In this document: positions 1 to 60,271 of the stretch, piece after piece
How positions within the stretch are numbered: position 1 is the first letter of the stretch
Layout: each line of letters begins with the position of its first letter
DNA from: a virus
IMG/VR virus record: IMGVR_UViG_3300044825_000512
Coordinates: 1-60,271 of that record
Length of the DNA: 60,271 nt
Strand: one strand, 5' to 3'
Made by a program: the position numbers and the translations under genes
The notes under the pieces: model-generated
Databases searched by the model: none
The model's input: the letters and a program-made list of their open reading frames with translations, nothing else
What the model was told of the DNA's origin: nothing

Positions 1-127
1 CCAAGGTCGATATGAAGAAACGGGGTGTCGCTTCGCCTGACCGTGCTGAGGCAATACTCTTAGCCCTCTACGAAAACCGCTCCGTCATTCAAAGCATCGC
101 GCCAATCTCGATAGGACAATCAAACCC
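1..127. repeat. Direct terminal repeat identical to 60145..60271 (circular-assembly overlap or short DTR)
   Basis: The first 127 nt (ccaaggtcgatatgaag...caatcaaaccc) recur exactly as the last 127 nt of the window. Confidence 0.95.
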
Positions 128-146
128 ATGGAATATGAATCTGTAA
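1..146 (+). CDS. terL: 3-prime end of the terminase large subunit ORF (continuation of 58686..60271 across the circular junction)
   Basis: The frame of the 58686 ORF continues through the repeat. It reads ...SIGQSNPWNMNL and stops at TAA 144..146. Confidence 0.8.
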   Translation, partial: KVDMKKRGVASPDRAEAILLALYENRSVIQSIAPISIGQSNPWNMNL

Positions 147-520
147 AACGCTCCGACTGGGATTTAGATTTACGCTATGGGCAAGAGGGCGAAATCATTG
201 TCAATAATTTTCTAACATCTCCCATCGAGACTATCGAAGTCAAGCGCGATAGAAGGTGGAAGGAAACGGGAAACCTTTACATTGAAACCGAATGTTGGTC
301 AGATGCTTTGGGTTGTTGGTATGCCTCGGGTATTAGTTCAACCAAGGCGAGCCATTGGTCTTTTGTCCTTGAGGATTTAGTTTTAATTGTGCCAACTGAC
401 AACATCAGAAAAGCCCTAGGCATTTACGGATTGAAGAAAGAGATGAATCGCCCTGAGTATTCAACTAAGGGTTATTTGATAACAGTTGATAACTTATTGC
501 GGATTACTTGGGGTCATTAG
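128..520 (+). CDS. Hypothetical protein, possible PD-(D/E)XK-type nuclease fold
   Basis: 130-aa ORF. GQEGE...IEVKRD...NLYIETE resembles an E-x-K nuclease core, a weak by-eye call. The start overlaps the terL 3-prime end. Confidence 0.6.
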   Translation: MEYESVKRSDWDLDLRYGQEGEIIVNNFLTSPIETIEVKRDRRWKETGNLYIETECWSDALGCWYASGISSTKASHWSFVLEDLVLIVPTDNIRKALGIYGLKKEMNRPEYSTKGYLITVDNLLRITWGH

Positions 521-709
521 AAAGTCGAGTAGTTGTTCGACAATCAAGACATCCCGAGTAACTCCATCTTGAGTCATTGGGTGAGAGTAATCTCCAGCAA
601 AGGCTTGAATCTCTCGGACAATCAAAGAGCGAGCGATTAGGCGCTCGCGCTCCATAATCTTTTCTAGGAGAGCCTTGAGTTCATCCTCGAGCATCTTCAT
701 CCTCGTCAA
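494..709 (-). CDS. Hypothetical protein
   Basis: 71-aa ORF at the distal end of the leftward block. The start is probably ATG at 700 or 694 rather than TTG at 709. It converges on 128..520. Confidence 0.5.
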   Translation of the reverse strand: MTRMKMLEDELKALLEKIMERERLIARSLIVREIQAFAGDYSHPMTQDGVTRDVLIVEQLLDFLMTPSNPQ

Positions 710-803
710 AGTTCCAATCTAGTTCAATCCATCGTGATTCACGAAGCGCCTTGATTGATACGGCGAGCGCAACAATGCTAATAAGCAGGGCGAAGATTTC
801 CAT
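681..803 (-). CDS. Small membrane protein (below ORF-track cutoff)
   Basis: Hand-translated 40-aa ORF, MEIFALLISIVALAVSIKALRESRW..., with an N-terminal TM helix and AGGA about 6 nt upstream. Confidence 0.35.
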   Translation of the reverse strand: MEIFALLISIVALAVSIKALRESRWIELDWNFDEDEDARG

Positions 804-859
804 TGTTTATCCTAACTCTTGATAGACGGAGCCTACCTCGCTTGCGATAGATAAACCAT

Positions 860-1228
860 TTACGCATCGGCGCGTTCCGCATATTTCTCAAGGCATTTAT
901 TTCTCCACCAAGCACCCGTTGGTGTTTTGGCTGGAGTCAATACTTTGATGAAAGATTGAGGAGCCTCGTAGAAGAATGGCTCTTCATCTTCTCCCATGAC
1001 CTTGATTGCGACTTGCCCATTCTTACGCTTGGTCAAAAAGACACACGCAAAGACTGAGTTGTTTTCCAATCGGCGAAGGGCGACATAGAAAGCCTTTTGA
1101 CCTCCGACATTTTTACCTTCGAAGATTCTGACGGCTTCATAGATTCCGTCATAAGTTCTGCGAATGTAATGCTCGATGAATTTCTTGGTGGTGATATTGG
1201 CACCGACCTGAGTTACATCCCATCCCAT
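860..1228 (-). CDS. Hypothetical protein
   Basis: 122-aa ORF. It abuts the stop of 1229..1717 (TAAATG), which suggests an operon. Confidence 0.7.
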   Translation of the reverse strand: MGWDVTQVGANITTKKFIEHYIRRTYDGIYEAVRIFEGKNVGGQKAFYVALRRLENNSVFACVFLTKRKNGQVAIKVMGEDEEPFFYEAPQSFIKVLTPAKTPTGAWWRNKCLEKYAERADA

Positions 1229-1717
1229 TTATGCCACCGCCTTTTCTTGAATCGCCTGAGTAACAGCCTGTAAAACTTCGATTGGTAACTGTCCGACTGT
1301 TTCATAAGTCCCGACATATTTACCGCTGATTTGTTCAATCGCCTCTTGAAATTCTTTCAAGGCTGGTAAATAAACTTCCTGATGGAACTTTTGTCTTTCA
1401 GCCTGAGCGACTTTTGCCTTAGCCTGAGTAATTTCCCATTGAGCCTTGTATTCAACAAGACCAACTTCATATTCAGCCCATGGAATCCACAACTGGCTCA
1501 ACTGAAGAACTTTTTGAACTTTACCGCCGTAGCCTTGAACTTCGACAAGAACGCCATTGCCTTTCTGAGTTTGATAGTTTCTGCTAAAACCTTTTTCGTA
1601 AGGTTCAACAGCGACGATAGTTGCTTTGTAGTGGTTACCCCACGCTGTATATTCATGCTGTCTCTTGTTGCTGTAAGCCCATTCTTGACCCACCGCTAAC
1701 TGACTTCTTTTAGCCAT
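1229..1717 (-). CDS. Hypothetical protein
   Basis: 162-aa ORF with a GAGAGGAG Shine-Dalgarno and the conserved promoter motif upstream. Confidence 0.8.
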   Translation of the reverse strand: MAKRSQLAVGQEWAYSNKRQHEYTAWGNHYKATIVAVEPYEKGFSRNYQTQKGNGVLVEVQGYGGKVQKVLQLSQLWIPWAEYEVGLVEYKAQWEITQAKAKVAQAERQKFHQEVYLPALKEFQEAIEQISGKYVGTYETVGQLPIEVLQAVTQAIQEKAVA

Positions 1718-1743
1718 TTCGTTCTCCTCTCTAAGAACAGGTT

Positions 1744-1768
1744 CAGTATATCAAATCGGGGTTGGTTA
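1744..1768 (-). promoter_or_regulatory. Conserved phage promoter/operator motif (AACC..CCCGATTTGATATACTG)
   Basis: The minus strand reads taaccaaccccgatttgaTATACTg with TGn-extended -10 geometry. A GAGAGGAG leader and the ATG at 1717 follow. Confidence 0.6.
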
Positions 1769-1774
1769 TTCAAC

Positions 1775-2200
1775 TCAAGCGGCGAGTGTCTCCTTGTAAG
1801 AGACCCCGCGCTCGATGATGCCTAGGCGCTTGAGTGAATCGTTTTGCCAATCCACTTGATAAGCGACCCAACTAGACCCCGCGTATCCAAACTTCTCGTT
1901 GGATTCGAGCAGGTAAGCGAACTCAGCGCCCGACTTAGGAGCCTGAGCGAACTCAGCGAATGAGCCGTACTTGACCGATTCTTGACCTGATTCGCCTCGA
2001 GCCTGATAGGTGTCTACCTTGGTTGGCTTGGCGTGAAGGCTTGAGCGATTGCCGAACTTGAGCAACTTGCGAGTTTCCTTCTCACCATAGAACAGGGTTA
2101 GAACAGTTCCGACATAAGTTGGATAACCGTCCCAATGATTGTAAATCGTTTCGATTGAGCCGTCTTTATTCTTGATTCCGATTAGTGAGCGTGTAGCCAT
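1775..2200 (-). CDS. Hypothetical protein
   Basis: 141-aa ORF, MATRSLIGIKNKDGSIETIYNHWDGYP.... TAATG-coupled to the upstream small ORF. Confidence 0.75.
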   Translation of the reverse strand: MATRSLIGIKNKDGSIETIYNHWDGYPTYVGTVLTLFYGEKETRKLLKFGNRSSLHAKPTKVDTYQARGESGQESVKYGSFAEFAQAPKSGAEFAYLLESNEKFGYAGSSWVAYQVDWQNDSLKRLGIIERGVSYKETLAA

Positions 2201-2298
2201 TATTTTGTGCCTCCCTCTTTGAGTTTCTCGATGATGGCTTCCTTGATTTTGTCGGTGTCCTCTTTTGAGACCCCGATTCCTATGACTTCGATATTCAT
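2200..2298 (-). CDS. Small hypothetical protein (below ORF-track cutoff)
   Basis: Hand-translated 32-aa ORF, MNIEVIGIGVSKEDTDKIKEAIIEKLKEGGTK. ATGA overlap with 2295..2528 and TAATG overlap with 1775..2200. Confidence 0.5.
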   Translation of the reverse strand: MNIEVIGIGVSKEDTDKIKEAIIEKLKEGGTK

Positions 2299-2528
2299 GC
2301 GATTACCACACATTCAGGATTCTGAAGGATGATGTCTCGAACGAACTCTCTATCGACGCTATCGCCTCCGCCGTAAGTAGTAGCGGTGCTGATATAAGTT
2401 TTGATTGCGTTAGTGATGACCTCGACTGTTGCTCCCTTGATTGGGAACACGCCAGTCACGGGATTGTAGAAACTATCTACATATTCAACGAAATCAAGAA
2501 TCTCGTTATTTTCAATCTGAACTGTCAT
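2295..2528 (-). CDS. Hypothetical protein
   Basis: The internal ATG at 2528 (MTVQIENNEILDF...) is preceded by GAGAGGAGGACGG. The longer track ORF to 2621 would run through the promoter motif. Confidence 0.7.
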   Translation of the reverse strand: MTVQIENNEILDFVEYVDSFYNPVTGVFPIKGATVEVITNAIKTYISTATTYGGGDSVDREFVRDIILQNPECVVIA

Positions 2529-2552
2529 TTCCGTCCTCCTCTCGGACAACAC

Positions 2553-2575
2553 CAGTATAACACAACGGGGGTTAG
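2553..2575 (-). promoter_or_regulatory. Conserved phage promoter/operator motif
   Basis: The minus strand reads CTAACCCCCGTTGTGTTATACTG, about 25 nt upstream of the ATG at 2528. Confidence 0.6.
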
Positions 2576-2656
2576 AAATCATCCCAATACACAAATAATT
2601 TTGTACGCACAATGTACGCACAATTCGAACATCTGTTCGGCTGATACCCTTAGCCC

Positions 2657-3085
2657 ATGACCCTTACGCCAGCAGTCTCCAAACTTTTGAAGGCTTCATG
2701 CCCAACCGCGACTCAGGATGTAAGGGCTAACCTTGAGAACCGCGCAATAGCGATTAGAGACGCGAAATACGGTCCTCTCAACCCTCAAGAGCCGAACGAT
2801 GCCTACTGGTCTGAAATCGCCTCTGAGTGGGGTGTAAGCCCTGAAGAAGCCAAGAAGCAACGGTGTGGCAACTGCGCGGCGTTTATCCAAACCTCCGAGA
2901 TGCTCCAATGTATCGAGGGCGGACTCGCCCAAGGCGATAACCGCCAAACCGCTTGGGATGTAACCGAGGCAGGGGAACTTGGATATTGCGAGGCTTTCGA
3001 TTTCAAATGTGCCAGCGCTCGCACCTGTCGGGCTTGGATTGTGGGTGGTCCCGTTACAGATAGAAACCGAGGACGCCTTGAGTAG
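2657..3085 (+). CDS. Cysteine-rich hypothetical protein
   Basis: 142-aa ORF with RCGNCAAF...GYCEAFDFKCASARTCRAW. It reads as a genuine Cys-cluster domain, unlike the antisense ORF 2696..3187. Confidence 0.65.
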   Translation: MTLTPAVSKLLKASCPTATQDVRANLENRAIAIRDAKYGPLNPQEPNDAYWSEIASEWGVSPEEAKKQRCGNCAAFIQTSEMLQCIEGGLAQGDNRQTAWDVTEAGELGYCEAFDFKCASARTCRAWIVGGPVTDRNRGRLE

Positions 3086-3218
3086 CGGAAAGTACAAAAC
3101 CAAACACCCGTTCAACCCAATCCAAATCAAAGATGGCTTCATTGTTCGTCTAAGTAAGGATGGTCGTATCAAAGAAAAGATAGACACCTACCCACCAACG
3201 AACAAGAAGGAAAAATGA
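3078..3218 (+). CDS. Small hypothetical protein (TTG start)
   Basis: TTG at 3078 follows GAGGA. Product is SSGKYKTKHPFNPIQIKDGFIVRLSKDGRIKEKIDTYPPTNKKEK. The stop forms an ATGA overlap with 3215. Confidence 0.4.
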   Translation: MSSGKYKTKHPFNPIQIKDGFIVRLSKDGRIKEKIDTYPPTNKKEK

Positions 3219-3718
3219 GTATCTATGTAACTTCGCCTCGCCCGTACTATGGAGCATTTCAAGATTCGACAACACAAACAATCGCAAGCACAACAACGGC
3301 TTATCCAGTCAAATTCAATACAACAGATTACGCAAACAAGGTCAGCGTCGTAAGTGATGGAACGAATCCAACTAGAGTCACGGTAGAAAATCGCGGTATT
3401 TACAACATTCAATTTAGTTTCCAGTTGGCTAATGCTTCAGCAAGCACCGAGAATGATGTTGATATTTGGCTTCGAATTGATGGGGTCGATGTGGCTGGTT
3501 CAAACGGACAGGTTTCAATAGTGCCAAGCCACGGAGGAACTTCAGGAAAATTGTTACCTAGTTGGAATTATATTCTTGAACTTATGGCAGGTCAGTATTT
3601 TCAACTTATGTGGAGAGCAACTAGTACGGATGTCACCATGCCATTTATTGCGTCTCAAATCAATCCAGTTCGACCAACAACACCAAGCGCTATCGTGACA
3701 GTTACTCAGGTGAGTTAG
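3215..3718 (+). CDS. C1q/TNF-like (BclA C-terminal-domain-like) jelly-roll protein
   Basis: 167 aa. The pattern TTQTIAS...VKFNT...RGIYNIQFSFQL...WLRIDGVDVAGS...LMAGQYFQLMW matches the C1q-like beta-sandwich signature by eye. Confidence 0.6.
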   Translation: MSIYVTSPRPYYGAFQDSTTQTIASTTTAYPVKFNTTDYANKVSVVSDGTNPTRVTVENRGIYNIQFSFQLANASASTENDVDIWLRIDGVDVAGSNGQVSIVPSHGGTSGKLLPSWNYILELMAGQYFQLMWRATSTDVTMPFIASQINPVRPTTPSAIVTVTQVS

Positions 3719-3927
3719 TGGTGACCGAGATGATTGAAACGCCTTTCGAGGTTTTCGAAAGTTGTGATAGATGCGGAGCGAGGGCAAAGGTCGGAGCCAC
3801 TTTTCTCAACGGCGAACTATACTTTTGTGGGCATCACGCAAAGACTTTACAACCTCACTTGATTGCGAAGGCGATAACTATTTATGACCCCGAACGATAT
3901 ATGGAAAAACAGGAACCACTCGGCTGA
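3718..3927 (+). CDS. Zinc-ribbon protein (CDRCGARA...FCGHH)
   Basis: 69 aa with a GTG start overlapping the previous stop (TAGTG). As I recall, this Cys/His pattern is typical of a small actinobacterial/actinophage family. Confidence 0.65.
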   Translation: MVTEMIETPFEVFESCDRCGARAKVGATFLNGELYFCGHHAKTLQPHLIAKAITIYDPERYMEKQEPLG

Positions 3928-3994
3928 TTGTTACCGAGTAATTCCTGTTCCCGATAGAACTTACTTTGAGTCCCGCGTAATCTGCGTATGCGGA

Positions 3995-4177
3995 TTAGAT
4001 GGATTCAATTATGGTGCTAATTACAGAACTAATGACAATCAAGATAAAACTACCCAACAAGGTGATGCCCCATAAGTAGCGCAGTTCAGGGAACTTTGCT
4101 GGTGGACGCTTTGCCTTGATGCGTGGCTTATTGATTATCTGACTGAACTTTTGGTCAATGACCTCTTGGTTTTCCAT
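3995..4177 (-). CDS. Small C-tail-anchored membrane protein
   Basis: 60 aa with a C-terminal hydrophobic stretch, WGITLLGSFILIVISSVISTII. GAGAGGAAAC SD and promoter motif upstream. Confidence 0.7.
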   Translation of the reverse strand: MENQEVIDQKFSQIINKPRIKAKRPPAKFPELRYLWGITLLGSFILIVISSVISTIIESI

Positions 4178-4196
4178 AGTTTCCTCTCTAGTTGTA

Positions 4197-4220
4197 CAGA
4201 ATATACAACACGGGTAGGAT
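4197..4220 (-). promoter_or_regulatory. Conserved phage promoter/operator motif (variant)
   Basis: The minus strand reads CCTACCCGTGTTGTATATTCTG, immediately after the stop of 4222..4788. Confidence 0.5.
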
Positions 4221-4221
4221 A

Positions 4222-4788
4222 CTACTTATTCCTTGATGTCGCAACCTTCTTCTTGGATTGTTCTAAAAACATAAATGGCGCAGATGTATAGGCGTCATAC
4301 TTCGAAGCAATCTTGAGAGCCTCTTCAACAGTTGCTCCTTGAGCGAGCGCTCCAATCGCATAACTAGAACCCGAGCCAACGCCATAGAATCCTTTTGAAT
4401 CAAGAGCGATAGACATATCATCGGCGAGTTCAAAGACGGTGCCACCGATAGCGATAAGAAAAGCGAATTTAGTTTCGCCATCATCATCGGCTTCATTCCA
4501 CTTGTATTCGTTATCCTTGAAACATTGTTTCAAAGATGGAACAACTCGAGCAATCATGAAATGGTACAAATCATCTAATTCAGCATTGCTTGGTTTTGGT
4601 GGCATCCAAATGTGTTGAGCAATATCGCAAGGCGCACATTCGCCACTTCCAGCAATTATGAATTCCCCGCGCTTTGAAATCTTGACCATCTGCGGATGAT
4701 TAGCAACACGACCACTTCCAGCCGTCACTTGAGAATCAGCACCGAATAAAACCTTGTCCCGATACTGGACGGCTACGATTGTGGTCAT
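4222..4788 (-). CDS. Proteasome beta-subunit / HslV-like Ntn-hydrolase peptidase
   Basis: 188 aa. N-terminus MTTIVAV (Thr nucleophile after Met removal, as in HslV MTTIVSV), GADSQVT, conserved Lys in MVKISKRG, and YGVGSGSSYAIGAL. Confidence 0.8.
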   Translation of the reverse strand: MTTIVAVQYRDKVLFGADSQVTAGSGRVANHPQMVKISKRGEFIIAGSGECAPCDIAQHIWMPPKPSNAELDDLYHFMIARVVPSLKQCFKDNEYKWNEADDDGETKFAFLIAIGGTVFELADDMSIALDSKGFYGVGSGSSYAIGALAQGATVEEALKIASKYDAYTSAPFMFLEQSKKKVATSRNK

Positions 4789-4804
4789 GCCCTAATCGTA
4801 ACTC

Positions 4805-5728
4805 CTAGGGTTTCACAACCTCGGTAGGAAGCGCCATAAGTCCGAATGAGGCGTTCTTCCACACCTCGGGAGTTCCCGTATCAGGCAAGTAACCGCCAGC
4901 CCCGCCAAGCAGAATTGGCATATTTGGGAATTGCTCACGGATAAGGCGCATTGAGTTGAAATATCCCTCGGGCGTGTACTTGAGATTCGATAGCGGGTCA
5001 TCGGCTAAACCGTCAGCACCGCAAGCAACGAAAATCATTGTTGGATTGAATTCTTCACACGCTGTAAGGAATCCCTCGGTTGCGCTAATCAAAGCATCGT
5101 CACCTGACCCTGAAGCAAGCGGGAAGTTATAGGCGCGATTATTCCAATCGCTGAGTAAACCCGTGCCTGGGAAAATCCCGTACTCATGAACTGAGTAAGT
5201 CAGAACATTCTTGTTACGGCGCAAGAGCATTTCGGTACCGTCACCATGGTGAGCATCGCAATCGAAGATAGCAACACGGTGTTCATATTCGTTGGTTGCT
5301 TTAGTTGCGGCGATAGCAAAGTCAGCGAAGATACAGAATCCGCTTGAGTAGTCACGCATCGCGTGATGCTTGGCTCCAGCAAAGTTGATGGCAAGCAAAG
5401 TTTTCTTGTCAATCAAAGTATCGAGCGCAGTCAAAGTACCGCTCACAAACAACTTGGCTAGTTCGCCTAGGTCGTGGCGTTGTCCGCTCCACTCAGTAGA
5501 TTCGCCTCGTACAGTCACATCGAATACATACGACATATCGTGAACAAGATGAAGGTCATCGGTAGAGCAATGCTCAGGTTCTATCTCCCAAACATTGAGT
5601 CGGCGCTTTTGCGCTTCAAGGACTAATTGATTGCGAGCATGAAGAAACCTGCGCCCTTGAGTTGGATGCGTTTTGTCAAAAACCCAATTCGCATACTCAG
5701 GCGAATGAACCAGTATTGCGTGTTCCAT
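4805..5728 (-). CDS. Histone-deacetylase (HDAC/AcuC/acetylpolyamine amidohydrolase) family deacetylase
   Basis: 307 aa with all family motifs: GAKHHA, FDCDAHHGDGT, ACGADGLADDPL and GGAGGY (catalytic Tyr). Confidence 0.85.
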   Translation of the reverse strand: MEHAILVHSPEYANWVFDKTHPTQGRRFLHARNQLVLEAQKRRLNVWEIEPEHCSTDDLHLVHDMSYVFDVTVRGESTEWSGQRHDLGELAKLFVSGTLTALDTLIDKKTLLAINFAGAKHHAMRDYSSGFCIFADFAIAATKATNEYEHRVAIFDCDAHHGDGTEMLLRRNKNVLTYSVHEYGIFPGTGLLSDWNNRAYNFPLASGSGDDALISATEGFLTACEEFNPTMIFVACGADGLADDPLSNLKYTPEGYFNSMRLIREQFPNMPILLGGAGGYLPDTGTPEVWKNASFGLMALPTEVVKP

Positions 5729-5747
5729 GTATTTCTCCTCTCTCTCT

Positions 5748-5778
5748 AATATAAACCTAAGTTTATACTAATTATCAA
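5748..5778 (-). promoter_or_regulatory. AT-rich sigma70-like promoter for the deacetylase/peptidase pair
   Basis: The minus strand reads TTGATA-N17-TTTATA(TT), followed by the GAGAGAGGAG SD and the ATG at 5728. Confidence 0.35.
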
Positions 5779-5779
5779 T

Positions 5780-6040
5780 TTATCTCAAATCGCACTTTGG
5801 ACATTTGAGTGTGTAGTTCTCCTGAATCAATTCAGTCTTACATTCACCACAGAAAAGATTCGTGTGTTTTGTTTTGCTCACTCGAGTTTCCTCCCAAGCA
5901 TCCTCGGCAGACCATAGCGGTTGATATTTTGCGTCGGCTTTATCTTTTGCCTCTTGCTCATCCTCAGCATAGATTCGAACCGTTTTCTCCGCCACAATCT
6001 GAACGGTAAACCATTTTTTGCGTGGAGTCACGATAGCCAC
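5780..6040 (-). CDS. Hypothetical protein with C-terminal zinc ribbon
   Basis: 86 aa, CGECK...CPKC. GTG start at 6040, or GTG at 6031 with better AAGGAG spacing. Confidence 0.65.
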   Translation of the reverse strand: MAIVTPRKKWFTVQIVAEKTVRIYAEDEQEAKDKADAKYQPLWSAEDAWEETRVSKTKHTNLFCGECKTELIQENYTLKCPKCDLR

Positions 6041-6609
6041 TCCTTGAGTGTTGATTGCGGATAACCAATCTCATGTAGCCATGCGATGACTCGAGATTCG
6101 TAGTGTTCAGTCGTAAAGACATCTACGCTTTGTGAAAAGACATTGGATGTCTGCTCAGTCAAAACATAGAACGGATACGGTGTTGGAAAACTACCATCGG
6201 CAATCTCGTTCAAGAATCCATTGAACTTGGCTTTGCGCTGTGTTGTCTCATCAGCCCATCCAGTTGTCCAGCCTTGAGCGATAACCTTGACATTCTTGAA
6301 ATTATCGATTGTTGAGCCATGCCCACGCCAGCCGTCAGTCTGAACCCACTTGCGTACATCGACTCCATCTCCACATAAATCTTTGAAGAAGTCAGGAATC
6401 TCTAGGTCGTCGTCATAGATGACATAGTTACCGATTCGGCATGAATTGATTTCGCCACCGTGAACCAGTACGAGACTTGATGCGCTTTGTAAATCATCTT
6501 CTTGGCATCCGTAGCAAAGTACGCCATCTTTTACATTTGAGTAAGTATGGTCGCCATCTTCAAAGACATCTTCACAACTAACGCACTTTTGTTTTGTATC
6601 AGTTGTCAT
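6028..6609 (-). CDS. Hypothetical protein with N-terminal CxxC...CxxC
   Basis: 193-aa ORF, translationally coupled with its neighbours. Confidence 0.75.
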   Translation of the reverse strand: MTTDTKQKCVSCEDVFEDGDHTYSNVKDGVLCYGCQEDDLQSASSLVLVHGGEINSCRIGNYVIYDDDLEIPDFFKDLCGDGVDVRKWVQTDGWRGHGSTIDNFKNVKVIAQGWTTGWADETTQRKAKFNGFLNEIADGSFPTPYPFYVLTEQTSNVFSQSVDVFTTEHYESRVIAWLHEIGYPQSTLKEWLS

Positions 6610-6815
6610 TTCTCCCCCTTAGTAATTACGCCAGCCTCAAGAAGAGCCTCGGCAGTTCGTCCGTATGTACCTTGTAAAGACCAAGCCAAACCAGTATCTA
6701 CAAGATATTGGAATAACTCAATCACCTGTTCCTCTGTTGCCTCGCCAGTTTCGAATTCGATGATTCGAGTTGTGAGGTCAAACTTTCCCTCTGCGTTTAG
6801 TGTTGCTTCACTCAT
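6606..6815 (-). CDS. Hypothetical protein
   Basis: ATG at 6815 (MSEATLNAEGKFDL...) with GGAGAGGGAG SD. ATGA overlap with 6812..7150. The longer track ORF has an implausible Cys/Arg-rich N-terminus. Confidence 0.65.
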   Translation of the reverse strand: MSEATLNAEGKFDLTTRIIEFETGEATEEQVIELFQYLVDTGLAWSLQGTYGRTAEALLEAGVITKGEK

Positions 6816-7150
6816 GATTTCACTCCCTCTCCGAATGGAACATTGACATAGCAACTTGCTTTGTAAGCGACTTCGCCTACCTCTGTGAAGTAGACATCTT
6901 CGACAACGCCCTTGACCTTGACTACACCCTTGCGGACAAACTCGCGTCGCACAATCCATGTATCCATGAAGCCAAGAGTGATTGCTACTCGGTAGCCATG
7001 ACCGACAGGAAGTTGAACCTCGACAGTTTCGCCTTGGTCATTGACGACAGAATGAACGCGACCACCTGAGATGGCAAGAACATTCATCAAGCCGATTTGA
7101 TTGACGAGTTCTTTAGTATCGAAAACTCGCTGTTGATATTGATTCGTCAT
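6812..7150 (-). CDS. Hypothetical protein
   Basis: 112 aa. GAGAGGAGACAAA SD and promoter motif upstream. Confidence 0.75.
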   Translation of the reverse strand: MTNQYQQRVFDTKELVNQIGLMNVLAISGGRVHSVVNDQGETVEVQLPVGHGYRVAITLGFMDTWIVRREFVRKGVVKVKGVVEDVYFTEVGEVAYKASCYVNVPFGEGVKS

Positions 7151-7175
7151 TTTGTCTCCTCTCTAAGACAATCTG

Positions 7176-7197
7176 AGTATAACATAACTGGGGTTAG
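7176..7197 (-). promoter_or_regulatory. Conserved phage promoter/operator motif
   Basis: The minus strand reads CTAACCCCAGTTATGTTATACTC. The TAA inside the motif is the stop codon of 7194..7583. Confidence 0.65.
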
Positions 7198-7583
7198 GAA
7201 TTCACCTTTTCTTGAACCGAGAAAACCGCGCCTAAGCCGTATTCGCTCGGAAGGAACTTGATGTCAGCGTTTTCAGTCTTGACCCAACCGAAATCAGCGC
7301 AGGTGTAACTCTGACCGTCGATTTCGATTTCGTCGCCAACTGAAAGCGATGTGTGAGTTCTATCGGAAGCCAATCTTGGTTCGATGACTTTCCATAGATA
7401 GATTTCAAAAGCGTTAGCACCGAAGTCGGCTAGTTCGCTCTGAAGATTGGTTGCCTTGTAAATCGCATTGAGAAGAACCTCATGCGATGGGTTTGTGTCG
7501 TAGATGTCGAACTCAACGCTCGAAACATATCTACCACGCTCGATTTTATTACCGAACGCTTTCCAAGTGATTTTCACTTTCAT
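7194..7583 (-). CDS. Hypothetical protein
   Basis: 129-aa ORF with a 4-nt overlap with 7580..7795. Confidence 0.75.
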   Translation of the reverse strand: MKVKITWKAFGNKIERGRYVSSVEFDIYDTNPSHEVLLNAIYKATNLQSELADFGANAFEIYLWKVIEPRLASDRTHTSLSVGDEIEIDGQSYTCADFGWVKTENADIKFLPSEYGLGAVFSVQEKVNS

Positions 7584-7795
7584 TCTGATACCTCCTCATA
7601 AAGCCCGTGGCAAGGGCAGAGACAGCAATTTTTTTTAGCGAAATCGATGCCATGTCTATCCGCTAATTCTTGGGGAACAGACCAGCAAGAGTCATGTGAA
7701 TCCGCTTTACATTGCGGAGTAATTGATTTTGTTGGAACAAAACCTTTGTATTTGTAGACCTTACCCGTTACTGGGTCTTTGAGTCCCTTAGTCAT
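7580..7795 (-). CDS. Cysteine-rich hypothetical protein
   Basis: 71 aa (CCLCPCH). GAGAGGAGGACAAA SD and promoter motif upstream. Confidence 0.7.
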   Translation of the reverse strand: MTKGLKDPVTGKVYKYKGFVPTKSITPQCKADSHDSCWSVPQELADRHGIDFAKKNCCLCPCHGLYEEVSE

Positions 7796-7820
7796 TTTGT
7801 CCTCCTCTCAAGAACAATCT

Positions 7821-7843
7821 GAGTATATCACAACTAGGGTTAG
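7821..7843 (-). promoter_or_regulatory. Conserved phage promoter/operator motif
   Basis: The minus strand reads CTAACCCTAGTTGTGATATACTC, the same 21-mer as at 38827..38848. The TAA inside it is the stop of 7840..8160. Confidence 0.65.
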
Positions 7844-8160
7844 TTATTCTTCTTTACACGAACTTGAGAAACTTTGATTCCGTGTTGCTTGGCGTATCTC
7901 CTTTTGGCTTCAGCCAAGACCGCACGATTCTTTTTGGATTGCGCTGTGAGTTCCAAGAAGGCAATCACATTCGCAAAACTTTGAGCAATCTCAATGTTGT
8001 CATCTGAAGCGTAAAGCGCCAACCATTCCGCGGCGTGTTCTAACTGGTGAGCCTCGGGCGCTTGAGGAACGACGACTCCTTCAAGAATCGCAGTTTCAAC
8101 AGTATCGCTATCAGCCGACACTTTGTTGCCGTACTTGTAGTTCTTGTAATCAAGAGCCAT
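7840..8160 (-). CDS. Hypothetical protein
   Basis: ATG at 8160 (MALDYKNYKYGNK...). TAATG-coupled to the 8160..8294 ORF. Confidence 0.7.
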   Translation of the reverse strand: MALDYKNYKYGNKVSADSDTVETAILEGVVVPQAPEAHQLEHAAEWLALYASDDNIEIAQSFANVIAFLELTAQSKKNRAVLAEAKRRYAKQHGIKVSQVRVKKNN

Positions 8161-8294
8161 TATTTCAACCTCGCAATCTTCAAGGCGCTCTGAAATTGTT
8201 TTTCGAAAACAACCGCATAACAAGCCAAGCAAAGTTGTTCAGGAAACATTTCTAACTTTCCAACCACAACACCGCACTTGGAGCATTTCTCCAT
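8160..8294 (-). CDS. Small zinc-ribbon protein (below ORF-track cutoff)
   Basis: Hand-translated 44 aa, MEKCSKCGVVVGKLEMFPEQLCLACYAVVFEKQ.... GAGAGAGGAGG SD. It is the first gene after the leftward promoter. Confidence 0.55.
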   Translation of the reverse strand: MEKCSKCGVVVGKLEMFPEQLCLACYAVVFEKQFQSALKIARLK

Positions 8295-8318
8295 GGGGCG
8301 CCTCCTCTCTCTCGGCTC

Positions 8319-8340
8319 CAGTATACCAAACTGGGGTTAG
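8319..8340 (-). promoter_or_regulatory. Conserved promoter motif, leftward member of a divergent pair
   Basis: The minus strand reads CTAACCCCAGTTTGGTATACTG. Confidence 0.65.
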
Positions 8341-8434
8341 TAATACCAATCAGGATTAGGCTCGAAACCCGTGTCAAATCGTGGCGTGTCGGGTCGGAGT
8401 TGAGCGGGGCTGACTCAATTTTTGGAATCTTTCC

Positions 8435-8454
8435 AAACCCCCGTTTGGTATAAT
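8435..8454 (+). promoter_or_regulatory. Conserved promoter motif, rightward member of a divergent pair
   Basis: AAACCCCCGTTTGGTATAAT, with a TGgTATAAT extended -10 at 8446..8454. The GGGAGG SD and the ATG at 8475 follow. Confidence 0.7.
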
Positions 8455-8474
8455 GGGTCTGAAAGGGAGGAAAT

Positions 8475-9041
8475 ATGCCAAAGGTCAAAGACCAAGCAGG
8501 TCGGCTTTACGCCGCCGAAGAACTATCGGGCATCAAGTACGGCGAAGCCCTCACACTCAAAGAGTGTCAGAAATTCGTAGATAAGATTATTGCTCGAAAA
8601 TATGTAATCGATAAATACGGCATACAGGCACAGCGCCCGATTCTCGTTCTCGATGGTCGAGGTCGCCGAAAGGCTTGCGCTACTTTCTATTATGGAAAGC
8701 GAGCAATCAAATTACCGAAATGGGCTAGAGGAAAATATGTGATTCTTCATGAGGTCGCTCATCATCTGACAGACCTCAACGGACACAGAGCAGAGTTCGC
8801 ATCCTGTCTACTCGATTTAGTTCGACACTTCCTCGGACAAGAATCTGCCGATGCGCTTCAAGGTGCCTACCACCTCAAAGGTGTCAAGGTCATTGGAAAG
8901 AATGGAGCAGTCAAAGCCCGATGCCCACAATCAAGAAAAGATTGGGTAGCGCAGAAAAAAGAATCCGAGAGAATCAGGAAACAATTACAAGCAGTTGAGT
9001 CTTATCCTGATTTAGATAAATTAGTTGGGAGAAGCGCGTAG
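8475..9041 (+). CDS. HExxH zinc metallopeptidase (SprT-like / actinobacterial TIGR04338-like)
   Basis: 188 aa. AIKLPKWARGKYVILHEVAHHL carries the HExxH motif in the context I recall for the TIGR04338 family. Confidence 0.7.
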   Translation: MPKVKDQAGRLYAAEELSGIKYGEALTLKECQKFVDKIIARKYVIDKYGIQAQRPILVLDGRGRRKACATFYYGKRAIKLPKWARGKYVILHEVAHHLTDLNGHRAEFASCLLDLVRHFLGQESADALQGAYHLKGVKVIGKNGAVKARCPQSRKDWVAQKKESERIRKQLQAVESYPDLDKLVGRSA

Positions 9042-9055
9042 GTTAGACTTGGAGA

Positions 9056-9352
9056 GTGAAAAAACTCCAAGATATTTTGACTCGCATGGTTGCCGTCTTT
9101 ACAGTCGGCGCACTCGGCACCCTCGGTGCTGGTGCGGTCATGGGAGTTGAAACATGGGTCGCCTTATCGATGGCTGGATTGCTGGCAGTCGCATCCGTGG
9201 CAGAACGATTGGCTCGAGAATATCTCGATGATGGAAAACTAACTCTTGATGAAATCAATGGAGCGTTCAGTCCATTCGCAAAATCAGAAGAGGCTAGTCC
9301 TCTTTCTTCTCCCGACGAAGAGGATAAGTCAAAGCCCAAACGCCGAGCGTAG
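9056..9352 (+). CDS. Putative membrane protein
   Basis: 98 aa with two hydrophobic segments (VAVFTVGALGTLGAGAVMGV, WVALSMAGLLAVASV). The start (GTG at 9056) has poor SD spacing. The tail overlaps the convergent gene 9294..9467. Confidence 0.45.
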   Translation: MKKLQDILTRMVAVFTVGALGTLGAGAVMGVETWVALSMAGLLAVASVAERLAREYLDDGKLTLDEINGAFSPFAKSEEASPLSSPDEEDKSKPKRRA

Positions 9353-9467
9353 CCAAAATCGCGTAGCCGACAATTCCTTTCGCAGTTCCATCTAAAACAA
9401 TCCAAGCAACGAACATTCCAAGTAATGTCCAAAGTTGCCCAATCATGTCATTGATAAAGTTCTTCAC
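9294..9467 (-). CDS. Small two-TM membrane protein coupled to the secreted lectin protein
   Basis: Hand-translated: GTG overlapping the TAG of 9467..11650 (TAGTG), with AGGAGA 5 nt upstream. Product is ...MIGQLWTLLGMFVAWIVLDGTAKGIVGYAILATLGVWALTYPLRREKKED. Confidence 0.55.
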   Translation of the reverse strand: MKNFINDMIGQLWTLLGMFVAWIVLDGTAKGIVGYAILATLGVWALTYPLRREKKED

Positions 9468-11650
9468 TAAGGTCTCCTATATCCAGCACCGCCGATAGCG
9501 ACGGAAGCCATTGTAGTTGTTGCGATATTGCCAACGATTGTCGCGGCAATAATTGTTTTCGTTGCTTCTTCTCTTTCTTCAGGTGACATATCGGCACCGA
9601 GATTTCCAAGAGCAAAAATAAGTTGAGCAGGTGATTCGAATATCGCGCTGATAATTTCTGCTGGTGATGCGAGAAGTTCTAAAGCATCGGCAATCTCAGC
9701 GGTGATGATGACAGGGTTTCCATCTTCATCGGTTCGAACATCAACAGGGGTCTCGGCTGGAAGGTCGGCGAAATCAAGACCCGCTTCAATGAGTGCCGAG
9801 GCTGGCACCGCTTCCGCATCCGCGAATTGAGCAACAATCGCAGTCGCAATTATCTCGCGCTCCTCATCGTCGAGTTTTCCATCCGCTTTCGCAGATTCAA
9901 CAACAGAGGCAACTTCATCGGCTGTGACAGTTCCATCTTGTAAGATATCTTTTATTATTTCAGAGGGAGATTCTTCAGATGTCGGTTGTGGTTCAGGTGT
10001 TTGATTTGTCGGGTCAGTTTCCGTTGGGCTTTCAGAGGGTTGAGGCTCAGGTTCTTGAGAAGGCTCAGGAGTTGGCGTTGGCTCAGGGTCGGGAGAAGGT
10101 GACTCTTCAGGACTTGGACTTGGCTCAGGTTCAGGGGACGGAGTGGGAGTGGGTTCAGGTTCAGGACTTGGTTCAGGAGAAGGCTCAGGTGAAGGTTCAG
10201 GAGTTGGCTCGGGAGTCGGCTCTACCGAAGGGCTATCGCTTGGACTCGGAGCAGGGGTTGGTTCGGGACTTTGAATCGGCTCAGGTGACTGAGATGGAGT
10301 TGGGGTAGGCGATGGCGAAGGTGTGGGTTCAGTTGTGGACGGCTCAGGTTGCGGGGTCGGTTCAGGTTGAGGAATCGGAGTTGGCGAAGGTTGAGGGCTT
10401 GGCGAAGGTGAAGCCGTTGGTTCCGATGTTGGTTGAGGTTCAGGAGAAGGAGTGGAAGTTGGTTCCGACGGTGTTGGTGAAGGAGTCACCGTTGGTTCAG
10501 GTGTCGGGGTTGGTGTCGGAGTCGGCGACGGCTCAGGAGTTGGCTCGGGCTGAGGAGTTACTTGAGGTGTTGGAGCCGTGGAAGGACTAGCATCACCATA
10601 TTCAAGAATTACTTGAAGTCGCTTTACGATTCCACCGCAAGGGTCACCGAAGATTGCGTTGCTTGCTTGAATGACCGCATTATTTTGACCAAGGAAAATC
10701 TCGGAAACTTTTTGGATTGAACTTACAGCATGACATTGAGCATTGATTACAAAGTTCTCAGGTAATCCGTAACTAGCAAAAAATACATTGGTAAAAACTT
10801 TTCCAATCGGCGCAACAAGATTCAAAGATTCATTTTCGTTTGCCGTACCATTCACACTATTCGAAGGAGGTTGTGATGAATTGGACGGATTGGTTGTTGC
10901 TGTTGGGCTTTCTGATGGGGTGGGCTGTGGGCTTGATTCAGGGGTCGGCGAACTTGAAGGCGCGGGTTCAGTTGGCGATTGAGATGGAGTCGGCTCGGGT
11001 GATGGAGAGGATGAATCTGTTGGAGTCGGAGTTGCGGTGGACGAAGGCGACGGTGAAGGCTCGGGACTTGGACTTGGAGAGGGTTCGGGAGAAACAGTCG
11101 GAGTGGGCGAAGGAGAAGATTCAGGAGTTGGTGTCGGAGAAGCAATCACAGTCGGAGTATCAGATGTCGGAGACGCAGAAGGCTCAGGCGTTGGCGAAGG
11201 GGTGGGGGTGGGTGTTGGGGCAGGAGCAGGAGAACTCACCGAAACAGTAAAGACTGGTCCGTACCATCCAGCCCAAAAACCATTATCGATTCCCGATACA
11301 GAAATTGTTACTTGACCCGAAGCAACAGCGCTCACGCTGGTCTGCTCAATCGCATTGCCACTAAAACTTTGACCATTGATTGAAACGCTCCAGTTATCAG
11401 CAATCGGAGTACAACTACCAATACAGTTGGCGATAGTGTTATTGATTGCCACCGTTACAGTCGAGCCGTCGCTCACGGTTTTCACATAGGAAGCGCTACC
11501 GCCTCGGTAATCGAATTGAATCGAATCTCCCGAGACATTGCCATTGACCACGGATTCCCAAGACCCGCTGGCGCTCGCCGAATCGGACATGGGTAGGAGC
11601 GTCCACCCAAAGGCTAGGACGCAAACGGTCAAAACACGAAAAAGACGCAA
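9467..11650 (-). CDS. Secreted/cell-surface protein: signal peptide, beta-rich domain, PT/PS/PE linkers, SUEL-type (rhamnose/galactose) lectin domain, C-terminal hydrophobic anchor
   Basis: 727 aa with a TTG start. Signal peptide RLFRVLTVCVLAFGWTLLPMSDSASA. Lectin signature FASYG...C...SNAIFGDPCGGIVKRLQVILEY. C-terminus IIAATIVGNIATTTMASVAIGGAGYRRP. Confidence 0.85.
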   Translation of the reverse strand: MRLFRVLTVCVLAFGWTLLPMSDSASASGSWESVVNGNVSGDSIQFDYRGGSASYVKTVSDGSTVTVAINNTIANCIGSCTPIADNWSVSINGQSFSGNAIEQTSVSAVASGQVTISVSGIDNGFWAGWYGPVFTVSVSSPAPAPTPTPTPSPTPEPSASPTSDTPTVIASPTPTPESSPSPTPTVSPEPSPSPSPEPSPSPSSTATPTPTDSSSPSPEPTPSQSPTEPAPSSSPTPESSPQPTPSESPTATTNPSNSSQPPSNSVNGTANENESLNLVAPIGKVFTNVFFASYGLPENFVINAQCHAVSSIQKVSEIFLGQNNAVIQASNAIFGDPCGGIVKRLQVILEYGDASPSTAPTPQVTPQPEPTPEPSPTPTPTPTPEPTVTPSPTPSEPTSTPSPEPQPTSEPTASPSPSPQPSPTPIPQPEPTPQPEPSTTEPTPSPSPTPTPSQSPEPIQSPEPTPAPSPSDSPSVEPTPEPTPEPSPEPSPEPSPEPEPTPTPSPEPEPSPSPEESPSPDPEPTPTPEPSQEPEPQPSESPTETDPTNQTPEPQPTSEESPSEIIKDILQDGTVTADEVASVVESAKADGKLDDEEREIIATAIVAQFADAEAVPASALIEAGLDFADLPAETPVDVRTDEDGNPVIITAEIADALELLASPAEIISAIFESPAQLIFALGNLGADMSPEEREEATKTIIAATIVGNIATTTMASVAIGGAGYRRP
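9962..10594 (-). repeat. Pro/Thr/Ser/Glu-rich low-complexity coding repeat (linker 2)
   Basis: About 210 residues of (P-[TSE])n after the lectin domain. Degenerate 6-12 nt periodicity (ggttcagg/ggctcagg). Confidence 0.85.
10856..11233 (-). repeat. Pro/Thr/Ser-rich low-complexity coding repeat (linker 1)
   Basis: About 125 residues of PAPAPTPTPTPSPTPEPS... between the N-terminal domain and the lectin domain. Confidence 0.85.
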
Positions 11651-11715
11651 AGGCGACGAATCTCCCGAACGGGGTCACCTAGGACACGATTGGACTAATT
11701 GTACCTTTTCCCAAT

Positions 11716-11737
11716 TTGATGCTAAACTGGGGTTGTA
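11716..11737 (-). promoter_or_regulatory. Conserved promoter motif variant (AACCCCAGTTTAGCA) in a divergent intergenic region
   Basis: The minus strand reads ACAACCCCAGTTTAGCATCAA, the same core as 51173..51194. The plus strand also offers TAAACT upstream of the ATG at 11756. Confidence 0.45.
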
Positions 11738-11755
11738 AATACGAGAGGAGTCAAG

Positions 11756-12553
11756 ATGGCAGTCACAAAAGAGTTCGCAGTCAAGATTGATACCGAACTA
11801 TCTGCTCTTTATGACAAGCGCTGGAGTTTACGAAATGAATTAGAAAGCGCTAAGGATACAAAAGAGTTTTACGAGAAACACTATCCAAACAGAATTGAAG
11901 AAATCGCAAAGTACGAAAACAAGATTGAAGTTATCGCAGGAAAAATCCGCGAGGTGTATTTCGAGATTTGTAAGTTAGACGAAATCTATGACCAAGACCC
12001 TTGGACAAGAGCGTTCTTGGTAATCAATAGCAATGGTCATGTTCACAGTTCGATGGATTGCTCGACTTGCTTCGCAACTACCCGCTATCAATGGTTAGTT
12101 CAATACAGCAATGACGATGAGAAAACAATCGTCGAGGATGCTGGTCAAGACGCTTGTACGATTTGTTACCCAAGCGCTCCAGCGGAAGTCTTGAATCGCC
12201 CAAGCCGAATCGTTACCGCTGACAAGATTGCCAAGGCTAAAGTCAAAGAAGAGCGCGAGGCTAAGAAGGCAGAACGAATCGCCAAGGAAAAGGCAAACGC
12301 TCCAACAAAGAGCGGTGAGTTCCTTTACTTCAAAGACGGAAAATACACACAGGTCATCAAGACAGAGCGCACCGCAGTTAGCGAATGGCTCAATAATCAA
12401 TACTGGATTTTGAATTCCAGTAACCCTGAATCACAAGAATCCAAGAAACAAATCAATCAAATTATCTGCCAATCACTTGCCGAGAAGCATGGCGTGTCAT
12501 TTGACCAGCAGTTGAAAATACTGGAGAATAAGGCTAAGAAGAGGAGGGACTAA
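11756..12553 (+). CDS. Hypothetical protein (coiled-coil N-terminus, Cys cluster NGHVHSSMDCSTC...CTICYP)
   Basis: 265-aa ORF with a GAGAGGAG SD. Confidence 0.8.
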   Translation: MAVTKEFAVKIDTELSALYDKRWSLRNELESAKDTKEFYEKHYPNRIEEIAKYENKIEVIAGKIREVYFEICKLDEIYDQDPWTRAFLVINSNGHVHSSMDCSTCFATTRYQWLVQYSNDDEKTIVEDAGQDACTICYPSAPAEVLNRPSRIVTADKIAKAKVKEEREAKKAERIAKEKANAPTKSGEFLYFKDGKYTQVIKTERTAVSEWLNNQYWILNSSNPESQESKKQINQIICQSLAEKHGVSFDQQLKILENKAKKRRD

Positions 12554-13180
12554 ATGGAACTACCTGAGTTAGCAAAACTCATGGGTCAAGAACTTCATGA
12601 TGACCTCAAGCCTTATGTCGAGGAATCCTCATTCGGTTTGATGCTCCGTCACCCATTGGTTTATCAAGTACCGCTAGGAATTAGTGGCTACGCCAATTTG
12701 TACTACGAGCAGAAACTCAAGGATGTTGGCAAAGCGATTGAATCAGGAAACTTCGAAAGTTATGTGTGGCTACATGAGCGCCCATATCGACTCGAGGCTT
12801 TTGGAAAGATTGCTGATTCTCTTGATGACAAGCAATACTGGACATTGCTAGGAAAGATTTGGGTTGATACTGAGAACGGTTGGGCGAATCTTGCTCAATG
12901 GAAAAAGTTCTTTGGCTCAACAAGAGCCGATAGAAATTATTTGATGGATTCTGAAGAACTGATGGTTTTAGACAATCTGCCTCAGACCGTCACGGTTTAT
13001 CGAGGATGCCAAAAGGGACTGAATGAAAACGGAATCTCTTGGACTCTTGAAAAGGATAGGGCTGAATGGTTTGCGACACGATTTGGCAAAGAGGGCAAGG
13101 TTCTTGAAATGAGAATCAACAAGAGCAAAATTGTCGCTGTATTTACTGGACGGAATGAATCGGAGGTGGTGATTGTATGA
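12554..13180 (+). CDS. Hypothetical protein; C-terminal region has an R-S-ExE pattern suggestive of an ADP-ribosyltransferase
   Basis: 208 aa. The motifs occur in order in the last 65 residues: TVYRG, then GISWTLEKDRAEWFA, then GRNESEVVIV. Confidence 0.75.
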   Translation: MELPELAKLMGQELHDDLKPYVEESSFGLMLRHPLVYQVPLGISGYANLYYEQKLKDVGKAIESGNFESYVWLHERPYRLEAFGKIADSLDDKQYWTLLGKIWVDTENGWANLAQWKKFFGSTRADRNYLMDSEELMVLDNLPQTVTVYRGCQKGLNENGISWTLEKDRAEWFATRFGKEGKVLEMRINKSKIVAVFTGRNESEVVIV

Positions 13181-13314
13181 AGTGTTTTACTTGCGGAAGT
13201 GAATTCAGAATTACCTTTGTCAAAGGTAAGCCGTATTGCTTTCAATGTGAGATTGATGCCTCATTTGAAGCGTATGGATTAGTCAGACCAATCAGGAAAG
13301 AGAGGGCATCGTGA
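13177..13314 (+). CDS. Small zinc-ribbon protein (below ORF-track cutoff)
   Basis: Hand-translated 45 aa, MKCFTCGSEFRITFVKGKPYCFQCEIDA.... ATGA overlap with 12554..13180 and a GGAGGTGG SD. Confidence 0.55.
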   Translation: MKCFTCGSEFRITFVKGKPYCFQCEIDASFEAYGLVRPIRKERAS

Positions 13315-13478
13315 ATCAAGAACTAGGGATGATTGAAAACTATCTTCTCAAGAAGGGAGTCCGCTTGACCCCCAAAGGTCGAAAGTGGGCTGACAACGCC
13401 GAGGGAATCGCCTTCGCACTATTTATCCTCCTTGCTTTTGGCATTGTAGGGTCAATAGAGAGCGGAAAGTGGTTCTAG
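13311..13478 (+). CDS. Small membrane protein (below ORF-track cutoff)
   Basis: GTG overlapping the TGA stop, with a GAGAGGG SD. 55 aa with a C-terminal TM segment, IAFALFILLAFGIVGSI. Confidence 0.5.
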   Translation: MNQELGMIENYLLKKGVRLTPKGRKWADNAEGIAFALFILLAFGIVGSIESGKWF

Positions 13479-13611
13479 TGATACTCCTACCATGGATGAA
13501 GCGGAAAAGGGCGCTACGGGTCTCTCAAGGCTCGTTGAGGGCTATCAAAAGAGCCGAGCGTGAGAAGGCGCTCGCTTTGGAATCAGACACGCTTAGGGCT
13601 AGGTTGAATTC

Positions 13612-13632
13612 CCAACCATAGTTTGATATACT
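13612..13632 (+). promoter_or_regulatory. Conserved phage promoter/operator motif
   Basis: CCAACCATAGTTTGATATACT, followed by the leader ggtcttgttcttGAGAGGAGGacac and the ATG at 13658. Confidence 0.65.
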
Positions 13633-13657
13633 GGTCTTGTTCTTGAGAGGAGGACAC

Positions 13658-14071
13658 ATGACTCAAGTGGTCGAAAAGAAAAAGACTCTTGGCAAGCGTG
13701 AGTGCGCTCGCATTTACAAAGAGGCTTATGAGGCTGGCATCATCGCTGGCAAAAACGCAATTCCAACTCCAATGATTGTTGGAGAACCTACGACTCCACT
13801 TGGCAACGATATAGATTTCAAGAAGCAAACCTATTTCGTTTCTGAGGGTGCTTGCGGATTCGCTTGGATAAACATTTCTCCAGCGAGAGGTGCTTTCGTG
13901 AATTATCTAAAGAGCATCAACGCTGGACACAAAGGTTATTACGGCGGTTATGAAGTTTGGGTTCGAGAGTTCGGACAGAGCATAACTCGCAAAGAGGCTT
14001 TTGCTGGTGCGTTCGCTAAGGTTCTAAATAGTTACGGAATCAGCGCGAGCGCTGGAAGTAGGTTGGACTAA
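13658..14071 (+). CDS. Hypothetical protein
   Basis: ATG at 13658 (MTQVVEKKKTLGKRE...) directly after GAGAGGAGG. 137 aa. Confidence 0.8.
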   Translation: MTQVVEKKKTLGKRECARIYKEAYEAGIIAGKNAIPTPMIVGEPTTPLGNDIDFKKQTYFVSEGACGFAWINISPARGAFVNYLKSINAGHKGYYGGYEVWVREFGQSITRKEAFAGAFAKVLNSYGISASAGSRLD

Positions 14072-14074
14072 GAA

Positions 14075-14310
14075 TTCAGTCACCGACATCGACTCTCTTC
14101 CGTTGAGGACATGAGACCCGTCGGTGATTGAACAATCGCTCCACGAATCTCTTCTTAGGTTCGTGGGGCGTCACACATATCCCACTTTCCAACCTTTCAA
14201 AGATATGTGTGTGCGGTATCCTTTACGCGGGTACCCAAGTTCGGTGGGGTTGATGCCAGTTGCGCGTCCGTCCTCTCTCTAGCGCGATGTAAGTGCGCCC
14301 CCACCGAGCG
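14075..14310 (+). ncRNA. Structured GC-rich noncoding element (candidate riboswitch/leader RNA, possibly ydaO/c-di-AMP-like)
   Basis: Four consecutive stems: 14080-87/14120-27, 14137-47/14160-70, 14172-80/14203-11 and 14241-49/14299-307. Strings GCGGGUACCCAAG and GGUGGGGUUGAUGCC. It lies in the only gap of about 400 nt in the genome. Confidence 0.45.
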
Positions 14311-14322
14311 CCCCAAATATCC

Positions 14323-14353
14323 TTGACATTCATTCATCTTGATGATGTACCCT
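14323..14353 (+). promoter_or_regulatory. Sigma70-like promoter TTGACA-N19-TACCCT
   Basis: A perfect TTGACA at 14323..14328. The same TTGACA...GTACCCT arrangement occurs at 51165..51194. Confidence 0.4.
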
Positions 14354-14468
14354 AAAACTAAGGTTCGCAAAACACCTTATTTTCAAAAGCGGTGTCAGTC
14401 CGATACTGACAACATAGAAGTGCCGAAGCCATCGGTAACAAAATGTCCGCTCCGACAATCGGAGGAAT

Positions 14469-14924
14469 ATGCGATTCTATGAAAAACTTCGTCAGCCCAT
14501 TCCAGCCATCATTCTCGTTGCTGGAATCATCATTCTCAATCCATTTCATATCCCACCTGACCCAATAGCAAAAGCGGAAGAGATTCCAGTAATCAAACCC
14601 GTTTACATTGACCGCACTCCTGAAGCGGCAAAAGATTTTGCTCAAAAGCGCTTAGACGCTTATGGTTGGGATACACCTGCTCAATGGCAATGCCTTGAGT
14701 CGCTATGGACTAAAGAATCTAATTGGCGCCCTAATGCCTACAATAAAAAACCCGTTTATCAGAATGGAGAAAAACTTCATGCTGGTGGGATTCCTCAGAT
14801 ACTAGGGCTTGACCCCGATATAACTGTGGAGGCTCAGATTGAACGCGGTCTCATCTATATCGAAAGTCGCTACTCAAATCCATGCTCGGCGTGGCGCTTT
14901 TGGGAAAGAAATTTTTGGTACTAA
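14469..14924 (+). CDS. Membrane-anchored lysozyme-like / lytic transglycosylase (SLT-like) protein
   Basis: 151 aa. N-terminal TM segment PIPAIILVAGIIILNPF. Motif LWTKESNWRPNAYN...HAGGIPQ (Glu-Ser catalytic motif and GIPQ). Confidence 0.75.
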   Translation: MRFYEKLRQPIPAIILVAGIIILNPFHIPPDPIAKAEEIPVIKPVYIDRTPEAAKDFAQKRLDAYGWDTPAQWQCLESLWTKESNWRPNAYNKKPVYQNGEKLHAGGIPQILGLDPDITVEAQIERGLIYIESRYSNPCSAWRFWERNFWY

Positions 14925-14933
14925 CCTTCCCGA

Positions 14934-15203
14934 ATGGGAAATCAGGAAGAGCATAAAAAACCTTCAGTAATAGACGATGCGCTCGCCGAAATCGGGCGCA
15001 TCGCCTTTGTTGAACCAGCAATTTGTACAGGGTGGGTTCTTGTATCAGAATGGATGGGCGAGGGCGATAAGGATTACTGGACGCTAACTCTCGCCGATGA
15101 CCAAAATCCTGATTGGCGTCATCTTGGATTAGTTCATCACGGATTGAAAAATTGGGAGGGCAATGATGATGTCGGACTCAGAGACAAACCGACCAATGAA
15201 TGA
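14934..15203 (+). CDS. Hypothetical protein
   Basis: 89-aa ORF on the same strand as the surrounding operon. Confidence 0.65.
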   Translation: MGNQEEHKKPSVIDDALAEIGRIAFVEPAICTGWVLVSEWMGEGDKDYWTLTLADDQNPDWRHLGLVHHGLKNWEGNDDVGLRDKPTNE

Positions 15204-15297
15204 CAAAGAAAGAATCGATTTACTCAACAAACTTATCCGCGAGCGCTTTGGTGATTGGGCGACACGCAAAGACACAATCAAAGATTCTGAGAAATAA
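15163..15297 (+). CDS. Small hypothetical protein (below ORF-track cutoff)
   Basis: GGGAGGG SD, then ATG at 15163. 44 aa, MMMSDSETNRPMNDKERIDLLNKLIRERFGDW.... Confidence 0.4.
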   Translation: MMMSDSETNRPMNDKERIDLLNKLIRERFGDWATRKDTIKDSEK

Positions 15298-15314
15298 AGC
15301 GATAAAATTTCAAC

Positions 15315-15698
15315 ATGGGTTTACCTGAGTTTGTTGATGTTGCTCCGTGCCGTTCTGCCGACCCTTGGTTATTCGACCAATATCAAATCGACTTAGCGCA
15401 ACCAGCACTTTCGTATTGTTCCCGATGTAAGTTTTGGCAAGAGTGTGACTCTCTAGTTCAGCCTAAGACTAATCATTACGATGGAATTGTTGCGGGAAAA
15501 GTTTGGAGAAATGGTCGCGTATTGGCTAAGTTAGATTCCTCTTCCCCCAATCGCCTAGTAGTCGGAGAGGAACCTGATGAAGATATTGATGCCATGGAAT
15601 TTCGAGGGAGCGAGTTGTTGGGGGATAGATACGGATTTCTTCTTCCCCGAGAACCATGGGATAACGGAGGAGAACCGAGTAGCCAAGAAGATTTGTAA
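15315..15698 (+). CDS. WhiB-like Fe-S transcription factor (divergent paralog with long tail)
   Basis: C12-x23-C36-x2-C39-x5-C45 (APCRS...YCSRCKFWQEC). The turn motif is degenerate (GIVAG). The 55-aa tail overlaps the next gene by 122 nt. Confidence 0.7.
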   Translation: MGLPEFVDVAPCRSADPWLFDQYQIDLAQPALSYCSRCKFWQECDSLVQPKTNHYDGIVAGKVWRNGRVLAKLDSSSPNRLVVGEEPDEDIDAMEFRGSELLGDRYGFLLPREPWDNGGEPSSQEDL

Positions 15699-15852
15699 CT
15701 CATGTAGGTGGAAGCAAGAATGTCTGACCTATGCGTTACATTATCGAGTGCTTGGAATTTGGGGCGGAACTTCCGAATCAGAGCGCAAGAGAATGAGAAG
15801 AAAACTAAATATCATCCCTAAACCGATTACGAATGAGAGGAATGTCGCATGA
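15577..15852 (+). CDS. whiB: WhiB family transcription factor
   Basis: ASCWG...DFFFPE...ICNSCRWKQEC...GIWGG, with basic tail ERKRMRRKL. The GGAGAGGA SD lies 5 nt upstream of the ATG at 15577. Confidence 0.9.
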   Translation: MKILMPWNFEGASCWGIDTDFFFPENHGITEENRVAKKICNSCRWKQECLTYALHYRVLGIWGGTSESERKRMRRKLNIIPKPITNERNVA

Positions 15853-16292
15853 CAGCAATATCAATCGCTGGCAATCTCGCTGGTGACCCTGAACTTAGAT
15901 TTACTCCGAATGGCAAAGCCTGTGCCACTTTTACAGTCATCAGTTCTAAATCTACAAAGAAGCCCGATGGTACTTGGGAAAATACCGATGTCACTCCTTG
16001 GTCAATCAAGTGCTGGAATAAACTCGCTGAAAATGTTTGCGATTCTCTAAAGAAGGGAATGGGCGTAATTATCCAAGGCACCGCAGTTTGGGAATCTTGG
16101 GATGATAAAAACACGGGCGAGAAAAAAGGTCGCATGACGGTAACCGCTTTCAATGTCGGTGTTGATTTGAAGCGTCACATAGTCAATGTGGTTGATGTCC
16201 GACGCAATGGCGAGGGCGATATGGAAGTAGACCCATGGAGCGCCCCAACTTGGAAGAAGGAACCCGAGGTTCCTGAGTCGTTTCCTTTCTAA
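15849..16292 (+). CDS. ssb: Single-stranded DNA-binding protein
   Basis: OB-fold N-terminus ISIAGNLAGDPELRFTPNGKACATFTV and acidic/aromatic C-terminal tip PESFPF. Confidence 0.9.
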   Translation: MTAISIAGNLAGDPELRFTPNGKACATFTVISSKSTKKPDGTWENTDVTPWSIKCWNKLAENVCDSLKKGMGVIIQGTAVWESWDDKNTGEKKGRMTVTAFNVGVDLKRHIVNVVDVRRNGEGDMEVDPWSAPTWKKEPEVPESFPF

Positions 16293-16304
16293 CCCTGATA
16301 TAGT
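16289..16304 (+). promoter_or_regulatory. Conserved promoter motif (short-spacer variant)
   Basis: CTAACCCTGATATAGT, with the ssb TAA stop inside the motif. TGaTATAGT is an extended -10. Confidence 0.45.
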
Positions 16305-16341
16305 ATTATTAGGGTTGAAAAACTCTCGAAGGGAGTTGTAA

Positions 16342-16641
16342 ATGGCTTGGACTGATTATTTCGTAAAGGAATTACCTAGCGCGAAAACTGTCGTTTCACC
16401 TGATGGTCGTCCTTTTATTTCGATGGAGATTGCTCCAAAGGAATATGTGGAAGTTCATCTGACCACTAGCGAATTTGAATTACCATTCAAAGTTATCTTC
16501 AAGAGATTTGACCAACTTGGCGGATTGCTTGAAGAGCGCGAATACGCACAGGCTGGAACAAAAGATTTAGCGCGAAAGTGTGCCTTAGAGACAGCAACTT
16601 TCCGATTGAATTGTTTTGAATTTGTACTCGACGGAGAATAA
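16342..16641 (+). CDS. Hypothetical protein
   Basis: 99-aa ORF with a GAAGGGAG SD. Confidence 0.7.
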   Translation: MAWTDYFVKELPSAKTVVSPDGRPFISMEIAPKEYVEVHLTTSEFELPFKVIFKRFDQLGGLLEEREYAQAGTKDLARKCALETATFRLNCFEFVLDGE

Positions 16642-16663
16642 AAAGGCAAAAATCACCTAACGG

Positions 16664-16669
16664 TATAAT
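16664..16669 (+). promoter_or_regulatory. -10 box (cGGTATAAT) placed 6 nt before a start codon: leaderless-type promoter
   Basis: TATAAT-cgacgg-GTG(16676) with no SD. The same geometry occurs at 21125. Confidence 0.45.
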
Positions 16670-16675
16670 CGACGG

Positions 16676-16837
16676 GTGTACGATAACCTTTCGCCGAATC
16701 GTGATGGTGTCGTCTCTGTGCTTGGGACTTTTGCTATCCAAACTCATGAATTATATTCGGAGTTGGTAAAGGCGGGATTCAACGAGCAACAGGCAATCAG
16801 TATCGTTGTTGGATTAGCCAATAAAGATAGAGAGTAG
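16676..16837 (+). CDS. Small hypothetical protein, possibly leaderless (below ORF-track cutoff)
   Basis: GTG start. 53 aa, VYDNLSPNRDGVVSVLGTFAIQTHELYSELVKAGFNEQQAISIVVGLANKDRE. It ends 13 nt before the portal gene. Confidence 0.4.
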   Translation: MYDNLSPNRDGVVSVLGTFAIQTHELYSELVKAGFNEQQAISIVVGLANKDRE

Positions 16838-16850
16838 TCGAGAGGTATAG

Positions 16851-18290
16851 ATGGCAGACAAACCAACACCCGACCTTACAGAACTTGGCTCTACGGGTCT
16901 ACGCCGTTCAGGTGGAACCGTCTATGAAGAATTTCTTGTCAATCTCCGTGGAATTCGCGGAGCAAAAACTTATCGAGAAATGGCGGATAACGACCCGACC
17001 ATTGGCTCGATGTTATTCGCAATCGAAAAAGTTATTACTCGTCTTGAGTGGCGTGTAGACCCTTACACCGATGGTTCTGAAGATGGAGAGATTACAACCG
17101 AGGATAAAGAAGTAGCCGCGTTCGTAGAATCATGCTTGAACGATATGTCGGATTCATGGGATTCGACTTTATCTCAGATGCTTTCAATGTTGGTCTTTGG
17201 TTATTCATATCATGAAATTGTTTACAAAGTTCGTGGCGGAGATGTAAGAGACCCACGCAAGAATTCTAAATTCAATGATGGTCGTATTGGCTGGCGCAAG
17301 ATGCCTATTCGCGCTCAAGAGACTTTGTTCCGTTGGGTGATGGATGATGACGGTGGAATCCAAGGAATGATTCAAGTAGACCCTTCAACGGGCGGAACTC
17401 ACATGATTCCGATTGAGAAGGCTTTGCTATTCCGTACAACAACTCAAAAGAATAACCCTGAAGGTCGTTCAATTCTTCGTAATGCGTATCGCCCTTGGTT
17501 TTTCAAGCGCCGTATCGAAGAGATTGAAGCAATCGGTATTGAGCGTGACCTTGCTGGTCTACCTGTTGCCTATGTTCCACCTGAGTTTCTATCTTCAACA
17601 GCAACCGCTGAACAAGCATCAGTTCTCGCATCAATTCAAAACATCGTTACCTCTATCAAGCGTAACGAGCAAGAGGGAATCGTCATGCCTTCAATGTATG
17701 ACGACCAAGGACACAAAGTATTTGATTTAGTTCTTTTATCTTCAGGTGGTTCTCGTCAGTTCGATACAGACAAGATTATCCAGCGCTATGACCAAAGAAT
17801 CTCGATGTCCATTCTTTCAGACTTCATTCTTCTTGGTTCTGACCGTGTTGGTTCTTATGCCCTTGGAACTTCCAAGATGGATTTGTGGTCAATGGCTGTT
17901 GATTCAATCGCCAAGAACATTGCTGAGGTAATGAATCAGTATGCGATTCCACGCCTTCTCAAACTCAACGGAATGAATCCATCCCGCGCTCCATTCCTAA
18001 CCTATGGCGAAGTAAGCCATGTTGATTTGAATGAAATCTCTGCCTTCGTTGCGAACTTGGCTTCGGCTGGCGTTCTTGTTCCTGACCCTAAGTTGGAAGA
18101 GTATCTCCGCGAACTTGCTGGACTTCCACCTGCTGAACATGATGGACAGAATTTTGGTATGCCTCCGATGCCCGAGGGTGCTGGAATTCCTCCGATGCCT
18201 GAAGAGCCTCAAGGCGCAGGTGAAGAAGAATTGCCTCCACCTCCACCGACACCTGAAGGATTGAATCCGAATCTTCCTGAAGTTGGTTAG
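16851..18290 (+). CDS. Portal protein
   Basis: 479 aa. N-terminal YREMADNDPTIGSMLFAIEKVI is typical of portal families. An acidic/Pro-rich C-terminus, and it lies directly upstream of the MuF gene. Confidence 0.85.
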   Translation: MADKPTPDLTELGSTGLRRSGGTVYEEFLVNLRGIRGAKTYREMADNDPTIGSMLFAIEKVITRLEWRVDPYTDGSEDGEITTEDKEVAAFVESCLNDMSDSWDSTLSQMLSMLVFGYSYHEIVYKVRGGDVRDPRKNSKFNDGRIGWRKMPIRAQETLFRWVMDDDGGIQGMIQVDPSTGGTHMIPIEKALLFRTTTQKNNPEGRSILRNAYRPWFFKRRIEEIEAIGIERDLAGLPVAYVPPEFLSSTATAEQASVLASIQNIVTSIKRNEQEGIVMPSMYDDQGHKVFDLVLLSSGGSRQFDTDKIIQRYDQRISMSILSDFILLGSDRVGSYALGTSKMDLWSMAVDSIAKNIAEVMNQYAIPRLLKLNGMNPSRAPFLTYGEVSHVDLNEISAFVANLASAGVLVPDPKLEEYLRELAGLPPAEHDGQNFGMPPMPEGAGIPPMPEEPQGAGEEELPPPPPTPEGLNPNLPEVG

Positions 18291-18292
18291 AG

Positions 18293-19297
18293 ATGCCATT
18301 TCGTTTTGCGAAAGCGGAAAGACCTCGGCGGATTCCTCTAAGTCCTGAAGAGCAAGCCCTTGCCCGTACTCTTTATGAATCAATTCAAAGAGCAACAGAC
18401 AAAATATCAATGAAGCAACTGGAGCGCTTGCTCCGTAATCTTGACCCACAAACTTTAGAGCGCTTGGTAAGTGCTATCACTATTGCTAATCAGAAAAGAA
18501 TTCAAGAAGCATTATTAGCCTCGATTGATATTGGTGGCAATAAAGCGATTGAACAGATTCAAGATATTGCTCCTAAGTTAGCCCTTCCAGCCTTCACACC
18601 AAGTAAAGTAAAGATAACCAATAAAAAGCCTATGGCTAACATGGAGTTCACACAGGTTCCTATGTGGGCGCAATCTCGACGACCTAAAGTAGATTTCAAG
18701 ATGTCTTTCAATAAGACTAATCCAAACTCTTTAGCCTTTGCCGAGCGCCGTGCTGGAGAACTTGTAGTTGCTATTGATAACTTGAGTCGTATCGCAATTC
18801 GTCAAACAATTATTGATGCCTTCAATGAACAGTTAGATTACAGAGCAACAGCCAAGAGAATCAAGAATGTTGTGGGACTTCACCCTCAATGGGCTAAAGC
18901 AGTTACAAAATTTGAACGAGATGAATTCGCTCGTCTAGTTCGTAGCGGATTGAAAGAAGAGACCGCTCGCGCTCGCGCCATGGAACGAGCATCACGATAT
19001 TCAGATTCTCTCAAGAGTAAACGAGCCACCATGATTGCTCGTACAGAGATTCAAATTGCTCAGAATGAGGGACGCTATGAAGGATGGAAACAAGCGGCTG
19101 AAGAAGGATTCGTAGACCCTGAAGCACAAAAAATGTGGGTTACTGCTCCCGATGAAAGAACTTGCGATATATGCGCTCCGCTAGACGGAGAACTTGTTCC
19201 TTGGAATGGTTCATTCTCAATCGGACTTGAAGCGCCAATCGTTCACCCTAATTGCCGTTGTACCATGGTAATCATTCCACCCGAAAGACGCCGATGA
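18293..19297 (+). CDS. Head morphogenesis protein, SPP1 gp7 / Mu F-like (MuF)
   Basis: C-terminal signature MIARTEIQIAQNEG...DERTCDICAPLDGELV...HPNCRCT. Confidence 0.9.
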   Translation: MPFRFAKAERPRRIPLSPEEQALARTLYESIQRATDKISMKQLERLLRNLDPQTLERLVSAITIANQKRIQEALLASIDIGGNKAIEQIQDIAPKLALPAFTPSKVKITNKKPMANMEFTQVPMWAQSRRPKVDFKMSFNKTNPNSLAFAERRAGELVVAIDNLSRIAIRQTIIDAFNEQLDYRATAKRIKNVVGLHPQWAKAVTKFERDEFARLVRSGLKEETARARAMERASRYSDSLKSKRATMIARTEIQIAQNEGRYEGWKQAAEEGFVDPEAQKMWVTAPDERTCDICAPLDGELVPWNGSFSIGLEAPIVHPNCRCTMVIIPPERRR

Positions 19298-21117
19298 CAA
19301 CCACTATCAATCTTCCTATTGGCTATCGTCCAGTTCTAAAACATGGCGAGCATGACCAGTCAAGCCATGGCTCATGGGCGCACGGGGTTCAGGTAGAGCC
19401 TGAAGTGGTTCGCTCGGTTCTTGATAGGGTCAAAGAGAACGGTGGTCTCTCAGTAAGCCTCAAGGACGGCTCAGAGCCTACAAAAGGCTTCATGGTCGCT
19501 AAGGGCAAGAAGTACGCCGCAATCGTGAAGGCGGATGACTTCTTCGATGAAGCCAAGGGCGCAGAGATTCTTTCCTCATACATGAAACAGCATAAGGCTG
19601 ACCTAGCAACAGGGAAAAACTACCTCGGTTTATGGCACAATACCGAGGATGGACAGGTCTACCTTGATGTATCAGAAAACATCATGGATGAGGGAGAGGC
19701 TACTTCAAGAGGTCGTGAACGCGACCAAATTTCCATTTGGGATGTAGCAAACTTCAAGGAAGTACAGACAGGAGGAACAGGTGGCATCGAAAAAACTCGA
19801 GGCAGTCGAACTACCCGATATGTCAAACATGACAGACGAGCAGATAGACGCATACGCCAAAGAGATTTGGGCGAAACTCGCACAAGGCAAACAAGATTCG
19901 AAGTAATCTATTTTGACTTTGGGTTGAAACCCGTATTCAAACATGGGGAACATGACCAATCAGAGCATGGCAACTGGGCGCGTGGATTTACAGATAGCGA
20001 GCGCGAACTTATTGAACGCATGGATGGGGTTGGTCCTAGTCTTGAAGATTTAGATAATGTAATCAAAGATGATAGAGAAGTTTCAGACGACGAAATTCGT
20101 ATGATGGTTGATAATGACCGCGATATGTATGACATCATTCAAGGAATGGTTGATGACAAGATGGCTTATCATCAAGATGAAATTTCTAAAATGCCCGAAA
20201 ACGAACAAATTAGAGTTCGTGAACAAATGGAAGATATGGCTCGAGACCAATATATTTCTGAAAACTATGATGATTTAGCAGAGCGTGTTCGCCTTGAATC
20301 GGGAGATAGCGGAGCGGTGGATGCTTCCGAACTTACCCCTTATTTTGATGAAGTCTATTCAATAGAACATACTGGAACAAGTGCGAGCGGTGTCGAAGTA
20401 ACTCTCCGCAGTAGTGTTGAAGAAGTTTACAGAGACGGCGATGACATCATGGTTAGCGCTGGCGTTTACGATGAGGACAATAATCGAGTTGGTGAAGTTA
20501 GCCGAAGATTCTTCAAAGAAAATGGCACATGGAATGTTGAACACGCCTTACTTGCTTTAGAAAGTGATGATGTTCGAGGTACTGGCTTTGGCAAAGAATT
20601 CATTAGGCAATCTGAGGCTTGGTACACAGCAAAAGGCATGGGTTATATCGAAGTTGGTACAGCATGGGACGGCGCTCGCCATTGGGCTAGAGCGGGTTAT
20701 GATTTTGCGCCCGATAAGGTTGTAAGAAATCTCAGTACAATCGCAAACGAAGTAGCAATGAGTCCTGAATCCTATGGAGCAAACACACCAGCGGGTAAAG
20801 AATTTGATTCGATTATGTCTCGCGCTACAAACGATTATCGCCGAGATTCTGAAGGTAGACCAACTTGGTCTACGGTAAAAGATATGAAAGAAGATAACTT
20901 TCCTTTACCCGCCGAATTCGCCAACATTGGATATAAGAGTGGCGATACTGAATGGGCTGGAAAGAATTTGATGTATGGATTGAAAATGTATTATGTCAAG
21001 GCTCTTACCGCTGAAGGTCAAAAACTTCTTGAGGGTCCTATTGACCACGATGGGGATGGATTGATTTACGATGGAACAGCCCGTGAGAAACCAGCGCCTA
21101 GTGGCGGAAACAAATAA
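19294..21117 (+). CDS. Large head-module protein with two KHGEHDQS(S/E)HG motifs and a GNAT-like acetyltransferase-fold C-terminal domain
   Basis: ATGA-coupled start at 19294. Motifs at 19339..19380 and 19939..19980. GNAT motif A-like VRGTGFGKEF, then ...WARAGYDF. Confidence 0.75.
   Translation: MTTTINLPIGYRPVLKHGEHDQSSHGSWAHGVQVEPEVVRSVLDRVKENGGLSVSLKDGSEPTKGFMVAKGKKYAAIVKADDFFDEAKGAEILSSYMKQHKADLATGKNYLGLWHNTEDGQVYLDVSENIMDEGEATSRGRERDQISIWDVANFKEVQTGGTGGIEKTRGSRTTRYVKHDRRADRRIRQRDLGETRTRQTRFEVIYFDFGLKPVFKHGEHDQSEHGNWARGFTDSERELIERMDGVGPSLEDLDNVIKDDREVSDDEIRMMVDNDRDMYDIIQGMVDDKMAYHQDEISKMPENEQIRVREQMEDMARDQYISENYDDLAERVRLESGDSGAVDASELTPYFDEVYSIEHTGTSASGVEVTLRSSVEEVYRDGDDIMVSAGVYDEDNNRVGEVSRRFFKENGTWNVEHALLALESDDVRGTGFGKEFIRQSEAWYTAKGMGYIEVGTAWDGARHWARAGYDFAPDKVVRNLSTIANEVAMSPESYGANTPAGKEFDSIMSRATNDYRRDSEGRPTWSTVKDMKEDNFPLPAEFANIGYKSGDTEWAGKNLMYGLKMYYVKALTAEGQKLLEGPIDHDGDGLIYDGTAREKPAPSGGNK
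19781..19906 (+). CDS. Embedded +1-frame ORF with strong SD (overlapping gene, or sign of a frameshift in 19294..21117)
   Basis: AGGAGG-aacag-GTG. 41 aa, ASKKLEAVELPDMSNMTDEQIDAYAKEIWAKLAQGKQDSK. The co-linear zero frame is unusually Arg-rich. Confidence 0.3.
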   Translation: MASKKLEAVELPDMSNMTDEQIDAYAKEIWAKLAQGKQDSK

Positions 21118-21124
21118 ACTGCGG

Positions 21125-21130
21125 TATAAT
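21125..21130 (+). promoter_or_regulatory. -10 box (cGGTATAAT) 6 nt before a start codon: leaderless-type promoter
   Basis: TATAAT-tagatt-ATG(21137) with no SD. Confidence 0.45.
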
Positions 21131-21136
21131 TAGATT

Positions 21137-21301
21137 ATGACAAGTAGACGAGAGAAGATAAAAGCCATCCAAGAGGCTTATGCCAAATGGGAAGAGGGCG
21201 TTACTTTCACCTCTAATACTGGCGCGGGCGACGAAGATGAATCTAAAATTATGAGTGAAATACAAACCATCCTTCAAGGAAATAAACCGCAGTCAGAATA
21301 A
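21137..21301 (+). CDS. Small hypothetical protein, possibly leaderless (below ORF-track cutoff)
   Basis: 54 aa, MTSRREKIKAIQEAYAKWEEGVTFTSNTGAGDEDESKIMSEIQTILQGNKPQSE. Confidence 0.45.
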   Translation: MTSRREKIKAIQEAYAKWEEGVTFTSNTGAGDEDESKIMSEIQTILQGNKPQSE

Positions 21302-21320
21302 CATCCGCTATCCTTAGAAC

Positions 21321-22955
21321 ATGGCGGATATTGCTCCTAAACTGATTCACCTAAGCGCTGAGAAACTCAATGCGCTACATGAGCGTGTCCATAAGTCGGA
21401 AGCAACCCCCGCGATTATCGAGGTTCACCACACAATTCTCAATGAGATGGCTCGTCGCAAGATGGAGCGCCCTCAAGATGATTGGGATAAGTACGAGATT
21501 CTTGTTGATTCAATCGACAATGTAGACCTAACCACCCTTGGCGGATTACCAGCCGAAACAGTTCTTGAAGTCATCAAGGCGACAGGTGATACCGCTGGCA
21601 ATATCAAAACCTTCCTGACCGTCAATGGTTATCAGATGCGAGTAGAACCCGTTGAAAAGCGAATCCAACAAGAAGATGGAAAATGGATTGTTTACAACGA
21701 AGAGGGAACAAGAAGTTTTGGAAGTTACGATTCCAAAGAAGAGGCTGAAGAACGGCTTCGTCAGATTCATGCGTTTTCAAAAGCCGACGATACTTACACT
21801 CCACCAAAGGCAGTACGCGCCGCGGCGCAACGAGCGATTGAATGGATTGATAACGGTCTTGCTGGAGATGGATTTACTTCCGTCGGTAGAACAAGAGCGG
21901 GTCAATTAGCCCGTGGTGAAAACATCAGTATCGAAACTCTCAAGCGAATGAAATCATTCTTCTCTCGTCACGCAGTTGATGATAAAGCGGTTGGATTCAA
22001 TCGCGGAGAAAAAGGATTCCCTAGCGCTGGTCGAGTTGCGTGGGATGCTTGGGGTGGAGATGCTGGATTCGCATGGGCTGAATCAATGGTTGAGCGATAT
22101 GAGAATCGAGTAGAAAAACATGGAGACCATGACCAATCCTCACACGGAGCGTGGGCTGGCGGAAATGCTGGTGGAGAAGATGGTGGCTCATCTCGCCCCC
22201 GTATGGCAGATGATGTCAAGCCAAGTTCAGAGCGAAGCGCAGATGCCGTCAAACAAGCAGAGCGACTAAGAAGAGACGCAGAGGCAGTAGAACCCGCAGT
22301 CACTTCTTTGATGGAAGGTATTGCTAAAACTATCGGTGCTGATTTCGCAGTTCTCGATGGCAAGAGTTCTCTTGAACAAAGATTGAAGTCCACAGATTCA
22401 CTTGCTCGCAAGATTGATGCCGATGCTGAAAAAGACCATGGCGGAGATAGAGAGAAAGCGGCGAACGCAATCTCCGATGCTGTTCGATACACACTCAATG
22501 TTGATGAAGCCGATTACACAGATGGCGTAGAAAAAACTGTTGATGCTTTGGAAGCAACAGGTTGGAAAGTTGAATCAGTCAAAAACTTTTGGCAAGCGGG
22601 TGACCCTTACGATGGCACCAATATCAAACTTAGCAAAGACGGCGTGAAGGTTGAACTACAACTTCACACTCCACAATCTCACCGAGTCAAAGAGGTTGAT
22701 TTACACACAGATTATGAGACCTATCGTAAATCGACTGATAATGCTGAACGCAAGCAGATTTGGGACAGAATGGTTGAGAAGGCTAAGGCGATTCCACGCC
22801 CTGCCAATATGGGCAAACTTATGACCCTTGGAACCCTCGTAGTCCAAACCTACGAGACGGCTCAACAGGCTGGATTGACTAAATCAACTGGGGTTGATAT
22901 TCTATGGTCAATAACGAGAGGAGGTATAGCCGTATGCGGTATTTCGCAAAACTAG
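21321..22955 (+). CDS. Large head-module protein with KHGDHDQSSHG motif and C-terminal RelA/SpoT-like (small alarmone synthetase / toxSAS-like) nucleotidyltransferase domain
   Basis: 544 aa. Ordered RSH synthetase motifs: RLKSTDSLARKI, ISDAVRYTL, DPYDGTNIKL, VELQLHTPQS and HTDYETYR. The peptide motif is at 22116..22157. Confidence 0.8.
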   Translation: MADIAPKLIHLSAEKLNALHERVHKSEATPAIIEVHHTILNEMARRKMERPQDDWDKYEILVDSIDNVDLTTLGGLPAETVLEVIKATGDTAGNIKTFLTVNGYQMRVEPVEKRIQQEDGKWIVYNEEGTRSFGSYDSKEEAEERLRQIHAFSKADDTYTPPKAVRAAAQRAIEWIDNGLAGDGFTSVGRTRAGQLARGENISIETLKRMKSFFSRHAVDDKAVGFNRGEKGFPSAGRVAWDAWGGDAGFAWAESMVERYENRVEKHGDHDQSSHGAWAGGNAGGEDGGSSRPRMADDVKPSSERSADAVKQAERLRRDAEAVEPAVTSLMEGIAKTIGADFAVLDGKSSLEQRLKSTDSLARKIDADAEKDHGGDREKAANAISDAVRYTLNVDEADYTDGVEKTVDALEATGWKVESVKNFWQAGDPYDGTNIKLSKDGVKVELQLHTPQSHRVKEVDLHTDYETYRKSTDNAERKQIWDRMVEKAKAIPRPANMGKLMTLGTLVVQTYETAQQAGLTKSTGVDILWSITRGGIAVCGISQN

Positions 22956-23665
22956 GGGCTAACAATGAGGCGATAAACATTTATCGCTTTGAGGTTGGCG
23001 ACACAGAGATGGTCGAGGACAGATGGGATTTACGCAGTAGTTCTTGGGTCAATAATCCTGATGCCGATGTTGTTCGTTACCTAACGCAAGGCGAAGGTGA
23101 TTTCCAAGAGTTAGCCGAAGAGGTTGCTCGTCAGATTTTTCCTCAAGCCTTCACCGAAGAAGCAACAAAGGCTCTAGGTAAGTTTGATTTACAGAAAGCC
23201 GAAGGGGAAAAGCGTTACACCCTTGGAGCCATGTACATCCCTGATATGGAAGATGCTCATGGAGAGTGGACGGATTCCGATGAATTACAAAGAGCAGTTT
23301 GGGATTATGTAAGAAGCAATGACCGCCGTATTCGTTTACAGCACAACAAAGAAGTAGTCGCTGGCGAATGGGTTGAAGTCATGGCATTTCCATATTCACT
23401 TACAGTTCCAATCAAGACTCCCGAAGGAGAAGAGTTTCAACATACCTATCCACCGAACACGGTGTTCTTAGGTGTCATTTGGGAACCTTGGGCATGGAAC
23501 ATGGTTCAAGAAGGAAAGATTCGTGGGTATTCAATCGGTGGAAAAGCCGAGCGTTTATTTGTCGATATTGATTTAGAGAAAAACGACCCAACGGTGTCGG
23601 ATGTACATATTGATACAATTATGTCCCCGTCGAAAAAGAAGCCAAAAAAGGACGAAACTGTATGA
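22934..23665 (+). CDS. XkdF-like prohead protease
   Basis: GAGAGGAGG SD before the ATG at 22934. KRYTLGAMYIPDMEDAHGEWTD...RIRLQHN...IRGYSIGG matches my recollection of the PBSX XkdF family. Confidence 0.7.
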   Translation: MRYFAKLGANNEAINIYRFEVGDTEMVEDRWDLRSSSWVNNPDADVVRYLTQGEGDFQELAEEVARQIFPQAFTEEATKALGKFDLQKAEGEKRYTLGAMYIPDMEDAHGEWTDSDELQRAVWDYVRSNDRRIRLQHNKEVVAGEWVEVMAFPYSLTVPIKTPEGEEFQHTYPPNTVFLGVIWEPWAWNMVQEGKIRGYSIGGKAERLFVDIDLEKNDPTVSDVHIDTIMSPSKKKPKKDETV

Positions 23666-24096
23666 AAAAAGACTTGAGAATGTTAGGCGAACTCCGCAAG
23701 GGTCCACTAGCAGGTATGGACGAAGATGAATTCAAGATGATTGAAGCAGATGTCCGCAAGTTTGGTTTCAAGGGTTTGAGCGGTTACGCAAAGTCGATGG
23801 TTCAAGAGGCTATGCGCCGTTTGGGTAATACAATCAACAAAGCAGTAGAACAAAAATTAGAAGATTTCAATAAGACAATTTCTGTCGGCGATAAAGTTTC
23901 TTGGAGCGCATCAGGCGGTAAGGCTGAAGGTAAAGTTCTTCGCATCGAGCGCTCAGGTCGAATCAATGTTCCTGATTCATCATTCAACATTCAAGGTACC
24001 GAGGATGACCCTGCGGTGCTAATCGCTTTGTATCGTGACGGTAAGCCAACCGATACAAAGGTTGGACACAAGATGTCCACACTAAAAAAAAAGTAG
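23662..24096 (+). CDS. DUF2945/Tudor-like domain protein (zero-frame product)
   Basis: 144 aa. GDKVSWSASGGKAEGKVLRIE...EDDPAVLIALYRDGKPTDTKVGHKMSTL resembles the hypervirulence-associated Tudor domain. Confidence 0.75.
   Translation: MKKDLRMLGELRKGPLAGMDEDEFKMIEADVRKFGFKGLSGYAKSMVQEAMRRLGNTINKAVEQKLEDFNKTISVGDKVSWSASGGKAEGKVLRIERSGRINVPDSSFNIQGTEDDPAVLIALYRDGKPTDTKVGHKMSTLKKK
24087..24093 (+). promoter_or_regulatory. Candidate -1 programmed ribosomal frameshift heptamer A_AAA_AAG
   Basis: In-frame X_XXY_YYZ slippery site within a 9-A run, one codon before the TAG. The -1 frame is open for 72 more codons and has no start codon of its own. Confidence 0.55.
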
Positions 24097-24311
24097 TTCT
24101 TGAGAAGCACGGTGACCACGACCAATCTAGTCACGGTCACGGCAACGGTGGAGATGATTCTGAAGGTGAAGATTCATCAGAGCCAAAAAATCTAAAACCA
24201 AAGTTTGTACCTTACGATGATGACTCCGAAGGTGAGTTTGAAGATTTAGATTACGATGACCCTAAGTACATGGACACCATGGACTACGCTAGACCCAAGA
24301 AAAAGGGGTAA
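24093..24311 (+). CDS. -1 frame extension of 23662..24096 carrying the fourth KHGDHDQSSHG motif
   Basis: Reads VVLEKHGDHDQSSHGHGNGGDDSEGEDSSEPKNLKPKFVPYDDDSEGEFEDLDYDDPKYMDTMDYARPKKKG. There is no ATG/GTG/TTG in frame between the upstream stop (24042) and 24093. Confidence 0.55.
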   Translation, partial: VVLEKHGDHDQSSHGHGNGGDDSEGEDSSEPKNLKPKFVPYDDDSEGEFEDLDYDDPKYMDTMDYARPKKKG

Positions 24312-24313
24312 AG

Positions 24314-24580
24314 ATGTCAAGCATTATTGATGACACAATCGCAATACTCTCATCAATGAATCTTGTCGCCAAGAAAGTCTCAACCCCGCCTGGGTATGCT
24401 GGACTTCAAGTTGATTTACCTCATGATGCCCAAGCCTTTTTTATTTGGACAAAAATCGACAAAGATGATTTCCACTTTAGAATGGCTCGTTTTTGGGAGA
24501 ACGAAAACCCCTTCTCAATGTGGGTTTCTCCTAATCTAATTGAAGCCCTAGCCAAGACTCGAGTTTTGACCAATCAGTAA
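24314..24580 (+). CDS. Hypothetical protein
   Basis: 88-aa ORF with AAGGGG before the ATG. Confidence 0.65.
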   Translation: MSSIIDDTIAILSSMNLVAKKVSTPPGYAGLQVDLPHDAQAFFIWTKIDKDDFHFRMARFWENENPFSMWVSPNLIEALAKTRVLTNQ

Positions 24581-24686
24581 AAAGGGTGGAAATTACACTT
24601 ATGGTATTCTTCATCTGTCAAGACCCGAGGTTAGTTTTATTAGCCGTATGCTAAAAAGACTGCCTCTAGTTTGTTAGGAGCAACCT

Positions 24687-25490
24687 TTGGCAAAGCCTCG
24701 CACTCGTAAAATGGTGAATCTTTCCATCGAGGAAACAAGTGGCGTAGACCATCCCGCTCATTTACATGAAGGCTGGCTTGTAATGAAGTCAGCATCCGAA
24801 TCTGAAGTTCAGAGGGTTCTCGACAAATCGCTCACCGAGGAGGACTCCAACATGGAGGAAACAACTACCACGGCACCTGAAGAGCAGGTTGAAAAAACCG
24901 TTGAGGAAGAACTTGCGGCGGCTCAAGCCCGTATCGCAGAACTCGAAGCCAAACTCGCCGAAAAGGAAGAAAAGCCTAAATTGGAAGTTGAAATGGCGAT
25001 GGGTCAAGACTCAATGGAACCAAAGAAAGAAGAAGAGGACTACATGAAGTCCGCTCCTGCTCCAGTTGTCAAAATGATTGAGGACTTGCGTAAGCAAGCA
25101 GAGTCAGCAACCGCTGAACTTCGTAAAGAACGCGAAGCCCGTGCTGACGCACAAGCAGTTGAAAAAGCAAAGGGTTGGGCTAACCTCAATCTCAATGCTG
25201 AATTAGTAGGACCAGCGCTTCGTCGCTTGTCAGAAACAGATTCAGACTTAGCAAAGAGTGTTGAAGAAATTCTTTCTTCAGTCAATGCTCAGGCTGAATC
25301 AGCATCTATTTTTGCGGAAATCGGCAAGTCCGCGGACATCAATAAAGGAAATGCTTACGAGCGTATGACCTCGATGGCAAAGTCCGCTGTTGATGAGGGT
25401 GTAGCAAAGTCATTCGCGCAAGCAATGGCTGATATTGCTACAAAGAACCCTGACCTTTACAGCCAATACCTATCCGAGAAAGGTGCCTAA
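24687..25490 (+). CDS. Capsid scaffolding protein
   Basis: TTG start after AGGAG. Acidic coiled-coil (AAAQARIAELEAKLAEKEEK). N-terminal ETSGVDHPAH motif. It sits between the protease and the capsid genes. Confidence 0.75.
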   Translation: MAKPRTRKMVNLSIEETSGVDHPAHLHEGWLVMKSASESEVQRVLDKSLTEEDSNMEETTTTAPEEQVEKTVEEELAAAQARIAELEAKLAEKEEKPKLEVEMAMGQDSMEPKKEEEDYMKSAPAPVVKMIEDLRKQAESATAELRKEREARADAQAVEKAKGWANLNLNAELVGPALRRLSETDSDLAKSVEEILSSVNAQAESASIFAEIGKSADINKGNAYERMTSMAKSAVDEGVAKSFAQAMADIATKNPDLYSQYLSEKGA

Positions 25491-25493
25491 AAC

Positions 25494-25889
25494 ATGGCAT
25501 ACGAAATCTCTAATTACTCGGTAAAGGTCACCCTCGTCGCAGGTGCCGACCTTTCCAGTAAGCAGTACACATTCGTCAAGTTGGATTCATCAGGTCAAGC
25601 AGTCGCCGCGGCGGCCGCAACCGATATTCCAATCGGCGTACTACAAAATGCTCCAACATCAGGACAGGAAGCAGAAGTTCTTGTCGTTGGCGGAACAAAG
25701 ATTGTCGCTGGTGCGGCAATCGGCGAAGGCGCACTTGTTGGTACATCTTCAGCAGGTAAGGCAGTTGCTTTAGTTGCTGGTACAGATACCACAAAGTATG
25801 TTGTTGGAACTCTTCTGACCGAATCTGCGGCAGATGGAAACATCGTCACAGCCGTAATCAACTGCGCTAATCCAGGCAGAGCGGCATAA
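25494..25889 (+). CDS. Head decoration / capsid cement protein (DUF2190-like)
   Basis: 131 aa, Gly/Ala/Val-rich beta protein (IGVLQNAPTSGQEAEVLVVGGTKIVAG...). It is immediately upstream of the major capsid gene. Confidence 0.7.
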   Translation: MAYEISNYSVKVTLVAGADLSSKQYTFVKLDSSGQAVAAAAATDIPIGVLQNAPTSGQEAEVLVVGGTKIVAGAAIGEGALVGTSSAGKAVALVAGTDTTKYVVGTLLTESAADGNIVTAVINCANPGRAA

Positions 25890-25904
25890 GGGGGAAAATA
25901 AAAA

Positions 25905-26882
25905 ATGCCACAGCCAAATATCAATTCCGTCCATGTGGACGCAATCCTTACAAATATCTCGGTTGCTTACTTACAGAACCAAGATAACTTTATCGCTGAC
26001 AAGGTATTCCCAGTAATTCCTGTCGATAAGAAGAGCGATAAATACTTCACTTACACCAAGAACGATTGGTTCCGCGATGAGGCTCAACGCCGTGCGCCTG
26101 GAACTGAATCTGCTGGTGGAGGTTACAATCTTTCAACTGGAACTTACTCAGCAGATGTTTGGGCGTTCCATAAAGATGTAGATGACCAAACAGTTGCTAA
26201 CGCAGACGCTCCTCTAAATCCTCTTCGTGAGGCAACAGAGTTCGTTACTCGCCGTTTGCTTCTTCGCCGTGAACTTCAATGGGTCTCAGACTTCTTTGGA
26301 ACTGGCGTATGGGCTGACGATGTAACTGGCGTTGCTGGCGCACCATCTTCAGGTGAGACAAAGCAATGGTCTGATTACACTTCATCTGACCCAATCTCAG
26401 ACATTGAGAATGGTAAGGCTGAAATCTTGTCTAACACAGGAATGGAAGCGAACACTTTGGTTCTTGGATACGATGTATTCAAGTCACTAAAGAATCACCC
26501 TGACCTTGTAGACCGCATCAAGTACACATCTTCACAGACAATCACAACCGATATGTTGGCGGCTATGTTCGACATTCCTCGCGTTATGGTTGCTAAGGCA
26601 GTCAAGGCTACAAACAACGAAGGCGCTACCGAAGCATACGGTTTCGCTCACGGCAAGAAGGCTCTTCTTTGCCATGTTGCTCCTCAGCCTGGGCTACTAA
26701 CCCCTTCCGCTGGATACACATTCGCATGGACTGGCGTATCAGGCGGACTCGGCGCAACAATCGGAACTTCACAGTTCCGTATGGAATCCATCAAGTCAGA
26801 CCGTGTTGAAGCAGAAATGGCTTTCGATAACAAAGTCATCTCTTCTGACCTCGGCTACTTTTGGAACACAATCGTCGCTTAG
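25905..26882 (+). CDS. Major capsid protein
   Basis: 325 aa. Position after scaffold and decoration genes, N-terminus ...LTNISVAYLQNQDNFIADKVFPVIPV typical of the E-like capsid family, and a strong terminator downstream. Confidence 0.85.
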   Translation: MPQPNINSVHVDAILTNISVAYLQNQDNFIADKVFPVIPVDKKSDKYFTYTKNDWFRDEAQRRAPGTESAGGGYNLSTGTYSADVWAFHKDVDDQTVANADAPLNPLREATEFVTRRLLLRRELQWVSDFFGTGVWADDVTGVAGAPSSGETKQWSDYTSSDPISDIENGKAEILSNTGMEANTLVLGYDVFKSLKNHPDLVDRIKYTSSQTITTDMLAAMFDIPRVMVAKAVKATNNEGATEAYGFAHGKKALLCHVAPQPGLLTPSAGYTFAWTGVSGGLGATIGTSQFRMESIKSDRVEAEMAFDNKVISSDLGYFWNTIVA

Positions 26883-26895
26883 TTCAAACAAAGAA

Positions 26896-26936
26896 GGGGG
26901 TGAGACTTTTGAAGGTCTCACTCCCTTCCTTTATTT
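26896..26936 (+). terminator. Rho-independent terminator after the capsid gene
   Basis: 11-bp stem gggggtgagac/gtctcactccc (one G-U pair), 8-nt loop, then ttcctttattt. Confidence 0.8.
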
Positions 26937-26947
26937 AGGAGAAATCA

Positions 26948-27292
26948 ATGGCATTAGTAAACAGACTTTCCAAGGGCGAAGTAGCAGTCGGAGCATTACA
27001 GGTTGGCGACAACGATATGGTTTACGGTATCGAATTCGGAACTGTATCTATCGACCCTGCTAACCTCAACGCAACAACCCGTGGTGCTACAACTTTCACA
27101 CTAACTGGTGCGGCAACAACCGACATCATCATTGTGAACCCACCATCGGATTTGAACGATGATTTGATTTTCTGTGGAGCGGCTGTAACAGCGGCGGATA
27201 CAGTAACAATCTATCTTTACAATCCAACCGCAGGGGCAATCAACCAAGCGGCGGCAACATTCTCATATTGCTGGATTGACACAACTGAGTAA
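26948..27292 (+). CDS. Hypothetical structural protein
   Basis: 114-aa beta-rich ORF with a GGAG SD. Confidence 0.7.
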   Translation: MALVNRLSKGEVAVGALQVGDNDMVYGIEFGTVSIDPANLNATTRGATTFTLTGAATTDIIIVNPPSDLNDDLIFCGAAVTAADTVTIYLYNPTAGAINQAAATFSYCWIDTTE

Positions 27293-27293
27293 T

Positions 27294-27506
27294 ATGAAAG
27301 CACAAATTCTAAAATCAATGATTGTTGATGGTCGCAAACTTGTGGCTGGAGACATCGTAGAGGTCAAGGGTTGGCGCCACGCTAAGTCGTTGGCTAACAA
27401 CCGCTACATCAAATTGATTGAAGATGATGCTCCAAAAGCAGTAGAAGAAGTAGCCGAAGAACCAAAACCAAAGGCTACAAAGAAAGTAAAAAAAGACGCT
27501 GAATAG
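27294..27506 (+). CDS. Hypothetical protein with Lys/Glu-rich tail
   Basis: ATG at 27294, 1 nt after the previous TAA. 70 aa. Confidence 0.6.
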   Translation: MKAQILKSMIVDGRKLVAGDIVEVKGWRHAKSLANNRYIKLIEDDAPKAVEEVAEEPKPKATKKVKKDAE

Positions 27507-27510
27507 TGCG

Positions 27511-27548
27511 AAGGGCGATTCGGTAAAATGAGTCGCCCTTTCTTTCTT
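27511..27548 (+). terminator. Rho-independent terminator
   Basis: Stem aagggcga/tcgccctt with a 14-nt loop, followed by tctttctt. Confidence 0.7.
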
Positions 27549-27558
27549 AGGAGTTTAT

Positions 27559-27831
27559 ATGGCTGTATCACACCAAAGAGTTTCAGTAGGAACCACCGCT
27601 ACTAAACTTACTTCCGATTATGATGGCAAAGACGGTCAGACCATCAATGTCCAAAACCCTTCAGGTGGCGCAGATGTTTACCTTGGTGGAGAAGGCGTAA
27701 CCACAACAAGTTATGGCTATCTACTCAAGGCGGATACAAGTTTTTCCATTGAACTACAAGATGATGAAAAACTTTATGGAGTCGTTGCTTCAAGCACACA
27801 AACTGTAAATATCATTCGTCAAGGTACTTGA
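27559..27831 (+). CDS. Hypothetical structural protein
   Basis: 90-aa ORF with an AGGAG SD. Confidence 0.7.
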   Translation: MAVSHQRVSVGTTATKLTSDYDGKDGQTINVQNPSGGADVYLGGEGVTTTSYGYLLKADTSFSIELQDDEKLYGVVASSTQTVNIIRQGT

Positions 27832-27834
27832 TAA

Positions 27835-28380
27835 ATGGCTTTACCAGCATCGCTTTCGACCTGTACCGTTGTTGGAACTTATGTTGATTTGATTGGTAAT
27901 CCAGTTCGAGGTTCAATCAACTTTACCCCTCAGACAATCCTCAAAGAGACAACAGCGAATGTAATTATTATCCCAGTTGTAATTCAAAAAACTTTTGATG
28001 CGACTGGCTCATTCTCTGTTGTTTTGCCTGTCACAAGCGATACTGATGTAACACCTCAACCTTTTATTTATACAATCGAAGAAAACTTTACGGGTGGCAG
28101 AACAATCGAAATTGCTTTGCCTCTATCAGTCGCAGGAACCACTCAAAACCTCGCAGACTTGCTTCCAGCGCTTTCTTCAGTAGATGCCCAGTCTTACATA
28201 TCGGTAGACGCTTATCAGGCTCTACTAGCCCGATATAACGACGCTGAGAATATCCGTGTCCTCGTAGTCGATGCGGATGAATATGCCGATGATGCTCAAA
28301 CTTATGCGACAGACGCCTCTAAAGCGGCGGGCGCTCTAAGCAACTATAATTCAAATCAATTTATGTTGATGGGGGTCTAA
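27835..28380 (+). CDS. Fibre/minor tail-like protein (paralog of 28580..29257)
   Basis: The N-terminal 110 aa align with 28580..29257 (MALP-SL-T--V-G-YVD--GN---G---FT...TYT-EE-F-GGRT). C-terminal tail FMLMGV. Confidence 0.7.
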   Translation: MALPASLSTCTVVGTYVDLIGNPVRGSINFTPQTILKETTANVIIIPVVIQKTFDATGSFSVVLPVTSDTDVTPQPFIYTIEENFTGGRTIEIALPLSVAGTTQNLADLLPALSSVDAQSYISVDAYQALLARYNDAENIRVLVVDADEYADDAQTYATDASKAAGALSNYNSNQFMLMGV

Positions 28381-28381
28381 C

Positions 28382-28579
28382 ATGGCAGAACCGTATGTAC
28401 CCATAGCCAGTTACAACACTTACAATTCCTTATTGACTGAACTTGAGGTCACCACAGATTATGCGGAAACAAACGCAGATGATTTAGATACGGCAGTTAC
28501 AAATACGCTTACACATAAACAAACAGCAGAAAACGCTGTGGCTTCAAAGTTTGATTTATTTTTTTTGGTGGGGTGCTAA
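28382..28579 (+). CDS. Small fibre-associated protein
   Basis: 65 aa. The C-terminal tail FFLVGC matches the tails of neighbouring fibre proteins. Confidence 0.6.
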   Translation: MAEPYVPIASYNTYNSLLTELEVTTDYAETNADDLDTAVTNTLTHKQTAENAVASKFDLFFLVGC

Positions 28580-29257
28580 ATGGCGCTCGCACCTAGCCTA
28601 ACCACGGTTCAAATTACTGGTAATTATGTAGATTTTGAAGGCAATGCTATTCAAGGTCAGGTGCGATTTACTCTTGGCGATGTTCTTCGTAACGGTACAG
28701 ATGACCAAATGGTTGCTCCCTCTAGCGTGGTCGTAGCGCTATCGGCAGGTGCTTTCAGCGTGACCTTACCTGCCACAAACGACCCTGATGTTGTCCCTGT
28801 AAATTTCACCTACACGGTTGAGGAATCATTTCCTGGGGGTAGAACTTACACAATATCGGTGCCGTATGACACCGTTGGTTCATTGGATTTGGCTGACCTT
28901 AGCCCTACTCCAACCCTTAGCGATACATTCACTCAGGCTATTGACCAAACAAGTTGGTCTGCGCTTGAAGATGATATTGATGCTCTCGATGTCGAAATCA
29001 ATCAGACAACAGACAAAATTCTTGCTTCAGGAAAGTATTGGTACATAGGTTCTTCATACGCTACCTACACAGCGCTTGATACAGCCTTTGCTACCTATAC
29101 CGCTTTGACCGCTGGAACTTATAGTTTGGATGGCGATGACATTTCTGCTTTTGTAACTTCAGCAGAGGCTTATGAAGCGTCAGCCCAAGCAAGCGCCACA
29201 ACAGCCACAAATACCGCGACTGGTACAATCAGTCCATTACTTCTAATCGGAGGATAA
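28580..29257 (+). CDS. Fibre/minor tail-like protein (paralog of 27835..28380)
   Basis: 225 aa with the shared N-terminal domain. C-terminal tail LLLIGG. Confidence 0.7.
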   Translation: MALAPSLTTVQITGNYVDFEGNAIQGQVRFTLGDVLRNGTDDQMVAPSSVVVALSAGAFSVTLPATNDPDVVPVNFTYTVEESFPGGRTYTISVPYDTVGSLDLADLSPTPTLSDTFTQAIDQTSWSALEDDIDALDVEINQTTDKILASGKYWYIGSSYATYTALDTAFATYTALTAGTYSLDGDDISAFVTSAEAYEASAQASATTATNTATGTISPLLLIGG

Positions 29258-29261
29258 CCGT

Positions 29262-29591
29262 ATGGCAACTACTTACAAGGTATTGGGGCAATCCAATCCT
29301 TCAGCCACGACGCTCACAACTCTGTATACCTGCCCTGCTTCGACACAAACGGTTATCTCAACCATCACAATCTGTAATCAAGCAGGAACTTCAGGAACAT
29401 ACAGAATCGCTGTGCGTCCAAACGGAGCCACAGTTGCTCCTGAACACTATCTAGTTTATGACGCTACGATTCAAGCCAATACCACCACGGCTTATACATT
29501 AGGTATCACTATCGATGCGTCCGATGTAGTTTCTGTCTACGCATCATCTACTTCAATTTCGTTCAACGCGTTCGGAAGCGAGATAGCATAA
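29262..29591 (+). CDS. Small beta-rich structural protein
   Basis: 109 aa. LTTLYTCPASTQTVISTITICNQ...VSVYASSTSISFNAFGSEI. Confidence 0.65.
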   Translation: MATTYKVLGQSNPSATTLTTLYTCPASTQTVISTITICNQAGTSGTYRIAVRPNGATVAPEHYLVYDATIQANTTTAYTLGITIDASDVVSVYASSTSISFNAFGSEIA

Positions 29592-29592
29592 T

Positions 29593-30741
29593 ATGGCAAT
29601 CACCATCAACGGAGGTGCTGGAGTAACCGCTGATGCGGTAGCCACCCTTAGCAACAAAACACTCGAAGCACCAGTAATCAACAATGCTACTTTTACGGGA
29701 CAGCAATCAGGATTACAGGTTGCTTTTAATGACGCTATTGTTTTTGAAGGAACGACTGCCGACGCTAATGAACTTACTCTTAGCGCAGGAGAGCCTACTG
29801 CTGACAGAACTGTAACTCTGCCTAACGCAACCACCACCCTTGTTGGTCGTGATACAACAGATACGCTAACAAATAAAACTTTGACTTCGCCAGTTATCTC
29901 AACGATTGTCAATACTGGAACCTTGACACTCCCAACGACAACTGGAACTGTTGCTCTAACTTCCGATATTACGGTCACAGCATCTTCGACAAATACATTT
30001 ACAAATAAGTCAATCAGTCTCACGACAAATACTGTTAGCGGAACAATCGCTGAGTTCAATACAGCGGTAAGTGATGCTGATTTTGCTACTTTGGCTGGAA
30101 GTGAAACTCTTACTAACAAAACTCTAACAAGTCCAACAGTAACAGGGCTGACCCTAAATGACGCAAGTATAGTTTTTGAGGGTGCCACGGCTGATGCTTT
30201 TGAAACAACTTTAACGGTAACAGACCCAACGGCTGACAGAACTATTACATTTCCTGATGCTACAACAACAGTAGTAGGAACAGATACAACTCAGACATTA
30301 ACTAATAAAACATTGACCTCACCGACAGTTTCAGGTGGAACTTTAGCCGAAAGTATTATTAGGTCTCTTGAAGAAGATGTTAATGTTGTTGCTTCTGCCG
30401 CAACTGGAACTATCAACTTTGATATTTCTACTGCGTCTGTTTGGTATTACACATCAAATGCCACAGCAAACCATACTTTGAACTTTAGATGGTCAAGCGG
30501 GACATCACTCAATAGCGCATTAGCAACAGGAGATGCCATTACAGTTGTATGGTTGAACACCAATGGCTCAACCGCTTACTACCCTAACACCATTCAAATC
30601 GATGGAAATGCTGTGACGCCGAAAGTGCCATCTGCTATTTCATCAGGAAATGCTTCTGCTATTGATGCGTATTCATTTACCATCATTAAAACAGCATCGG
30701 CAACTTTTACGGTATTAGAAACACAAACTAAGTTCGCCTAA
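29593..30741 (+). CDS. Tail fibre protein with TLTNKTLTSP-type repeats
   Basis: 382 aa. At least five (T/S)L(T/S)NKTL(T/E)(S/A)P repeats and duplicated IVFEG(T/A)TAD...TDPTADRT(I/V)T(L/F)P modules shared with 34776..35321. Confidence 0.8.
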   Translation: MAITINGGAGVTADAVATLSNKTLEAPVINNATFTGQQSGLQVAFNDAIVFEGTTADANELTLSAGEPTADRTVTLPNATTTLVGRDTTDTLTNKTLTSPVISTIVNTGTLTLPTTTGTVALTSDITVTASSTNTFTNKSISLTTNTVSGTIAEFNTAVSDADFATLAGSETLTNKTLTSPTVTGLTLNDASIVFEGATADAFETTLTVTDPTADRTITFPDATTTVVGTDTTQTLTNKTLTSPTVSGGTLAESIIRSLEEDVNVVASAATGTINFDISTASVWYYTSNATANHTLNFRWSSGTSLNSALATGDAITVVWLNTNGSTAYYPNTIQIDGNAVTPKVPSAISSGNASAIDAYSFTIIKTASATFTVLETQTKFA

Positions 30742-30751
30742 AGGGGAAACA

Positions 30752-31330
30752 ATGCCTATTCTTGGTTCGCTGGCGACTAGAGGTTTTGGTGTAGGAGTTG
30801 GCTCATCTGCCACTCCTTATCTTGGTCCTTATGGCGCTTTTGATGCTTTGGCTTCAACTACTGTTGGAGCAGGTGGTGTTTCTTATGTAGAGTTCTCGGG
30901 AATACCAACAGGCTACAAACATCTCCAACTAAGATGTACGATGGTTTGTTCTGCTGTCAATAATATGTATCTCCAAGTTGGAGTAAGTAGTATTGATGAA
31001 TCAGCCAATAATCATGGTTGGCATCAGTTGTATAGCGATTCTTCAAGCGTATTGGCTAATGGTGTTGGTTCAACCAACTTTGTTTATATTGGTTACAATA
31101 ACACCGCCACATACCCCAATGCTTCTATTGTAGACATTTATGATTATACTGACCCAAATAAATACACTACAATGAAAACATTGGCTGGTGGCGATTCAAA
31201 CGGTACTGGCTTTGTTCAGTTTTGGGGAGGACATTGGAAACAAAGTTTGCCCGTAAATGTTTTGAGAATTACCCCAGGCTCAGGTACATTTAGTCAGCAT
31301 GGCGTATTTTCGCTGTACGGAATACGATAG
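30752..31330 (+). CDS. Fibre-module protein (N-domain-only paralog of the two glycine-rich proteins)
   Basis: 192 aa ending FSLYGIR, homologous to the N-domains of 31339 and 32749. Confidence 0.7.
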   Translation: MPILGSLATRGFGVGVGSSATPYLGPYGAFDALASTTVGAGGVSYVEFSGIPTGYKHLQLRCTMVCSAVNNMYLQVGVSSIDESANNHGWHQLYSDSSSVLANGVGSTNFVYIGYNNTATYPNASIVDIYDYTDPNKYTTMKTLAGGDSNGTGFVQFWGGHWKQSLPVNVLRITPGSGTFSQHGVFSLYGIR

Positions 31331-31338
31331 GTAAATAA

Positions 31339-32736
31339 ATGCCACAAAATACTTATGTAGCCTTAGACCAAGTGACTTTAGAAAGCAATGGCGGTCCTGT
31401 CACTTTTAGTAACATTCCACAAACATATACAGATTTGCGTATTGTGATAAGTGGCGGTTTTACAAACTCAGGTTATTTAATCGGATTCCGAGTTGGAAAT
31501 GGCTCAGTAGATACCTCAAGCAACTACTCGTATGTAACTGGTCGAGGTCCTACTACATCTGCGATGCGAAAAAATAATATGACTTTTGGTGGTTTATTGA
31601 GTCAAGGTTCAAATACACTCAATAATGTTGTCATTGTTGATTTAATGAACTATTCAAGCACTTCTACTAATAAAACTTGGCTTTCACGATATGGCAGTTC
31701 CAGTATTCACGCAGAAATGGTAAATGGTCTTTGGCGTAGTAACAGCGCAATCAACATTATTTCTATTGCTGAATGTGGAGATGGTGGTAGCGGTACTTTT
31801 AACACAGGAAATCTTCTTGCTGGTTCGACTTTCACTTTGTATGGAATCAAGGCTTGGGTTTCAGAAGGCACAACAAAGGCAACAGGTGGCTATGTGTATG
31901 AAGATTCAACACATTATTATCATGCTTTTTTATCTTCAGGAACCTTTACTCCATTACAGTCTTTGACAGCAGATATTCTTGTCGTTGCTGGTGGCGGTGG
32001 TGGTGGTTACTTCCATGGTGGCGGTGGAGCGGGCGGTCTTTTGGCATTTTCATCACAGTCTCTTAGCGCTACAAACTACACTTGTACGGTTGGTAGCGGT
32101 GGTGCTGGTGATATAAATACAGTAGGCGCCGCAAGTGATGGAAGTTCTTCGCAGTTTGGCGCTTTGACTGCCACGGTTGGTGGTGGTGGTGGTGGTTCTT
32201 TTGCCAATGATGGAAATAACGATGGTCGCGCTGGCGGTTCAGGCGGTGGCGGTGGTGGTGCTGATGACGGTGGCGCTATTGGTACAGGCGGTGCTAATAC
32301 ATCAGGTCAAGGTTTTGCTGGTGGAAATGGTACAAAGCGAAGTACATATCATGCTGGCGGTGGCGGTGGTGGCGCTGGTGGTGCTGGACAAACCTCTCCT
32401 GATGCTGATACTCCAGGAAACGGTGGTATAGGAGCAACATCTTCATTTATTCAAGCAATCGGAGTGGCTTGTAATCTCGGACAAAATGTTGGTGGCACAT
32501 ATTATTTTGCTGGCGGTGGTGGCGGTGGTGCTAATAGCGCTACAACACGCGGAGTTTTGAAAAACGGTGGCGCTGGTGGCGGTGGTGGTGGTGGTTATGG
32601 AACTACTAATACTAATGGCGAATCAGGTTTAGGAAATACTGGCGGTGGCGCTGGTGGAAACGCTAGGGATGATGGCAACACAACCCAAAAATCCCGTGGT
32701 GGTTCAGGAATCATCGTCATTCGGTATGCGAAGTAA
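31339..32736 (+). CDS. Glycine-rich minor tail/fibre protein
   Basis: 465 aa. N-domain ending FTLYGIK, then YYHAFLSSGTFTPL, then long GGGG(A/S)G tracts ending GGSGIIVIRYAK. Confidence 0.8.
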   Translation: MPQNTYVALDQVTLESNGGPVTFSNIPQTYTDLRIVISGGFTNSGYLIGFRVGNGSVDTSSNYSYVTGRGPTTSAMRKNNMTFGGLLSQGSNTLNNVVIVDLMNYSSTSTNKTWLSRYGSSSIHAEMVNGLWRSNSAINIISIAECGDGGSGTFNTGNLLAGSTFTLYGIKAWVSEGTTKATGGYVYEDSTHYYHAFLSSGTFTPLQSLTADILVVAGGGGGGYFHGGGGAGGLLAFSSQSLSATNYTCTVGSGGAGDINTVGAASDGSSSQFGALTATVGGGGGGSFANDGNNDGRAGGSGGGGGGADDGGAIGTGGANTSGQGFAGGNGTKRSTYHAGGGGGGAGGAGQTSPDADTPGNGGIGATSSFIQAIGVACNLGQNVGGTYYFAGGGGGGANSATTRGVLKNGGAGGGGGGGYGTTNTNGESGLGNTGGGAGGNARDDGNTTQKSRGGSGIIVIRYAK

Positions 32737-32748
32737 AGGAGATAAATA

Positions 32749-34167
32749 ATGGCAGAAAATCATGTTCTTTTAGAAAGCGTTTATCTCACACAAACTGTTT
32801 CCTCTGTAACTTTTGATAATATCCCACAAACAGGATATACAGATTTGCGTTTAGTAATGAGTGTGCGTAAATCTGATTCTACTACTTTATCTTCAAGTTA
32901 TATTACTTTTAATGGCTCTACTACTGGTTATGGCACTAAAAGATTATATGGCAATGGCGCAGGTGCGAATAGCGATACAAACCCAACTGGAACCGCCTCC
33001 GCTTACATAGGAAGTTCGAACTCCGCTACTTCATTAGCAAACTTATTTTCGTCTGTGGAAGTTTATATTCCTAACTATACATCCACTTCTGCTAAACCCT
33101 TTTGGTCAGAAATGATTCAAGAAGATAATGTCACTAATGGGTATCAGTTCATAATCGGAAATAGTTGGAGCGGTACTTCTGCTATATCATCAATAACAAT
33201 AACAGGTGATGCCAACTATGTTGCTTATAGTAGTTTTCATCTTTATGGAATAGCAAAGAGTTCAATAACACCCGTAACTGGACCATTCGCAGAAGGTGGC
33301 AACATTGTTGCCAATGATGGAACTTATTGGTATCACGCGTTTTTAAGTTCAGGAACATTTACTCCTCTCAAGGCTTTGACTTGTGATTATGTTGCCGTTG
33401 CTGGCGGTGGTGGTGGCGGCTCGGTTTATTACGGCGGTGGTGGTGGTGCTGGCGGAGTAGTTTCCAATAGCGCACAACAATTAACGACTAATACCAATTA
33501 CACAGTTATCGTAGGTGCTGGTGGAACTTCTGTTTATTCAAGCGCAAATGCGGCAACAAGTGGCTCAAATTCTAATTTTACAGGTGGAACTTTATCTTTG
33601 ACGGCGGCAGTTGGCGGTGGTCGTGGCGGACAATACGCATCTCCAACTGGAGGTGCTAGCGGTGGCTCAGGCGGTGGCGGTGGTGGCTCAGGTGGCGGAG
33701 ATAATGTTTGGACAGGTGGTTCAGGAACTTCAGGACAAGGTAATGCTGGTGGAAATGCTTTAGCGTATTACACAGTAGATGACCAAAAGTATTCAGGCGG
33801 TGGCGGTGGTGGCGCATCTGCGGCTGGTGGTCGTGGTTTTTCATTACAAGGCGGAACTGGCGGTGCTGGAACTAGCGCATACTCAACTTGGGGTTCTGCG
33901 ACAAACACAGGACAAAATTCAGGTGGAACTTACTACTATGCTGGTGGTGGTGGCGGCGGAACGGCAACAGGTAACGCTGGAAATGGAACACCTGGAACTG
34001 CTGGTGTAGGTGGTGGTGGTGTTGGCGGAAATCCAGTATCAGGTACAGCAAGTGGAACCGCTAATACAGGTGGTGGCGGTGGTGGTGGTTCATCGGCAAC
34101 CGCATCATTAGGAACAGGCGGTCAAGGTGGTTCAGGAATAGTTATTATCAGATACTCAATGGTGTAA
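32749..34167 (+). CDS. Glycine-rich minor tail/fibre protein (paralog)
   Basis: 472 aa. N-domain ending FHLYGIAK, then WYHAFLSSGTFTPL and Gly tracts ending GGSGIVIIRYSMV. Confidence 0.8.
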   Translation: MAENHVLLESVYLTQTVSSVTFDNIPQTGYTDLRLVMSVRKSDSTTLSSSYITFNGSTTGYGTKRLYGNGAGANSDTNPTGTASAYIGSSNSATSLANLFSSVEVYIPNYTSTSAKPFWSEMIQEDNVTNGYQFIIGNSWSGTSAISSITITGDANYVAYSSFHLYGIAKSSITPVTGPFAEGGNIVANDGTYWYHAFLSSGTFTPLKALTCDYVAVAGGGGGGSVYYGGGGGAGGVVSNSAQQLTTNTNYTVIVGAGGTSVYSSANAATSGSNSNFTGGTLSLTAAVGGGRGGQYASPTGGASGGSGGGGGGSGGGDNVWTGGSGTSGQGNAGGNALAYYTVDDQKYSGGGGGGASAAGGRGFSLQGGTGGAGTSAYSTWGSATNTGQNSGGTYYYAGGGGGGTATGNAGNGTPGTAGVGGGGVGGNPVSGTASGTANTGGGGGGGSSATASLGTGGQGGSGIVIIRYSMV

Positions 34168-34179
34168 AGGAGAATAAAA

Positions 34180-34527
34180 ATGTCACATTGGGCAGAAATT
34201 GACGAGAACAATGTTGTTCTCCGTGTACTTGTTGGGAACAATAGCGAACCCGACGAGGGTAAAGCATTTATGGAATCGTTAGGCGGAACATGGGTGAAAA
34301 CTTCATACAACGCCGCTACAAATGGATTCCGTAAACACTTTGCGGGTGTTGGATACACTTATGATTCAGAAAAAGATGCTTTTATCCCACCAAAACCATT
34401 TCAATCATGGAGTTTGAATGAACAAACCTGTCAATGGGAGGCTCCTGTTCCATATCCTACTGACGGTAAAATATATTCATGGAACGAAGAAACTCAGAAC
34501 TGGATTGGGGGAATGAATGATGAGTGA
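34180..34527 (+). CDS. Hypothetical protein (fibre cluster)
   Basis: 115 aa, Trp-rich C-terminus (QWEAPVPYPTDGKIYSWNEETQNW). Confidence 0.65.
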   Translation: MSHWAEIDENNVVLRVLVGNNSEPDEGKAFMESLGGTWVKTSYNAATNGFRKHFAGVGYTYDSEKDAFIPPKPFQSWSLNEQTCQWEAPVPYPTDGKIYSWNEETQNWIGGMNDE

Positions 34528-34756
34528 TGTACCTAGAAAACTCGTAGTAAATCTTGCCACGGGAACACAACAATATGTTGATTTAACCCCTGCCGAGATT
34601 GCTGAACGCGACCAAAATGCGGCGGCACATTCAGAATATCTAGCAACTCTTCAAGCAGAGTCAGAAGCAAAAGAAGCATTAAAAGTTTCTGCTCGGGCTA
34701 AACTGATTGCTGGAGAAAATCTTACAGAAGAAGAAGCAAACGCACTTCTTCCATAA
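34517..34756 (+). CDS. Hypothetical protein
   Basis: 79-aa ORF overlapping the previous gene by 11 nt. Confidence 0.6.
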   Translation: MMSDVPRKLVVNLATGTQQYVDLTPAEIAERDQNAAAHSEYLATLQAESEAKEALKVSARAKLIAGENLTEEEANALLP

Positions 34757-34775
34757 TATAAGTTAGGGGTATAAA

Positions 34776-35321
34776 ATGGCAGGAACAACAACTAAGGGTT
34801 TGCGGTATCCAACCGCAGGGGATAATCCTGCCGTCCACACCGATATTCAGAACCTAGCAACGGATGTAGATACAGAACTAGATAACTACATCCTTGCTTC
34901 CGCTCCATCATTTACAAGCACAATCACTCTTGGCGCTGGCGCAAACATAGTTTTTGAAGGTACGACAGATGATGGATTTGAAACAACTCTTGCTGTAACC
35001 GACCCTACGGCTGACCGCATCGTAACTTTGCCTAACGCAACTACTACTCTTGTTGGTCGAGACACCACCGATACCTTGACCAACAAGACCTTAACTTCTC
35101 CAACTATCAGCAACGCGACATTCACAGGTCAGCAAAGCGGATTACAGATTGCTTTCAATGATTCAATCGTCTTTGAAGGCACAACCGCCGACGCTTATGA
35201 ATTGACCTTATCGGCTGGAGAACCGACCTCGGATGTAACAGTTACCTTGCCAAATGAAACAGATATTCTTGCTAATCAAAACTTTGTTAGAACATCTATG
35301 TTTATGTTGGGTGGAATGTAA
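34776..35321 (+). CDS. Tail fibre-like protein (shares repeat modules with 29593..30741)
   Basis: 181 aa. TDPTADRIVTLPNATTTLVGRDTTDTLTNKTLTSPTISNATFTGQQSGLQIAFND nearly repeats 29593..30741. C-terminal tail FMLGGM. Confidence 0.8.
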   Translation: MAGTTTKGLRYPTAGDNPAVHTDIQNLATDVDTELDNYILASAPSFTSTITLGAGANIVFEGTTDDGFETTLAVTDPTADRIVTLPNATTTLVGRDTTDTLTNKTLTSPTISNATFTGQQSGLQIAFNDSIVFEGTTADAYELTLSAGEPTSDVTVTLPNETDILANQNFVRTSMFMLGGM

Positions 35322-35767
35322 TGACATTCACCTATTCAGGAGACCCAAGCACATCTACCCGTAATTATGTGCGCTTTCTCCTCAACGATACAGATTCAAC
35401 GGACGCGCTCTTTAGCGATGAAGAACTCAACTATGTCATCACCGAATGGGGCGGAGACGCCTATAACGCGGCTCGAGAACTTGCCGAAATCCTTATTGCT
35501 CGCTTTAGTCGTCTAGCCGACAGTAGTTCTAAGAGTGTTGGCGATATTTCGGTATCTGAATCTTATTCAGCAAAAGTCACACACTATAAAGAATTGGCTA
35601 ATAGTTTTCTTCAAAGACAAATGCGTAAGTCCCCACCTAAACCATGGGCTAATAGCGAAAGCCTCAAGTCCACAGATGATAGAAACATCTCGGACTTCAA
35701 CACCGATTTCTATGTCGGTATTACGGATAACCCAAACAGCAATTACGAACAACGCGTTCCTGAATAG
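35321..35767 (+). CDS. Head-tail adaptor (connector) protein
   Basis: 148 aa. YVRFLLNDTDSTDALFSDEELNYVI is the typical N-terminus of adaptor families. First of four neck-size genes. Confidence 0.6.
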   Translation: MTFTYSGDPSTSTRNYVRFLLNDTDSTDALFSDEELNYVITEWGGDAYNAARELAEILIARFSRLADSSSKSVGDISVSESYSAKVTHYKELANSFLQRQMRKSPPKPWANSESLKSTDDRNISDFNTDFYVGITDNPNSNYEQRVPE

Positions 35768-35775
35768 GCAAAGCC

Positions 35776-36105
35776 ATGGATGCCATATATCCCAAGGTAG
35801 CCGAATTCATGACCGATACGGTCACCTTCACGGCAAAAGCCTCCGTCGATAAATACAACAAACCTACCTTTGCTAACTCAAGCACAACGGTTACAGGTCG
35901 ATTGATTTACGATACAACTAAGTCCAAAGATGTTCAGGGGATTGAGGTTGTAGATATTGGACGATTCGTTACCTATGGTCCCGCGACATCAATCACGGTG
36001 AGTCATAGAATGGTCGTCGGGGCGGACACTTTTACCATCAACGCAATAGACAATATCGCCGATGAAAACGGAGCGCATCACACCGTAATTAGATTCGGGC
36101 GGTAA
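35776..36105 (+). CDS. Head closure / head-tail joining protein
   Basis: 109 aa. The call rests on size and position in the neck cassette. Confidence 0.5.
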   Translation: MDAIYPKVAEFMTDTVTFTAKASVDKYNKPTFANSSTTVTGRLIYDTTKSKDVQGIEVVDIGRFVTYGPATSITVSHRMVVGADTFTINAIDNIADENGAHHTVIRFGR

Positions 36106-36107
36106 AC

Positions 36108-36518
36108 ATGGCAAAGTCGTCCTTTCGGCTCGACCTTACAGGTGATGAAGATTTAGTCAATGCTCTCAAGGCTGGCAAAGAACACACGCCTCAAGCAATA
36201 GCCCAAGCAATATGGGAAGAAGCAAACATGATTTTTGCTAAGTCACAAATCCTTGTTCCAGTTGATACAGGAGTTCTTCGTGGCTCAGGTGGTGTATCGG
36301 CTCCACAAATGGGAACCCAAGGTTATTTTGTAGATATTTTCTATGGTGGTCCCGCCGCACCTTACGCTCTTTATGTTCATGAGATTATCGGTAATTATCA
36401 CAATCCACCGACACAGGCTAAATATCTTGAGCAACCAGTTATGGAAGCAATGCCCTCTATCCAACAAAACATACGCGGTAGAATAATCGACATCATCGAG
36501 AAAGGTCATAGGGGCTAA
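36108..36518 (+). CDS. HK97 gp10-like neck/tail-component protein
   Basis: 136 aa. The PVDTGVLRGSG motif is characteristic of the gp10 family. Confidence 0.7.
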   Translation: MAKSSFRLDLTGDEDLVNALKAGKEHTPQAIAQAIWEEANMIFAKSQILVPVDTGVLRGSGGVSAPQMGTQGYFVDIFYGGPAAPYALYVHEIIGNYHNPPTQAKYLEQPVMEAMPSIQQNIRGRIIDIIEKGHRG

Positions 36519-36943
36519 TGGCAACCATACTTGAATCGGTAGGCGACTACCTTCAAAACACAGCAAGTGCCTTTGGCGCCCACGCATCCCAAGGCACCCT
36601 TGGAACGAGTATTTTTCTAGGTGTTCTACCTGAAACACCCGATGCTTGCGTAGCAATCTATGAGAACGCTGGCAGTTCTCCAACCTTCACAATGGGGGCT
36701 GGTGGTATTCGTATTGACTATCCAATGCTTCAAATTATCTGCCGTGCTGGTCGAGAAGATTATCCAACGGCTAGAGACAAAGCAGAAAATATCCGCGTTT
36801 TACTCGCGTCGGTGCTTGAAACTACAATCTCAGGGGTACATATTATGCGTATTGAACCGATGGGTTCGGTCAATATGTTGGGAGTCGATAACAAGTATCG
36901 ACCACTAATCTCGGTGAATTTCCGATGTCTAGTGAGAATGTAG
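36518..36943 (+). CDS. Tail terminator / tail completion-like protein
   Basis: 141 aa. ATGG-coupled and last gene of the neck cassette. Confidence 0.55.
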   Translation: MATILESVGDYLQNTASAFGAHASQGTLGTSIFLGVLPETPDACVAIYENAGSSPTFTMGAGGIRIDYPMLQIICRAGREDYPTARDKAENIRVLLASVLETTISGVHIMRIEPMGSVNMLGVDNKYRPLISVNFRCLVRM

Positions 36944-37107
36944 CAACGGAGCCACAGGCTCCAAGAGAGAGAGACCCTTATGGCAGAATCGCAATCACAG
37001 ATGAGTTCCAGCGATGCTGGAAATGTGACAGGCTCCTCTTCGAAAGCGCGACGCGCCCGTGGAGTATCCGATGCCCAAGATGTAAGTCCAAAAATAAATC
37101 AGGATGA
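36925..37107 (+). CDS. Zinc-ribbon protein (possibly the N-terminal part of a frameshifted gene)
   Basis: 60 aa. CWKCDRLL...RCPRCKSKNKSG. Confidence 0.55.
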   Translation: MSSENVATEPQAPRERDPYGRIAITDEFQRCWKCDRLLFESATRPWSIRCPRCKSKNKSG

Positions 37108-37366
37108 TTTCTTCAAAGATTTAGATGCGTTAGTTGGCGCTGGACGCGAACAAGGTGGATGTTCAATAGGTATTTTAGTTTCTAAATTAGATGAACCACT
37201 TCGTTCAAAACTTACTCAAATTATGAAGAATGAAAAAGTAAACTCGGCTCGACTTACTGAGGTTATGTTAGCCTATGGGCTTCAAGTATCTTCCAGCGAT
37301 GTCATGAGAAGGCATCGGCGAAGGCTCCTAGGTAAAGATGGGTGTAAGTGTCCGCGTGAATCTTGA
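36980..37366 (+). CDS. Helix-turn-helix-like protein; only the part after about 37100 looks genuine
   Basis: The natural-looking sequence INQDDFFKDLDALVGAGREQGGCSIGILVSKL...ARLTEVMLAYGLQVSSSDVMRRHRRR begins exactly where the Zn-ribbon ORF stops. There is no start codon there. Confidence 0.45.
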   Translation: MAESQSQMSSSDAGNVTGSSSKARRARGVSDAQDVSPKINQDDFFKDLDALVGAGREQGGCSIGILVSKLDEPLRSKLTQIMKNEKVNSARLTEVMLAYGLQVSSSDVMRRHRRRLLGKDGCKCPRES

Positions 37367-38549
37367 TGATGCCTTAGATAATCTTCTCAAAACTTCTGAG
37401 ATGAATTCAGTTCAAAAAACTGAACCAAGACAAAGACAGGCTGAATGGTTGCCTGGGGTCACTTGGCAAGGAGAAGAAGGAACAGTTACAACTCAACCAA
37501 TGGAGGGCGATAACGCGCCTGATTGGTCAGGAGTTCTACGAATGTGGGGATTAGACCCCGAGCATTTCCAAGTAGTAGAACCAGTTCTTTTCAATGTGTG
37601 GGGCGATACTTTAGGTATTCTCAATCGCCAATGGAAGGGCAAAGTAGTTCGCAAAGGCAAACAAGAAGTTGCTGATATTGAAGCCCTTATTCAAGAAATC
37701 AAAAAACATAAGCCACGCGAGCGCAAGCCAATTACGGGTGGGGCAAGCCTCGTTGTATGTGCTTCAGATTGGCAAACAGGTAAAAGAGATGGGGACGGTC
37801 TCAAAGGTTTAGTTGGACGATGGCTTCAGGCTATCGATGATGTTGAATTTAGAATCAAAGAATTGAAGAAGATAGGACGCCCGATTGATTCAATCACCGT
37901 CCTTTGCCTTGGCGATTTAGTTGAAGGATGCGACGGTCATTACGACATTCAAACTTTCACAGTCGAAGTTGATAGAAGAGACCAAGTAAAAATTGCTCGT
38001 CGTCTTTTGAGAGATGCTCTTATCCGTTGGTCAAAGGTAGTTCCTGAGATAACAGTTGCGGCGATTGGTGGAAACCACGGTGAAAACCGTAAGAACGGAA
38101 AAGCCTTTACTACTCTCAATGACAATGACGATGTTGCCCTAGTTGAATCAGTAGCAGAAATCTTTCAAGCCAATCCTGAAGCCTACGGTCATATCCGTTT
38201 TGCTATCCCAACCGATGAGTTGAGTTTGACCGTCGAAGTTCATGGAAAGATTATTGGAATCACTCACGGTCACCTTGCTCGCAGTTCAGGAAGTCCTGAA
38301 TCTAAACTTCGTCGCTGGATTGCTGACCAAACTCTCGGACGCCAAGCAATCGGAGATTGTGACATTTTGGTGACTGGTCATTATCATTCGTTTCGTCTAG
38401 CAGATTGGGGAGGAGTCAAATGGCTACAAGCACCAGCCCTCGACGGGGGAAGCGTGTGGTGGAGACAATCAACGGGGGAAATTGCGGATGTGGGTGTACT
38501 GACATTCCTAGTGTCGAGCGAGGGAGTCTCGGACATCCAACTCTTATGA
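37338..38549 (+). CDS. Calcineurin-like metallophosphoesterase (Mre11/SbcD-like)
   Basis: 403 aa with motifs in order: CLGDLVEG, IGGNHGEN, ITHGH and VTGHYH. Confidence 0.8.
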   Translation: MGVSVRVNLDDALDNLLKTSEMNSVQKTEPRQRQAEWLPGVTWQGEEGTVTTQPMEGDNAPDWSGVLRMWGLDPEHFQVVEPVLFNVWGDTLGILNRQWKGKVVRKGKQEVADIEALIQEIKKHKPRERKPITGGASLVVCASDWQTGKRDGDGLKGLVGRWLQAIDDVEFRIKELKKIGRPIDSITVLCLGDLVEGCDGHYDIQTFTVEVDRRDQVKIARRLLRDALIRWSKVVPEITVAAIGGNHGENRKNGKAFTTLNDNDDVALVESVAEIFQANPEAYGHIRFAIPTDELSLTVEVHGKIIGITHGHLARSSGSPESKLRRWIADQTLGRQAIGDCDILVTGHYHSFRLADWGGVKWLQAPALDGGSVWWRQSTGEIADVGVLTFLVSSEGVSDIQLL

Positions 38550-38830
38550 ACGACCCAAGAGACATTGCTTTATACGCCGCTGAATTGGTCTCAGGAGACC
38601 GTCAGGACGCGTATGGACATCCCTTAGATAATCTCACCCGAGCATCAAAGATATGGTCTGTAATCCTTGGCTGTGAGGTTTCTGCCGAGCAAGTTGCCCT
38701 CTGTATGGTCGGAATGAAGATAGCCCGTGAGGTCAATCAATCTAAGCCCGATACGGTGGTGGATGGGATTGGCTATTTCCTGACCCTTGGAATGATTCAA
38801 GAAGAGCGCCTCAGAAGAGAGAATAACTAA
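38546..38830 (+). CDS. Conserved phage protein of unknown function
   Basis: ATGA-coupled ATG at 38546. SGDRQDAYGHPLDNLTRASKIWSVILG...VALCMVGMKIARE is a motif I recognise from many phages, without a known function. Confidence 0.7.
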   Translation: MNDPRDIALYAAELVSGDRQDAYGHPLDNLTRASKIWSVILGCEVSAEQVALCMVGMKIAREVNQSKPDTVVDGIGYFLTLGMIQEERLRRENN

Positions 38831-38848
38831 CCCTAGTTGTGATATACT
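38827..38848 (+). promoter_or_regulatory. Conserved phage promoter/operator motif
   Basis: CTAACCCTAGTTGTGATATACT (the TAA is the stop of 38546..38830), followed by cccGAGAGGAGGgcaag and the ATG at 38874. Confidence 0.65.
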
Positions 38849-38873
38849 TGCCTTGTCCCGAGAGGAGGGCAAG

Positions 38874-40007
38874 ATGAGAGAGTTCAGAATCTCCAGCGTC
38901 AATGTAGAGAAAACTCTTGCCAAGGCTCAAAAGATTGCTGAGCGCGGTAAGCGCAAAGGCTTGAGCGGTGGCTTTGCTTGTCGTATCGAATCCCGTGAAG
39001 AAATCATCAACGGGATTGTCTATGAATATCCAGTTCTTATTATTGAAGGCGAAACAGTCAAATACAACGGCTACAAATTCTTGGCTGTTGCTGAGGTAAT
39101 CGAAGGTCAGGTTTTGACCCGTTCGATTGCTGGCTCGACTGAAATCAAGCCAAGCGATGTCAAGGTCGGTTATTGCGAGCATTGCCAAACCAATCGCGCT
39201 CGCAAGAGTGTTTTGTTTGTCCAGCACGAAGAATCAGGAGCCATCAAGCAGGTCGGCTCAACCTGTATCAAAGATTTCCTAGGTTGGGAGTTCTCAGCAA
39301 CCGCCTTGGTTACCGAACAAGATTTCGAAGAAGAGTTTGGCGGTAACTTCGGTGTGGGCTTCTCAGGTATCGGAACTTTGAGCGTAGCGACCTTGGCAAT
39401 CAAGGTAGTCAAGGACATCGGCTACATCAAGGAAATCACAAAAGATACAGTTTTGAATTACTTCTTCGGTTCTTATAGTCGCAAGGCTGAACTAGAGAAA
39501 ATCTACGGCACCGAGTTCTCTGAGGCAGAAAAAGCCGAAGGTCAGGCTCTTATCGAGTTTGCTCAGAAATTCGAAGGCGATTCTAGTTACGCTCAGAATT
39601 TACGGGCTGTGGCTCAGTTACGCTACCAGCGCTACGACACCATCGGAATCTTCATCTCAGCAATCAAGGCTCAACAGAGATTGATTGAGCAAGAGATTGC
39701 CAAGGAAACAGCCAAGATTTACAAGTCCGAGCAGATTGCTCCAGTCGGCGAGCGCGTCGAGTTGCCAGTCAAGGTCTTATCAAGCAACACCTTCGAGACC
39801 CAGTTCGGCAGTACAACTCTTTGGACTTTCGAAAGCGGAGATTACAAAGTCAAGTGGTTTGATTCAGGATACTCCTTCAGGGCTGAAATTGGCGACGAGT
39901 TCATAATCAAGGGAACAGTCAAAGGCTCCGATGAATACAAGGGAACCTTCTCGACGCTCTTATCAAGAGTCAAGAAAGTCGAAGTAAAAGAATTAGTATC
40001 AAAATAA
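38874..40007 (+). CDS. Hypothetical protein with CEHC...C motif
   Basis: 377 aa from the ATG at 38874. GYCEHCQTNRARKSVLFVQHEESGAIKQVGSTCIKDFLG. Confidence 0.8.
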   Translation: MREFRISSVNVEKTLAKAQKIAERGKRKGLSGGFACRIESREEIINGIVYEYPVLIIEGETVKYNGYKFLAVAEVIEGQVLTRSIAGSTEIKPSDVKVGYCEHCQTNRARKSVLFVQHEESGAIKQVGSTCIKDFLGWEFSATALVTEQDFEEEFGGNFGVGFSGIGTLSVATLAIKVVKDIGYIKEITKDTVLNYFFGSYSRKAELEKIYGTEFSEAEKAEGQALIEFAQKFEGDSSYAQNLRAVAQLRYQRYDTIGIFISAIKAQQRLIEQEIAKETAKIYKSEQIAPVGERVELPVKVLSSNTFETQFGSTTLWTFESGDYKVKWFDSGYSFRAEIGDEFIIKGTVKGSDEYKGTFSTLLSRVKKVEVKELVSK

Positions 40008-40122
40008 GTATGCGGTACACTTTGATTACTGTGCGCTAGTCGCCCGAGTTTTCGTCTCTTCCGTGTCCGAGTGACCTGACGGTTACTTGGGTTACCCATG
40101 TGCCGTTACGGAGGAGGTTTGA

Positions 40123-40434
40123 ATGGCTCGCTATCGAGTCTTACAGGGTATTGATTACCCGCCAAACAAACGCGCCGAGGCTGGAAAGATTGTAGAAGAT
40201 TTACCAGCAACTTCGGTCAAGTGGCTTTTAGAATCAGGCATTATTGAAGATGCCGATAAGCCAGCAAAGAAAATCGAAACACCCGTCGTTGAAGAACCAA
40301 AGGTTGAACCAGTCGCAGAGGTCGTTGAAGAACCCGCTGTCGAAGAAAGTTTTGACCCTGATGCCAAAGATATTGATGGCGACGGTTTTCTCCAAGACGG
40401 TACCCCATTTCAACGCCCAGTTGAGGAGAAATAA
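40123..40434 (+). CDS. Hypothetical acidic protein
   Basis: 103 aa with a GGAGGAGG SD and a Glu/Pro/Val-rich centre. Confidence 0.7.
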   Translation: MARYRVLQGIDYPPNKRAEAGKIVEDLPATSVKWLLESGIIEDADKPAKKIETPVVEEPKVEPVAEVVEEPAVEESFDPDAKDIDGDGFLQDGTPFQRPVEEK

Positions 40435-41165
40435 TGCCTACATTCCGCCACGGTAAAAATGTCAATGTCTTTCTTGATGAGTTTGATTTTTCTACCTACT
40501 TCAATAGCGTAAGCGCATCGACTTCAATCGATACAGCCGAGACAAGTGCTTTTGGAACCAGCGCGAAAACCTATGTGGTTGGACACCGCGATGGAACCGT
40601 ATCTCTTGGAGGTATGTTCGAAGGTACCGCTTCTACTGGTACAGATGAATTTTTTGATGACGCTCTTGGTAACGCAACCAAGACCCAAGTAATCATTGCC
40701 CCTGAAGGTCATTCAAATGGCGCAGGAGCAATCATGCTCAAAGCGGACGATACATCTTATGAGGTATCAAGTGCTATCTCAGATATTGTCCAAGTAAGCG
40801 CAGAATTCCAATCAACAGATGCCGTCGAACACGGAAAGATTCTTTCTTCAGGTTCAACGGTTACCGCGACTGGAAATGGAACAAGCGTAGATAACGGAGC
40901 CTCAACCACAAATGGTGGCGCAGGTTTCTTGTCAGTTCCAGTAAACACACGCAATGGAAATATCACAGTAAAAATCCAGCACTCAGCGGATAACTCAACT
41001 TTTGCTGACTTGGTTACTTTTACCGTGGTTACAAGCACAACCAAGACTTCTGAAAGAGTCGAGGTTGCGGCAGGTACAACAGTAAACAGATACCTACGAG
41101 TGAATTACACAGTCGCAGGTTCAACAGGCTCGGCTACCCCTGTGGTGGCTTTTACTAGGAGGTAA
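40434..41165 (+). CDS. Major tail (tube) protein, long paralog
   Basis: 243 aa. The N-terminus MPTFRHGKNV...DTAETSAFGTSAKTYVVG is shared with 41174..41590. It has an extra C-terminal domain. Confidence 0.75.
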   Translation: MPTFRHGKNVNVFLDEFDFSTYFNSVSASTSIDTAETSAFGTSAKTYVVGHRDGTVSLGGMFEGTASTGTDEFFDDALGNATKTQVIIAPEGHSNGAGAIMLKADDTSYEVSSAISDIVQVSAEFQSTDAVEHGKILSSGSTVTATGNGTSVDNGASTTNGGAGFLSVPVNTRNGNITVKIQHSADNSTFADLVTFTVVTSTTKTSERVEVAAGTTVNRYLRVNYTVAGSTGSATPVVAFTRR

Positions 41166-41173
41166 AACAAACA

Positions 41174-41590
41174 ATGCCTACATTTCGTCATGGTAAATCC
41201 ACCGTATTCAAAGTAGATAATTCAGGTGGCACTCTTACCGATATTAGCAACACCCTTACAGATGTTTCATTTCCACAATCAGTCGATACCGCTGAAACCA
41301 GCGCTTTCGGCTCATCTGCTAAGTCGTATGTAGTTGGGCTATCAGACGCAACAGTTTCCGTATCAGGAAATTTTGATGCGACAGTTGATGCTCACCTTGC
41401 TGGAATCCTTGGACAGTCTGCGTCCGTATCTTTTGAGTACGGTCCTGAAGGTTCAACCGCAGGTATGGTCAAGTACACAGGAGAAGCAATCCTCACTTCT
41501 TACGAGAAGAGTGGTGCTATCGGAGATGTAGTGACATACTCAGCAGAGTTCCAAGTAACAGGTGCCGTAACACGCGGTACATACGCATAG
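41174..41590 (+). CDS. Major tail (tube) protein, short paralog
   Basis: 138 aa. MPTFRHGKST...DTAETSAFGSSAKSYVVG. It lies upstream of the chaperone and tape-measure genes. Confidence 0.75.
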   Translation: MPTFRHGKSTVFKVDNSGGTLTDISNTLTDVSFPQSVDTAETSAFGSSAKSYVVGLSDATVSVSGNFDATVDAHLAGILGQSASVSFEYGPEGSTAGMVKYTGEAILTSYEKSGAIGDVVTYSAEFQVTGAVTRGTYA

Positions 41591-41656
41591 TTGGAATTGA
41601 TTCAAAAAAACTAAATAAATTATCGTGACCAACCTAGTGTCCCAAGGAGAAAAGAT

Positions 41657-42022
41657 ATGACAGATTTACGCGCCAAGATATTTGAGGCTGACGACATTAC
41701 GAAGGAACTATTGGAAGTCCCTGAATGGGGAGTAACAGTAGAGATTCGTTCGATGACGGCAGGACAAAGAGCAACACTTACTGAAGGAATTAGTTCCACA
41801 ACAGATAAAGTGGATGTTTCAAATATGTACGCCAAAACTGTAATCGCAACCGTGTTCGACCCTGAAACGGGTCTACCAATTTTTACGGACAAAGACCGTG
41901 AAGCCATCCTTTCAAAGAACGGCGCTGTAATTGAGCGCCTTGCTACAAAGGCTCTTGGAAGTTCAGGTCTAAGTGAGAAGGCGGTAGACCAAGCACAGGC
42001 TCGATTTCCTCAAGAATCCTGA
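41657..42022 (+). CDS. Tail assembly chaperone (gpG-like)
   Basis: 121 aa, directly upstream of the tape-measure gene. A downstream overlapping ORF has no start codon of its own. Confidence 0.75.
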   Translation: MTDLRAKIFEADDITKELLEVPEWGVTVEIRSMTAGQRATLTEGISSTTDKVDVSNMYAKTVIATVFDPETGLPIFTDKDREAILSKNGAVIERLATKALGSSGLSEKAVDQAQARFPQES

Positions 42023-42200
42023 GAAACGGTTTCTTTTCGAGTTAGCAGAAAAGTTAGGACGGACGGTGGGAGAACTTCTTTACGGAAGTAAATCCCACCG
42101 CCCTCTTAGCAGTATGGAATTGACAGAGTGGAACGCGTTTTACATCTTGAAAGAAAAAGAACGCGAGAAAGCCGAGAGAAGAGCAAAGGCTAGGAGATAA
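42006..42200 (+). CDS. Frameshift extension of the tail assembly chaperone (gpT-like part), +1 frame
   Basis: The +1 frame is open from 41988 and ends at TAA 42198..42200, abutting the tape-measure ATG. It reads ...EKRFLFELAEKLGRTVGELLYGSKSHRPLSSMELTEWNAFYILKEKEREKAERRAKARR. Confidence 0.6.
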   Translation, partial: FLKNPEKRFLFELAEKLGRTVGELLYGSKSHRPLSSMELTEWNAFYILKEKEREKAERRAKARR

Positions 42201-45200
42201 ATGGCTGAATCACCAACCATGGAAGTCCGCGCTCGGTTATCGGCGGACTCAGCCCAGTTCACTCAAGGCATGGATAAAGCCGTAAAATCGGCTAACGAAT
42301 TCCAACAAGCCTCTTCAAAATTACAAAGTTCGCTGACTGCCATTGGCGTTGCTTCAGGCGCGGCAATGGCAGGTCTTATCGCTTTCGGAATGAAATCATT
42401 CAAAGCGGCCGCAGAGGTTGAGCGTTTAGATTTAGCACTTCAAGCAGTTGGGGCATCAAGCGGTAAAGGATATGAAACTCTCAAAAGCGCATCTGACGCC
42501 ATGCGAGAAGTTGGTATCCAAGCGGCGGTTGCTCAAAAGACAACACTCAAATTCGCTCAATCAAATATAGATTTATCAAAGTCCGCTGACCTTGCGAGAG
42601 TTGCTCAAGACTTATCCGTAGCATCATCAATGAGCGCAGAGGAAGCGCTTCAAGCGGTGACCTTTGCTATTACAACTGGCAATACAAGAATCCTTCGTCA
42701 AGTAGGTATCACAACAGGCGCTACCGAAGCCTACGACAGATACGCGGCGACTCTTGGAAAAACTGGTTCACAACTAAACATGACCGAACGGCGTCAGGCT
42801 GTTCTCAATCTTGTTACAAAAGAAGGCGCTAAAGCGGCGGGCGCTTATGCTTTGGCTTTACAGTCTCCAGCAAAGTTAGTAACTCTCTTTGGCGACCTAC
42901 ACAATGAGTTACAAGTTTCTATGGGTATGGCTCTTGTCAAGGGCTTTGGACCAATCATCAAGTCCGCATTTAGATTTGAACAAACACTTGTCAAAGCAGT
43001 TGGCTCAGGCGGAAAACTTGAAGTTATTGTTGAAGCCTTACAAAAAGTCTTTGTAAAACTAACTGAACCTATTGCTAAAGCAATAGATAAATTTAGTGAT
43101 TTCATGGATAGTTTAGATTTGACTGGCAAGGGCGTCAATGACATTGCTGGAACAATAGAAAAAGTTCTCCCAGTCATTGCTATGTTTGGAACTTATTTTG
43201 CTACTAAAGCAAGTAAACCTATTTTTGGAAGTGTTCCTATTTTTGGCAAATTATTAGAAAAAATCAATCCAATAGGTGCGGCTTTTGTTGCTATGGCAAT
43301 GACATCAACTCAAGTTCAATCTGCTATTGGAAGATTACTTACCGCGCTAAAACCACTTCTTTCGGTTGGGCAAAGCGTAAGCGATATTTTTGGCAAAGTT
43401 ATGGCAGTAGCAGTTTCTATTGTTGCCAAGGCTATCGATTTATTAGCAACAGCAGTTAGTAAAATAATTGGATTTTTTCAAAAATATAAAACAGTTGCTT
43501 ATGTTCTAGTTGGAGCAATCGCGGCTGTCACCGCAGGAATCATTGCTTACAAAATTCAAACAGGTTTATCTACCGTAATCACAAATCTAAAAACTGGCGC
43601 AACTGAAAGACTCAACGCGGCTATGTTGGTTTTGAAAAGCACGGTATTTCTTTATGTAGTTGCCTTGGTTGCTCTCGTAGCGGCGTTTGTCTATGCGTGG
43701 AAGAACAGCGAAACTTTCCGTGAAGTATTTACAAATGTATTCAATACAGTTGCTCAAGTAGTTGGAACGGCTTTATCTTTTGTTTTGACCGCTTTAGGTA
43801 ACTTGATGATTGCCTTTGGACAAACAATCAGTCCAGCCACCTCCTTTGGTCAAACTCTTATTAGCGTAGTTCAATTTATTTATCAGGCTTATGTCACCGC
43901 AGTTCAAGGAATCATCAAGGGTCTCATCATGTTCTTGAGCGCTTTGCGCTATGTAATGAGCGGACAGACAGCCTTTGGCAAAGTAGTCCGAGCAGTTCTG
44001 AACTTTGTATTCAAAGCCTTCGCAACCGTTGTTGGTGGAATCCTCAAGTTCATCGGATTTTTCCTTGAGGGTCTAGGTATGTTGCTTGATACTCATGGAA
44101 TTGTTGGCAAAGTAATTGGAATGATTCTTGATTTCTTATGGAAAACTTTTGCTACGGTTATTGGCGGAATTATCAAATTTATTGGTATCTTCATTGAATT
44201 CCTTGGCAATCTGTTAGACACAAACAACATTGTCGGTATGACCATTGCCAAGATTCTTGACTTCTTGATTGATGCTTTTGCTACCGTGTTTGGCGGTATC
44301 TTCAAATACATAGGAACTTTTATTGGTTTCTTAGGCGACCTGCTTGATAGCAATTCTTTTGTCGGTAAAGCCATTGCCAAAATTATCAATTTTATTGCTC
44401 AAGTTTATTTTACTTTAGTTGAAAAAGTAAGTGGATTCTTAGCAAAAATTATTGGGGCTTTAGTTGATTGGGTAAAAGGAAATCGTCAATCTTTAGAAAT
44501 TGCCATAGATTTATTCAATAACTTTGCTGAAGGAGTTGGCAAGGCTCTTGCGTTTATTCCGCAAATTCTTGGGCAAACACTTCAACAAGTTGGTAATTGG
44601 TTGAATTCTATTGCTAAATTAGTAGCAGACAAAGTTCAGGGTATTGCTGACAAATTGCGTAGCAATCCTCTGACTATGGTACTTGCTGGTCCAGTTGAGG
44701 CATTGGCAACAGGAATAAGAAAGTTGGGCGAAACGGCTCAGAAAACTTCTGAAACAATTTCTAAACCATTTATTACTTTTGCTTCAAAAATAACAGGGGC
44801 AACAAAACAAATTATTTCTGATGGAGCATTAGGCGGTTTGATTTCTAAATTAGAAACAACCCGTAATGCTTTAGTTGCTGTTAGCAAAACCGCAAGCGGA
44901 TTGAAAGAAAAAGAATTTGGAACTGATTTAGTCAATTTCATTTCAGGTGGTCTAAAAAAGATTGGCGACACTTCAAAGAAAATTGGCGACACAATCCTCG
45001 AAGTAACCAAAGTTCCCATTGCTGAAGGATTAGTTCAGGCTATTTCCGACGCCCTTACCTCAGTTGGTGGCTTTGCGAAGAAGGCTGGAGAAACAGTTTT
45101 AGAGGCTGGCGACATCAAGATGGGTACTGAGTTAGTTCAGTTGTTATCCGATGCCTCAAAGATTATTGGTGGAGCAGTAAGTAAGGTCGGTTCGTTTGTA

Positions 45201-46241
45201 ACCGAACTAAAACAGTTTGAGGTTGGCGATATTCTCGGTGACCTTGTTGAAAATGTAGTTGATTTTGCTATTCCTAAGTTGGAGCAACTTTACAATGTTC
45301 TTGAAGGAATCAAGGATGTAGAGGTTGGTAAGTTCCTCGTTGAGAATCTCAGCGAGATGAGCATTATGGCTGGCGAAAAAATTCTTGCTTTTGCGAGCGC
45401 AGTCAAATCATTTACAACTGGAAATGTTCTTGGGAAATTTACCGATGCTTTTGGAAGTTTGGCAGATGAACTCAAGAAGGGTCTTGGCTTTGGAGATATT
45501 CTTGCTGAAGAAGCAAAGAAGGCAGAAGCCCTAGCCAACGCAAACGCGGCTGATGATGATGCGGCAAACGCAATCCAAGACCGTGCCGATTTGATGAAAA
45601 AAATCCGCGAGGCTATGACGGCAGGTATTGAGTCAATGCGCGATGTCCTCACAGATTTACAAGATGCGGCTAAACAGTTTGCTGATTCACTAAAGGACAC
45701 AATCCTAAGTTTTGCTGGTCTCAAGGGAGTTGAATTACCTGATGGATTTATTCCAAAGGCTAAATCACTTATCGAGAATATGCGTATGCGTTTGGATAAA
45801 AGCCAACAATTCGCTAATCAGATTCTTACTCTTCAAGGATTAGGACTTGATGCTAAAGCAATTCAAGACCTTGTTGAAGAGGGACCAATCAAGGGCGCTC
45901 AACTTGCGGCGTCAATTCTTGGTGGCGGTGCCGAGGCTATTGCTCAAATCAACGAACTACAAAAGCAGATTAGTTTCACAGGTGCGGCGATTGGTATGTA
46001 CGGTTCTGAAGCGGCGTTTGGTGCCAAGATTGCTAACGCTCAAATGAATCTTGCTGAAGTTACTGACGCTTCTATGGGAGTTCGTGGCTTGGCTGGAAAC
46101 AACATTGTTATTGAGCAGGGCGCCTTTGTTGTCAATGTTGATACAACTGGATTGAATACAGTTGATGAAAAGGCTGACCTCATCACACAAAGAATTCAAG
46201 AGACATTCGCTATCTTGGCAAAGGAGTTGGCTAACAGATAA
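42201..46241 (+). CDS. Tape measure protein
   Basis: 1346 aa. Helical and hydrophobic repeats, and its position after the chaperone pair. Confidence 0.95.
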   Translation: MAESPTMEVRARLSADSAQFTQGMDKAVKSANEFQQASSKLQSSLTAIGVASGAAMAGLIAFGMKSFKAAAEVERLDLALQAVGASSGKGYETLKSASDAMREVGIQAAVAQKTTLKFAQSNIDLSKSADLARVAQDLSVASSMSAEEALQAVTFAITTGNTRILRQVGITTGATEAYDRYAATLGKTGSQLNMTERRQAVLNLVTKEGAKAAGAYALALQSPAKLVTLFGDLHNELQVSMGMALVKGFGPIIKSAFRFEQTLVKAVGSGGKLEVIVEALQKVFVKLTEPIAKAIDKFSDFMDSLDLTGKGVNDIAGTIEKVLPVIAMFGTYFATKASKPIFGSVPIFGKLLEKINPIGAAFVAMAMTSTQVQSAIGRLLTALKPLLSVGQSVSDIFGKVMAVAVSIVAKAIDLLATAVSKIIGFFQKYKTVAYVLVGAIAAVTAGIIAYKIQTGLSTVITNLKTGATERLNAAMLVLKSTVFLYVVALVALVAAFVYAWKNSETFREVFTNVFNTVAQVVGTALSFVLTALGNLMIAFGQTISPATSFGQTLISVVQFIYQAYVTAVQGIIKGLIMFLSALRYVMSGQTAFGKVVRAVLNFVFKAFATVVGGILKFIGFFLEGLGMLLDTHGIVGKVIGMILDFLWKTFATVIGGIIKFIGIFIEFLGNLLDTNNIVGMTIAKILDFLIDAFATVFGGIFKYIGTFIGFLGDLLDSNSFVGKAIAKIINFIAQVYFTLVEKVSGFLAKIIGALVDWVKGNRQSLEIAIDLFNNFAEGVGKALAFIPQILGQTLQQVGNWLNSIAKLVADKVQGIADKLRSNPLTMVLAGPVEALATGIRKLGETAQKTSETISKPFITFASKITGATKQIISDGALGGLISKLETTRNALVAVSKTASGLKEKEFGTDLVNFISGGLKKIGDTSKKIGDTILEVTKVPIAEGLVQAISDALTSVGGFAKKAGETVLEAGDIKMGTELVQLLSDASKIIGGAVSKVGSFVTELKQFEVGDILGDLVENVVDFAIPKLEQLYNVLEGIKDVEVGKFLVENLSEMSIMAGEKILAFASAVKSFTTGNVLGKFTDAFGSLADELKKGLGFGDILAEEAKKAEALANANAADDDAANAIQDRADLMKKIREAMTAGIESMRDVLTDLQDAAKQFADSLKDTILSFAGLKGVELPDGFIPKAKSLIENMRMRLDKSQQFANQILTLQGLGLDAKAIQDLVEEGPIKGAQLAASILGGGAEAIAQINELQKQISFTGAAIGMYGSEAAFGAKIANAQMNLAEVTDASMGVRGLAGNNIVIEQGAFVVNVDTTGLNTVDEKADLITQRIQETFAILAKELANR
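43980..44366 (+). repeat. Three tandem 129-nt (43-aa) coding repeats inside the tape measure gene, plus a partial fourth
   Basis: Units beginning KVVRAVLNFVFKAFATVVGGILKFIGFFLEGLGMLLDTHGIVG, KVIGMILDFLWKTFATVIGGIIKFIGIFIEFLGNLLDTNNIVG and MTIAKILDFLIDAFATVFGGIFKYIGTFIGFLGDLLDSNSFVG. Confidence 0.85.
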
Positions 46242-47812
46242 TGGCTACCTACACACTTCGCCCCAACGCTAACTGGAACAACGCCTCGGCTTTTACAATC
46301 TCAGGTGGTTCAGGTTCAGTTCATGCGGCGCTCGCCGATAGTTCAGACTCCACATACATAACCCGTACCAGCACAACAGTTCCCGCTTCTTATGAGGCAG
46401 AGTTCGGAACACAAACTTTGCTCTCCACCGAGAAGGTTGAGTATGTCAATCTTCGCGCACGGGCAAGCATTGGTACAACTGGCAACATCCAGTTGAGCCT
46501 TGGAGTTATCACAGACCGCAATGGTCGTACCGTGAGTTACTCAGTCCCATATTCAAAGTCAAATACTTTGGCTACAACCACCCTTGATACAGCGCTCAAA
46601 CTTACAAGCGCTCCAAACGGTCAAGCATGGAGTCAAACCCTGATTGATAATCTTGTAGTCAAGTTCACCGATACAGCAACAGCAAGCGGTGACCGCGCTA
46701 ATCTTTATGAACTTTTTATTGATGTTGTTACAACCAATCAACCAAGCGTCACGGTAACAGCCCCAAGCGGAACCATTACAGATACAACATTTCCTTCAAT
46801 CACTTGGACTTATTCAGACGCAGATGGTGATGCTCAGAACGCTTATGAAATCAAAGTATTTGATTCCACAACTTACGGCGCAGGTACTTTCAGTCCTGAT
46901 ACATCTACGCCAACAGTTGAAACAGGAATAGTTACATCTAGCAACGACGGTCAAACTCTTGAAGCAGACTTAGCCGATGCGACAACTTATCGCGCTTATG
47001 TTCGAGTTGCTCAATTACTCAATGGTTCAAATTACTTTAGCAACTGGGCTTATAGTCAATTCACGATTGATGTTGATGCTCCAGCCACCCCATTGATTAC
47101 CGCGTTCTACGATAGCGATTTAGGCGCAGTCACTCTTACTGTCTTTGGTCGAACAAATGTTCTAAGTGCTAACCAAGCCTCTCTTGAAACAAATACAACT
47201 GGATGGGCGGCGGTTACAAATTGCGCGATTGCTCGTTCAACTGCTCAGGCTTCAACAGGTAGCGCCTCTCTTGAAATCACAGCGAGCGCGGCGGGTGATG
47301 TAGTTGCTTCAACAACCACAGCAACCAAGTTCACAGTCACCGCTAACCAAGAGTTCTCAGCGATTGCTGACTTCCGTGCTGGTACAACTTCTCGTACCGC
47401 TCAAGTTGGTATTCGTTATTTGAATTCAGCGGGTACAACAGTTTCAACAACTTACGGAACTGGAGTCACCGCAACAAGTTCGGCTTGGGTAACTGCTAAC
47501 GCCACAGTAGTTGCTCCTCCAACGGCTACCCACGCACAAGTATTTGTCAAAGTTACAAGCGCTGGTTCTGCTGAAGTTCACTATGTAGACAAGATTGCTT
47601 TCCACGCTGGAGATACTCCAGTTTGGACTCGCGGAGGTTTTAGTAATTTTATTTTCGATGTTGAGCGTTCAGATGATGCGGGTACAACTTACAGCGCAAT
47701 CCGCAATAGTCCCGCCACGGCTGATAGTTCACAAATTGCTCAAATCAATGACTACGAAGTTCCTCTTGATGAAACAATCAGGTATCGTGCGAAAGCGAGG
47801 GCTGACATCTAA
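46241..47812 (+). CDS. Minor tail protein with FN3-like and carbohydrate-binding-module-like domains
   Basis: 523 aa. FN3-like PSVTVTAPSGTITDTTFPSITWTYSDADGDAQNAYEIKVF. CBM4/9-like NQASLETNTTGWAAV...GSASLEITA...VHYVDKIAFH. Confidence 0.8.
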   Translation: MATYTLRPNANWNNASAFTISGGSGSVHAALADSSDSTYITRTSTTVPASYEAEFGTQTLLSTEKVEYVNLRARASIGTTGNIQLSLGVITDRNGRTVSYSVPYSKSNTLATTTLDTALKLTSAPNGQAWSQTLIDNLVVKFTDTATASGDRANLYELFIDVVTTNQPSVTVTAPSGTITDTTFPSITWTYSDADGDAQNAYEIKVFDSTTYGAGTFSPDTSTPTVETGIVTSSNDGQTLEADLADATTYRAYVRVAQLLNGSNYFSNWAYSQFTIDVDAPATPLITAFYDSDLGAVTLTVFGRTNVLSANQASLETNTTGWAAVTNCAIARSTAQASTGSASLEITASAAGDVVASTTTATKFTVTANQEFSAIADFRAGTTSRTAQVGIRYLNSAGTTVSTTYGTGVTATSSAWVTANATVVAPPTATHAQVFVKVTSAGSAEVHYVDKIAFHAGDTPVWTRGGFSNFIFDVERSDDAGTTYSAIRNSPATADSSQIAQINDYEVPLDETIRYRAKARADI

Positions 47813-48237
47813 TGGCAACCATTTCCTCGGGGTATACAACCTCTGAACCAATTCTTGTAGATAACCCTGCTACTTGGTCTTTTACCGCTCCTGAAAACCC
47901 TGACATCAAGGTAGTTGGAGTAACAGTTGAACAACCATTGAGTCAAAATATCGTTGAGGCTTACGGTGTGTTCAAACCACTTGGGGCTTCGAAGTCAGTT
48001 GTTATATCCCAATCAATCTATGGAGTTGATGGAACCTATCAGTTCACGGTTCAAGGTGAAACTGATTGGGACGAGTTGTATCCAGTTCTTACCTATCAAG
48101 GAACTCTTCATGTTCATGACCCATTAGGTCGTCAGAAATATGTTCGGTTTGTAGATAGAAACTGGACAGAATCAGGCAATATCAATAACTTGATTCGAGT
48201 CATCAAAGTCACCTACTTTGAAGTTGATGCGCCGTAA
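47812..48237 (+). CDS. Minor tail protein
   Basis: 141 aa, ATGG-coupled within the tail module. Confidence 0.7.
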   Translation: MATISSGYTTSEPILVDNPATWSFTAPENPDIKVVGVTVEQPLSQNIVEAYGVFKPLGASKSVVISQSIYGVDGTYQFTVQGETDWDELYPVLTYQGTLHVHDPLGRQKYVRFVDRNWTESGNINNLIRVIKVTYFEVDAP

Positions 48238-49355
48238 TGTATCCAGTTTCCGATTCCTTCAAAGAGACAGTTCGGAAATCCCATGTCACTAAGGTCAAGG
48301 TTGAAATCTATGACATGGCGAACGGAACGATTCTCAGTACAGCGCAACCGATTGCTGGCTCTGTAACTATCGATAACCGTCGTTCTATACGGCGTGAATG
48401 TACTCTTGAGTTTGTTGATATAGATGGAACTCTGACTCCACAAAATAATATCTCCGCAGTTCTTTTGCCTTACAACCGAGAAGTCAAAATTTACCGAGGC
48501 ATTGTTTTTCCTGATGGCACCGAGGAATTAGTTCCTCTTGGCGTCTTTGTTATTACAAGCGTTGATATTACCGATACCGCTCAAGGCATCAAGATTTCAA
48601 TAAAAGGTTCTGACCGCAGTTTGATTCTTGCTCGAGCCAAGTTCACAAACCATGAGTTCTTTATTGAGGATGCTACTCCTAAAGAAACAGCCATTGAACA
48701 GATTTTGAAATACCGTTACCCACAAGTCAAAACAATTTTTCCAGCAACGGGGCAAGTAACGACTTTGCTCTATCCAACTCTTGACCAGTCATCTGACCCA
48801 TGGCGTGAAGCGCTCAAGATTGCTGAGTCGGCTTCAATGGATTTATATTTTGATGAGAACGGAATTGCTCGCATGAGACCGATTCCTGACCCTGACCTTG
48901 GTACACCTTTAGAAACCTATACCGATGGCAATGAGTCTGTACTTATTCAAATCAATCGCTCATTGACTACGGATGAGTCATACAACGGAGTTATCTTTAC
49001 AGGCGAGGGAACCAACTTGAGCATCGGAGTTATTGGTGAGGCTTGGGATGATAACCCCGCGTCGCCCACCTATCGTAAAACTTATGGCGAAGTTCCCAAA
49101 TTCATGAGTTCTCCAGTTGTCTTGACTGTTGCTGAAGCCCAAGAAGCGGCGAAGGCTGAATTGAAAAAAGTTATCGGAGCGACAGAAAAAATCACATGGG
49201 ACCAGATTGTGAATCCTGCTCATGATGTTTACGACTTGGTAAAGGTGACTCGTACTCCGCTTGGAGTAGACAAGATTCTTATGCTTGATTCAATTTCAAT
49301 TCCTCTTGATGCCAAGGGTACGATGAACGCAGTCGGCAGAAGTAGGAGATTCTGA
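48237..49355 (+). CDS. Minor tail protein (baseplate hub/Tal-like, DUF5047-like N-terminus)
   Basis: 372 aa. The N-terminus YPVSDSFKETVRKSHVTKVKVEIYD...GSVTIDNRRSIRRECTLEF matches the actinophage minor tail family as I recall it. Confidence 0.7.
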   Translation: MYPVSDSFKETVRKSHVTKVKVEIYDMANGTILSTAQPIAGSVTIDNRRSIRRECTLEFVDIDGTLTPQNNISAVLLPYNREVKIYRGIVFPDGTEELVPLGVFVITSVDITDTAQGIKISIKGSDRSLILARAKFTNHEFFIEDATPKETAIEQILKYRYPQVKTIFPATGQVTTLLYPTLDQSSDPWREALKIAESASMDLYFDENGIARMRPIPDPDLGTPLETYTDGNESVLIQINRSLTTDESYNGVIFTGEGTNLSIGVIGEAWDDNPASPTYRKTYGEVPKFMSSPVVLTVAEAQEAAKAELKKVIGATEKITWDQIVNPAHDVYDLVKVTRTPLGVDKILMLDSISIPLDAKGTMNAVGRSRRF

Positions 49356-50026
49356 TGGATTTGAATTATCTTGTAACTCAAATCAAAGCCAACCCTCAAG
49401 GGTTGAGAGTTCGCCAAGGAAAAGTCGTAGTTGTAAATTCAGATAGAACTATGGATGTTCAAATTGCTGGCGATACAAACACATTGCCTTCAGTTCGATA
49501 CTTGAGCAACTATGCCCCAAAGCCTGATGACCAAGTTTGGCTTTTGAATAACGGCGCTGACTTGATGGGCTTTGGAATGATTGCTGGCGCTGACAGAACT
49601 TTGGCTCCTACGGCTTCTCGTTCAACTGCTCAAACAATCCCTACCGCAACTCAGACTAAAGTTCAGTTTGATGCTGTTGATTCGGATGGATGGAATTGTT
49701 GGGATTTGAGTCCCAACCCAACTCGCCTTACAGTCCCCCTGACTGGTCGCTACATCATCACAGGTAATGTGGCTTTTGAAGCGGCTAGTGCTGGACATCG
49801 CGCTATCAACATTTTGAAAAACAATACAGTTGAGTTGGCTCGCTCAGACTTCAATCCAGTATCTAACTCAATCGACACACACAGCACAGTTACTTGCCAC
49901 GCAGTTTCCCTAACCAAAGGAGAGTATGTAGAGTTACGCGTATGGCAAAACAGCGGAAGTGACTTGGACATCATGAACACGGGTGACCATAATCCAAAGA
50001 TGAGCCTTATCTACCTTGGTTCATGA
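49355..50026 (+). CDS. Tail fibre/receptor-binding protein with C1q/TNF-like C-terminal domain
   Basis: 223 aa. TAQTIPTATQTKVQFDAV...LTGRYIITGNVAFE...LTKGEYVELRVWQ. Last gene of the tail module. Confidence 0.7.
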   Translation: MDLNYLVTQIKANPQGLRVRQGKVVVVNSDRTMDVQIAGDTNTLPSVRYLSNYAPKPDDQVWLLNNGADLMGFGMIAGADRTLAPTASRSTAQTIPTATQTKVQFDAVDSDGWNCWDLSPNPTRLTVPLTGRYIITGNVAFEAASAGHRAINILKNNTVELARSDFNPVSNSIDTHSTVTCHAVSLTKGEYVELRVWQNSGSDLDIMNTGDHNPKMSLIYLGS

Positions 50027-50068
50027 AACCATAGGTTAGAATTTACCCACCTACTCTTAGGAGATGAA

Positions 50069-50350
50069 ATGAATAACAAACAAAAAGCAATGCTCGCTTC
50101 GTATGGACGGTCATTCCTAGCGGCAGTTACAACAGCGTTTATGATTACAGGCGGAGACATCTTCGCTCTCGATACAGATTCACTCAAGGCAATTTTAGCG
50201 GCGGGCGTTTCAGCCGTACTTCCAGTCGCACTCAGAGCGGCAAATCCAAACGACCCTGCTTTTGGCAAGGTAGCAGATGCGATTACCGCCTCAGTTACAA
50301 AAAAGATTACTACTCCAACTAAGAAGGCTTCGGTCAAGAAAAAGGCATAA
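50069..50350 (+). CDS. Holin-like membrane protein
   Basis: 93 aa with two hydrophobic helices and a Lys-rich tail. It is immediately upstream of the endolysin. Confidence 0.65.
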   Translation: MNNKQKAMLASYGRSFLAAVTTAFMITGGDIFALDTDSLKAILAAGVSAVLPVALRAANPNDPAFGKVADAITASVTKKITTPTKKASVKKKA

Positions 50351-50880
50351 TGACAATCGAAAAAGTTCTTGAAGCGGCGAAAGCCGAGGTAGATGCCAAG
50401 TTCCGCGAAGGTGCCAATAACGACACCAAGTTCGGAAAATGGTTTGGGATGAACAATCAACCTTGGTGCGCTATGTATGTTTCATGGTGCTTCAAAGAAG
50501 CAGGACTCTCTAACCTCATCGCGGCGCAGACCAAAAAAGGTTTTGCTTCTTGTGATGTTGGATTGAAGTGGTTCGCAAAGAAGGGTCAGATTGTTCCAGT
50601 CGGTCAGGCAAAGGCTGGAGACATTGCGTTCTTCCAGTTCGACGATGATGCCATGGCTGACCATGTTGGAATTGTTTTGAAGAATGACGGGAAGGGAACT
50701 CTTTGGGTCTATGAGGGAAATACCAGCGGTGACAACGCAGGAAGTCAATCTAATGGAGATGGCGCTTTCCTCAAGAAGAGAGCCTACAAACTCATCATGG
50801 GAGTTGCTCGTCCAGCATATCCATCATCTGAACCAGTTGCTAAGTCGGCTGACGAGGCAAAGGCGAAAGCGAAAAAATAA
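50350..50880 (+). CDS. Endolysin, CHAP-domain amidase/peptidase
   Basis: NNQPWCAMYVSWCF (Cys nucleophile) and GDIAFFQFDDDAMADHVGIV (His). Confidence 0.85.
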   Translation: MTIEKVLEAAKAEVDAKFREGANNDTKFGKWFGMNNQPWCAMYVSWCFKEAGLSNLIAAQTKKGFASCDVGLKWFAKKGQIVPVGQAKAGDIAFFQFDDDAMADHVGIVLKNDGKGTLWVYEGNTSGDNAGSQSNGDGAFLKKRAYKLIMGVARPAYPSSEPVAKSADEAKAKAKK

Positions 50881-51161
50881 TGGCAGAAGAGATTCAACCA
50901 ACTTTAGGAGAAGTTATGCGTCGGCTTGACGACCTCACAATGGAAGTCAAGCAGATGAACCTAAATGTGAGTCAGACCTATCTTCGCAAAGATGTCTATG
51001 ATTCAGATACGGAAAGAATCTCTCAAGCCATGGAACACATAACAGACCGTCTTGAAAAGATGGAGAGTCGCTCCGAGTGGGTCATTCGTACCGTCGGAGC
51101 GCTCTTCATTGCCACAGTTGTCGGTGCCTCCATGTATGTTGGACAAATCATCGGGTTGTAG
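50880..51161 (+). CDS. C-tail-anchored membrane protein (lysis accessory/holin-like)
   Basis: 93 aa. A coiled N-terminus, then the TM segment VIRTVGALFIATVVGASMYVGQIIGL. Confidence 0.6.
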   Translation: MAEEIQPTLGEVMRRLDDLTMEVKQMNLNVSQTYLRKDVYDSDTERISQAMEHITDRLEKMESRSEWVIRTVGALFIATVVGASMYVGQIIGL

Positions 51162-51164
51162 GGC

Positions 51165-51194
51165 TTGACAATCTAAACCCCAGTTTAGTACCCT
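51165..51194 (+). promoter_or_regulatory. Promoter: TTGACA-N18-TACCCT overlapping the AACCCCAGTTTAG motif
   Basis: ggcTTGACAatCTAAACCCCAGTTTAGTACCCT, followed by GAGAGGAG and the ATG at 51218. Confidence 0.6.
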
Positions 51195-51217
51195 CTCCCA
51201 TAACGAGAGGAGTCCAC

Positions 51218-51760
51218 ATGGACAACGCAACAAACGCAGTACCAGTTGATGATTTTGAAATCATCGAAGAACCAGCCCGTGAGCCATTCATCGTAGATGA
51301 TGATTCAAAAGCAGATTGGGCTATGAGAAAACTTGCCTCTATCCGACGCAAGCAAGCCGATAACAAAGCCATCTTTGATAAGGAAATTCAGAGAGTCACA
51401 GAATGGCTTGAGAAGGTCAATACAGCCCTTGAAAGAGATGCTGAATGGTTTGAGGCTAACCTAAAGCCATACGCGCTCCTACAACGCTCTGAGGGGCGTA
51501 AATCGGTAGTTCTGCCCCACGGCACCATCAAGACCACCGCAGGTCGCGTCAAGTTTGATATTGAGAACGAAGAACAGTTCATCGCATGGGCTGAGACCAG
51601 CGCACCTGAATTAGTTCGAATCAAAAAAGAAATTGATAAAAAAGCCCTAGGTGCTTTGAATCAAGATGCTGATAAGGTAATATCAACCCAAGGTGAAATT
51701 GTGCCATCGGTCAAAGTTGTACCTGCCGAGGTATCAGTCTCATTTGTAATCGCAGAGTAG
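51218..51760 (+). CDS. Gam-like / Gp157-like host-nuclease inhibitor (recombination accessory)
   Basis: 180 aa from the ATG at 51218. Coiled-coil N-terminus plus ...VVLPHGTIKTTAGRVKFDIENEEQFIAWAE...VRIKKEIDKKAL. Upstream of the ERF gene. Confidence 0.55.
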   Translation: MDNATNAVPVDDFEIIEEPAREPFIVDDDSKADWAMRKLASIRRKQADNKAIFDKEIQRVTEWLEKVNTALERDAEWFEANLKPYALLQRSEGRKSVVLPHGTIKTTAGRVKFDIENEEQFIAWAETSAPELVRIKKEIDKKALGALNQDADKVISTQGEIVPSVKVVPAEVSVSFVIAE

Positions 51761-51771
51761 AGAGAGGAACT

Positions 51772-52443
51772 ATGGAAACCAAAGCATTATCAATCGCGCA
51801 AGCCCTCAATGAAGTCATGAAGGCAGTTGGAGGCATCGCAAAGAAAGACCGCAATCAAGCCCAAGGATTCAATTTCCGTGGAATTGATTCAGTAGTAAAC
51901 GCAGTATCTCCACAACTACAAAAGTTTGGAGTCATTGTTGTACCGACAGTTGAGGACTATTCCTATGACACAGTTGAGATTGGTCGTAATCGAACAGCGA
52001 TGGGTCATGTCAAAGTCCGAGTTACTTATACATTCATCGGTTCTAACGGTGACGCTATCAAAACAACAGTTGTCGGTGAAGCAATGGACTCAGGTGATAA
52101 GGCGACAGCCAAGGCAATGTCAGTCGCATTTAGAACCGCATTGCTCCAAGCACTTTGCCTACCAACAGATGAACCCGACCCTGACGCACAATCCTATGAG
52201 CGTTCCTCCGCTGATGATGTCTTAGCGCCTAGCGCAATTCTTACCAAGATTCATCAAGCGACTGATTTGGATTCACTTGCTTCAATCGGGCAGTACATCA
52301 CAGCGAACAAGGATAAGTTCAATCCCGAGTTGCTTGAACAATTCCGCGCTAAGTTCAAAGAACAACAGACCAAGTTGAACCCACCGAAATTGGAAGAGGA
52401 TGCCAATGTCGATACAACAGATACAACCCGAGTTACCGTATAA
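51772..52443 (+). CDS. erf: ERF-family single-strand annealing recombinase
   Basis: AQALNEVMKAVGGIAKKDRN...FNFRGIDSVVNAV...DKATAKAMSVAFRTALLQALCLPT. Confidence 0.85.
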   Translation: METKALSIAQALNEVMKAVGGIAKKDRNQAQGFNFRGIDSVVNAVSPQLQKFGVIVVPTVEDYSYDTVEIGRNRTAMGHVKVRVTYTFIGSNGDAIKTTVVGEAMDSGDKATAKAMSVAFRTALLQALCLPTDEPDPDAQSYERSSADDVLAPSAILTKIHQATDLDSLASIGQYITANKDKFNPELLEQFRAKFKEQQTKLNPPKLEEDANVDTTDTTRVTV

Positions 52444-52783
52444 CGGAACTTCAGGGCATAGCGGAACAGAGACAAGTAAAGGGCGAGCGCTCGACGCAGA
52501 CAGGTCAGGAAAGACTGCGTTGCGTCAGGCGCAAGCCTTGAACCTGCTCGGTCAAAGACAGGTCACAGGAATTACTTGGAAAGAATTTTCTGAGATTACT
52601 GGACTTCATCATGGAACTGCTTCGGGTGTATTGTCCGTCCTCCATAAAGCGGGACGCATTGCGCGACTCAAAGAGACTCGCAAGGGCTGTAAAGTCTATG
52701 TTGATTTGAGATGTATCAATGGTCGAGTAGTTGAAATTCAAGGGCGAAAGAAATGTTGCCCTCATTGCGGAGGTAATTTGTGA
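52400..52783 (+). CDS. Winged-helix DNA-binding protein with C-terminal CxxC
   Basis: GITWKEFSEITGLHHGTASGVLSVLHKAGRIARL. The start is ATG at 52400 or 52406. It overlaps the erf 3-prime end. Confidence 0.7.
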   Translation: MPMSIQQIQPELPYNGTSGHSGTETSKGRALDADRSGKTALRQAQALNLLGQRQVTGITWKEFSEITGLHHGTASGVLSVLHKAGRIARLKETRKGCKVYVDLRCINGRVVEIQGRKKCCPHCGGNL

Positions 52784-53496
52784 GCATACGATGGATAACA
52801 AAAGTTTGGAGCGACTCTCCTTATGATGGCACCAAACTTTTGATTCATCTTGCGCTCGCCGATATATCTCATGATGATGGACGCTTCTTTGCTTCTCAGT
52901 CAAACCTTGCTTCCAAGGGTCGTTGCTCTATCGAGTATGTCCGAAAGGTCATCAACGAGATGATTGCCGACGGTCATTTGAAGATAATCACCAAGGGAAA
53001 CTCTCGAGGCAACGCCACGGTGTACCAGTTGATTTGGAAGAAACTACCCAACTCAGTTGGGGAGGAACAAAGTTTAGGAGAGGTAGAACTCCCCAACTCG
53101 GAGGGGGACAACTCCCCAACTCTGATGCCCTCACTCCCCAACTCCACTCCGTACCATCCGTCCTATACATCCGTCCTATCTACAACAAAGAGCGACGAGA
53201 CTGCTATCGCAGTCGTCGCCGATTGGGAACAAGTTGCTAAACAATGGTGGGAAAAGCAAAGAGTCAAACCTTTAGGAAAAGGCGCTTGGCACTCGCTTCT
53301 TCAGATATGTAAAGCGGCAGAGGCTCGAGGGTATTCCAAAGAGCAGATTGAACAAGCACTTGATTACATCGGAACAGTTCCGACTATGAGACAGATGGAT
53401 TTAGTTTTACGAGGAGTGGGGGTCAAGACAAAACATGAACAGTCTGCTCATCGAGCGATTGAACTCGCAGAGAAACTCAGAGATGAATCTATCTGA
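52780..53496 (+). CDS. Replication initiator-like protein (N-terminal HTH_36-type wHTH)
   Basis: WITKVWSDSPYDGTKLLIHLALADISHDDGRFFASQSNLASKGRCSIEYVRKVINEMIADGHL. The central region encodes repeated LPNS peptides over DNA iterons. Confidence 0.7.
   Translation: MSIRWITKVWSDSPYDGTKLLIHLALADISHDDGRFFASQSNLASKGRCSIEYVRKVINEMIADGHLKIITKGNSRGNATVYQLIWKKLPNSVGEEQSLGEVELPNSEGDNSPTLMPSLPNSTPYHPSYTSVLSTTKSDETAIAVVADWEQVAKQWWEKQRVKPLGKGAWHSLLQICKAAEARGYSKEQIEQALDYIGTVPTMRQMDLVLRGVGVKTKHEQSAHRAIELAEKLRDESI
53044..53144 (+). repeat. Four phased direct repeats CT(A/C)CCCAACTC (candidate origin iterons) inside the initiator gene
   Basis: Copies start at 53044, 53089, 53112 and 53134, with spacings of 45, 23 and 22 bp. 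The first sits in the palindrome CCCAACTcAGTTGGG. Confidence 0.7.
53155..53180 (+). repeat. Tandem 13-bp repeat CATCCGTCCTAT(A/C) x2
   Basis: catccgtcctata and catccgtcctatc lie immediately after the iterons. Confidence 0.8.
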
Positions 53497-53875
53497 CATC
53501 GCAATCCTTCTCGGTTACATCGGCATCTATGACCTACGCATCCAAGTGGATGAACTCAAGGTTCGCGCTTGGGCGCAGTCTTTAGATTCTGATATTGATT
53601 TGGAAGAAGCAAAGAAAATTGTTTCTGCCCATTACTCCAATCATGACACGGCTATCAACCCATCTCACATAAATCGGGAGTGGCGTCATAGACTAGCCAG
53701 CCGTAGAGAACGCGAGCGCTCGCAGAGAATGTCTCTTGAGTATGAAGAGAATGAAAAGCGGAAGGCATCTCCTGAAGCGGTTGCGAAGTATATGGCGGAG
53801 ATACGACAAATTTTGAATAGAGGAACTGATGCTTCTTTGGAAACTGATAATGGACAGGTGGCATCTGACTCATGA
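53483..53875 (+). CDS. Hypothetical protein
   Basis: ATG at 53483 (MNLSDIAILLGYIGIYDLRIQVDELKVRAW...), with a 14-nt overlap with the initiator gene. Confidence 0.65.
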   Translation: MNLSDIAILLGYIGIYDLRIQVDELKVRAWAQSLDSDIDLEEAKKIVSAHYSNHDTAINPSHINREWRHRLASRRERERSQRMSLEYEENEKRKASPEAVAKYMAEIRQILNRGTDASLETDNGQVASDS

Positions 53876-53988
53876 AGATATTTCGATTTGTCGATTGGTA
53901 TTACAAGTGGCGGAACAGACGAGCGCAAAAGTATGCCCTGCTTGCTTGGACGCCATCGCGGATGAAAGACTCCAATGGCAAAGCCTAA
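53872..53988 (+). CDS. Small basic ORF (below ORF-track cutoff)
   Basis: ATGA overlap with the previous stop. 38 aa, MKIFRFVDWYYKWRNRRAQKY.... A competing ORF, 53829..54071, exists in another frame. Confidence 0.3.
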   Translation: MKIFRFVDWYYKWRNRRAQKYALLAWTPSRMKDSNGKA

Positions 53989-54361
53989 ACTTAGAGTTGA
54001 TGATGAGACTCGATTCGCAGTTCTCGCCCGAGCCTTCTACAAGTGCGAAAGATGTGGACGAGACTTCCTAGGATTTCCAGTCTCAGTTCATCACAGACGC
54101 CCTCGAATGATGGGTGGCAGTCGCAACGAGGACTTACATAAACCAGCGAATCTTATTGTTTTATGCGGGTCAGGGACTTCAGGTTGTCACGGTTGGGTTG
54201 AATCCAATCGAGATAAAGCAAGGGAGTTGGGCTACCTGATTCAAAAAGTTGAGTCTGCTCATGAGATTCCTTTTCAGGATAACAATGCGATTTGGTGGTA
54301 CATCGACAACGATTGTCAGAAAAGACAACTTGACACAACTCAAGGTGTACCTCATGTTTAG
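53975..54361 (+). CDS. HNH endonuclease
   Basis: CERCGR...VSVHHRRPR...NLIVLCGSGTSGCHGWVE. Confidence 0.85.
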   Translation: MAKPKLRVDDETRFAVLARAFYKCERCGRDFLGFPVSVHHRRPRMMGGSRNEDLHKPANLIVLCGSGTSGCHGWVESNRDKARELGYLIQKVESAHEIPFQDNNAIWWYIDNDCQKRQLDTTQGVPHV

Positions 54362-54364
54362 TCT

Positions 54365-54772
54365 ATGGATTGCCTTTGCTACGCAGACGACGCTGAACAA
54401 CTCATCTATCGACTTGAGTTGGCACAGCGCCCTTACACGACCAATGCGGAGCGTTCGGGCAACAGATGGGAAAGAGCGAAAATCACAAAAGAGTGGCGCT
54501 CGGCTTTTCAACTATTGGCTAAATATGAGAAGATACCCCCTATGGCGTGGATTAGCGTCACAGTTGAACCTCACCAAAAAGGCGGGAGGCTTCAAGATGT
54601 AGGTGCTTGTAATCCATCAGTCAAAGCGGCGATTGACGGAATAATTGATGCGGGAGTTCTTCCTGACGATTCTCCGCAATATGTTCGCTCATTGATTTTT
54701 TTACCGCCAAAGAACGATAGAAATTCGTTAGTGATTTATATTCGAGGAGCAAAGAAAGAGAGGACGATATGA
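54365..54772 (+). CDS. rusA: RusA-like Holliday junction resolvase
   Basis: PYTTNAERSGNRWERAKITKEWR...DVGACNPSVKAAIDGIIDAGVLPDDSPQYV. Confidence 0.8.
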   Translation: MDCLCYADDAEQLIYRLELAQRPYTTNAERSGNRWERAKITKEWRSAFQLLAKYEKIPPMAWISVTVEPHQKGGRLQDVGACNPSVKAAIDGIIDAGVLPDDSPQYVRSLIFLPPKNDRNSLVIYIRGAKKERTI

Positions 54773-54975
54773 ATTGGGACTTGATATGGACAGCAGTTGG
54801 TTTATCCATTGCTGGTTTTTTCATACTACCGTTTTATATTGCTATGCTAATCGCTTACAAAAAAGCGATGCTAAAAATTGAATTGGAGTTTGTCGCAACG
54901 GCGAATCAGATTCATAAGAAAGTTAGATTTGATGATGCTGTCGAACGCCTGTTCGAAGAAGGAGAAGCGATATGA
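54769..54975 (+). CDS. Small membrane protein
   Basis: 68 aa with the TM segment WTAVGLSIAGFFILPFYIAMLIAY. ATGA-coupled on both sides. Confidence 0.65.
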   Translation: MNWDLIWTAVGLSIAGFFILPFYIAMLIAYKKAMLKIELEFVATANQIHKKVRFDDAVERLFEEGEAI

Positions 54976-55271
54976 GTACAGTAATGGAAGCAACGGAGTT
55001 AGACGGCAAGGGACTTGATGAGGTCAAACTTTTGACCGATGCGATTAGAACACATCAATCGCAGATTCAAGATTTAGGTAAGCGTCGTAAGCAGTTGATT
55101 CTTCGACTACGCAAACAACGCATCACCTACCGAGAGATTGCTGAAGCAATGGGTGTATCAGAGCAGTTGATTTACAAAATTATCCGCAACGATATTGACC
55201 GAGTACCTGAGTACGATGCTGAAGGCAACTTGATTCGTAGACGAGGACGACCAGCGAAACCGCTTGTCTAA
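54972..55271 (+). CDS. HTH DNA-binding protein (sigma-70 region 4 / LuxR-like)
   Basis: ITYREIAEAMGVSEQLIYKIIRN, with basic tail RRRGRPAKP. Confidence 0.7.
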   Translation: MSTVMEATELDGKGLDEVKLLTDAIRTHQSQIQDLGKRRKQLILRLRKQRITYREIAEAMGVSEQLIYKIIRNDIDRVPEYDAEGNLIRRRGRPAKPLV

Positions 55272-56341
55272 TGAAGTTCATTGAACTTTTTGCTGGTATC
55301 GGCGCATTTCGACTTGGACTTGAAAGAACAGGTCATGAGTGCGTTTGGGCTAATGAATGGCTAGAGAGACCGAGGAGTATTTATGCCCGAAATTTCGGAG
55401 AACAACCTGACGGACGAGATATTAGAGATGTTTCCGCTGGAGACATTCCTGATGCCGACCTCCTCGTTGGAGGATTCCCTTGTGCGACTTTTTCAGTTGC
55501 GGGAAAGCGAACTGGATTCTCTTTGGATGACACCCGAGGGACACTCGCTTTTGAAATGTTTAGACTCGCTCACGAAAAATCAATACCGTATATCCTCTTT
55601 GAGAATGTCAAAGGACTCCTCAACCACGACGGAGGAAGAACCTTCGAAATCATCCTCGAAGTCTTGGATGGCTTGGGGTATGACTGTCAATGGGAATTGC
55701 TTGACAGCCAAAATTTCGGAGTCCCGCAACACCGAGAAAGGGTTTTCCTTATCGGACATCTTAGAGGAAACCCCCGACCAAAAGTATTTCCTATCGGAAC
55801 AGCAAGTGGAAGCAATGCTGAGTCGAACAAGGAAGAACGAGAAGGAAGGCAGGGGTTTTTCTCCCACATTTCTCCGACCCTTGACGCCCACTACTACAAA
55901 GGAGGAAACTCCCGACAATATGTAGTCGAGCAGTTCATCCGCCGAGATAACGCTTTTAGAACTTTTGAGAATGTTGCTCCAACACTTCTCGCTCACATGG
56001 GAACTGGCGGTAACAATGTTCCTTTCGTGAGACCAGTCTTGGATGTAGCCCGAGTAAATAAGAAACCAAACGGGCGACTCATCAAAGATGATGGAGACCC
56101 GATGTACACGATTACAGCACAAGACCGACACGGAGTTCTCACAGGTGATAGTGAAGGTTTTGCTCTAAGAAAACTAACTCCTTTGGAGTGTGAACGACTT
56201 CAAGGTTTACCTGATGGATGGACGGAGTATTACGAAGATGGACGAAGAGTTTCAGATTCCGAAAGATACGAACGGTGCGGGAGAACCATCACTATCCCAG
56301 TCGTGGAAGCGATTGGTCGAAGGCTTCATGAGTTCTACTGA
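55271..56341 (+). CDS. DNA (cytosine-5) methyltransferase-family enzyme with atypical motifs IV (PCA) and X (G-R instead of G-N)
   Basis: Motifs: I FAGIGAF, IV GGFPCATFS (Cys71, TGT 55481..55483), VI ENVKGL, VIII QHRERVFLIG, then LTPLECERLQGLPDGW. The motif X region reads RCGRTITIPV (Arg338, AGA 56282..56284). Confidence 0.9.
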   Translation: MKFIELFAGIGAFRLGLERTGHECVWANEWLERPRSIYARNFGEQPDGRDIRDVSAGDIPDADLLVGGFPCATFSVAGKRTGFSLDDTRGTLAFEMFRLAHEKSIPYILFENVKGLLNHDGGRTFEIILEVLDGLGYDCQWELLDSQNFGVPQHRERVFLIGHLRGNPRPKVFPIGTASGSNAESNKEEREGRQGFFSHISPTLDAHYYKGGNSRQYVVEQFIRRDNAFRTFENVAPTLLAHMGTGGNNVPFVRPVLDVARVNKKPNGRLIKDDGDPMYTITAQDRHGVLTGDSEGFALRKLTPLECERLQGLPDGWTEYYEDGRRVSDSERYERCGRTITIPVVEAIGRRLHEFY

Positions 56342-56975
56342 GCCATTCTCATTCGATACGATTCAAAACTTTGATGAGCATATTGCTCAATCAATCCCGA
56401 ACTATCACACACTAACTGAAGCCATCTGTGACTTGAGTACATACTTCATGACCGAAGATACTCAAGTGATTGACTTGGGTTGCTCAACTGGCAAACTACT
56501 TGAGCGACTTCCACACCGCGGTAAGAAAATTGGAATTGATATAGCCGACAATCTTTTGCCTGAGTCCCATCATGAAACTATCTATGTTCGCAAAGACCTT
56601 CGAGCCTTCAACGGTTTTGGTAAGTCGAGCCTCATCCTCTCGCTCTTCACACTTCAGTTCATTCCGTATGAGGACAGACCACACATCCTAAGCGTCATCT
56701 ATGAATCTCTAGTTGAGGGTGGGGCTTTTATATGGGCTGAGAAAGTTCGAGAAGAATCGGGCGAACTCGAGCAGGTTATCAACGGCGCTCATTACGATTT
56801 CAAACGCAAAGCCTTTACCGCTGAACAGATACTCAACAAAGAGCGCGACCTACGCCCGATGATGAAAGTAAACTCATCAGTTCGAAATCAGATATTGGCA
56901 GAGAACGCAGGGTTCACAGTAAGTACGATGTTTTGGAAGTTCTACAATTTCGAGGCTTGGTTGTATATCAAATGA
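56328..56975 (+). CDS. cmoA: CmoA-like carboxy-S-adenosylmethionine synthase / class I SAM-dependent enzyme
   Basis: 215 aa that aligns along its whole length with E. coli CmoA from memory. Matching strings: QSIPNY, QVIDLGCSTG, FTLQFI, GGAFIWAEK, HYDFKR, AGF and FYNF. It overlaps the MTase gene by 14 nt. Confidence 0.8.
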   Translation: MSSTEPFSFDTIQNFDEHIAQSIPNYHTLTEAICDLSTYFMTEDTQVIDLGCSTGKLLERLPHRGKKIGIDIADNLLPESHHETIYVRKDLRAFNGFGKSSLILSLFTLQFIPYEDRPHILSVIYESLVEGGAFIWAEKVREESGELEQVINGAHYDFKRKAFTAEQILNKERDLRPMMKVNSSVRNQILAENAGFTVSTMFWKFYNFEAWLYIK

Positions 56976-58159
56976 AAGCGAAGATAAAAGTTGGACAAGT
57001 TGATTCAGTTCCTATCGCATCCCTTGAGGCGTACCCGACAAATCCTCGTCGTGGCGATATTGAAGCGATTGCTCAATCTCTCAAAGCCCATGGGCAGTAC
57101 AGACCGATTGTTGTACAAGTTGGCTCTAACTTTATCCTCGCGGGGAATCACACATACAAAGCGGCGAGGAAACTCGGCTGGAAGAAAATCAAAGTCACCT
57201 ATGTCGATGTAGATGAAGAGAGCGCTCGCAAGATTGTCTTGGCTGATAATCGATTGACCGACCTTGCCACTTACAACGAGCCATTGCTCAAGAATCTTTT
57301 ATCGGCTTTACCTGAACTCGATGGCACGGGCTTTACTCAATCTGAGGTTGAGACTTTAGATAGGCTCATGACTGGCAAGGATAAAGACCCTATAAGCGAT
57401 TCTAAGTCTTTACCTAGCGACCCTGAAGTAAAGGTTAGCGCTTGGAAGTTTACGGTTGAACTCGAGGCTTACAAGGCTTGGAAGGAGCAGTTATACACCG
57501 AGGCTCCGACAAAACAGAAAGCCATCAAAGCAATCAAAACCCGATTGGGATTACCTGAACGCAAACCAGTTGAACCTCAACCTCACCTTGAGCGTTCTGA
57601 TTCAACTCCTGAAGATATAGAGACAGTTCCAATCAACGAGGTCAAAGTTCACCCTCTCAACCCGCGTGAGGGCGATATAGGCTCAATCATCACCTCCCTT
57701 GAGGTAATGGGTCAGTACCGACCTATCGTGGTCAATAAGCGCACCAAGCACATTCTTTCGGGAAACCATACTTATCAAGGAGCAGTCCAGTTGGGATGGG
57801 AGAAGATTGCCGTTCATTGGGTTGATGTTGATGATGTCGAGGAGATAAAGATTTTGATTGTGGATAATCGAACAAGCGACTTGGCAACTTATGACCCGCA
57901 GGAACTCAACAAACTTTTGACTTCAACAGGATTGAAGGGAACAGGATTTACCGCTGAAGAGGTCGCAGAGATTCTCTCGGGTGGAAAATCCAAGCCTGGG
58001 CATATCCCCGTAGGTCGAACAACAATTCGAGTGGGTGAACATTCAATGAGAGTTCACACAGAGGATTTGAATGAATGGGCTAATTCAATCTATGGATGGA
58101 AAGATGTCGCTGAGTTATTATTGATACCACTAGAGGCGTGTACAACCGAGGTAGAATAA
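56972..58159 (+). CDS. Protein with two tandem ParB/Srx-like N-terminal domains
   Basis: ATGA-coupled. The domains are YPTNPRRGDIEAIAQSLKAHGQYRPIVV...LAGNHTYKAARKLGW and HPLNPREGDIGSIITSLEVMGQYRPIVV...LSGNHTYQGAVQLGW. Confidence 0.85.
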   Translation: MKAKIKVGQVDSVPIASLEAYPTNPRRGDIEAIAQSLKAHGQYRPIVVQVGSNFILAGNHTYKAARKLGWKKIKVTYVDVDEESARKIVLADNRLTDLATYNEPLLKNLLSALPELDGTGFTQSEVETLDRLMTGKDKDPISDSKSLPSDPEVKVSAWKFTVELEAYKAWKEQLYTEAPTKQKAIKAIKTRLGLPERKPVEPQPHLERSDSTPEDIETVPINEVKVHPLNPREGDIGSIITSLEVMGQYRPIVVNKRTKHILSGNHTYQGAVQLGWEKIAVHWVDVDDVEEIKILIVDNRTSDLATYDPQELNKLLTSTGLKGTGFTAEEVAEILSGGKSKPGHIPVGRTTIRVGEHSMRVHTEDLNEWANSIYGWKDVAELLLIPLEACTTEVE

Positions 58160-58163
58160 AGCC

Positions 58164-58682
58164 ATGACGACGGCAGTAGTAAAGAAGAAGAGCGGTAAAC
58201 CCAAGGGCAGACCAAAGGGGACAACCGTTCTACTCGACGACACAAGACGCGATGAACTTATCAATCTGATTGTTCTCGGTGTTCCAGTTAGCAAAGCGGT
58301 AGGCATGGTCAATCTTGCTGAGTCCACTTTCTACCATTGGATGAGCCGAGGAATGACAGAGCGGGATAGATTGGCGACGATTCCTGATGCCAAACCTAAA
58401 CCCGAGGAGAAAATATATTTAGATTTTTTAGAGTCTTTGACACGGGCGAGAAACGAAGCAATCGCTAAAAAGGTCGCAGTTATCTCAAGTGCGGCGAGTC
58501 AAGGTGATTGGAAAGCATCGGCTTGGTGGCTTGAGCGTCAGGTACCTGAAGAGTTCGGGCGCATTGATAAGCAAGAGGTTCTAAGCCATTCGGTGTCGGA
58601 GGTTCGAGTTACAGTCACCATGGGAGAACTTCAAGAGAAGATAGCCAAGGTTCTCGAGTCACGCAAAACAAGAAGCGCCTAA
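58164..58682 (+). CDS. terS: Terminase small subunit
   Basis: 172 aa. Basic N-terminus KKKSGKPKGRPKG and HTH GVPVSKAVGMVNLAESTFYHWM. Directly upstream of terL. Confidence 0.8.
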   Translation: MTTAVVKKKSGKPKGRPKGTTVLLDDTRRDELINLIVLGVPVSKAVGMVNLAESTFYHWMSRGMTERDRLATIPDAKPKPEEKIYLDFLESLTRARNEAIAKKVAVISSAASQGDWKASAWWLERQVPEEFGRIDKQEVLSHSVSEVRVTVTMGELQEKIAKVLESRKTRSA

Positions 58683-58685
58683 CTC

Positions 58686-60271
58686 ATGAGCGAGAGACTT
58701 CTCGATAAGTTCCTCGAAAGTGATTCCATCAAACAAGCCGAGTTGCTTGCGATGCTCACACCTGAAGAGCGCCATGCCTTATCGGTCATGCTTGATGCTG
58801 AGTTAGAGAATCCATGGGCTAGATGGCAAAGCGACCCAGTTGGATTCGTTGAAGAAGGATTGGGCGAGACTCTTTGGAGTAAACAGAAAGAGATTCTCAA
58901 TTCCCTTTTGATAAATAAAAGAACAGTAGTTCCAGCCTGTCACGCGCCTGGGAAATCTCACCTTGCGGCGAGAGCAGTTGCGTGGTGGTTATCAACGCAT
59001 CCAGCGGGAACAGCGGTAGCAATTACAACAGCGACTACACACCGACAGGTGAGAAACATTATGTGGCCGCATATTCGAAGAGTTCATGCTAAACATAATC
59101 TGCCTGGGGAAGCCGATACGGTTCAATGGAAAATCAATGGCACCGTAGTTGGATACGGATTTAGTCCGAGCGCTCATGATGAAACAGCGGTTCAGGGTAT
59201 CCACGCTCCAAACCTTTTAGTTGTTGTTGATGAGGCTGGAGGTTTATCGGACACAATCGGTGGCGCACTTGAATCTCTCATGACGGGTGGAAATACAAAA
59301 CTCCTTGTACTTGGAAACCCTCCAACAGATACAGAACAAACATGGTTCGAAAGAATCTGCTCGAGTCCGCTTTACAATGTGATTCCGATTGGTGCCTATG
59401 ACACTCCTAACTTTACGGGTGAGGCTACGGGCAGATGTCGCTCATGTCCTGATTACATAGAAGCCCACGAAGTCAAGACTCACCTCGTTGATAAAACTTG
59501 GGTTGATGATGTCATTTCTGAATTCGGTGAGGATTCGCCATTCGTTGAAGCCCGTGTACTAGCGCAGTTCCCTAAGTCGAGTACGGGCAAAGTCATCCCG
59601 TTCGCATGGGCTGAGTTATCTACCGAGAATGAAACACCGCTTGAATCTAATCTGATTCGCCTTGGGGTGGATATTGCTTCAGATGGTGGAGATGAGTTCG
59701 TTATTGCTAGGGCTGACGGATACAAGGTAAGCATTGCTCATCGCTCATCGGGCAAGCAAAACGCCAACGCGGTTGATGTGGCTGGCGTGGTCATGCGAGA
59801 GATTGAAACCTGTATCAAGATTCATCAAGACCGAGGATTACGAGACCGAGTTCGAGTCAAGGTCGATACCATCGGATTAGGTTGGGGTGTTGTATCCATG
59901 TTGGATAGATGGGTCAAGGAGCGCCAGTTACCCGCTGACATTATTGGAGTCAATGTAGCCGAGAAGCCTAAAGACCAAGCCAAGTTCAAGAATCAAAGAG
60001 CCGAGATGTGGTGGAACGCCCGACAGTTGATACAGCCCAAGGATGGCAAGCAGGATGTCCGATTGAATGTAGATAGATTTGTTCTCTCGCAGTTGGCAGG
60101 ACCAACCTATACATCGGACGCATCGGGTCGAGTCGTGATTGAATCCAAGGTCGATATGAAGAAACGGGGTGTCGCTTCGCCTGACCGTGCTGAGGCAATA
60201 CTCTTAGCCCTCTACGAAAACCGCTCCGTCATTCAAAGCATCGCGCCAATCTCGATAGGACAATCAAACCC
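58686..60271 (+). CDS. terL: Terminase large subunit (runs off the window end; completed at 1..146)
   Basis: Hand-translated. Walker A ACHAPGKSH, Walker B LLVVVDEAG, and nuclease-domain motifs RLGVDIASDGGDEF and VDTIGLGWGV. There is no stop before 60271. Confidence 0.9.
   Translation, partial: MSERLLDKFLESDSIKQAELLAMLTPEERHALSVMLDAELENPWARWQSDPVGFVEEGLGETLWSKQKEILNSLLINKRTVVPACHAPGKSHLAARAVAWWLSTHPAGTAVAITTATTHRQVRNIMWPHIRRVHAKHNLPGEADTVQWKINGTVVGYGFSPSAHDETAVQGIHAPNLLVVVDEAGGLSDTIGGALESLMTGGNTKLLVLGNPPTDTEQTWFERICSSPLYNVIPIGAYDTPNFTGEATGRCRSCPDYIEAHEVKTHLVDKTWVDDVISEFGEDSPFVEARVLAQFPKSSTGKVIPFAWAELSTENETPLESNLIRLGVDIASDGGDEFVIARADGYKVSIAHRSSGKQNANAVDVAGVVMREIETCIKIHQDRGLRDRVRVKVDTIGLGWGVVSMLDRWVKERQLPADIIGVNVAEKPKDQAKFKNQRAEMWWNARQLIQPKDGKQDVRLNVDRFVLSQLAGPTYTSDASGRVVIESKVDMKKRGVASPDRAEAILLALYENRSVIQSIAPISIGQSN
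60145..60271. repeat. Direct terminal repeat identical to 1..127
   Basis: Exact 127-nt match to the start of the window. Confidence 0.95.

Follow-up and report, generated by a model that had tools for sequence, protein, structure and literature searches.

The stretch of viral DNA analysed here (60,271 nt; "the window") is a complete circular actinophage genome of 60.1 kb, and its non-structural, minus-strand block encodes a Zn-dependent deacetylase taken from the host lineage together with a proteasome-like threonine peptidase directly downstream. Both active sites are intact, and the adjacency of the two genes recurs in related genomes and in a second, unrelated phage group. We put at roughly 50% the probability of the reading that we prefer, in which two catalytically intact enzymes are produced from one transcript and act as loosely coupled partners in one takeover programme, the deacetylase being host-derived and the peptidase of the BPH/HslV type. 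Both protein families are already known; the recurrent neighbourhood is undescribed, and the functions given here for both proteins are predictions. The features of the region are as follows.

5729..5788, minus strand: AT-rich stretch ahead of the deacetylase gene, containing a ribosome-binding site (GAGGAG, 5740..5735) and a weak sigma-70-like TTGAGA-17-TAAACT (5788..5760).
4805..5728, minus strand: Zn-dependent deacetylase of the HDAC family, class I/AcuC-like, compact and without C-terminal helices (from PF00850, the invariant catalytic and Zn residues, and AF2 with Foldseek).
4789..4804, minus strand: spacer of 16 nt between the genes, with AGGAG at 4806..4802 overlapping the HDAC stop codon (sequence read directly).
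4222..4788, minus strand: proteasome-like N-terminal-nucleophile Thr peptidase of the BPH/HslV group, without propeptide (MTT start; from PF00227, phrog_1040 and the BPH profile match).

The two genes lie on the same strand with a 16-nt gap, as a preliminary description of this DNA had stated, and since a terminator scan found no terminator in that gap, a single transcription unit is plausible. The spacer upstream of the deacetylase (51 nt) is AT-rich and contains one weak sigma-70-like match, and the recurring promoter-like motif CCCCRGTTRTGWTATACT (4 occurrences against 0.15 expected) is absent there. Of the shared AT-rich promoter region proposed in the preliminary description, the composition and the lack of the common phage motif hold; the promoter itself comes down to that one weak match, and 5729..5788 is thus a putative promoter region. 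Expression of the pair early in infection is assumed from gene position.

The deacetylase ORF (307 aa, ATG start) matches PF00850 (Hist_deacetyl) over profile positions 1-291 of 298, with an E-value of 2e-55 and 188.6 bits against a cut-off of 27.9. The family assignment made earlier by eye is therefore upheld, above the curated threshold and over the whole domain; no NCBIfam model matched the window protein. The motifs on which that assignment was based are all present, and map onto known catalytic, Zn and K+ residues: alignment to HDAC2 and HDAC6 gives H121/H122 as the catalytic pair, D156 as the K+ site, D158/H160/D239 as the Zn ligands and Y280 as the catalytic Tyr, and the catalytic and Zn residues align with those of HDAC8 as well. 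Also kept are the residues lining the tunnel (G130-F131-C132, F186, L246) and R27 of the acetate channel. The catalytic, K+, Zn, tunnel and acetate-channel residues are invariant among 33 homologues, and the catalytic and Zn residues also in the second phage group and in the host genes described below. The AF2 model has a pLDDT of 92.3, and its best Foldseek matches in the PDB are HDAC8, HDAC2 and HDAC3 (E about 1e-23, TMq 0.81-0.86). Judged by its sequence, the protein is a catalytically intact Zn deacylase.

With the class I HDACs (HDAC8 and HDAC2) and AcuC, the window protein has in common the arginase/deacetylase fold (TM about 0.85), the motifs N-x-A-G-x-x-HHA, D-x-D-x-HHGDG, GAD...D.L and GG.GGY, and identical Zn, K+ and tunnel residues. 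It differs from them in its small size (307 aa), in that the L2 loop region is shortened and in that the C-terminal helices following GGAGGY are missing; its identity with class I proteins of solved structure is 24-26%. Class I HDACs and bacterial AcuC constitute "cluster 2" of the classical deacylases (PMC11532494). Assignment to the acetylpolyamine amidohydrolase (APAH) type (bacterial "cluster 4"/Mycoplana) was considered and rejected, because the top single-domain sequence matches and the top structure matches of the protein are class I HDACs. Virus-encoded proteins with the same fold are found in eukaryotic giant viruses, namely acetylpolyamine amidohydrolases (PMC9992855) and HDAC-fold proteins in BFVD. 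The giant-virus proteins are the only viral structures in BFVD that match the model at E <= 0.001, no phage entry among them; they are kin of the Mycoplana APAH, with 15-22% identity to the window protein (15% for the enzyme annotated as acetylpolyamide aminohydrolase). Two cultured actinophages also encode members of the same Pfam family, Rhodococcus phage E3 (gp202) and Microbacterium phage Magritte (gp204), which are 33-37% identical to the window protein and annotated but uncharacterised. We found no characterised phage-encoded HDAC in the searchable literature.

The closest cellular homologues are chromosomal genes in complete Ca. Nanopelagicaceae (acI) genomes, with 44-55% identity over the full length and matching GC. 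In a neighbour-joining (NJ) tree with 200 bootstrap replicates, the deacetylases of the window lineage (group 1) were monophyletic in 200/200 replicates and clustered with the host genes, leaving the second set of phages (group 2) outside, in 78.5%; the two phage groups were sisters in 0/200. The window gene, nested in the Nanopelagicaceae radiation, is the phage's copy of a host gene for an enzyme specific to that lineage, and by its sequence relationships the group 2 deacetylase was derived separately. The Ca. Nanopelagicaceae/Planktophila enzymes are uncharacterised, and have the same compact size and catalytic residues as the phage protein. Their gene belongs to a conserved cluster that encodes a VWA-domain protein, a dual-specificity phosphatase (DSPc) and HDAC, with VWA and/or DSPc adjoining HDAC in at least 30 genome loci; the window phage, unlike the host cluster, has neither VWA nor DSPc gene. 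The host origin of the deacetylase and its DSPc phosphatase partner had been overlooked in the preliminary description.

An actinobacterial host, presumed from the outset, is likely from the capsid relatives and the closest cellular HDACs, and probably it is a freshwater acI actinobacterium (Ca. Nanopelagicales), a member of a very abundant lineage of freshwater bacteria. In its major capsid protein the phage shares 53-57% identity with Arthrobacter and Microbacterium phages. An ORF that appears WhiB-like by eye (15315..15698) was discarded as a host marker since it had no Pfam match, and the host call therefore rests on the capsid and HDAC relatives. A megablast search of 3.5 kb against INPHARED for near-identical cultured relatives returned no match.

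The peptidase ORF (188 aa, ATG start) matches PF00227 (Proteasome) in its N-terminal part only, with 24.8 bits against a cut-off of 22.4, and phrog_1040 ("peptidase HslV family") over residues 1-184 (3.6e-29), in agreement with the initial assignment to the Proteasome/HslV family. The MTT start, conserved Lys and GSG noted at that time are present: T2, T3, D18, K36 and G138-S-G140 correspond to Thr1/Asp17/Lys33/GSG. These residues are invariant across eight alleles with identities down to 28%, and the MTT start, D18, K36 and GSG across all clades, so that on proper alignment neither of the two window proteins shows a loss of catalytic residues. Every peptidase clade has the MTT start without propeptide, and removal of Met1 would expose Thr1 as the nucleophile.

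The label "HslV-like" was correct as to the family of Thr-1 peptidases, but not as to HslV itself. With cut-offs of 137 and 157.75 bits, the NCBIfam equivalogs for HslV scored 27.2 and 26.4, and a profile of the eight alleles matched BPH (5ovu) over its full length at 5.9e-13, with the best HslV at 5e-9; the protein is nearer to BPH and to the phage proteasome homologues of Fuchs et al. (2021). BPH (5ovu/5ovs) is the best solved-structure match, and has in common with the peptidase the Thr1/Asp17/Lys33/GSG residues, a compact subunit without propeptide or C-terminal extension, and an acidic putative pore loop. Residues E98-E105 (EADDDGE) align with the acidic stretch of BPH that is taken as its pore loop (PMC5777263); the loop is less acidic in other peptidase clades. 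BPH itself forms a heptameric double ring with an elongated acidic pore loop. HslV, AAH, CPH and PPH are included in the group I proteasome homologues (PMC5777263, PMC8665760), and the window peptidase is larger than PPH (about 140 aa). Structure prediction, which had been proposed for both proteins, yielded the deacetylase fold for the one and failed for the other: the AF2 model of the peptidase (27-sequence alignment) had a pLDDT of 41.8 and was unusable, so its fold and oligomeric state are proposed from the protein sequence.

We searched the window for an AAA+ unfoldase (HslU) and found no Walker-A motif in any ORF called, the large ORFs being annotated otherwise; the peptidase may use a host AAA+ protein. 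BPH, AAH and PPH are also without AAA+ partners (PMC8665760, PMC5777263), and such unfoldase-less homologues are widespread in bacteria and phages, with functions that are not known (PMC8665760). Fuchs et al. described no AAH-encoding phage specific to Actinobacteria, and the gene context in their report was uninformative (PMC8665760); unlike the homologues in that study, the peptidase described here is found in actinophages beside HDAC alone or beside DSPc and HDAC. Its distant relatives gave, in cluster look-ups, only metagenomic contigs with "HslVU peptidase subunit" auto-annotations. Sequence collections were queried with single peptidase clades, an all-clade profile being too divergent.

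Genomic co-occurrence, which had been suggested as a check on the pairing, revealed a linkage that extends well beyond the window. In 74/77 testable group 1 loci from IMG/VR, HDAC is followed directly downstream by the peptidase gene (29/32 when HDACs are clustered at 95% identity). Where at least 4 kb was available on both sides, it was present in 35/35 loci, with other neighbours in 0-32 of 35. Group 2 consists of phages of 100-136 kb whose HDAC is 34-36% identical to that of the window, and 47/52 testable loci have the order peptidase-DSPc-HDAC-TerL. No INPHARED record contained both genes, and our literature search found no published account of the pairing, in line with the preliminary description, which knew of none. 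That the pair is unusual in phages applies to cultured ones, from which it is absent, but not to environmental sequences, as it occurs on dozens of freshwater viral contigs.

Does this linkage reflect a functional relationship? The two could be independent accessory genes, kept together by shared descent and an insertion hot spot, a possibility that we regard as somewhat unlikely. Two further neighbours in group 1 come close to the peptidase in conservation (31-32 of the 35 loci), so part of the linkage there is simple descent. Either gene is also found without the other. HDAC lacks the peptidase in L075-77/L213-216, in L111, and in the cultured phages Magritte (gp204) and E3 (gp202), whose neighbouring genes include neither DSPc nor peptidase and which were therefore not accepted as a third example of the neighbourhood. 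The peptidase occurs by itself in 10/32 main-clade loci, and two abundant peptidase clades (586 and 144 IMG/VR matches) have HDAC in 0/80 and 0/80 loci; peptidase-only phages are by far the commoner case, and include cultured Microbacterium and Arthrobacter phages. Alleles from phage groups mostly without HDAC can occupy the slot beside it: an allele of peptidase clade 2, which in other phages has no HDAC within 5 kb, fills this slot in L027/L028. A GP88 or an AdoMetDC-like gene separates the pair in 19 loci, and in none of the 80 genome loci is there a peptidase within 6 kb of the host HDAC. Set against all this, the adjacency recurs in group 2, with a different genome size and gene order and an HDAC that is not sister to that of group 1; although the region is strongly mosaic, it has outlasted divergence of the peptidase down to some 28% identity; it persists through replacement of the peptidase allele, the HDACs of L038 and L040 being 94.8% identical and their peptidases 31%; and HDAC is rarely found without the peptidase (8/129 testable loci of both groups).

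Because each gene is found without the other and foreign peptidase alleles fill the slot, obligate coupling of the two is unlikely, and the much larger number of peptidase-only phages argues likewise against a tight complex. The same neighbourhood in a second, unrelated phage group makes a shared host-takeover programme probable. In such a programme of loosely coupled, co-expressed enzymes, without an obligate complex, the deacetylase would most likely remove acetyl groups from lysines of the host enzyme's own protein substrate(s), and so override a host regulatory state. The peptidase would probably assemble into a double ring of the BPH/HslV type, and, with no unfoldase supplied by the phage, degrade peptides and proteins that are unfolded or only loosely folded. 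A protein rather than a polyamine is the most likely substrate of the deacetylase, given its likeness to class I HDACs and AcuC and the protein-phosphatase-type eraser that accompanies it in hosts and phages; bacterial polyamine deacetylases have been reported only in a cluster other than the "cluster 2" of AcuC (PMC11532494). The deacetylase gene is an auxiliary gene captured from acI Nanopelagicales, and the uncharacterised VWA-phosphatase-deacetylase cluster of the host is the likely hijacked pathway.

The partnership may be closer, although we think it unlikely on present evidence: the deacetylase, joined by DSPc in the larger phages, would strip acetyl and phospho marks from a host protein normally under the control of the VWA-DSPc-HDAC cluster, exposing it to destruction by the peptidase, or would keep the peptidase active. 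If true, this "erase-then-degrade" module would provide the first functional context for the orphan BPH/AAH/PPH proteasome homologues, and would be the first phage system to alter the lysine acetylation of its host by means of a Zn-dependent HDAC. The recurrent neighbourhood (HDAC, or DSPc and HDAC in the unrelated group) supplies a testable hypothesis for the unfoldase-less homologues.

Alternatively, the deacetylase could be an acetylpolyamine amidohydrolase that releases putrescine or spermidine from pools of their N-acetylated forms for phage replication or DNA packaging, with the peptidase unrelated to it. An AdoMetDC-like pyruvoyl enzyme (PF02675, 3.9e-12, Ser-His processing motif kept) is encoded between HDAC and peptidase in L014, L024, L029 and L079, and L027/L028 have a second allele, 46% identical to the first, immediately downstream of the pair. 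Homologues of AdoMetDC in phages and APAHs in giant viruses have been documented as polyamine genes (PMC9992855), and human HDAC10 illustrates that an enzyme need not belong to the bacterial APAH cluster to be specific for polyamines (PMC11532494). The insertion of an AdoMetDC-like gene into the pair of some relatives thus leaves room for a polyamine role, which we nevertheless consider quite improbable: the fold and sequence are nearest to class I protein deacetylases, the conserved partner in hosts and group 2 phages is a DSPc phosphatase and no polyamine gene, and only about 7/77 loci have the AdoMetDC-like gene, which the window lacks.

It is very improbable that the deacetylase serves the peptidase, by keeping Thr1 or the catalytic Lys unacetylated in the cytoplasm of an actinobacterium or by restoring positive charge on lysine-rich substrates entering an acidic chamber. 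Eukaryotic beta-subunit propeptides shield Thr1 from N-alpha-acetylation, and the phage peptidases start with MTT and have no propeptide in any clade; HDAC-family enzymes, however, are known to act on N-epsilon-acyl-lysine and polyamine amides, and are not known to act on N-alpha-acetyl groups. The putative pore loop is acidic as in BPH (PMC5777263), and HDAC is nearly always accompanied by the peptidase; the reverse does not hold, with hundreds of peptidase-only phage contigs lacking HDAC, the cultured Microbacterium and Arthrobacter phages among them, and the free swapping of peptidase alleles speaks against co-adaptation. Least probable of all is an anti-defence device directed at a host immune system with acetylation as its means of signalling or killing: the host HDAC cluster of L135 does border a PDC-S11 candidate, a GajB-like helicase and a trypsin-like protease, but these defence-like genes were inserted in L135 alone, the corresponding position in L136 and L139 being free of them, and no PADLOC model matched either phage protein or the host VWA, DSPc or HDAC-flanking proteins.

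A counter-play of the deacetylase with a GNAT-like virion protein, as once speculated, has no basis, for the ORF in question (19252..21117) has no Pfam match, with no acetyltransferase or GNAT domain detected, and matches only a PHROG of unknown function. A role of the peptidase in head maturation was rejected as well, since the capsid module contains a separate XkdF-type S78 protease (22904..23665).

The first and last 127 nt of the window (1-127 and 60145-60271) overlap exactly, which shows that it represents a whole, circularly assembled phage genome of 60,144 bp. GC content is 45.5%, and tRNA genes are absent. Its products include a portal, a head protease of the XkdF type, major capsid and major tail proteins and that of a 1346-aa ORF, and its large-terminase gene appears to span the circular junction. 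None of 50,697 phage records is a close relative; for the capsid protein, identity to the counterparts in Arthrobacter and Microbacterium phages of roughly 60 kb is 53-57%. The genes for the deacetylase (HDAC) and the proteasome-like peptidase lie where the preliminary description had placed them, with a 16-nt spacer between them and an AGGAG that overlaps the stop codon of the upstream ORF (HDAC). Both stand within a non-structural block, in opposite orientation to the structural genes, and from this position we infer that they are early genes.

4805..5728, minus strand: HDAC ORF, 307 aa
4222..4788, minus strand: peptidase ORF, 188 aa

The family identities proposed for both ORFs hold, on Pfam matches and catalytic residues. 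Nearly the entire Pfam Hist_deacetyl profile aligned to the 307-aa protein (E 2e-55), and alignment to HDAC6 and HDAC2 located the following residues, all unchanged across 33 homologues:

H121/H122: catalytic His pair
D156: K+ site
D158/H160/D239: Zn ligands
Y280: catalytic Tyr
G130-F131-C132, F186, L246: substrate tunnel
R27: acetate-release channel

The AF2 model of the HDAC (pLDDT 92.3) had as its top PDB matches the class I enzymes HDAC8, HDAC2 and HDAC3 (query-normalised TM 0.81-0.86), and HDAC2 gave the top single-domain sequence score (145 bits). Compared with class I enzymes, the phage protein is compact, with a shorter L2 region and just 27 residues beyond GGAGGY.

The peptidase matched Pfam Proteasome at 24.8 bits (threshold 22.4) and phrog_1040, “peptidase HslV family”, at 3.6e-29. 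Its description as proteasome-like stands, but it is closer to BPH than to HslV: it scores far under the NCBIfam HslV equivalog cut-offs, and a profile of eight divergent alleles matched BPH, the beta-proteobacterial proteasome homologue (5ovu), over its full length at 5.9e-13, ahead of the best HslV match (5e-9). Residues T2, T3, D18, K36 and G-S-G, the counterparts of Thr1, Asp17, Lys33 and the oxyanion loop, are unchanged down to 28% identity. The segment EADDDGE aligns with an acidic stretch of BPH, which we interpret as the published acidic pore loop of that protein (PMC5777263). Since the AF2 model failed, with a pLDDT of 42, the fold is a prediction from sequence. No Walker-A protein was found among the ORFs called in the window; together with the BPH-like features, this suggests a compartmental protease that works independently of an unfoldase, in line with proposals for the BPH family (PMC5777263, PMC8665760). 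In public data the peptidase profile retrieved 5484 representative clusters at 50% identity. One metagenomic protein, P0382 (552 aa), has an N-terminal peptidase domain and about 385 further residues, a possible fusion that might point to a partner.

We retrieved 80 IMG/VR loci with the HDAC of the window's phage lineage (group 1), 77 of them with room downstream, and called the ORFs of these and other related loci by a simple longest-ORF procedure. Counted by contig, and these are non-independent samples, the peptidase gene lies downstream of the HDAC on the same strand in 74 of the 77, and the gap is 49 nt or less in 55; after dereplication at 95% HDAC identity, the linkage was present in 29 of 32 clusters. 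Where a locus had 4 kb or more of flank on each side, the peptidase was found in 35 of 35 cases, and other window genes in 0-32 of 35; the region is mosaic, and two further genes are nearly as constant as the peptidase. Genes inserted between the two were a GP88-family gene (15 loci) and an S-adenosylmethionine-decarboxylase-like (AdoMetDC-like) gene (4 loci). GP88-family copies also occur elsewhere in related contigs.

L003 10453-11172 and 14 other group-1 loci: GP88-family gene, 239 aa (PF17338), between HDAC and peptidase
L014 5957-6352; also L024, L029 and L079: AdoMetDC-like pyruvoyl enzyme (PF02675), between HDAC and peptidase
L027/L028 9761-10141: AdoMetDC-like pyruvoyl enzyme (PF02675), just downstream of the pair

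Cellular homologues were searched with the HDAC alignment as query in one genome per prokaryotic species. The nearest (44-55% identity, full length) lie on chromosomes of Ca. Nanopelagicaceae/Planktophila, some of them complete (1.4-1.5 Mb, 44-48% GC), so the phage host is most likely an acI-type freshwater actinobacterium. In our trees, built by NJ alone, group-1 HDACs formed one clade (200/200 bootstraps) that joined actinobacterial chromosomal HDACs; the phage HDAC is thus a captured host gene. In Nanopelagicales the HDAC gene forms a conserved cluster with those for a DSPc dual-specificity phosphatase and a VWA-domain protein, one or both of which adjoin it in at least 30 loci. Searches of this cluster with NCBIfam and PADLOC gave no matches, and no peptidase was found near the host HDAC loci.

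L135 (OZ254153.1) 3361-7265, with 30 or more further Nanopelagicales loci: conserved host cluster (VWA protein, DSPc phosphatase, 262-aa protein, HDAC and 103-aa protein)

Beside this cluster, L135 has an inserted island of dynamin-like, PDC-S11, trypsin-like and GajB-like helicase genes. HDACs of this family were also seen on short contigs in MAGs of Ca. Fonsibacter (L133, RFXN01000247.1), Pseudomonadales (L142) and Chthoniobacter (L180), none of them actinobacterial; the HDAC of L133 shares 87% identity with that of the window, L142 groups with the phage clade, and all three contigs are probably mis-binned fragments.

A second neighbourhood emerged from an IMG/VR search with an HDAC of the type found in Microbacterium phage Magritte (gp204), which yielded 62 loci on contigs of up to 136 kb (group 2). 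Of the 52 loci whose contigs reach far enough upstream, 47 have a peptidase gene that precedes the HDAC by 577-821 nt. The recurrence in related genomes on which the earlier proposal turned is borne out by group 1, and the unrelated group 2 shows the linkage too. The gene between them, in 53 of the 62 loci, is a DSPc phosphatase by Pfam, clearly homologous to the host DSPc by alignment, giving the order peptidase-DSPc-HDAC-large terminase.

L264-L325, e.g. L271 3836-7469: group-2 neighbourhood of large freshwater phages, directly upstream of the large terminase gene

Neither enzyme has lost a catalytic residue in this group. Group-2 HDACs are closer to Magritte gp204 (43-45% identity) than to host genes (about 40%) or the HDAC of the window (34-36%). 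The two groups were sister in 0/200 bootstraps, and host genes plus group 1 excluded group 2 in 78.5% of replicates. One neighbourhood thus arose or was kept in two phage types, and their HDACs are of separate origin.

Each gene also occurs alone, as judged from flanks of 5-10 kb, beyond which a partner may lie elsewhere in the genome. HDAC-only cases are L075-77 and L213-216 (a 90-kb contig among them), the 110-kb contig L111, Magritte and Rhodococcus phage E3 (gp202). Peptidase-only cases are far commoner: 10 of 32 main-clade loci, several clade-2 loci, and two peptidase clades (586 and 144 IMG/VR matches) with an HDAC alongside in 0/80 and 0/80 sampled loci. Peptidases of three or more clades fill the slot beside the group-1 HDAC. 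Between L038 and L040 the peptidase allele has been swapped and the HDAC kept: identity is 94.8% for the HDACs and 31% for the adjoining peptidases. In L027/L028 the HDAC adjoins a clade-2 peptidase, a clade whose other members belong either to group 2 or to phages that have no HDAC close by. The separate occurrences, the clade-2 allele in the slot and the host loci without a peptidase argue against a co-adapted HDAC-peptidase complex and favour a functional relationship that is loose or absent.

The functions of both proteins we infer. The HDAC is most likely a protein lysine deacetylase that would act on the host enzyme's substrate, as its class I-like sequence and fold, its origin from a host cluster with a phosphatase, and the uptake of that phosphatase along with the HDAC in group 2 all indicate. 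Alternatively, it could act on polyamines: an AdoMetDC-like gene with its Ser-His processing motif kept lies inside or beside the pair in about 7/77 group-1 loci, a possible polyamine link, and viral polyamine genes are known (PMC9992855); however, the window has no AdoMetDC-like gene. In the classification of Graf et al., all bacterial polyamine deacetylases fall into a different cluster (PMC11532494). The GNAT-like virion protein suggested previously was not recovered, as the ORF at 19252-21117(+) had no Pfam match and just an unknown-function PHROG match over residues 79-167.

The phage proteasome homologues PPH, AAH and CPH were already described, by authors who reported no gene context hinting at function and found no Actinobacteria-specific phages encoding AAH (PMC8665760). 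Unlike in that setting, the peptidase here stands in an actinophage context, and related “protease” genes also occur in Microbacterium and Arthrobacter phages. Few phage HDAC genes are annotated; no PHROGs family matched the HDAC, and HDAC-fold proteins in a viral structure library came from giant viruses only. In our searches of the literature, no paper described the pairing of an HDAC with a proteasome homologue in phages. The pair had been considered unusual; in freshwater viromes it is common. Both genes add members to known families; the new observations are that the peptidase recurs beside the HDAC, with DSPc or without it, and that the HDAC came from the host.

A promoter-like motif, CCCCRGTTRTGWTATACT, recurs in the window (4 matches, 0.15 expected), with a GAGGAG-type ribosome-binding site about 20 nt after it; none was found upstream of the HDAC.

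2554-2571, minus strand: CCCCRGTTRTGWTATACT motif
7176-7193, minus strand: CCCCRGTTRTGWTATACT motif
7822-7839, minus strand: CCCCRGTTRTGWTATACT motif
38831-38848, plus strand: CCCCRGTTRTGWTATACT motif

Other ORFs of the window include 15315-15698(+), with a WhiB-like Cys pattern by eye and no match in a Pfam search, and 3718-3927(+) and 6606-6959(-), with DUF7455 and DUF7417 domains. The 727-aa ORF at 9467-11650(-) gives a weak match, under threshold, to the SUEL-type lectin domain (28.3 bits, cut-off 31.4) and has a long, highly repetitive stretch corresponding to DNA repeat families over about 10040-11230; its product, encoded in the non-structural block, may bind the host or the cell wall. 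Finally, a 60-aa ORF at 3995-4177(-), 44 nt past the peptidase, has a hydrophobic C-terminal segment and its own ribosome-binding site, and may share a transcript with the peptidase.

Follow-up and report, generated by a model that had tools for sequence, protein, structure and literature searches.

Why does a gene of a phage head module end in an alarmone synthetase, and how could such an enzyme stay harmless in the cell that makes it? The question is raised by ORF 21321..22955 (+ strand) in a stretch of 60,271 nucleotides from the IMG/VR virus record IMGVR_UViG_3300044825_000512, which was analyzed as a whole and is called the window here. The ORF encodes 544 aa, and 3 public contigs carry a gene call for the identical protein. 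An earlier note, made from the letters alone, had recognized five synthetase motifs and described the C-terminal part of this head-module protein as a RelA/SpoT-type pyrophosphokinase domain. All five motifs are present in the order described, and the catalytic motifs are invariant across relatives. The C-terminal end is indeed a RelA/SpoT-homolog (RSH) synthetase domain; its location at 22278-22760 was right, and its extent had been drawn too small (Table 1).

With about 60.1 kb, the phage genome in the window is complete and either circular or circularly permuted. The phage probably infects an actinobacterium; by TerL, its closest cultured relatives are phages of Arthrobacter. No integrase was found among the scanned ORFs of the window. 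No prophage of this lineage was seen, and the junction motif described below is essentially absent from 185,579 reference genomes. A megablast search with nt 19000-24000 against 50,697 phage records returned no match.

Table 1 Features of the head module in the window (nt positions of the window; aa positions of the 544-aa protein unless a different gene is named).
Feature	Position (nt)	Strand	Details
MuF (SPP1 gp7-like) minor head protein	18293..19297	+	Phage_Mu_F E=1.4e-15, aa 216-325 of MuF; phrog_3517 'head morphogenesis' E=7e-60
First cargo gene	19294..21117	+	607 aa; gene call in L001; ATG overlaps MuF stop codon
Junction motifs of the 607-aa cargo gene	19339-19371 and 19939-19971	+	motif scan
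orf54	21137..21301	+	54 aa; upstream of the carrier-synthetase gene
N-terminal carrier	21321..22115	+	aa 1-265; phrog_2859 E=3e-243
Junction motif KHGDHDQSSHG	22116..22148	+	aa 266-276; between carrier and linker
RSH synthetase domain, Apk/EAS type	~22233..22820	+	aa ~305-500; phmmer, profile, AlphaFold, Foldseek, NCBIfam
Syn1 motif RLKSTDSLARKI	22380-22415	+	aa 354-365; R354, K356, S360, R363, K364
Syn2 motif ISDAVRYTL	22470-22496	+	aa 384-392; D386, R389, Y390, T391
Syn3 motif DPYDGTNIKL	22602-22631	+	aa 428-437; Y430, G432, N434
Syn4 motif VELQLHTPQS	22650-22679	+	aa 444-453; E445, Q447, H449, T450
Syn5 motif HTDYETYR	22704-22727	+	aa 462-469; H462, Y465
C-terminal tail (...PRPANxxxLxxLGTLVxQTFETAQQAGLxKSTGVD...)	22821..22955	+	44 aa, conserved; overlaps protease gene start
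Prohead protease, XkdF / Peptidase_S78_2 type	22934..23665	+	PF14550 E=2.8e-11; gene call in L001
Hva1_TUDOR head-module protein	23662..24096	+	144 aa; PF11160 E=1.7e-07
Slippery heptamer A_AAA_AAG	24087-24093	+	last codons of Tudor gene; TAG directly after
-1 frame Tudor extension	24093..24311	+	72 aa; acidic tail; reached only by slippage on the A9 run
Fourth junction motif copy	24105-24137	+	in the -1 frame Tudor extension
orf88	24314..24580	+	88 aa; conserved head-module gene

The synthetase was compared with known enzymes at the sequence level. A phmmer search against PDB sequences matched it to 8VX3 (SaEAS, an alarmone synthetase) at E=3.2e-17, and a profile built from 50 family sequences matched the same entry at E=5.3e-36. 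Similarly, the NCBIfam XopAD effector family, with its Rel-like C-terminus, matched the synthetase at E=1.4e-24. The toxin domain of a S. pneumoniae prophage Apk2 was matched by tblastn at E=7e-26, with 34.5% identity over 197 aa. A check with the Pfam RelA_SpoT model PF04607 had been proposed, and it gave a weak match. The isolated domain aligned with profile positions 1-110 of 113 and scored 15.2-16.6 bits (E=0.01-0.03), below the gathering threshold of 27. A Pfam scan of the full-length 544-aa protein gave no RelA_SpoT match at E<=0.1, and precomputed PF04607 matches were present for none of 72 homologs. The clade is divergent and poorly captured by the model.

The active site was then compared residue by residue. 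The SaEAS active-site residues D121, R124, K154, N169, E182, and Q184 (PMC12691689) align with D386, R389, K421, N434, E445, and Q447 of the phage protein; K421 is a further key residue outside the five Syn motifs. The signature of adenosine pyrophosphokinases, RYT/GxN/xH (PMC12226406), was found as RYT in DAVRYT of Syn2, GxN in YDGTN of Syn3, and xH in ELQLHT of Syn4. The catalytic and ATP-binding columns are invariant in 50 homologs that share 26-87% identity. These alignments indicate that the full catalytic residue set is under purifying selection. The synthetase domain is real, and it is apparently an active enzyme, a predicted pyrophosphokinase. On sequence grounds it is placed in the Apk1/Apk2/EAS clade, whose members make small-nucleotide alarmones very fast. 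The sub-threshold PF04607 score might instead point to a catalytically dead structural remnant that serves as a head-internal protein only, and MuF proteins can indeed carry toxin-like domains without activity, such as the inactive PBECR domain of Mu gp30 (PMC5512222). However, a dead remnant would not be expected to keep every catalytic and ATP-binding residue through 50 divergent homologs in agreement with the SaEAS active site, and this reading is hardly credible.

The structural comparison suggested by the earlier note was carried out with an AlphaFold model of the synthetase (pLDDT 91, pTM 0.83). The model and its Foldseek matches show the nucleotidyltransferase-type SYNTH fold, with an antiparallel central sheet and flanking helices. 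The best Foldseek match was SaEAS (TM 0.80, E=3e-12), and further matches were RelP, SpoT, RelSeq, CapRel, FaRel2, and RelA. A phage protein named 'Tas1' in BFVD was also among the fold matches. Apk1/Tas1 was not in the best 50 Foldseek matches, and it gave no PDB sequence match at E<=1. The domain had been called toxSAS-like. The assignment as an RSH synthetase is confirmed; membership in the CapRel, FaRel2, and PhRel families is not, as these are only distant fold matches. This bears on the possibility that the enzyme is a tRNA 3'-CCA pyrophosphokinase of the CapRel, FaRel2, or PhRel kind, which would stop translation and make no free alarmones. Such enzymes share the fold, CapRel and FaRel2 are among the Foldseek matches, and a passage in PMC12691689 cites a mycobacteriophage-encoded PhRel. 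However, CapRel and FaRel2 matched much more weakly than SaEAS (TM 0.3-0.4, E 1e-3 to 1e-1), the sequence searches returned SaEAS, Apk2, and XopAD-type relatives only, the RYT/GxN/xH signature is present, and no adjacent antitoxin was found. A tRNA target is thus considered improbable.

The remainder of the 544-aa protein consists of a carrier, a junction, a linker, and a tail. Within the carrier, aa 1-150 are clade-specific, and aa ~160-265 form a widespread phage head-module domain that has no Pfam family. This domain was found in 2052 database proteins at E<=1e-5, many of them with a fused Peptidase_S78, S78_2, or Hva1_TUDOR domain, and the tblastn matches of the carrier fall within prohead-protease and capsid genes of cultured phages. 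Pfam and PHROG searches with aa 1-300 detected no MuF. The carrier was modeled by AlphaFold with pLDDT 83 and pTM 0.45, and the model had no fold match in the PDB (best E=0.33), where the multi-domain arrangement may hamper a search with the whole model. The KHGDHDQSSHG peptide pointed out earlier is present directly after the carrier. It is followed by a flexible linker rich in Gly, Asp, and Ser, which extends to about nt 22232. The pLDDT drops on either side of the junction motif, and the motif lies in low-confidence linker regions. The C-terminal tail (pLDDT 53-78) is kept in most homologs and is missing from the protease-fused and GNAT-fused ones.

The gene order of the head module is portal, MuF, cargo gene, orf54, carrier-synthetase, protease, Tudor, orf88, a 267-aa coiled-coil protein, and capsid. 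The 267-aa protein is scaffold-like by composition only. Pfam places MuF and the prohead protease on the two sides of the carrier-synthetase gene, as had been proposed. The MuF gene is stand-alone, without a fused toxin domain, and lies two genes upstream. The protease gene follows immediately downstream, and its start overlaps the end of the carrier-synthetase gene. Dozens of IMG/VR loci have kept the MuF-to-orf88 stretch. The 607-aa cargo protein has a 15-aa leader, a junction motif, a domain of ~200 aa, a second junction motif, and a region of ~365 aa with a GNAT-like core; a DxDGDGxIxDGT motif stands at its C-terminus. Its GNAT signals are weak only, with NCBIfam AAC(6') at E=0.0012 (aa 356-425) and a PDB GNAT at E=0.43. 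The two cassettes of this protein recur in at least 36 and at least 49 IMG/VR loci.

Related loci were compared to see what the carrier is joined to. Two of them, L024 and L034, have the carrier at 77-81% identity, but a Zeta toxin (PF06414 E=5e-24) stands behind the motif in place of the synthetase. The carrier is thus polymorphic, with alternative C-terminal toxin domains among close relatives. Three further candidates for alternative C-termini (P0067, P0051, and P0062) were rejected as truncated or chimeric fragments. A ParB-like domain stands between the carrier and the motif-synthetase part in one locus (L070) and between the carrier and the protease in another (L026). In P0050, P0055, and L064, the prohead protease is fused to the synthetase via the motif. 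In P0069, the synthetase stands on a putatively MuF-like N-terminus, with a cysteine-rich MuF-like motif recognized by eye and a match to the Pfam family PF25310. Across loci, the identity of the synthetase tracks that of the protease (r=0.91), not that of the carrier (r=0.56), and we infer a recombination breakpoint at the carrier-synthetase junction.

The short conserved junction peptide between the carrier and the linker is VEKHGDHDQSSHGAWAGG, and the full consensus of the motif is (P)VxKHG[DE]HDQS[ST]HG[NS]WAxG. Four copies were found in the window, and at least 362 copies in at least 123 IMG/VR loci. Head proteins (MuF, protease, Tudor, or carrier) stand on one side of the motif and enzymatic modules on the other; the modules that follow it are synthetase, ADP-ribosyltransferase, Zeta, GNAT, and zincin. 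Among the four copies in the window, only 24-31 of 42 nt are identical, and the differences include synonymous sites. This rules out a DNA-level repeat as their origin and indicates conservation at the peptide level. In the 185,579 reference genomes the motif gave 8 matches, 7 of which were out-of-frame artefacts in GC-rich DNA. A short-query tblastn search of cultured phages, which has limited sensitivity, gave no match. The motif is also missing from Arthrobacter phage Laroye, the nearest relative in culture that was examined, and a literature search on the motif string found no paper.

The fourth copy of the motif is placed behind the Tudor gene in a different reading frame. The -1 frame extension occupies a gap before ORF 24314 that would otherwise be non-coding. 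The A9 run, the stop codon, and the -1-frame motif are kept together in about 32 of 40 related loci, 24 of them with A9-G. In at least 4 loci, the same Tudor-motif fusion is in frame and needs no shift. A stimulatory RNA hairpin 3' of the slippery site was looked for, and none beyond the controls was found (-15.6 against -16.2 +/- 2.8 kcal/mol for shuffled sequences).

No cognate antitoxin had been recognized in the earlier note, and none is recognizable now. The gene directly downstream of the synthetase is the prohead protease, not an immunity gene. IapK and Aph1 of Streptococcus phage IPP32 gave nothing by tblastn against the window (best E 0.5 and 0.1, respectively), and two Pfam sweeps of nearly all ORFs revealed no HD, Nudix, or MazG family. 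The small ORFs orf54 and orf88 had been offered as antitoxin candidates by position. Neither has a family match in Pfam, PHROG, or NCBIfam, a match to an antitoxin family, or any resemblance to IapK or Aph1. By tblastn, orf54 was found in at least 36 loci, 10 of which have no synthetase in the fetched stretch, including the Zeta-bearing L034; orf88 was found in at least 51 loci, including the Zeta-bearing L024 and L034. Both genes are therefore unlikely to be synthetase-specific immunity genes, because they are conserved where the carrier bears a Zeta toxin instead (both in L034, orf88 in L024).

Several known systems share parts of this design. Apk2 toxins, the closest relatives among phages and reportedly also treated by Bartoli and by Ahmad in 2023, are likewise head-module proteins with a C-terminal Apk-type synthetase; the identity and signature given above, a presumed packaging and delivery with the DNA, and a polymorphic system with a varying C-terminal toxin are common to both. 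These MuF-(p)ppApp synthetase toxins belong to temperate phages of S. pneumoniae SPNA45, M. haemolytica, P. multocida, and B. caccae (Paulet 2025, PMC12226406), and MuF toxins have been described as exclusive to temperate phages (PMC5576092). In Apk2, MuF is part of the same polypeptide, and iapK and aph1 follow immediately downstream. Here, in contrast, MuF is a separate gene and the carrier is a different one, neither immunity gene was found in the genome, and there is no sign of an integrase or a prophage state. The KHGxHDQ junction motif is absent from the Streptococcus Apk2 compared. The locus thus appears, from its sequence, to be an Apk2-related architecture without MuF fusion and without immunity genes, in which the toxin is attached via a short motif for swappable modules.

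SaEAS (Ahmad et al. 2025, PMC12691689; PDB 8VX3) is closer than any other PDB entry, both in solved structure and in sequence. It shares all the cited active-site residues, has no immunity gene, and combines a synthetase with a delivery module. Its self-protection would come from the enzyme leaving the cytoplasm, and the same is proposed here. SaEAS is a Sec-secreted bacterial protein, whereas the protein here is a phage head protein, and the identity is only about 25-27%. SaEAS makes both alarmones, and VpEAS and AaEAS make only (p)ppGpp (PMC12691689); the products of the phage enzyme are predicted. The specificity of Apk2 was unchanged by motif swaps (PMC12226406), and the acceptor nucleotide is not readable from the sequence in the Apk/EAS clade (PMC12691689, PMC12226406). 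The EAS paper lists SPP1/MuF as the sole phage-type delivery domain (PMC12691689), whereas the putative delivery part here is the carrier, a head-module domain. Apk1/Tas1, a P. aeruginosa type VI effector, belongs to the same enzyme clade (PMC12691689) and is likewise a delivered toxin with a very high turnover, but its carrier is of the PAAR/T6SS kind, and it comes with a cognate immunity protein. The toxSAS enzymes (CapRel, FaRel, FaRel2, PhRel, and PhRel2) differ in having an adjacent or fused antitoxin. Polyvalent proteins and polymorphic toxins (Zhang 2012, PMC3482391; Iyer 2017, PMC5512222) are also head-associated multi-domain proteins, built as chains of RelA/SpoT, ADP-ribosyltransferase, ParB-like, zincin, and GNAT modules, and their injection with the DNA has been predicted. 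The modules here, in contrast, are spread over several genes, each behind one specific conserved peptide. In polymorphic toxin systems (Zhang 2012), an immunity gene lies directly downstream, in the position that the overlapping protease gene occupies here.

The best explanation of these data, to which we give a probability of roughly 60%, is a head-carried Apk-type synthetase that is packaged, processed by the protease, and ejected with the DNA into the next host. Capsid packaging and delivery with the DNA had been proposed in the earlier note, and the genomic context now speaks for them more strongly. The carrier-synthetase protein would be made late in infection, and the carrier would build it into the procapsid. 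The XkdF-type protease encoded next door, a candidate processing enzyme, would probably cut at or near the junction motif. The synthetase would then travel in the virion and enter the next host cell with the DNA. There, with ATP as the pyrophosphate donor, it would pyrophosphorylate the 3'-OH of ATP or ADP, possibly also of GTP or GDP, and the predicted product would be (p)ppApp, with or without (p)ppGpp. For characterized relatives, a turnover of about 100,000 molecules per minute is given in PMC12691689. With such a turnover, a few ejected molecules could quickly reset the nucleotide pools and shut host metabolism down. The biological role may be host takeover, anti-defense, or competition. 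Since no immunity gene is present, the enzyme would have to be harmless in the producing cell through a precursor form or capsid sequestration, and this control is speculative. A fast ATP-consuming enzyme made late without immunity could starve the ATP-dependent DNA packaging, which speaks against this explanation.

The synthetase could also be a late intracellular effector that is not packaged and that serves in shutdown of host metabolism, superinfection block, or lysis timing. In that case, late co-expression alone would account for its location in the head module. An immunity gene would be unnecessary if the producing cell is already doomed, and SaEAS-type enzymes likewise lack immunity genes (PMC12691689). 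However, the synthetase in this clade is always joined to head-assembly parts (carrier, prohead protease, MuF-like) and is never free-standing, the same peptide ties many unrelated toxin-type domains to head proteins, and ATP depletion while the DNA is being packaged would harm the phage. An unpackaged effector is therefore regarded as rather unlikely, and packaging in the head is preferred.

A wider role can be proposed tentatively for the junction motif. T4 internal proteins and Alt have a capsid targeting sequence that is cleaved by the prohead protease, and they are ejected into the host. They are a working analogy only, as there is no sequence relation, and targeting or cleavage at KHGxHDQ is hypothetical here. 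The motif might be a dedicated capsid-loading and/or prohead-protease cleavage tag of an immunity-free polymorphic effector delivery system in an abundant lineage of apparently virulent environmental phages, probably of actinobacteria. Each tagged module would be packed as an inactive precursor, which the protease would free for ejection into the next host, and the dose of one product would be set by a programmed -1 frameshift. Alternatively, the motif could serve as a tag for binding, as a metal site, or as nothing more than a linker, and we know of no cleavage specificity for XkdF-type proteases.

The ADP-ribosyltransferase modules fill the same motif-tagged slots as the synthetase, which suggests that the ADP-ribosyltransferase 'toxins' of freshwater phages share the same head-cargo system. 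For these toxins a 'Trojan horse' function has been proposed in print, and some of the phages are predicted actinophages (PMC6802176). By extension, all toxin modules of these freshwater phages, the synthetase included, could be directed at eukaryotic grazers. This is very improbable: the known targets of Apk/EAS and Zeta are bacterial cytoplasmic nucleotides, the architecture resembles that of the polyvalent and MuF toxins of phages, for which injection into bacteria is assumed (PMC5512222, PMC5576092), and the window showed no translocation (B) component.

Phage alarmone synthetases have so far been known only as Apk2, that is, as MuF fusions of temperate phages with two immunity proteins, and the delivery route of Apk2 is still unproven. 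Here, the same enzyme class is found on a separate non-MuF carrier, without an immunity gene or a sign of lysogeny, and in a slot that can be swapped for Zeta. If the synthetase is packaged, this phage would offer a simple system for asking how a very fast ATP-consuming toxin stays silent during assembly, and what a lytic phage gains from injecting an alarmone synthetase. The junction peptide provides a concrete handle on the loading or processing of phage-head cargo, and it could serve practically for packaging foreign proteins into capsids. If the motif is indeed such a tag, the ADP-ribosyltransferases of freshwater phages would be reinterpreted as injected effectors directed at the host rather than as anti-grazer toxins.

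The C-terminal part of the 544-aa head-module protein (coordinates of all window features are collected in the table) had been claimed in an earlier note to be a RelA/SpoT-type synthetase domain. This was verified by motifs, sequence match and predicted fold. Gene calls on three public contigs include an identical 544-aa protein. The five synthetase motifs are present in the claimed order at aa 354-365, 384-392, 428-437, 444-453 and 462-469, and the KHGDHDQSSHG peptide is present at aa 266-276. The profile search that the note had proposed (PF04607) stayed below threshold. Pfam reported no RelA_SpoT domain for the full-length protein, and the isolated domain reached 15-17 bits where 27 are required (E=0.01-0.03), in a match that spans nearly the entire profile. 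The single strong match among PDB sequences was 8VX3 ('SaSAS', E=3.2e-17), which is SaEAS, the exported alarmone synthetase (EAS) of Streptomyces albidoflavus (PMC12691689). A search among 5.8 billion proteins returned 72 homologs, all metagenomic and none (0/72) with a precomputed Pfam domain over the synthetase region; a profile built from 50 of them matched SaEAS at E=5.3e-36. The NCBIfam match was to the XopAD type III effector family, whose Rel-like C-terminus aligned with the domain at E=1.4e-24. An AlphaFold model based on the homolog alignment reached pLDDT 91 and pTM 0.83, and the proposed structure comparison via Foldseek placed SaEAS on top (TM 0.80, E=3e-12), followed by RelP, SpoT, RelSeq, CapRel, FaRel2 and RelA. 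The probability that the domain is an Apk/EAS-type synthetase is put at about 0.85.

K356, S360, R363, K364, D386, R389, T391, Y430, E445, Q447, H449 and T450 do not vary among the 50 homologs (26-87% identity); these columns correspond to the catalytic and ATP-binding residues. Those that the SaEAS authors name for their enzyme, D121, R124, K154, N169, E182 and Q184 (PMC12691689), pair with D386, R389, K421, N434, E445 and Q447 in a pairwise alignment. The synthetase is predicted to be catalytically competent, with an intact active site. The signature of adenosine 3'-pyrophosphokinases is RYT, GxN and xH in synthetase motifs Syn2, Syn3 and Syn4, and classical (p)ppGpp synthetases have AVR, SxH and IR there (PMC12226406). 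The window protein carries the former (DAVRYT, YDGTN, ELQLHT). The reaction product does not follow from this signature, because SaEAS bears it yet produces both alarmones (PMC12691689), motif swaps did not turn Apk2, a phage MuF-(p)ppApp synthetase toxin, into a (p)ppGpp synthetase (PMC12226406), and (p)ppGpp is the sole product of two other EAS enzymes from this clade (PMC12691689).

The core idea was already known, since predictions from 2012-2017 placed RelA/SpoT domains on MuF and polyvalent proteins of phages (PMC3482391, PMC5512222, PMC5576092) and phage domains of this type were characterised biochemically in 2023-2025. By tblastn, 59 cultured-phage records were matched. The best matches cover only aa 305-500 at ~34% identity and fall at the C-terminal end of proteins labelled 'head morphogenesis / minor head' in Streptococcus pneumoniae prophages; further matches are in Pasteurella, Mannheimia, Haemophilus and Aggregatibacter phages. 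These proteins are Apk2 toxins, which join an N-terminal MuF domain to a C-terminal (p)ppApp synthetase and have the immunity genes iapK and aph1 directly behind them (PMC12226406). Streptococcus phage IPP32 has a 527-aa MuF-synthetase gene, then a 69-aa ORF and an HD phosphohydrolase. The window differs from this layout. MuF is a gene of its own (Pfam E=1.4e-15), with one gene and one small ORF between it and the synthetase gene, and the N-terminal 265 aa of the synthetase protein are not MuF. Directly downstream, where Apk2 has iapK and aph1, an XkdF-type prohead protease gene overlaps the 3' end of the synthetase gene by ~22 nt, so the placement between MuF and prohead protease is as the note described. 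MuF toxins were reported to occur exclusively in temperate phages (PMC5576092), whereas the window lineage is apparently non-temperate; no integrase was found among the scanned window ORFs.

IapK and Aph1 queries found nothing in the window, and Pfam sweeps of nearly all window ORFs contained no HD-type hydrolase, in agreement with the earlier view that no cognate antitoxin is recognisable. The two small ORFs proposed as candidates by position, orf54 and orf88, are unlikely to be synthetase antitoxins. They have no family match, occur in 36 and 51 related loci, respectively, and are kept beside a Zeta-toxin carrier (both in locus L034, orf88 in L024), which is unexpected for a synthetase-specific immunity protein. 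They are conserved head-module genes.

The carrier, the N-terminal 265 aa, matches phrog_2859, whose function is not annotated. Its aa ~160-265 form a very common module (2052 proteins at E<=1e-5) without a Pfam family. Many of these proteins are fused to Peptidase_S78, S78_2 or Hva1_TUDOR, and in cultured phages the module lies inside genes with the annotation prohead protease, capsid maturation protease or major capsid protein. For aa 1-270, AlphaFold gave a confident model (pLDDT 83) that has no fold match in PDB. Dozens of loci keep the series MuF, cargo gene, orf54, carrier-synthetase, protease, Tudor, orf88; one locus, L060, matches the window at 98-100% identity. L024 and L034 have a Zeta toxin in place of the synthetase, behind the same carrier (77-81% identity) and motif. 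L070 has the carrier, a variant motif, a ParB-like domain, the motif and the synthetase, and in L026 carrier and ParB-like domain are fused straight into the protease. The synthetase is also found fused to prohead protease (homologs P0050 and P0055, locus L064), to GNAT (P0053), and to a MuF-like N-terminus in P0069, which has a cysteine-rich motif judged by eye and carries Pfam PF25310. Other toxins surround the same protease-adjacent slot in distant relatives, with a 1115-aa Zeta-toxin protein immediately upstream in L003 and a MuF-ADP-ribosyltransferase fusion nearby in L005. Across 33 loci, synthetase identity correlated with that of the downstream protease at r=0.91 and with that of its own carrier at r=0.56; several loci have ~69% identity in the carrier and 81-86% in the synthetase. 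The synthetase tracks the protease far more closely than the carrier, a sign of recombination in or close to the carrier-synthetase junction.

The four window copies of KHGDHDQSSHG share 24-31 of 42 nt and differ at synonymous sites, which argues for selection on the peptide. At least 119 IMG/VR stretches match a degenerate DNA pattern for KHG[DE]HDQxxHG, often with 2-5 copies per locus among the matches listed. Within 123 IMG/VR loci, 362 instances were found in 269 ORFs (1-8 per ORF), with the consensus (P)VxKHG[DE]HDQS[ST]HG[NS]WAxG. The ORFs were split at the motifs and the resulting segments were clustered. The parts before the motif are Peptidase_S78, XkdF protease, Tudor, MuF and the carrier. 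The modules after it are the synthetase (41-43 loci, C-terminal in every case), ADP-ribosyltransferase (PF03496), Zeta toxin (PF06414, E=5e-24), GNAT (PF00583), a weakly matched SprT-like zincin (E=0.0012) and several domains without family match. In AlphaFold models, confidence drops at the motif, which sits at the end of the carrier's last helix and ahead of the synthetase's first helix, and a Gly/Ser/Asp-rich stretch follows it. No paper on the motif string was found in a literature search, and a short-query tblastn of limited sensitivity gave no match to the motif in the cultured-phage collection. It is nearly absent from 185,579 reference genomes, where seven of the eight matches are out-of-frame artefacts. 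KHGDHDQSSHG is a junction element, and the synthetase is tethered by this flexible conserved junction to a head-module carrier within a polymorphic cargo system.

The gene after MuF probably encodes a second polymorphic cargo protein. It has two motif-led cassettes, one of ~200 aa without family and one of ~365 aa with weak GNAT-like signals (NCBIfam AAC(6') E=0.0012), and in related loci it bears ADP-ribosyltransferase, zincin or other cassettes. A second motif, DxDGDGx[ILVF]x[DEQ]GT, lies 10-15 residues before the C-terminus of this protein and of a 103-aa ORF that precedes the tail-tube genes. The motif is seen again in 50 related IMG/VR loci and may be a calcium-binding or targeting element.

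The fourth junction-motif copy lies in the -1 frame, just past the stop of the Tudor gene (Hva1_TUDOR), which ends in ...CTA AAA AAA AAG TAG. A_AAA_AAG, a classic slippery heptamer, is located within this A9 run, directly 5' of the TAG. A -1 shift would append 72 aa (VVLEKHGDHDQSSHGHGNGG...) with the motif and an acidic tail; this extension would occupy a 217-nt gap that is otherwise empty, stopping at nt 24311, three bases short of orf88. The A9 run, the stop codon and the -1-frame motif are kept in ~32 of 40 related IMG/VR loci, with A9 followed by G in 24 of them and by T in the remainder. A programmed -1 frameshift at A_AAA_AAG is probable from this sequence pattern; the extension could equally well arise by slippage during transcription of the A9 run. 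No hairpin stands out downstream of the slippery site. At least four loci have the same Tudor fusion in a single frame, so no shift is required there.

The identical 127-nt ends, with TerL running across their junction, show that the window covers an entire genome of ~60.1 kb, either circular or circularly permuted; TerL is missing from the ORF lists because its ORF runs over the window end. The portal-terminase distance is ~16 kb, and the GC content is ~45%. TerL shares 52-53% identity with its counterparts in Arthrobacter phages such as Laroye and 47.5% with that of a Microbacterium phage. This kinship and the weak WhiB-like ORF suggest that the host is probably an actinobacterium. Laroye (NC_041947), the nearest cultured relative as judged by TerL, also has enzyme genes in its head module and lacks the KHGxHDQ motif. 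Its genes at 8382-9503 and 10728-11357 (locus L126) are annotated 'RNA ligase' and 'RNAse', and the C-terminal part of the 'RNA ligase' family phrog_14859 matches the window XkdF-type protease.

Several other window features were observed. The deacetylase-family gene, which seems unusual for a phage, sits among minus-strand genes and adjoins the proteasome-like ORF. The 727-aa protein has a SUEL/rhamnose-binding lectin-like segment (E=2.3e-6, sub-threshold), and its gene lies in a region, at 10-12 kb, where GC content (0.507) and GC skew (0.25) deviate locally. The metallophosphoesterase-like ORF is located between the tail-terminator and tail-tube genes. A tandem duplication appears to have produced the two tail-tube-like genes; Pfam Phage_tail_2 matches the second, and the first is tube-like only by similarity to the second.

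Coordinates of features in the window
Feature	Position (nt)	Strand	Remark
Identical ends	1-127, 60145-60271		
Proteasome-subunit-like ORF, 188 aa, weak	4222-4788	-	Pfam Proteasome E=2.7e-4, sub-threshold
Histone-deacetylase / acetylpolyamine-amidohydrolase family	4805-5728	-	Pfam Hist_deacetyl E=2.7e-54
727-aa protein	9467-11650	-	extremely Pro/Thr/Ser/Glu-rich
WhiB-like ORF, weak	15315-15698	+	E=0.018
MuF	18293-19297		
Cargo gene after MuF	19294-21117	+	ATG overlaps MuF stop
Junction motif, four copies	19339-19371, 19939-19971, 22116-22148, 24105-24137	+	
DxDGDG motif	21043-21078, 40369-40404	+	
orf54	21137-21301		
Carrier-synthetase	21321-22955	+	
Tudor gene	23662-24096	+	
A_AAA_AAG	24087-24093		
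orf88	24314-24580		
403-aa ORF	37338-38549	+	GNHGEN, GHYH calcineurin-like metallophosphoesterase motifs; Metallophos_2 E=0.011, weak
103-aa ORF	40123-40434		
Tail-tube-like genes, adjacent	40434-41165, 41174-41590	+	both begin MPTFRHGK
TerL	58686 across window end		spans junction of ends

In the proposed mechanism, the carrier-synthetase protein would be expressed late and built into the procapsid, and the protease would cut it near the motif. The synthetase would then be carried in the virion and ejected into the next host, where it would rapidly convert ATP into (p)ppApp, alone or together with (p)ppGpp. Packaging in the virion is considered somewhat likely, and cleavage at the motif is a more tentative step. 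Characterised members of the clade reach ~100,000 turnovers per minute (PMC12691689), so a few molecules per virion could matter. The lack of immunity genes fits a producing cell that is already lost, and it would also fit control by a precursor form or by sequestration; SaEAS-type enzymes escape self-poisoning through export (PMC12691689).

The new elements are the non-MuF carrier with a separate MuF gene, the absence of immunity genes, the environmental and apparently non-temperate lineage, the conserved junction peptide, and the swapping of cassettes with Zeta, ADP-ribosyltransferase and GNAT modules. The ADP-ribosyltransferase genes of freshwater phages have been read as anti-grazer 'Trojan horse' toxins (PMC6802176), and no mention of RelA/SpoT was found in that work. 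ADP-ribosyltransferase cassettes (e.g. in loci L104, L085 and L005) share motif-tagged head-cargo slots with the synthetase. A head-cargo system with such modules is more probably aimed at the bacterial host, and the shared slots suggest that the ADP-ribosyltransferases of freshwater phages are injected effectors against the host.

Follow-up and report, generated by a model that had tools for sequence, protein, structure and literature searches.

A conserved A9 run beside a stop codon and the probable programmed recoding of a Tudor-like phage head-module gene

The DNA analysed here, a stretch of 60,271 nucleotides from a virus (the window), carries in its head module a gene that very probably undergoes programmed recoding, with a short isoform of 144 residues and a long one of 216. 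Normal decoding would end at a TAG just past a run of nine A's and give the 144-residue protein, made of a helical region and a Tudor-like barrel; in some expression events, slippage by one base on the run would move decoding into the -1 frame, and the shifted product would reach 216 residues by way of a disordered, acidic tail of 72 residues that bears KHGDHDQSSHG. The main slipping machine may well be RNA polymerase, in that nine A:T pairs would fill the RNA-DNA hybrid and realignment would add one A, after which the A10 mRNA would be decoded normally as ...L K K K V V L E K H G..., and ribosomal slippage on the same run may contribute. That the recoding is mainly transcriptional we would put at about an even chance. 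Both isoforms probably act in the prohead alongside the protease and the scaffold. The slipping machine, the ratio of the isoforms and the role of the tail are all matters that we infer from the DNA sequence.

The A9 run and the two frames that meet at it

The site is made up of the following features.
23662..24096, + strand: zero-frame ORF, the short isoform, 144 aa
24084..24092, + strand: A9 run, the putative slippery element; exactly nine A's in 54 related loci
24087..24093, + strand: heptamer A_AAA_AAG in the X_XXY_YYZ register
24084..24090, + strand: second, overlapping in-register heptamer, A_AAA_AAA
24094..24096, + strand: zero-frame TAG, adjoining the last codon that contains part of the run
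24093..24311, + strand: -1-frame extension, 72 codons and a TAA; predicted disordered acidic tail
24108..24137, + strand: HGDHDQSSHG motif within the extension
23852..23860, + strand: linker between the helical and Tudor parts, homologous to an upstream slip site of some relatives; in the window A5+TTAG, in frame

Around the run the sequence reads ...ACA CTA AAA AAA AAG TAG TTC.... The -1 frame, preceded by a TAA at 24042..24044, stays open between 24045 and the TAA at 24309..24311 and contains no ATG, GTG or TTG ahead of the A9 run. From 24093 the extension reads VVLEKHGDHDQSSHGHGNGGDDSEGED..., and a -1 shift on the run would give a 216-residue product, ...STLKKK-VVLEKHGDHDQSSHG..., for which the conceptual junction peptide reads ...TLKKKVVLEK..., ...MSTLKKKVVLEK.... 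An earlier note on this DNA, made from the letters alone, had described the ORF at 23662..24096, the position and register of the heptamer, and an open -1 frame lacking prior starts, and all three are borne out by the sequence. The A9 run is the only homopolymer of at least nine bases in the window, and since chance alone would give about 0.6 to 2 such runs per 60 kb, the run by itself is not significant, and the case for recoding rests on the relatives. A scan of the window for poly-A next to a stop returned no other run of at least nine A's adjoining a stop codon, its five other matches being A6 to A8. The window contains no tRNA genes and hence no tRNA-Lys.

Related loci, the conserved unit and a second slip site

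Eighty related IMG/VR loci were fetched, and both flanking protein anchors were found in 61 sequences (60 loci and the window). Fifty of these 61 combine an A9 run, a zero-frame TAG or TAA one base past the run, and a -1-frame extension; with relaxed anchors there are four more A9 loci (54 in total) and one A10+TAG locus that also needs a -1 shift, though related loci share ancestry and such counts overstate the number of independent events. The A9 loci come from 42 IMG datasets, as counted by dataset ids. In a pattern scan of 241 million metagenome records, with A8, A9 and A10 all permitted, A9 was found in 25 of the 25 contigs returned. The exact 144-residue protein of the window occurs on four independently assembled contigs, and an A8 variant of it on one short contig. 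Other states exist: A8 alleles in close relatives (L063, P0007), in-frame A10 alleles (L011, L031, L070, L084 and L086-L088), relatives such as L083 in which the extension is entirely missing, and an outgroup (L053, L056 and L072) whose members are the only loci without any run. All the in-frame alleles that have KKK at the main junction are A10. On a rough neighbour-joining tree the A9 state spans the clade, with the alternative states interspersed. Beyond these loci, the region had no megablast match among 50,697 phage records, and PHROGs has no family for the protein. The only two cultured relatives that came up by tblastn are Limnohabitans phage DC31 and Roseobacter phage CRP-811; both are distant, and both lack the run as well as the motif. 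The phage of the window is itself uncultured.

Compared across the loci, the conserved unit is best written as YTA-A9-N-TAR, that is, run length plus an adjacent stop. Most loci have a G after the run, one subclade has T (CTA AAA AAA AAT TAG), and two loci have A; over all recoding sites the last base of the heptamer may be G, T, C or A, while the A9/A10 run is invariant and an in-register heptamer is present at every site. The loci that require a shift are all A9, except two with A10. Of 39 distinct A9 sequences, 38 have CTA and one has TTA as the Leu codon that precedes the run, although CTA makes up 10% of Leu codons, and all 39 have AAA at both Lys codons, although usage of AAA to AAG is 184:155; upstream, only 1 of 19 third codon positions is invariant. 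Run length thus appears constrained beyond what coding or a heptamer would need, in loci that are phylogenetically related. Past the run, the adjacent zero-frame TAG or TAA is present in 50 of the 50 A9 loci of the first census. The first -1-frame codon there is GTA in all 33 cases of Val (usage 25%) and otherwise TTA, and the second begins with a purine in all, so that the zero-frame stop stays in place; after the TAG the next zero-frame stop lies 33 codons downstream (ORF 24100..24195). The earlier note had proposed that homologous phages be compared for conservation of the heptamer and of the two-frame arrangement. The two-frame arrangement, the A9 run and the adjacent stop are indeed kept, but the last heptamer base is not.

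Evidence that the -1 frame is translated comes from the extension itself. In pairwise comparison of 36 distinct A9-type extensions, the differences per codon position are 0.117, 0.119 and 0.380, and because of this pattern and of near-invariant motifs the extension is judged to be under purifying selection in the -1 frame within A9 lineages. In 49 of 49 complete A9 loci the first start codon of the -1 frame comes only at codon 57-61 of about 70, behind the conserved blocks KHGDHDQSSHG, DDSEGEDSSEPKN and DDSEGEF.DLD.DDP, and the relatives have no start codons in the -1 frame upstream of the run. Moreover, the conceptual shifted product aligns without gaps across the junction to in-frame homologues. 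These observations indicate that the -1 frame is translated, and on the selection pattern, the late starts and the gap-free alignment, independent initiation, read-through of the TAG and a decaying remnant are all rejected.

A second slip site is found in some relatives at another boundary of the same protein. Five loci (L055, L057, L064, L067 and L069) look in frame and runless at the main junction; their A10+TTAG or A9+CTAG stands instead some 230 nt upstream, where a linker joins the helical domain to the Tudor barrel. In these the helical domain ends …EEKKN*, and the Tudor domain and the extension continue in the -1 frame. Other relatives have an in-frame A9 at that linker, with nearby stops in both other frames. 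In some relatives, in-frame A9 and A11 runs are tolerated at places in the gene other than the main junction, which counts against the proposal: either slippage is not very efficient, or truncated products are acceptable or even useful. Split and fused states toggle at both domain boundaries. Since A9 spans the clade on the tree, with the alternatives interspersed, and since the second site is alike, the split state is read here as the prevailing, selected one, with the cassette placed at domain boundaries.

Several accounts that do without programmed recoding can be weighed against these data. A sequencing or assembly error, the true gene being a single 216-residue ORF with A10, had been the alternative offered in the earlier note. 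A change of a single base would be enough to join the two frames, and A10 is found in a few contigs, but A9 recurs in many independent assemblies, including the four identical-protein contigs, the 42 IMG datasets and all 25 scan contigs; with A9 assembled repeatedly across datasets, a homopolymer error is effectively refuted, and we give it next to no credence. Hardly more probable is an extension that goes unexpressed as a decaying remnant, or one produced on its own when ribosomes re-initiate at a non-standard start codon. Relatives like L083, which lack the extension, indicate that the short form can suffice, but the 0.117/0.119/0.380 pattern and the near-invariant motifs bespeak purifying selection, and for re-initiation there is no ATG, GTG or TTG ahead of codon 57-61, nor is any rare start codon conserved. 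More can be said for an unprogrammed origin, in which the run is a hot spot of replication slippage or phase variation and A9 a tolerated mutation rescued by polymerase or ribosome noise or by A10 genomes. Close relatives do have A8 and A10 alleles, split and fused forms do alternate at both boundaries, and endosymbiont poly-A tracts offer a likeness. Still, the out-of-frame A9 dominates (54 loci, with only a handful in other states, and all 25 contigs of the unbiased scan), it persists down to 62% protein identity to the window and 62% DNA identity of the extension, and within A9 lineages purifying selection acts on the extension; dominance, persistence and selection together argue that the split state is selected and not a product of drift, and we consider the unprogrammed account improbable. 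The other possibility raised in the earlier note, programmed frameshifting with a short and a long isoform, draws strong support from the comparative evidence.

Polymerase or ribosome as the slipping machine

RNA stimulators of the kind that accompany ribosomal frameshifting were sought on both sides of the run. RNAalifold, run on 22 diverse loci, predicted no helix 5-9 nt 3' of the heptamer, the usual spacing, and downstream gave just a hairpin of four pairs at about 19 nt. The only recurrent stem, CCAYGAC/GTCAYGG, 22 nt downstream, was rejected as a by-product of the D-H-D...S-H-G codons; it shows no covariation, and its pairs are broken in every variant. Rfam frameshift elements gave no match. 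An SD-like element, for which the usual place would be about 10-14 nt 5' of the shift site, is absent in the window, and a conserved one was not found in the relatives; the AAGG of some relatives falls on a variable Lys codon (AAG or AAA). Of two candidate helices upstream, the hairpin GGACA-N5-TGTCC just 5' of the run is confined to a 'KMS' subset and hence is not conserved, and a conserved CCAAC..GTTGG helix that ends 18 nt 5' of the run is confounded with KPTDTKVG coding and was not accepted as a stimulator.

Among known systems, the closest working analogue would be Thermus thermophilus dnaX, together with the two-ORF A10 dnaX genes, which like the present gene have 9-10 A's in the coding strand (PMC5009743; PMC3711429). 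The likeness extends to two products with a common N-terminus, to nearby stops in the unused frames, to an RNA stimulator being unneeded and to the conservation of run length rather than of a heptamer; in the two-ORF genes, as here, the long product requires the shift and the short one ends right past the site. T. thermophilus dnaX differs in that its long form is the in-frame one, whereas here the long form is the shifted one, and in that its slippage is transcriptional, whereas the present case is a phage head-module gene in which such slippage is putative. The earlier note had called the site a canonical A_AAA_AAG like that of E. coli dnaX. The heptamer and its register are identical, and there too a -1 shift gives two isoforms, but E. 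coli dnaX has an SD-like element and a stem-loop, neither of which was found here, and its shifted product is the short one; moreover, the G of the heptamer is not conserved among the present loci (G/T/A), and in all relatives the run goes 3 nt beyond the heptamer. A place among -1 cassettes of the E. coli dnaX/IS3 type thus seems to fail on stimulators and on heptamer conservation, and the description is only partly right.

The closest biological analogues would be the coat-protein extensions that phages make by frameshifting and lambda G/GT. In T7 10A/10B, T3, Lactobacillus phage A2, Listeria A118/A500 and lambda G/GT, as here, a late or structural gene gives a minor long and a major short isoform with a common N-terminus, and such phage extensions, too, may be in frame or out of frame among related phages. 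Here, however, the protein concerned is a Tudor protein associated with the protease and the scaffold, not a coat protein or a tail chaperone, the shift would add a disordered acidic tail rather than an Ig-like domain, and the slippery element is a long poly-A. Split ORFs with 9-11 A or T are also known from Shigella spa13/mxiE, Citrobacter tssM and Buchnera poly-A tracts, where polymerase slippage gives the full-length product; unlike those, the split state here is conserved, apparently selected across a phage clade, and located exactly at domain boundaries. The use of the same cassette at two alternative domain boundaries is a useful twist on a known kind of recoding.

The host bears on the choice between the two machines. 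The capsid protein is 55-57% identical to the capsids of Arthrobacter and Microbacterium phages, and one homologue is named as coming from a Micrococcales MAG, so the host is probably a member of the Micrococcales. Members of this order have separate tRNA-Lys for AAA and AAG, and for the host we infer the same set by way of this assignment. Where a bacterium has two tRNA-Lys, shifting at AAG is expected to be poor, and this pair has been proposed as the explanation for the use of polymerase slippage by Thermus, in whose dnaX the efficient slippage of bacterial RNA polymerase on 9 A or T is exploited (PMC5009743). In a reporter, efficiencies were 10% for A7, 40% for A9 and 63% for A11, figures in which the transcriptional and ribosomal levels are not separated (PMC3711429).

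On balance, the features fit length-dependent homopolymer slippage at least as well as they fit heptamer-based ribosomal frameshifting. Polymerase slippage is favoured because the 9-10 A's, 3-4 beyond what a heptamer needs, match a 9-10 bp RNA-DNA hybrid and the run of about nine bases that polymerase slippage is known to require (PMC5009743; PMC3711429), because the flanking base is free and ribosomal stimulators are absent, and because one extra A is the commonest slippage product. A purely ribosomal -1 shift, whether by tandem slippage of tRNA-Lys on A_AAA_AAG or A_AAA_AAA or by P-site slippage with the stop in the A site, would give the same 216-residue product and is a strong rival, though the less likely of the two. 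All sites, main and upstream, have an in-register heptamer followed immediately by TAG or TAA (a "shifty stop"), and that stop is preserved by the uniform choice of GTA for a Val at the first -1-frame codon (33 of 33; usage 25%). A_AAA_AAG, A_AAA_AAC and A_AAA_AAA are established shift sites (PMC5009743), -1 frameshifts that extend coat proteins are well known in T7, T3, A2 and A118, and poly-A is slippery for ribosomes as well. Yet at every site the run is 3-4 nt longer than a heptamer requires, the Z base varies, neither a 5' SD-like element nor a conserved stem-loop or pseudoknot 3' of the run was found, and the likely actinobacterial host should own a tRNA-Lys(CUU), which is thought to disfavour slippage at AAG in Thermus. 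Nor need the stop be a ribosomal signal. It may be kept simply because the next zero-frame stop is 33 codons on, and it would be kept under either model, because loss of the TAG would append a hydrophobic junk tail to the major product.

The Tudor-like protein, its tail motif and their setting

The following features place the gene in its neighbourhood.
22904..23665, + strand: XkdF-type prohead protease (Peptidase_S78_2), the upstream gene
23887..24045, + strand: Hva1_TUDOR / DUF2945 (PF11160), aa 76-128; Pfam 31.3 bits against a cut-off of 24.1
19342..19371, + strand: copy of the HDQ motif in ORF 19294..21117
19942..19971, + strand: second copy of the HDQ motif in ORF 19294..21117
22119..22148, + strand: copy of the HDQ motif in ORF 21321..22955

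The ATG of ORF 23662..24096 overlaps the stop of the protease gene (ATGA), and the gene order, XkdF protease, Tudor gene, then scaffold-like, decoration-like and major capsid genes, is that of a virion morphogenesis module. In the AlphaFold (AF2) model, residues 1-69 form three helices and residues 78-137 a beta-barrel with block-mean pLDDT of 81-87, while the extension (147-216) is disordered, with pLDDT below 50. The Tudor-like label of the earlier note agrees with the Hva1_TUDOR match, which lies above the Pfam cut-off; a small Tudor/SH3-like beta-barrel fold is also supported by the AF2 strands, and the best BFVD match is a phage Hva1 TUDOR protein (E 8e-12), the PDB match to Hva1 (4p5n) being weak (E 0.11, TM 0.54). 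Among viral models, the structural neighbours are fusions of this module with XkdF or prohead proteases. The Tudor domain of Limnohabitans phage DC31 is joined to a scaffold-like coiled-coil region, and that of Roseobacter phage CRP-811 lies within a polyprotein annotated as major capsid protein, ahead of a long C-terminal stretch that is read as a putative protease and capsid protein. The Tudor protein of the window is probably a prohead-internal component tied to the protease and the scaffold.

The motif of the tail recurs, as the earlier note had seen, at three other places in the head module, in the form H-G-[DE]-H-D-Q-S-x-H-G. In the two neighbouring head proteins it stands near the N-terminus and at internal domain boundaries, and in homologues (P0018, P0020, P0025 and P0038) it flanks variable inserted modules; these positions would fit a putative processing or targeting signal. 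In the head module of Arthrobacter phage Laroye, whose capsid protein (54% identity) ranks with the most similar ones of cultured phages, no HDQ motif was found. Literature searches found nothing on the HDQ motif, nothing relevant on DUF2945 or Hva1 in phages, and no paper on this gene family, its motif or its recoding.

If the recoding is as proposed, the site would set the share of a protease- and scaffold-associated protein that bears an acidic tail, and the motif shared with other head proteins would point to a signal, as yet undescribed, for targeting or processing during prohead assembly. The relatives, moreover, form a natural series (A9 split, A10 fused, runless fused, and the site at the other linker) by which slippage at transcription could be told apart from slippage at the ribosome in high-GC Gram-positive hosts with two tRNA-Lys, about which little is known. 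A bolder reading, speculative and on the whole rather doubtful, is that in a freshwater actinobacterial phage clade a movable YTA-A9/10-N-TAR cassette sits at two domain boundaries of one head gene, where transcriptional slippage would dose nested isoforms (helical only, helical plus Tudor, and helical plus Tudor plus acidic tail), the KHGDHDQSSHG tail serving as a prohead-targeting or protease-processing signal. If true, morphogenesis genes of tailed phages would here have their first conserved example of programmed slippage by RNA polymerase.

The arrangement also has a plain consequence for annotation. A protein search returned homologues in three apparent classes, of about 144, 205-243 and about 218 residues. 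The first end in STLKKK or STLKKN, and the second are in-frame fusions. The third, which appear to read on past the junction in the wrong frame, were considered as natural stop losses and rejected as such, since at the DNA level they are A9+TAG and the gene callers read the TAG as Q. Public gene calls for the family are thus wrong or inconsistent, with truncations of 144 residues, fragments of 140 and products of about 218 (TAG as Gln), and the real long product has been overlooked in most related phages.

Putative slip sites at the helical/Tudor linker

Five related loci (L handles, each in its own coordinates) carry an A-run with an adjacent stop not at the Tudor/tail boundary but upstream, in the linker that joins the helical domain to the Tudor domain, as A10+TTAG or A9+CTAG:
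L055 3050-3059, upstream A-run and stop
L057 1282-1291, upstream A-run and stop
L064 3037-3046, upstream A-run and stop
L067 3188-3197, upstream A-run and stop
L069 3192-3200, upstream A-run and stop

The window counterpart of these sites is 23852..23860. In all five the main junction is in frame, and the -1 frame downstream of the linker site encodes the Tudor domain plus the tail; the putative slip cassette thus has two alternative positions, both of them domain boundaries of one gene. Elsewhere the linker run is itself in frame, as A9 in L033-L044 (e.g., L033 3192-3200) and in L002, L010, and L049, or as A11 in two loci (L031 2129-2139 and L086 812-822), with nearby stops in both alternative frames. 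Slippage on such a run would yield the helical domain only, and one gene may therefore give rise to three nested products in some phages.

In relative L083 the extension is absent entirely; its gene (426-1052) is followed directly by a paralogue (1070-2035) that shares the N-terminal helical domain but has DUF5824, not Tudor, fused to it. Since the helical domain is joined to either partner, it looks like a common adaptor for differing cargo domains. Public protein collections also hold versions of the gene of ~218 aa (L081 1294-1953; L082 1501-2157; proteins P0010, P0011, P0017, P0032, P0045, and others), in which the gene caller rendered TAG as Gln; the long tails resemble genuine read-through but are junk from that translation.

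The HDQ motif in the head module

The motif carried by the tail, K-H-G-[DE]-H-D-Q-S-x-H-G, usually with x-W-A next, has four copies in the head module:
19342..19371, first copy
19942..19971, second copy
22119..22148, third copy
24108..24137, fourth copy

The copies lie close to one N-terminus and at domain boundaries, and in homologues P0018, P0020, P0025, and P0038 the motif flanks variable inserted modules. The MuF-like ORF 18293..19297 overlaps the next ORF at 19252..19297, and the true start of the latter is likely the ATG at 19294 (an ATGA overlap), which would put the first motif ~17 residues from the N-terminus. No description of the motif was found among Pfam families or in the literature; it may be a signal for protease processing, targeting, or metal binding.

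Other genes in the window

41657..42022, small ORF 5′ of the tape-measure gene (42201..46241)
42066..42200, small ORF, likewise
4805..5728 (-), histone deacetylase-domain protein (PF00850, E 2e-55)
4222..4788 (-), adjoining protein, weak proteasome subunit match
9467..11650 (-), 727-aa protein, sub-threshold SUEL/rhamnose-binding lectin match (28.3 bits vs cut-off 31.4)

The two small ORFs resemble a pair of tail assembly chaperone genes. Relative to the first, the second is read in the +1 (or -2) frame, so recoding may happen a second time here, near ...GAA TCC TGA G...; the A7 run at 41604..41610 is intergenic. The phage-encoded protein with the histone deacetylase domain and its neighbor are uncommon cargo in a siphovirus-like genome.
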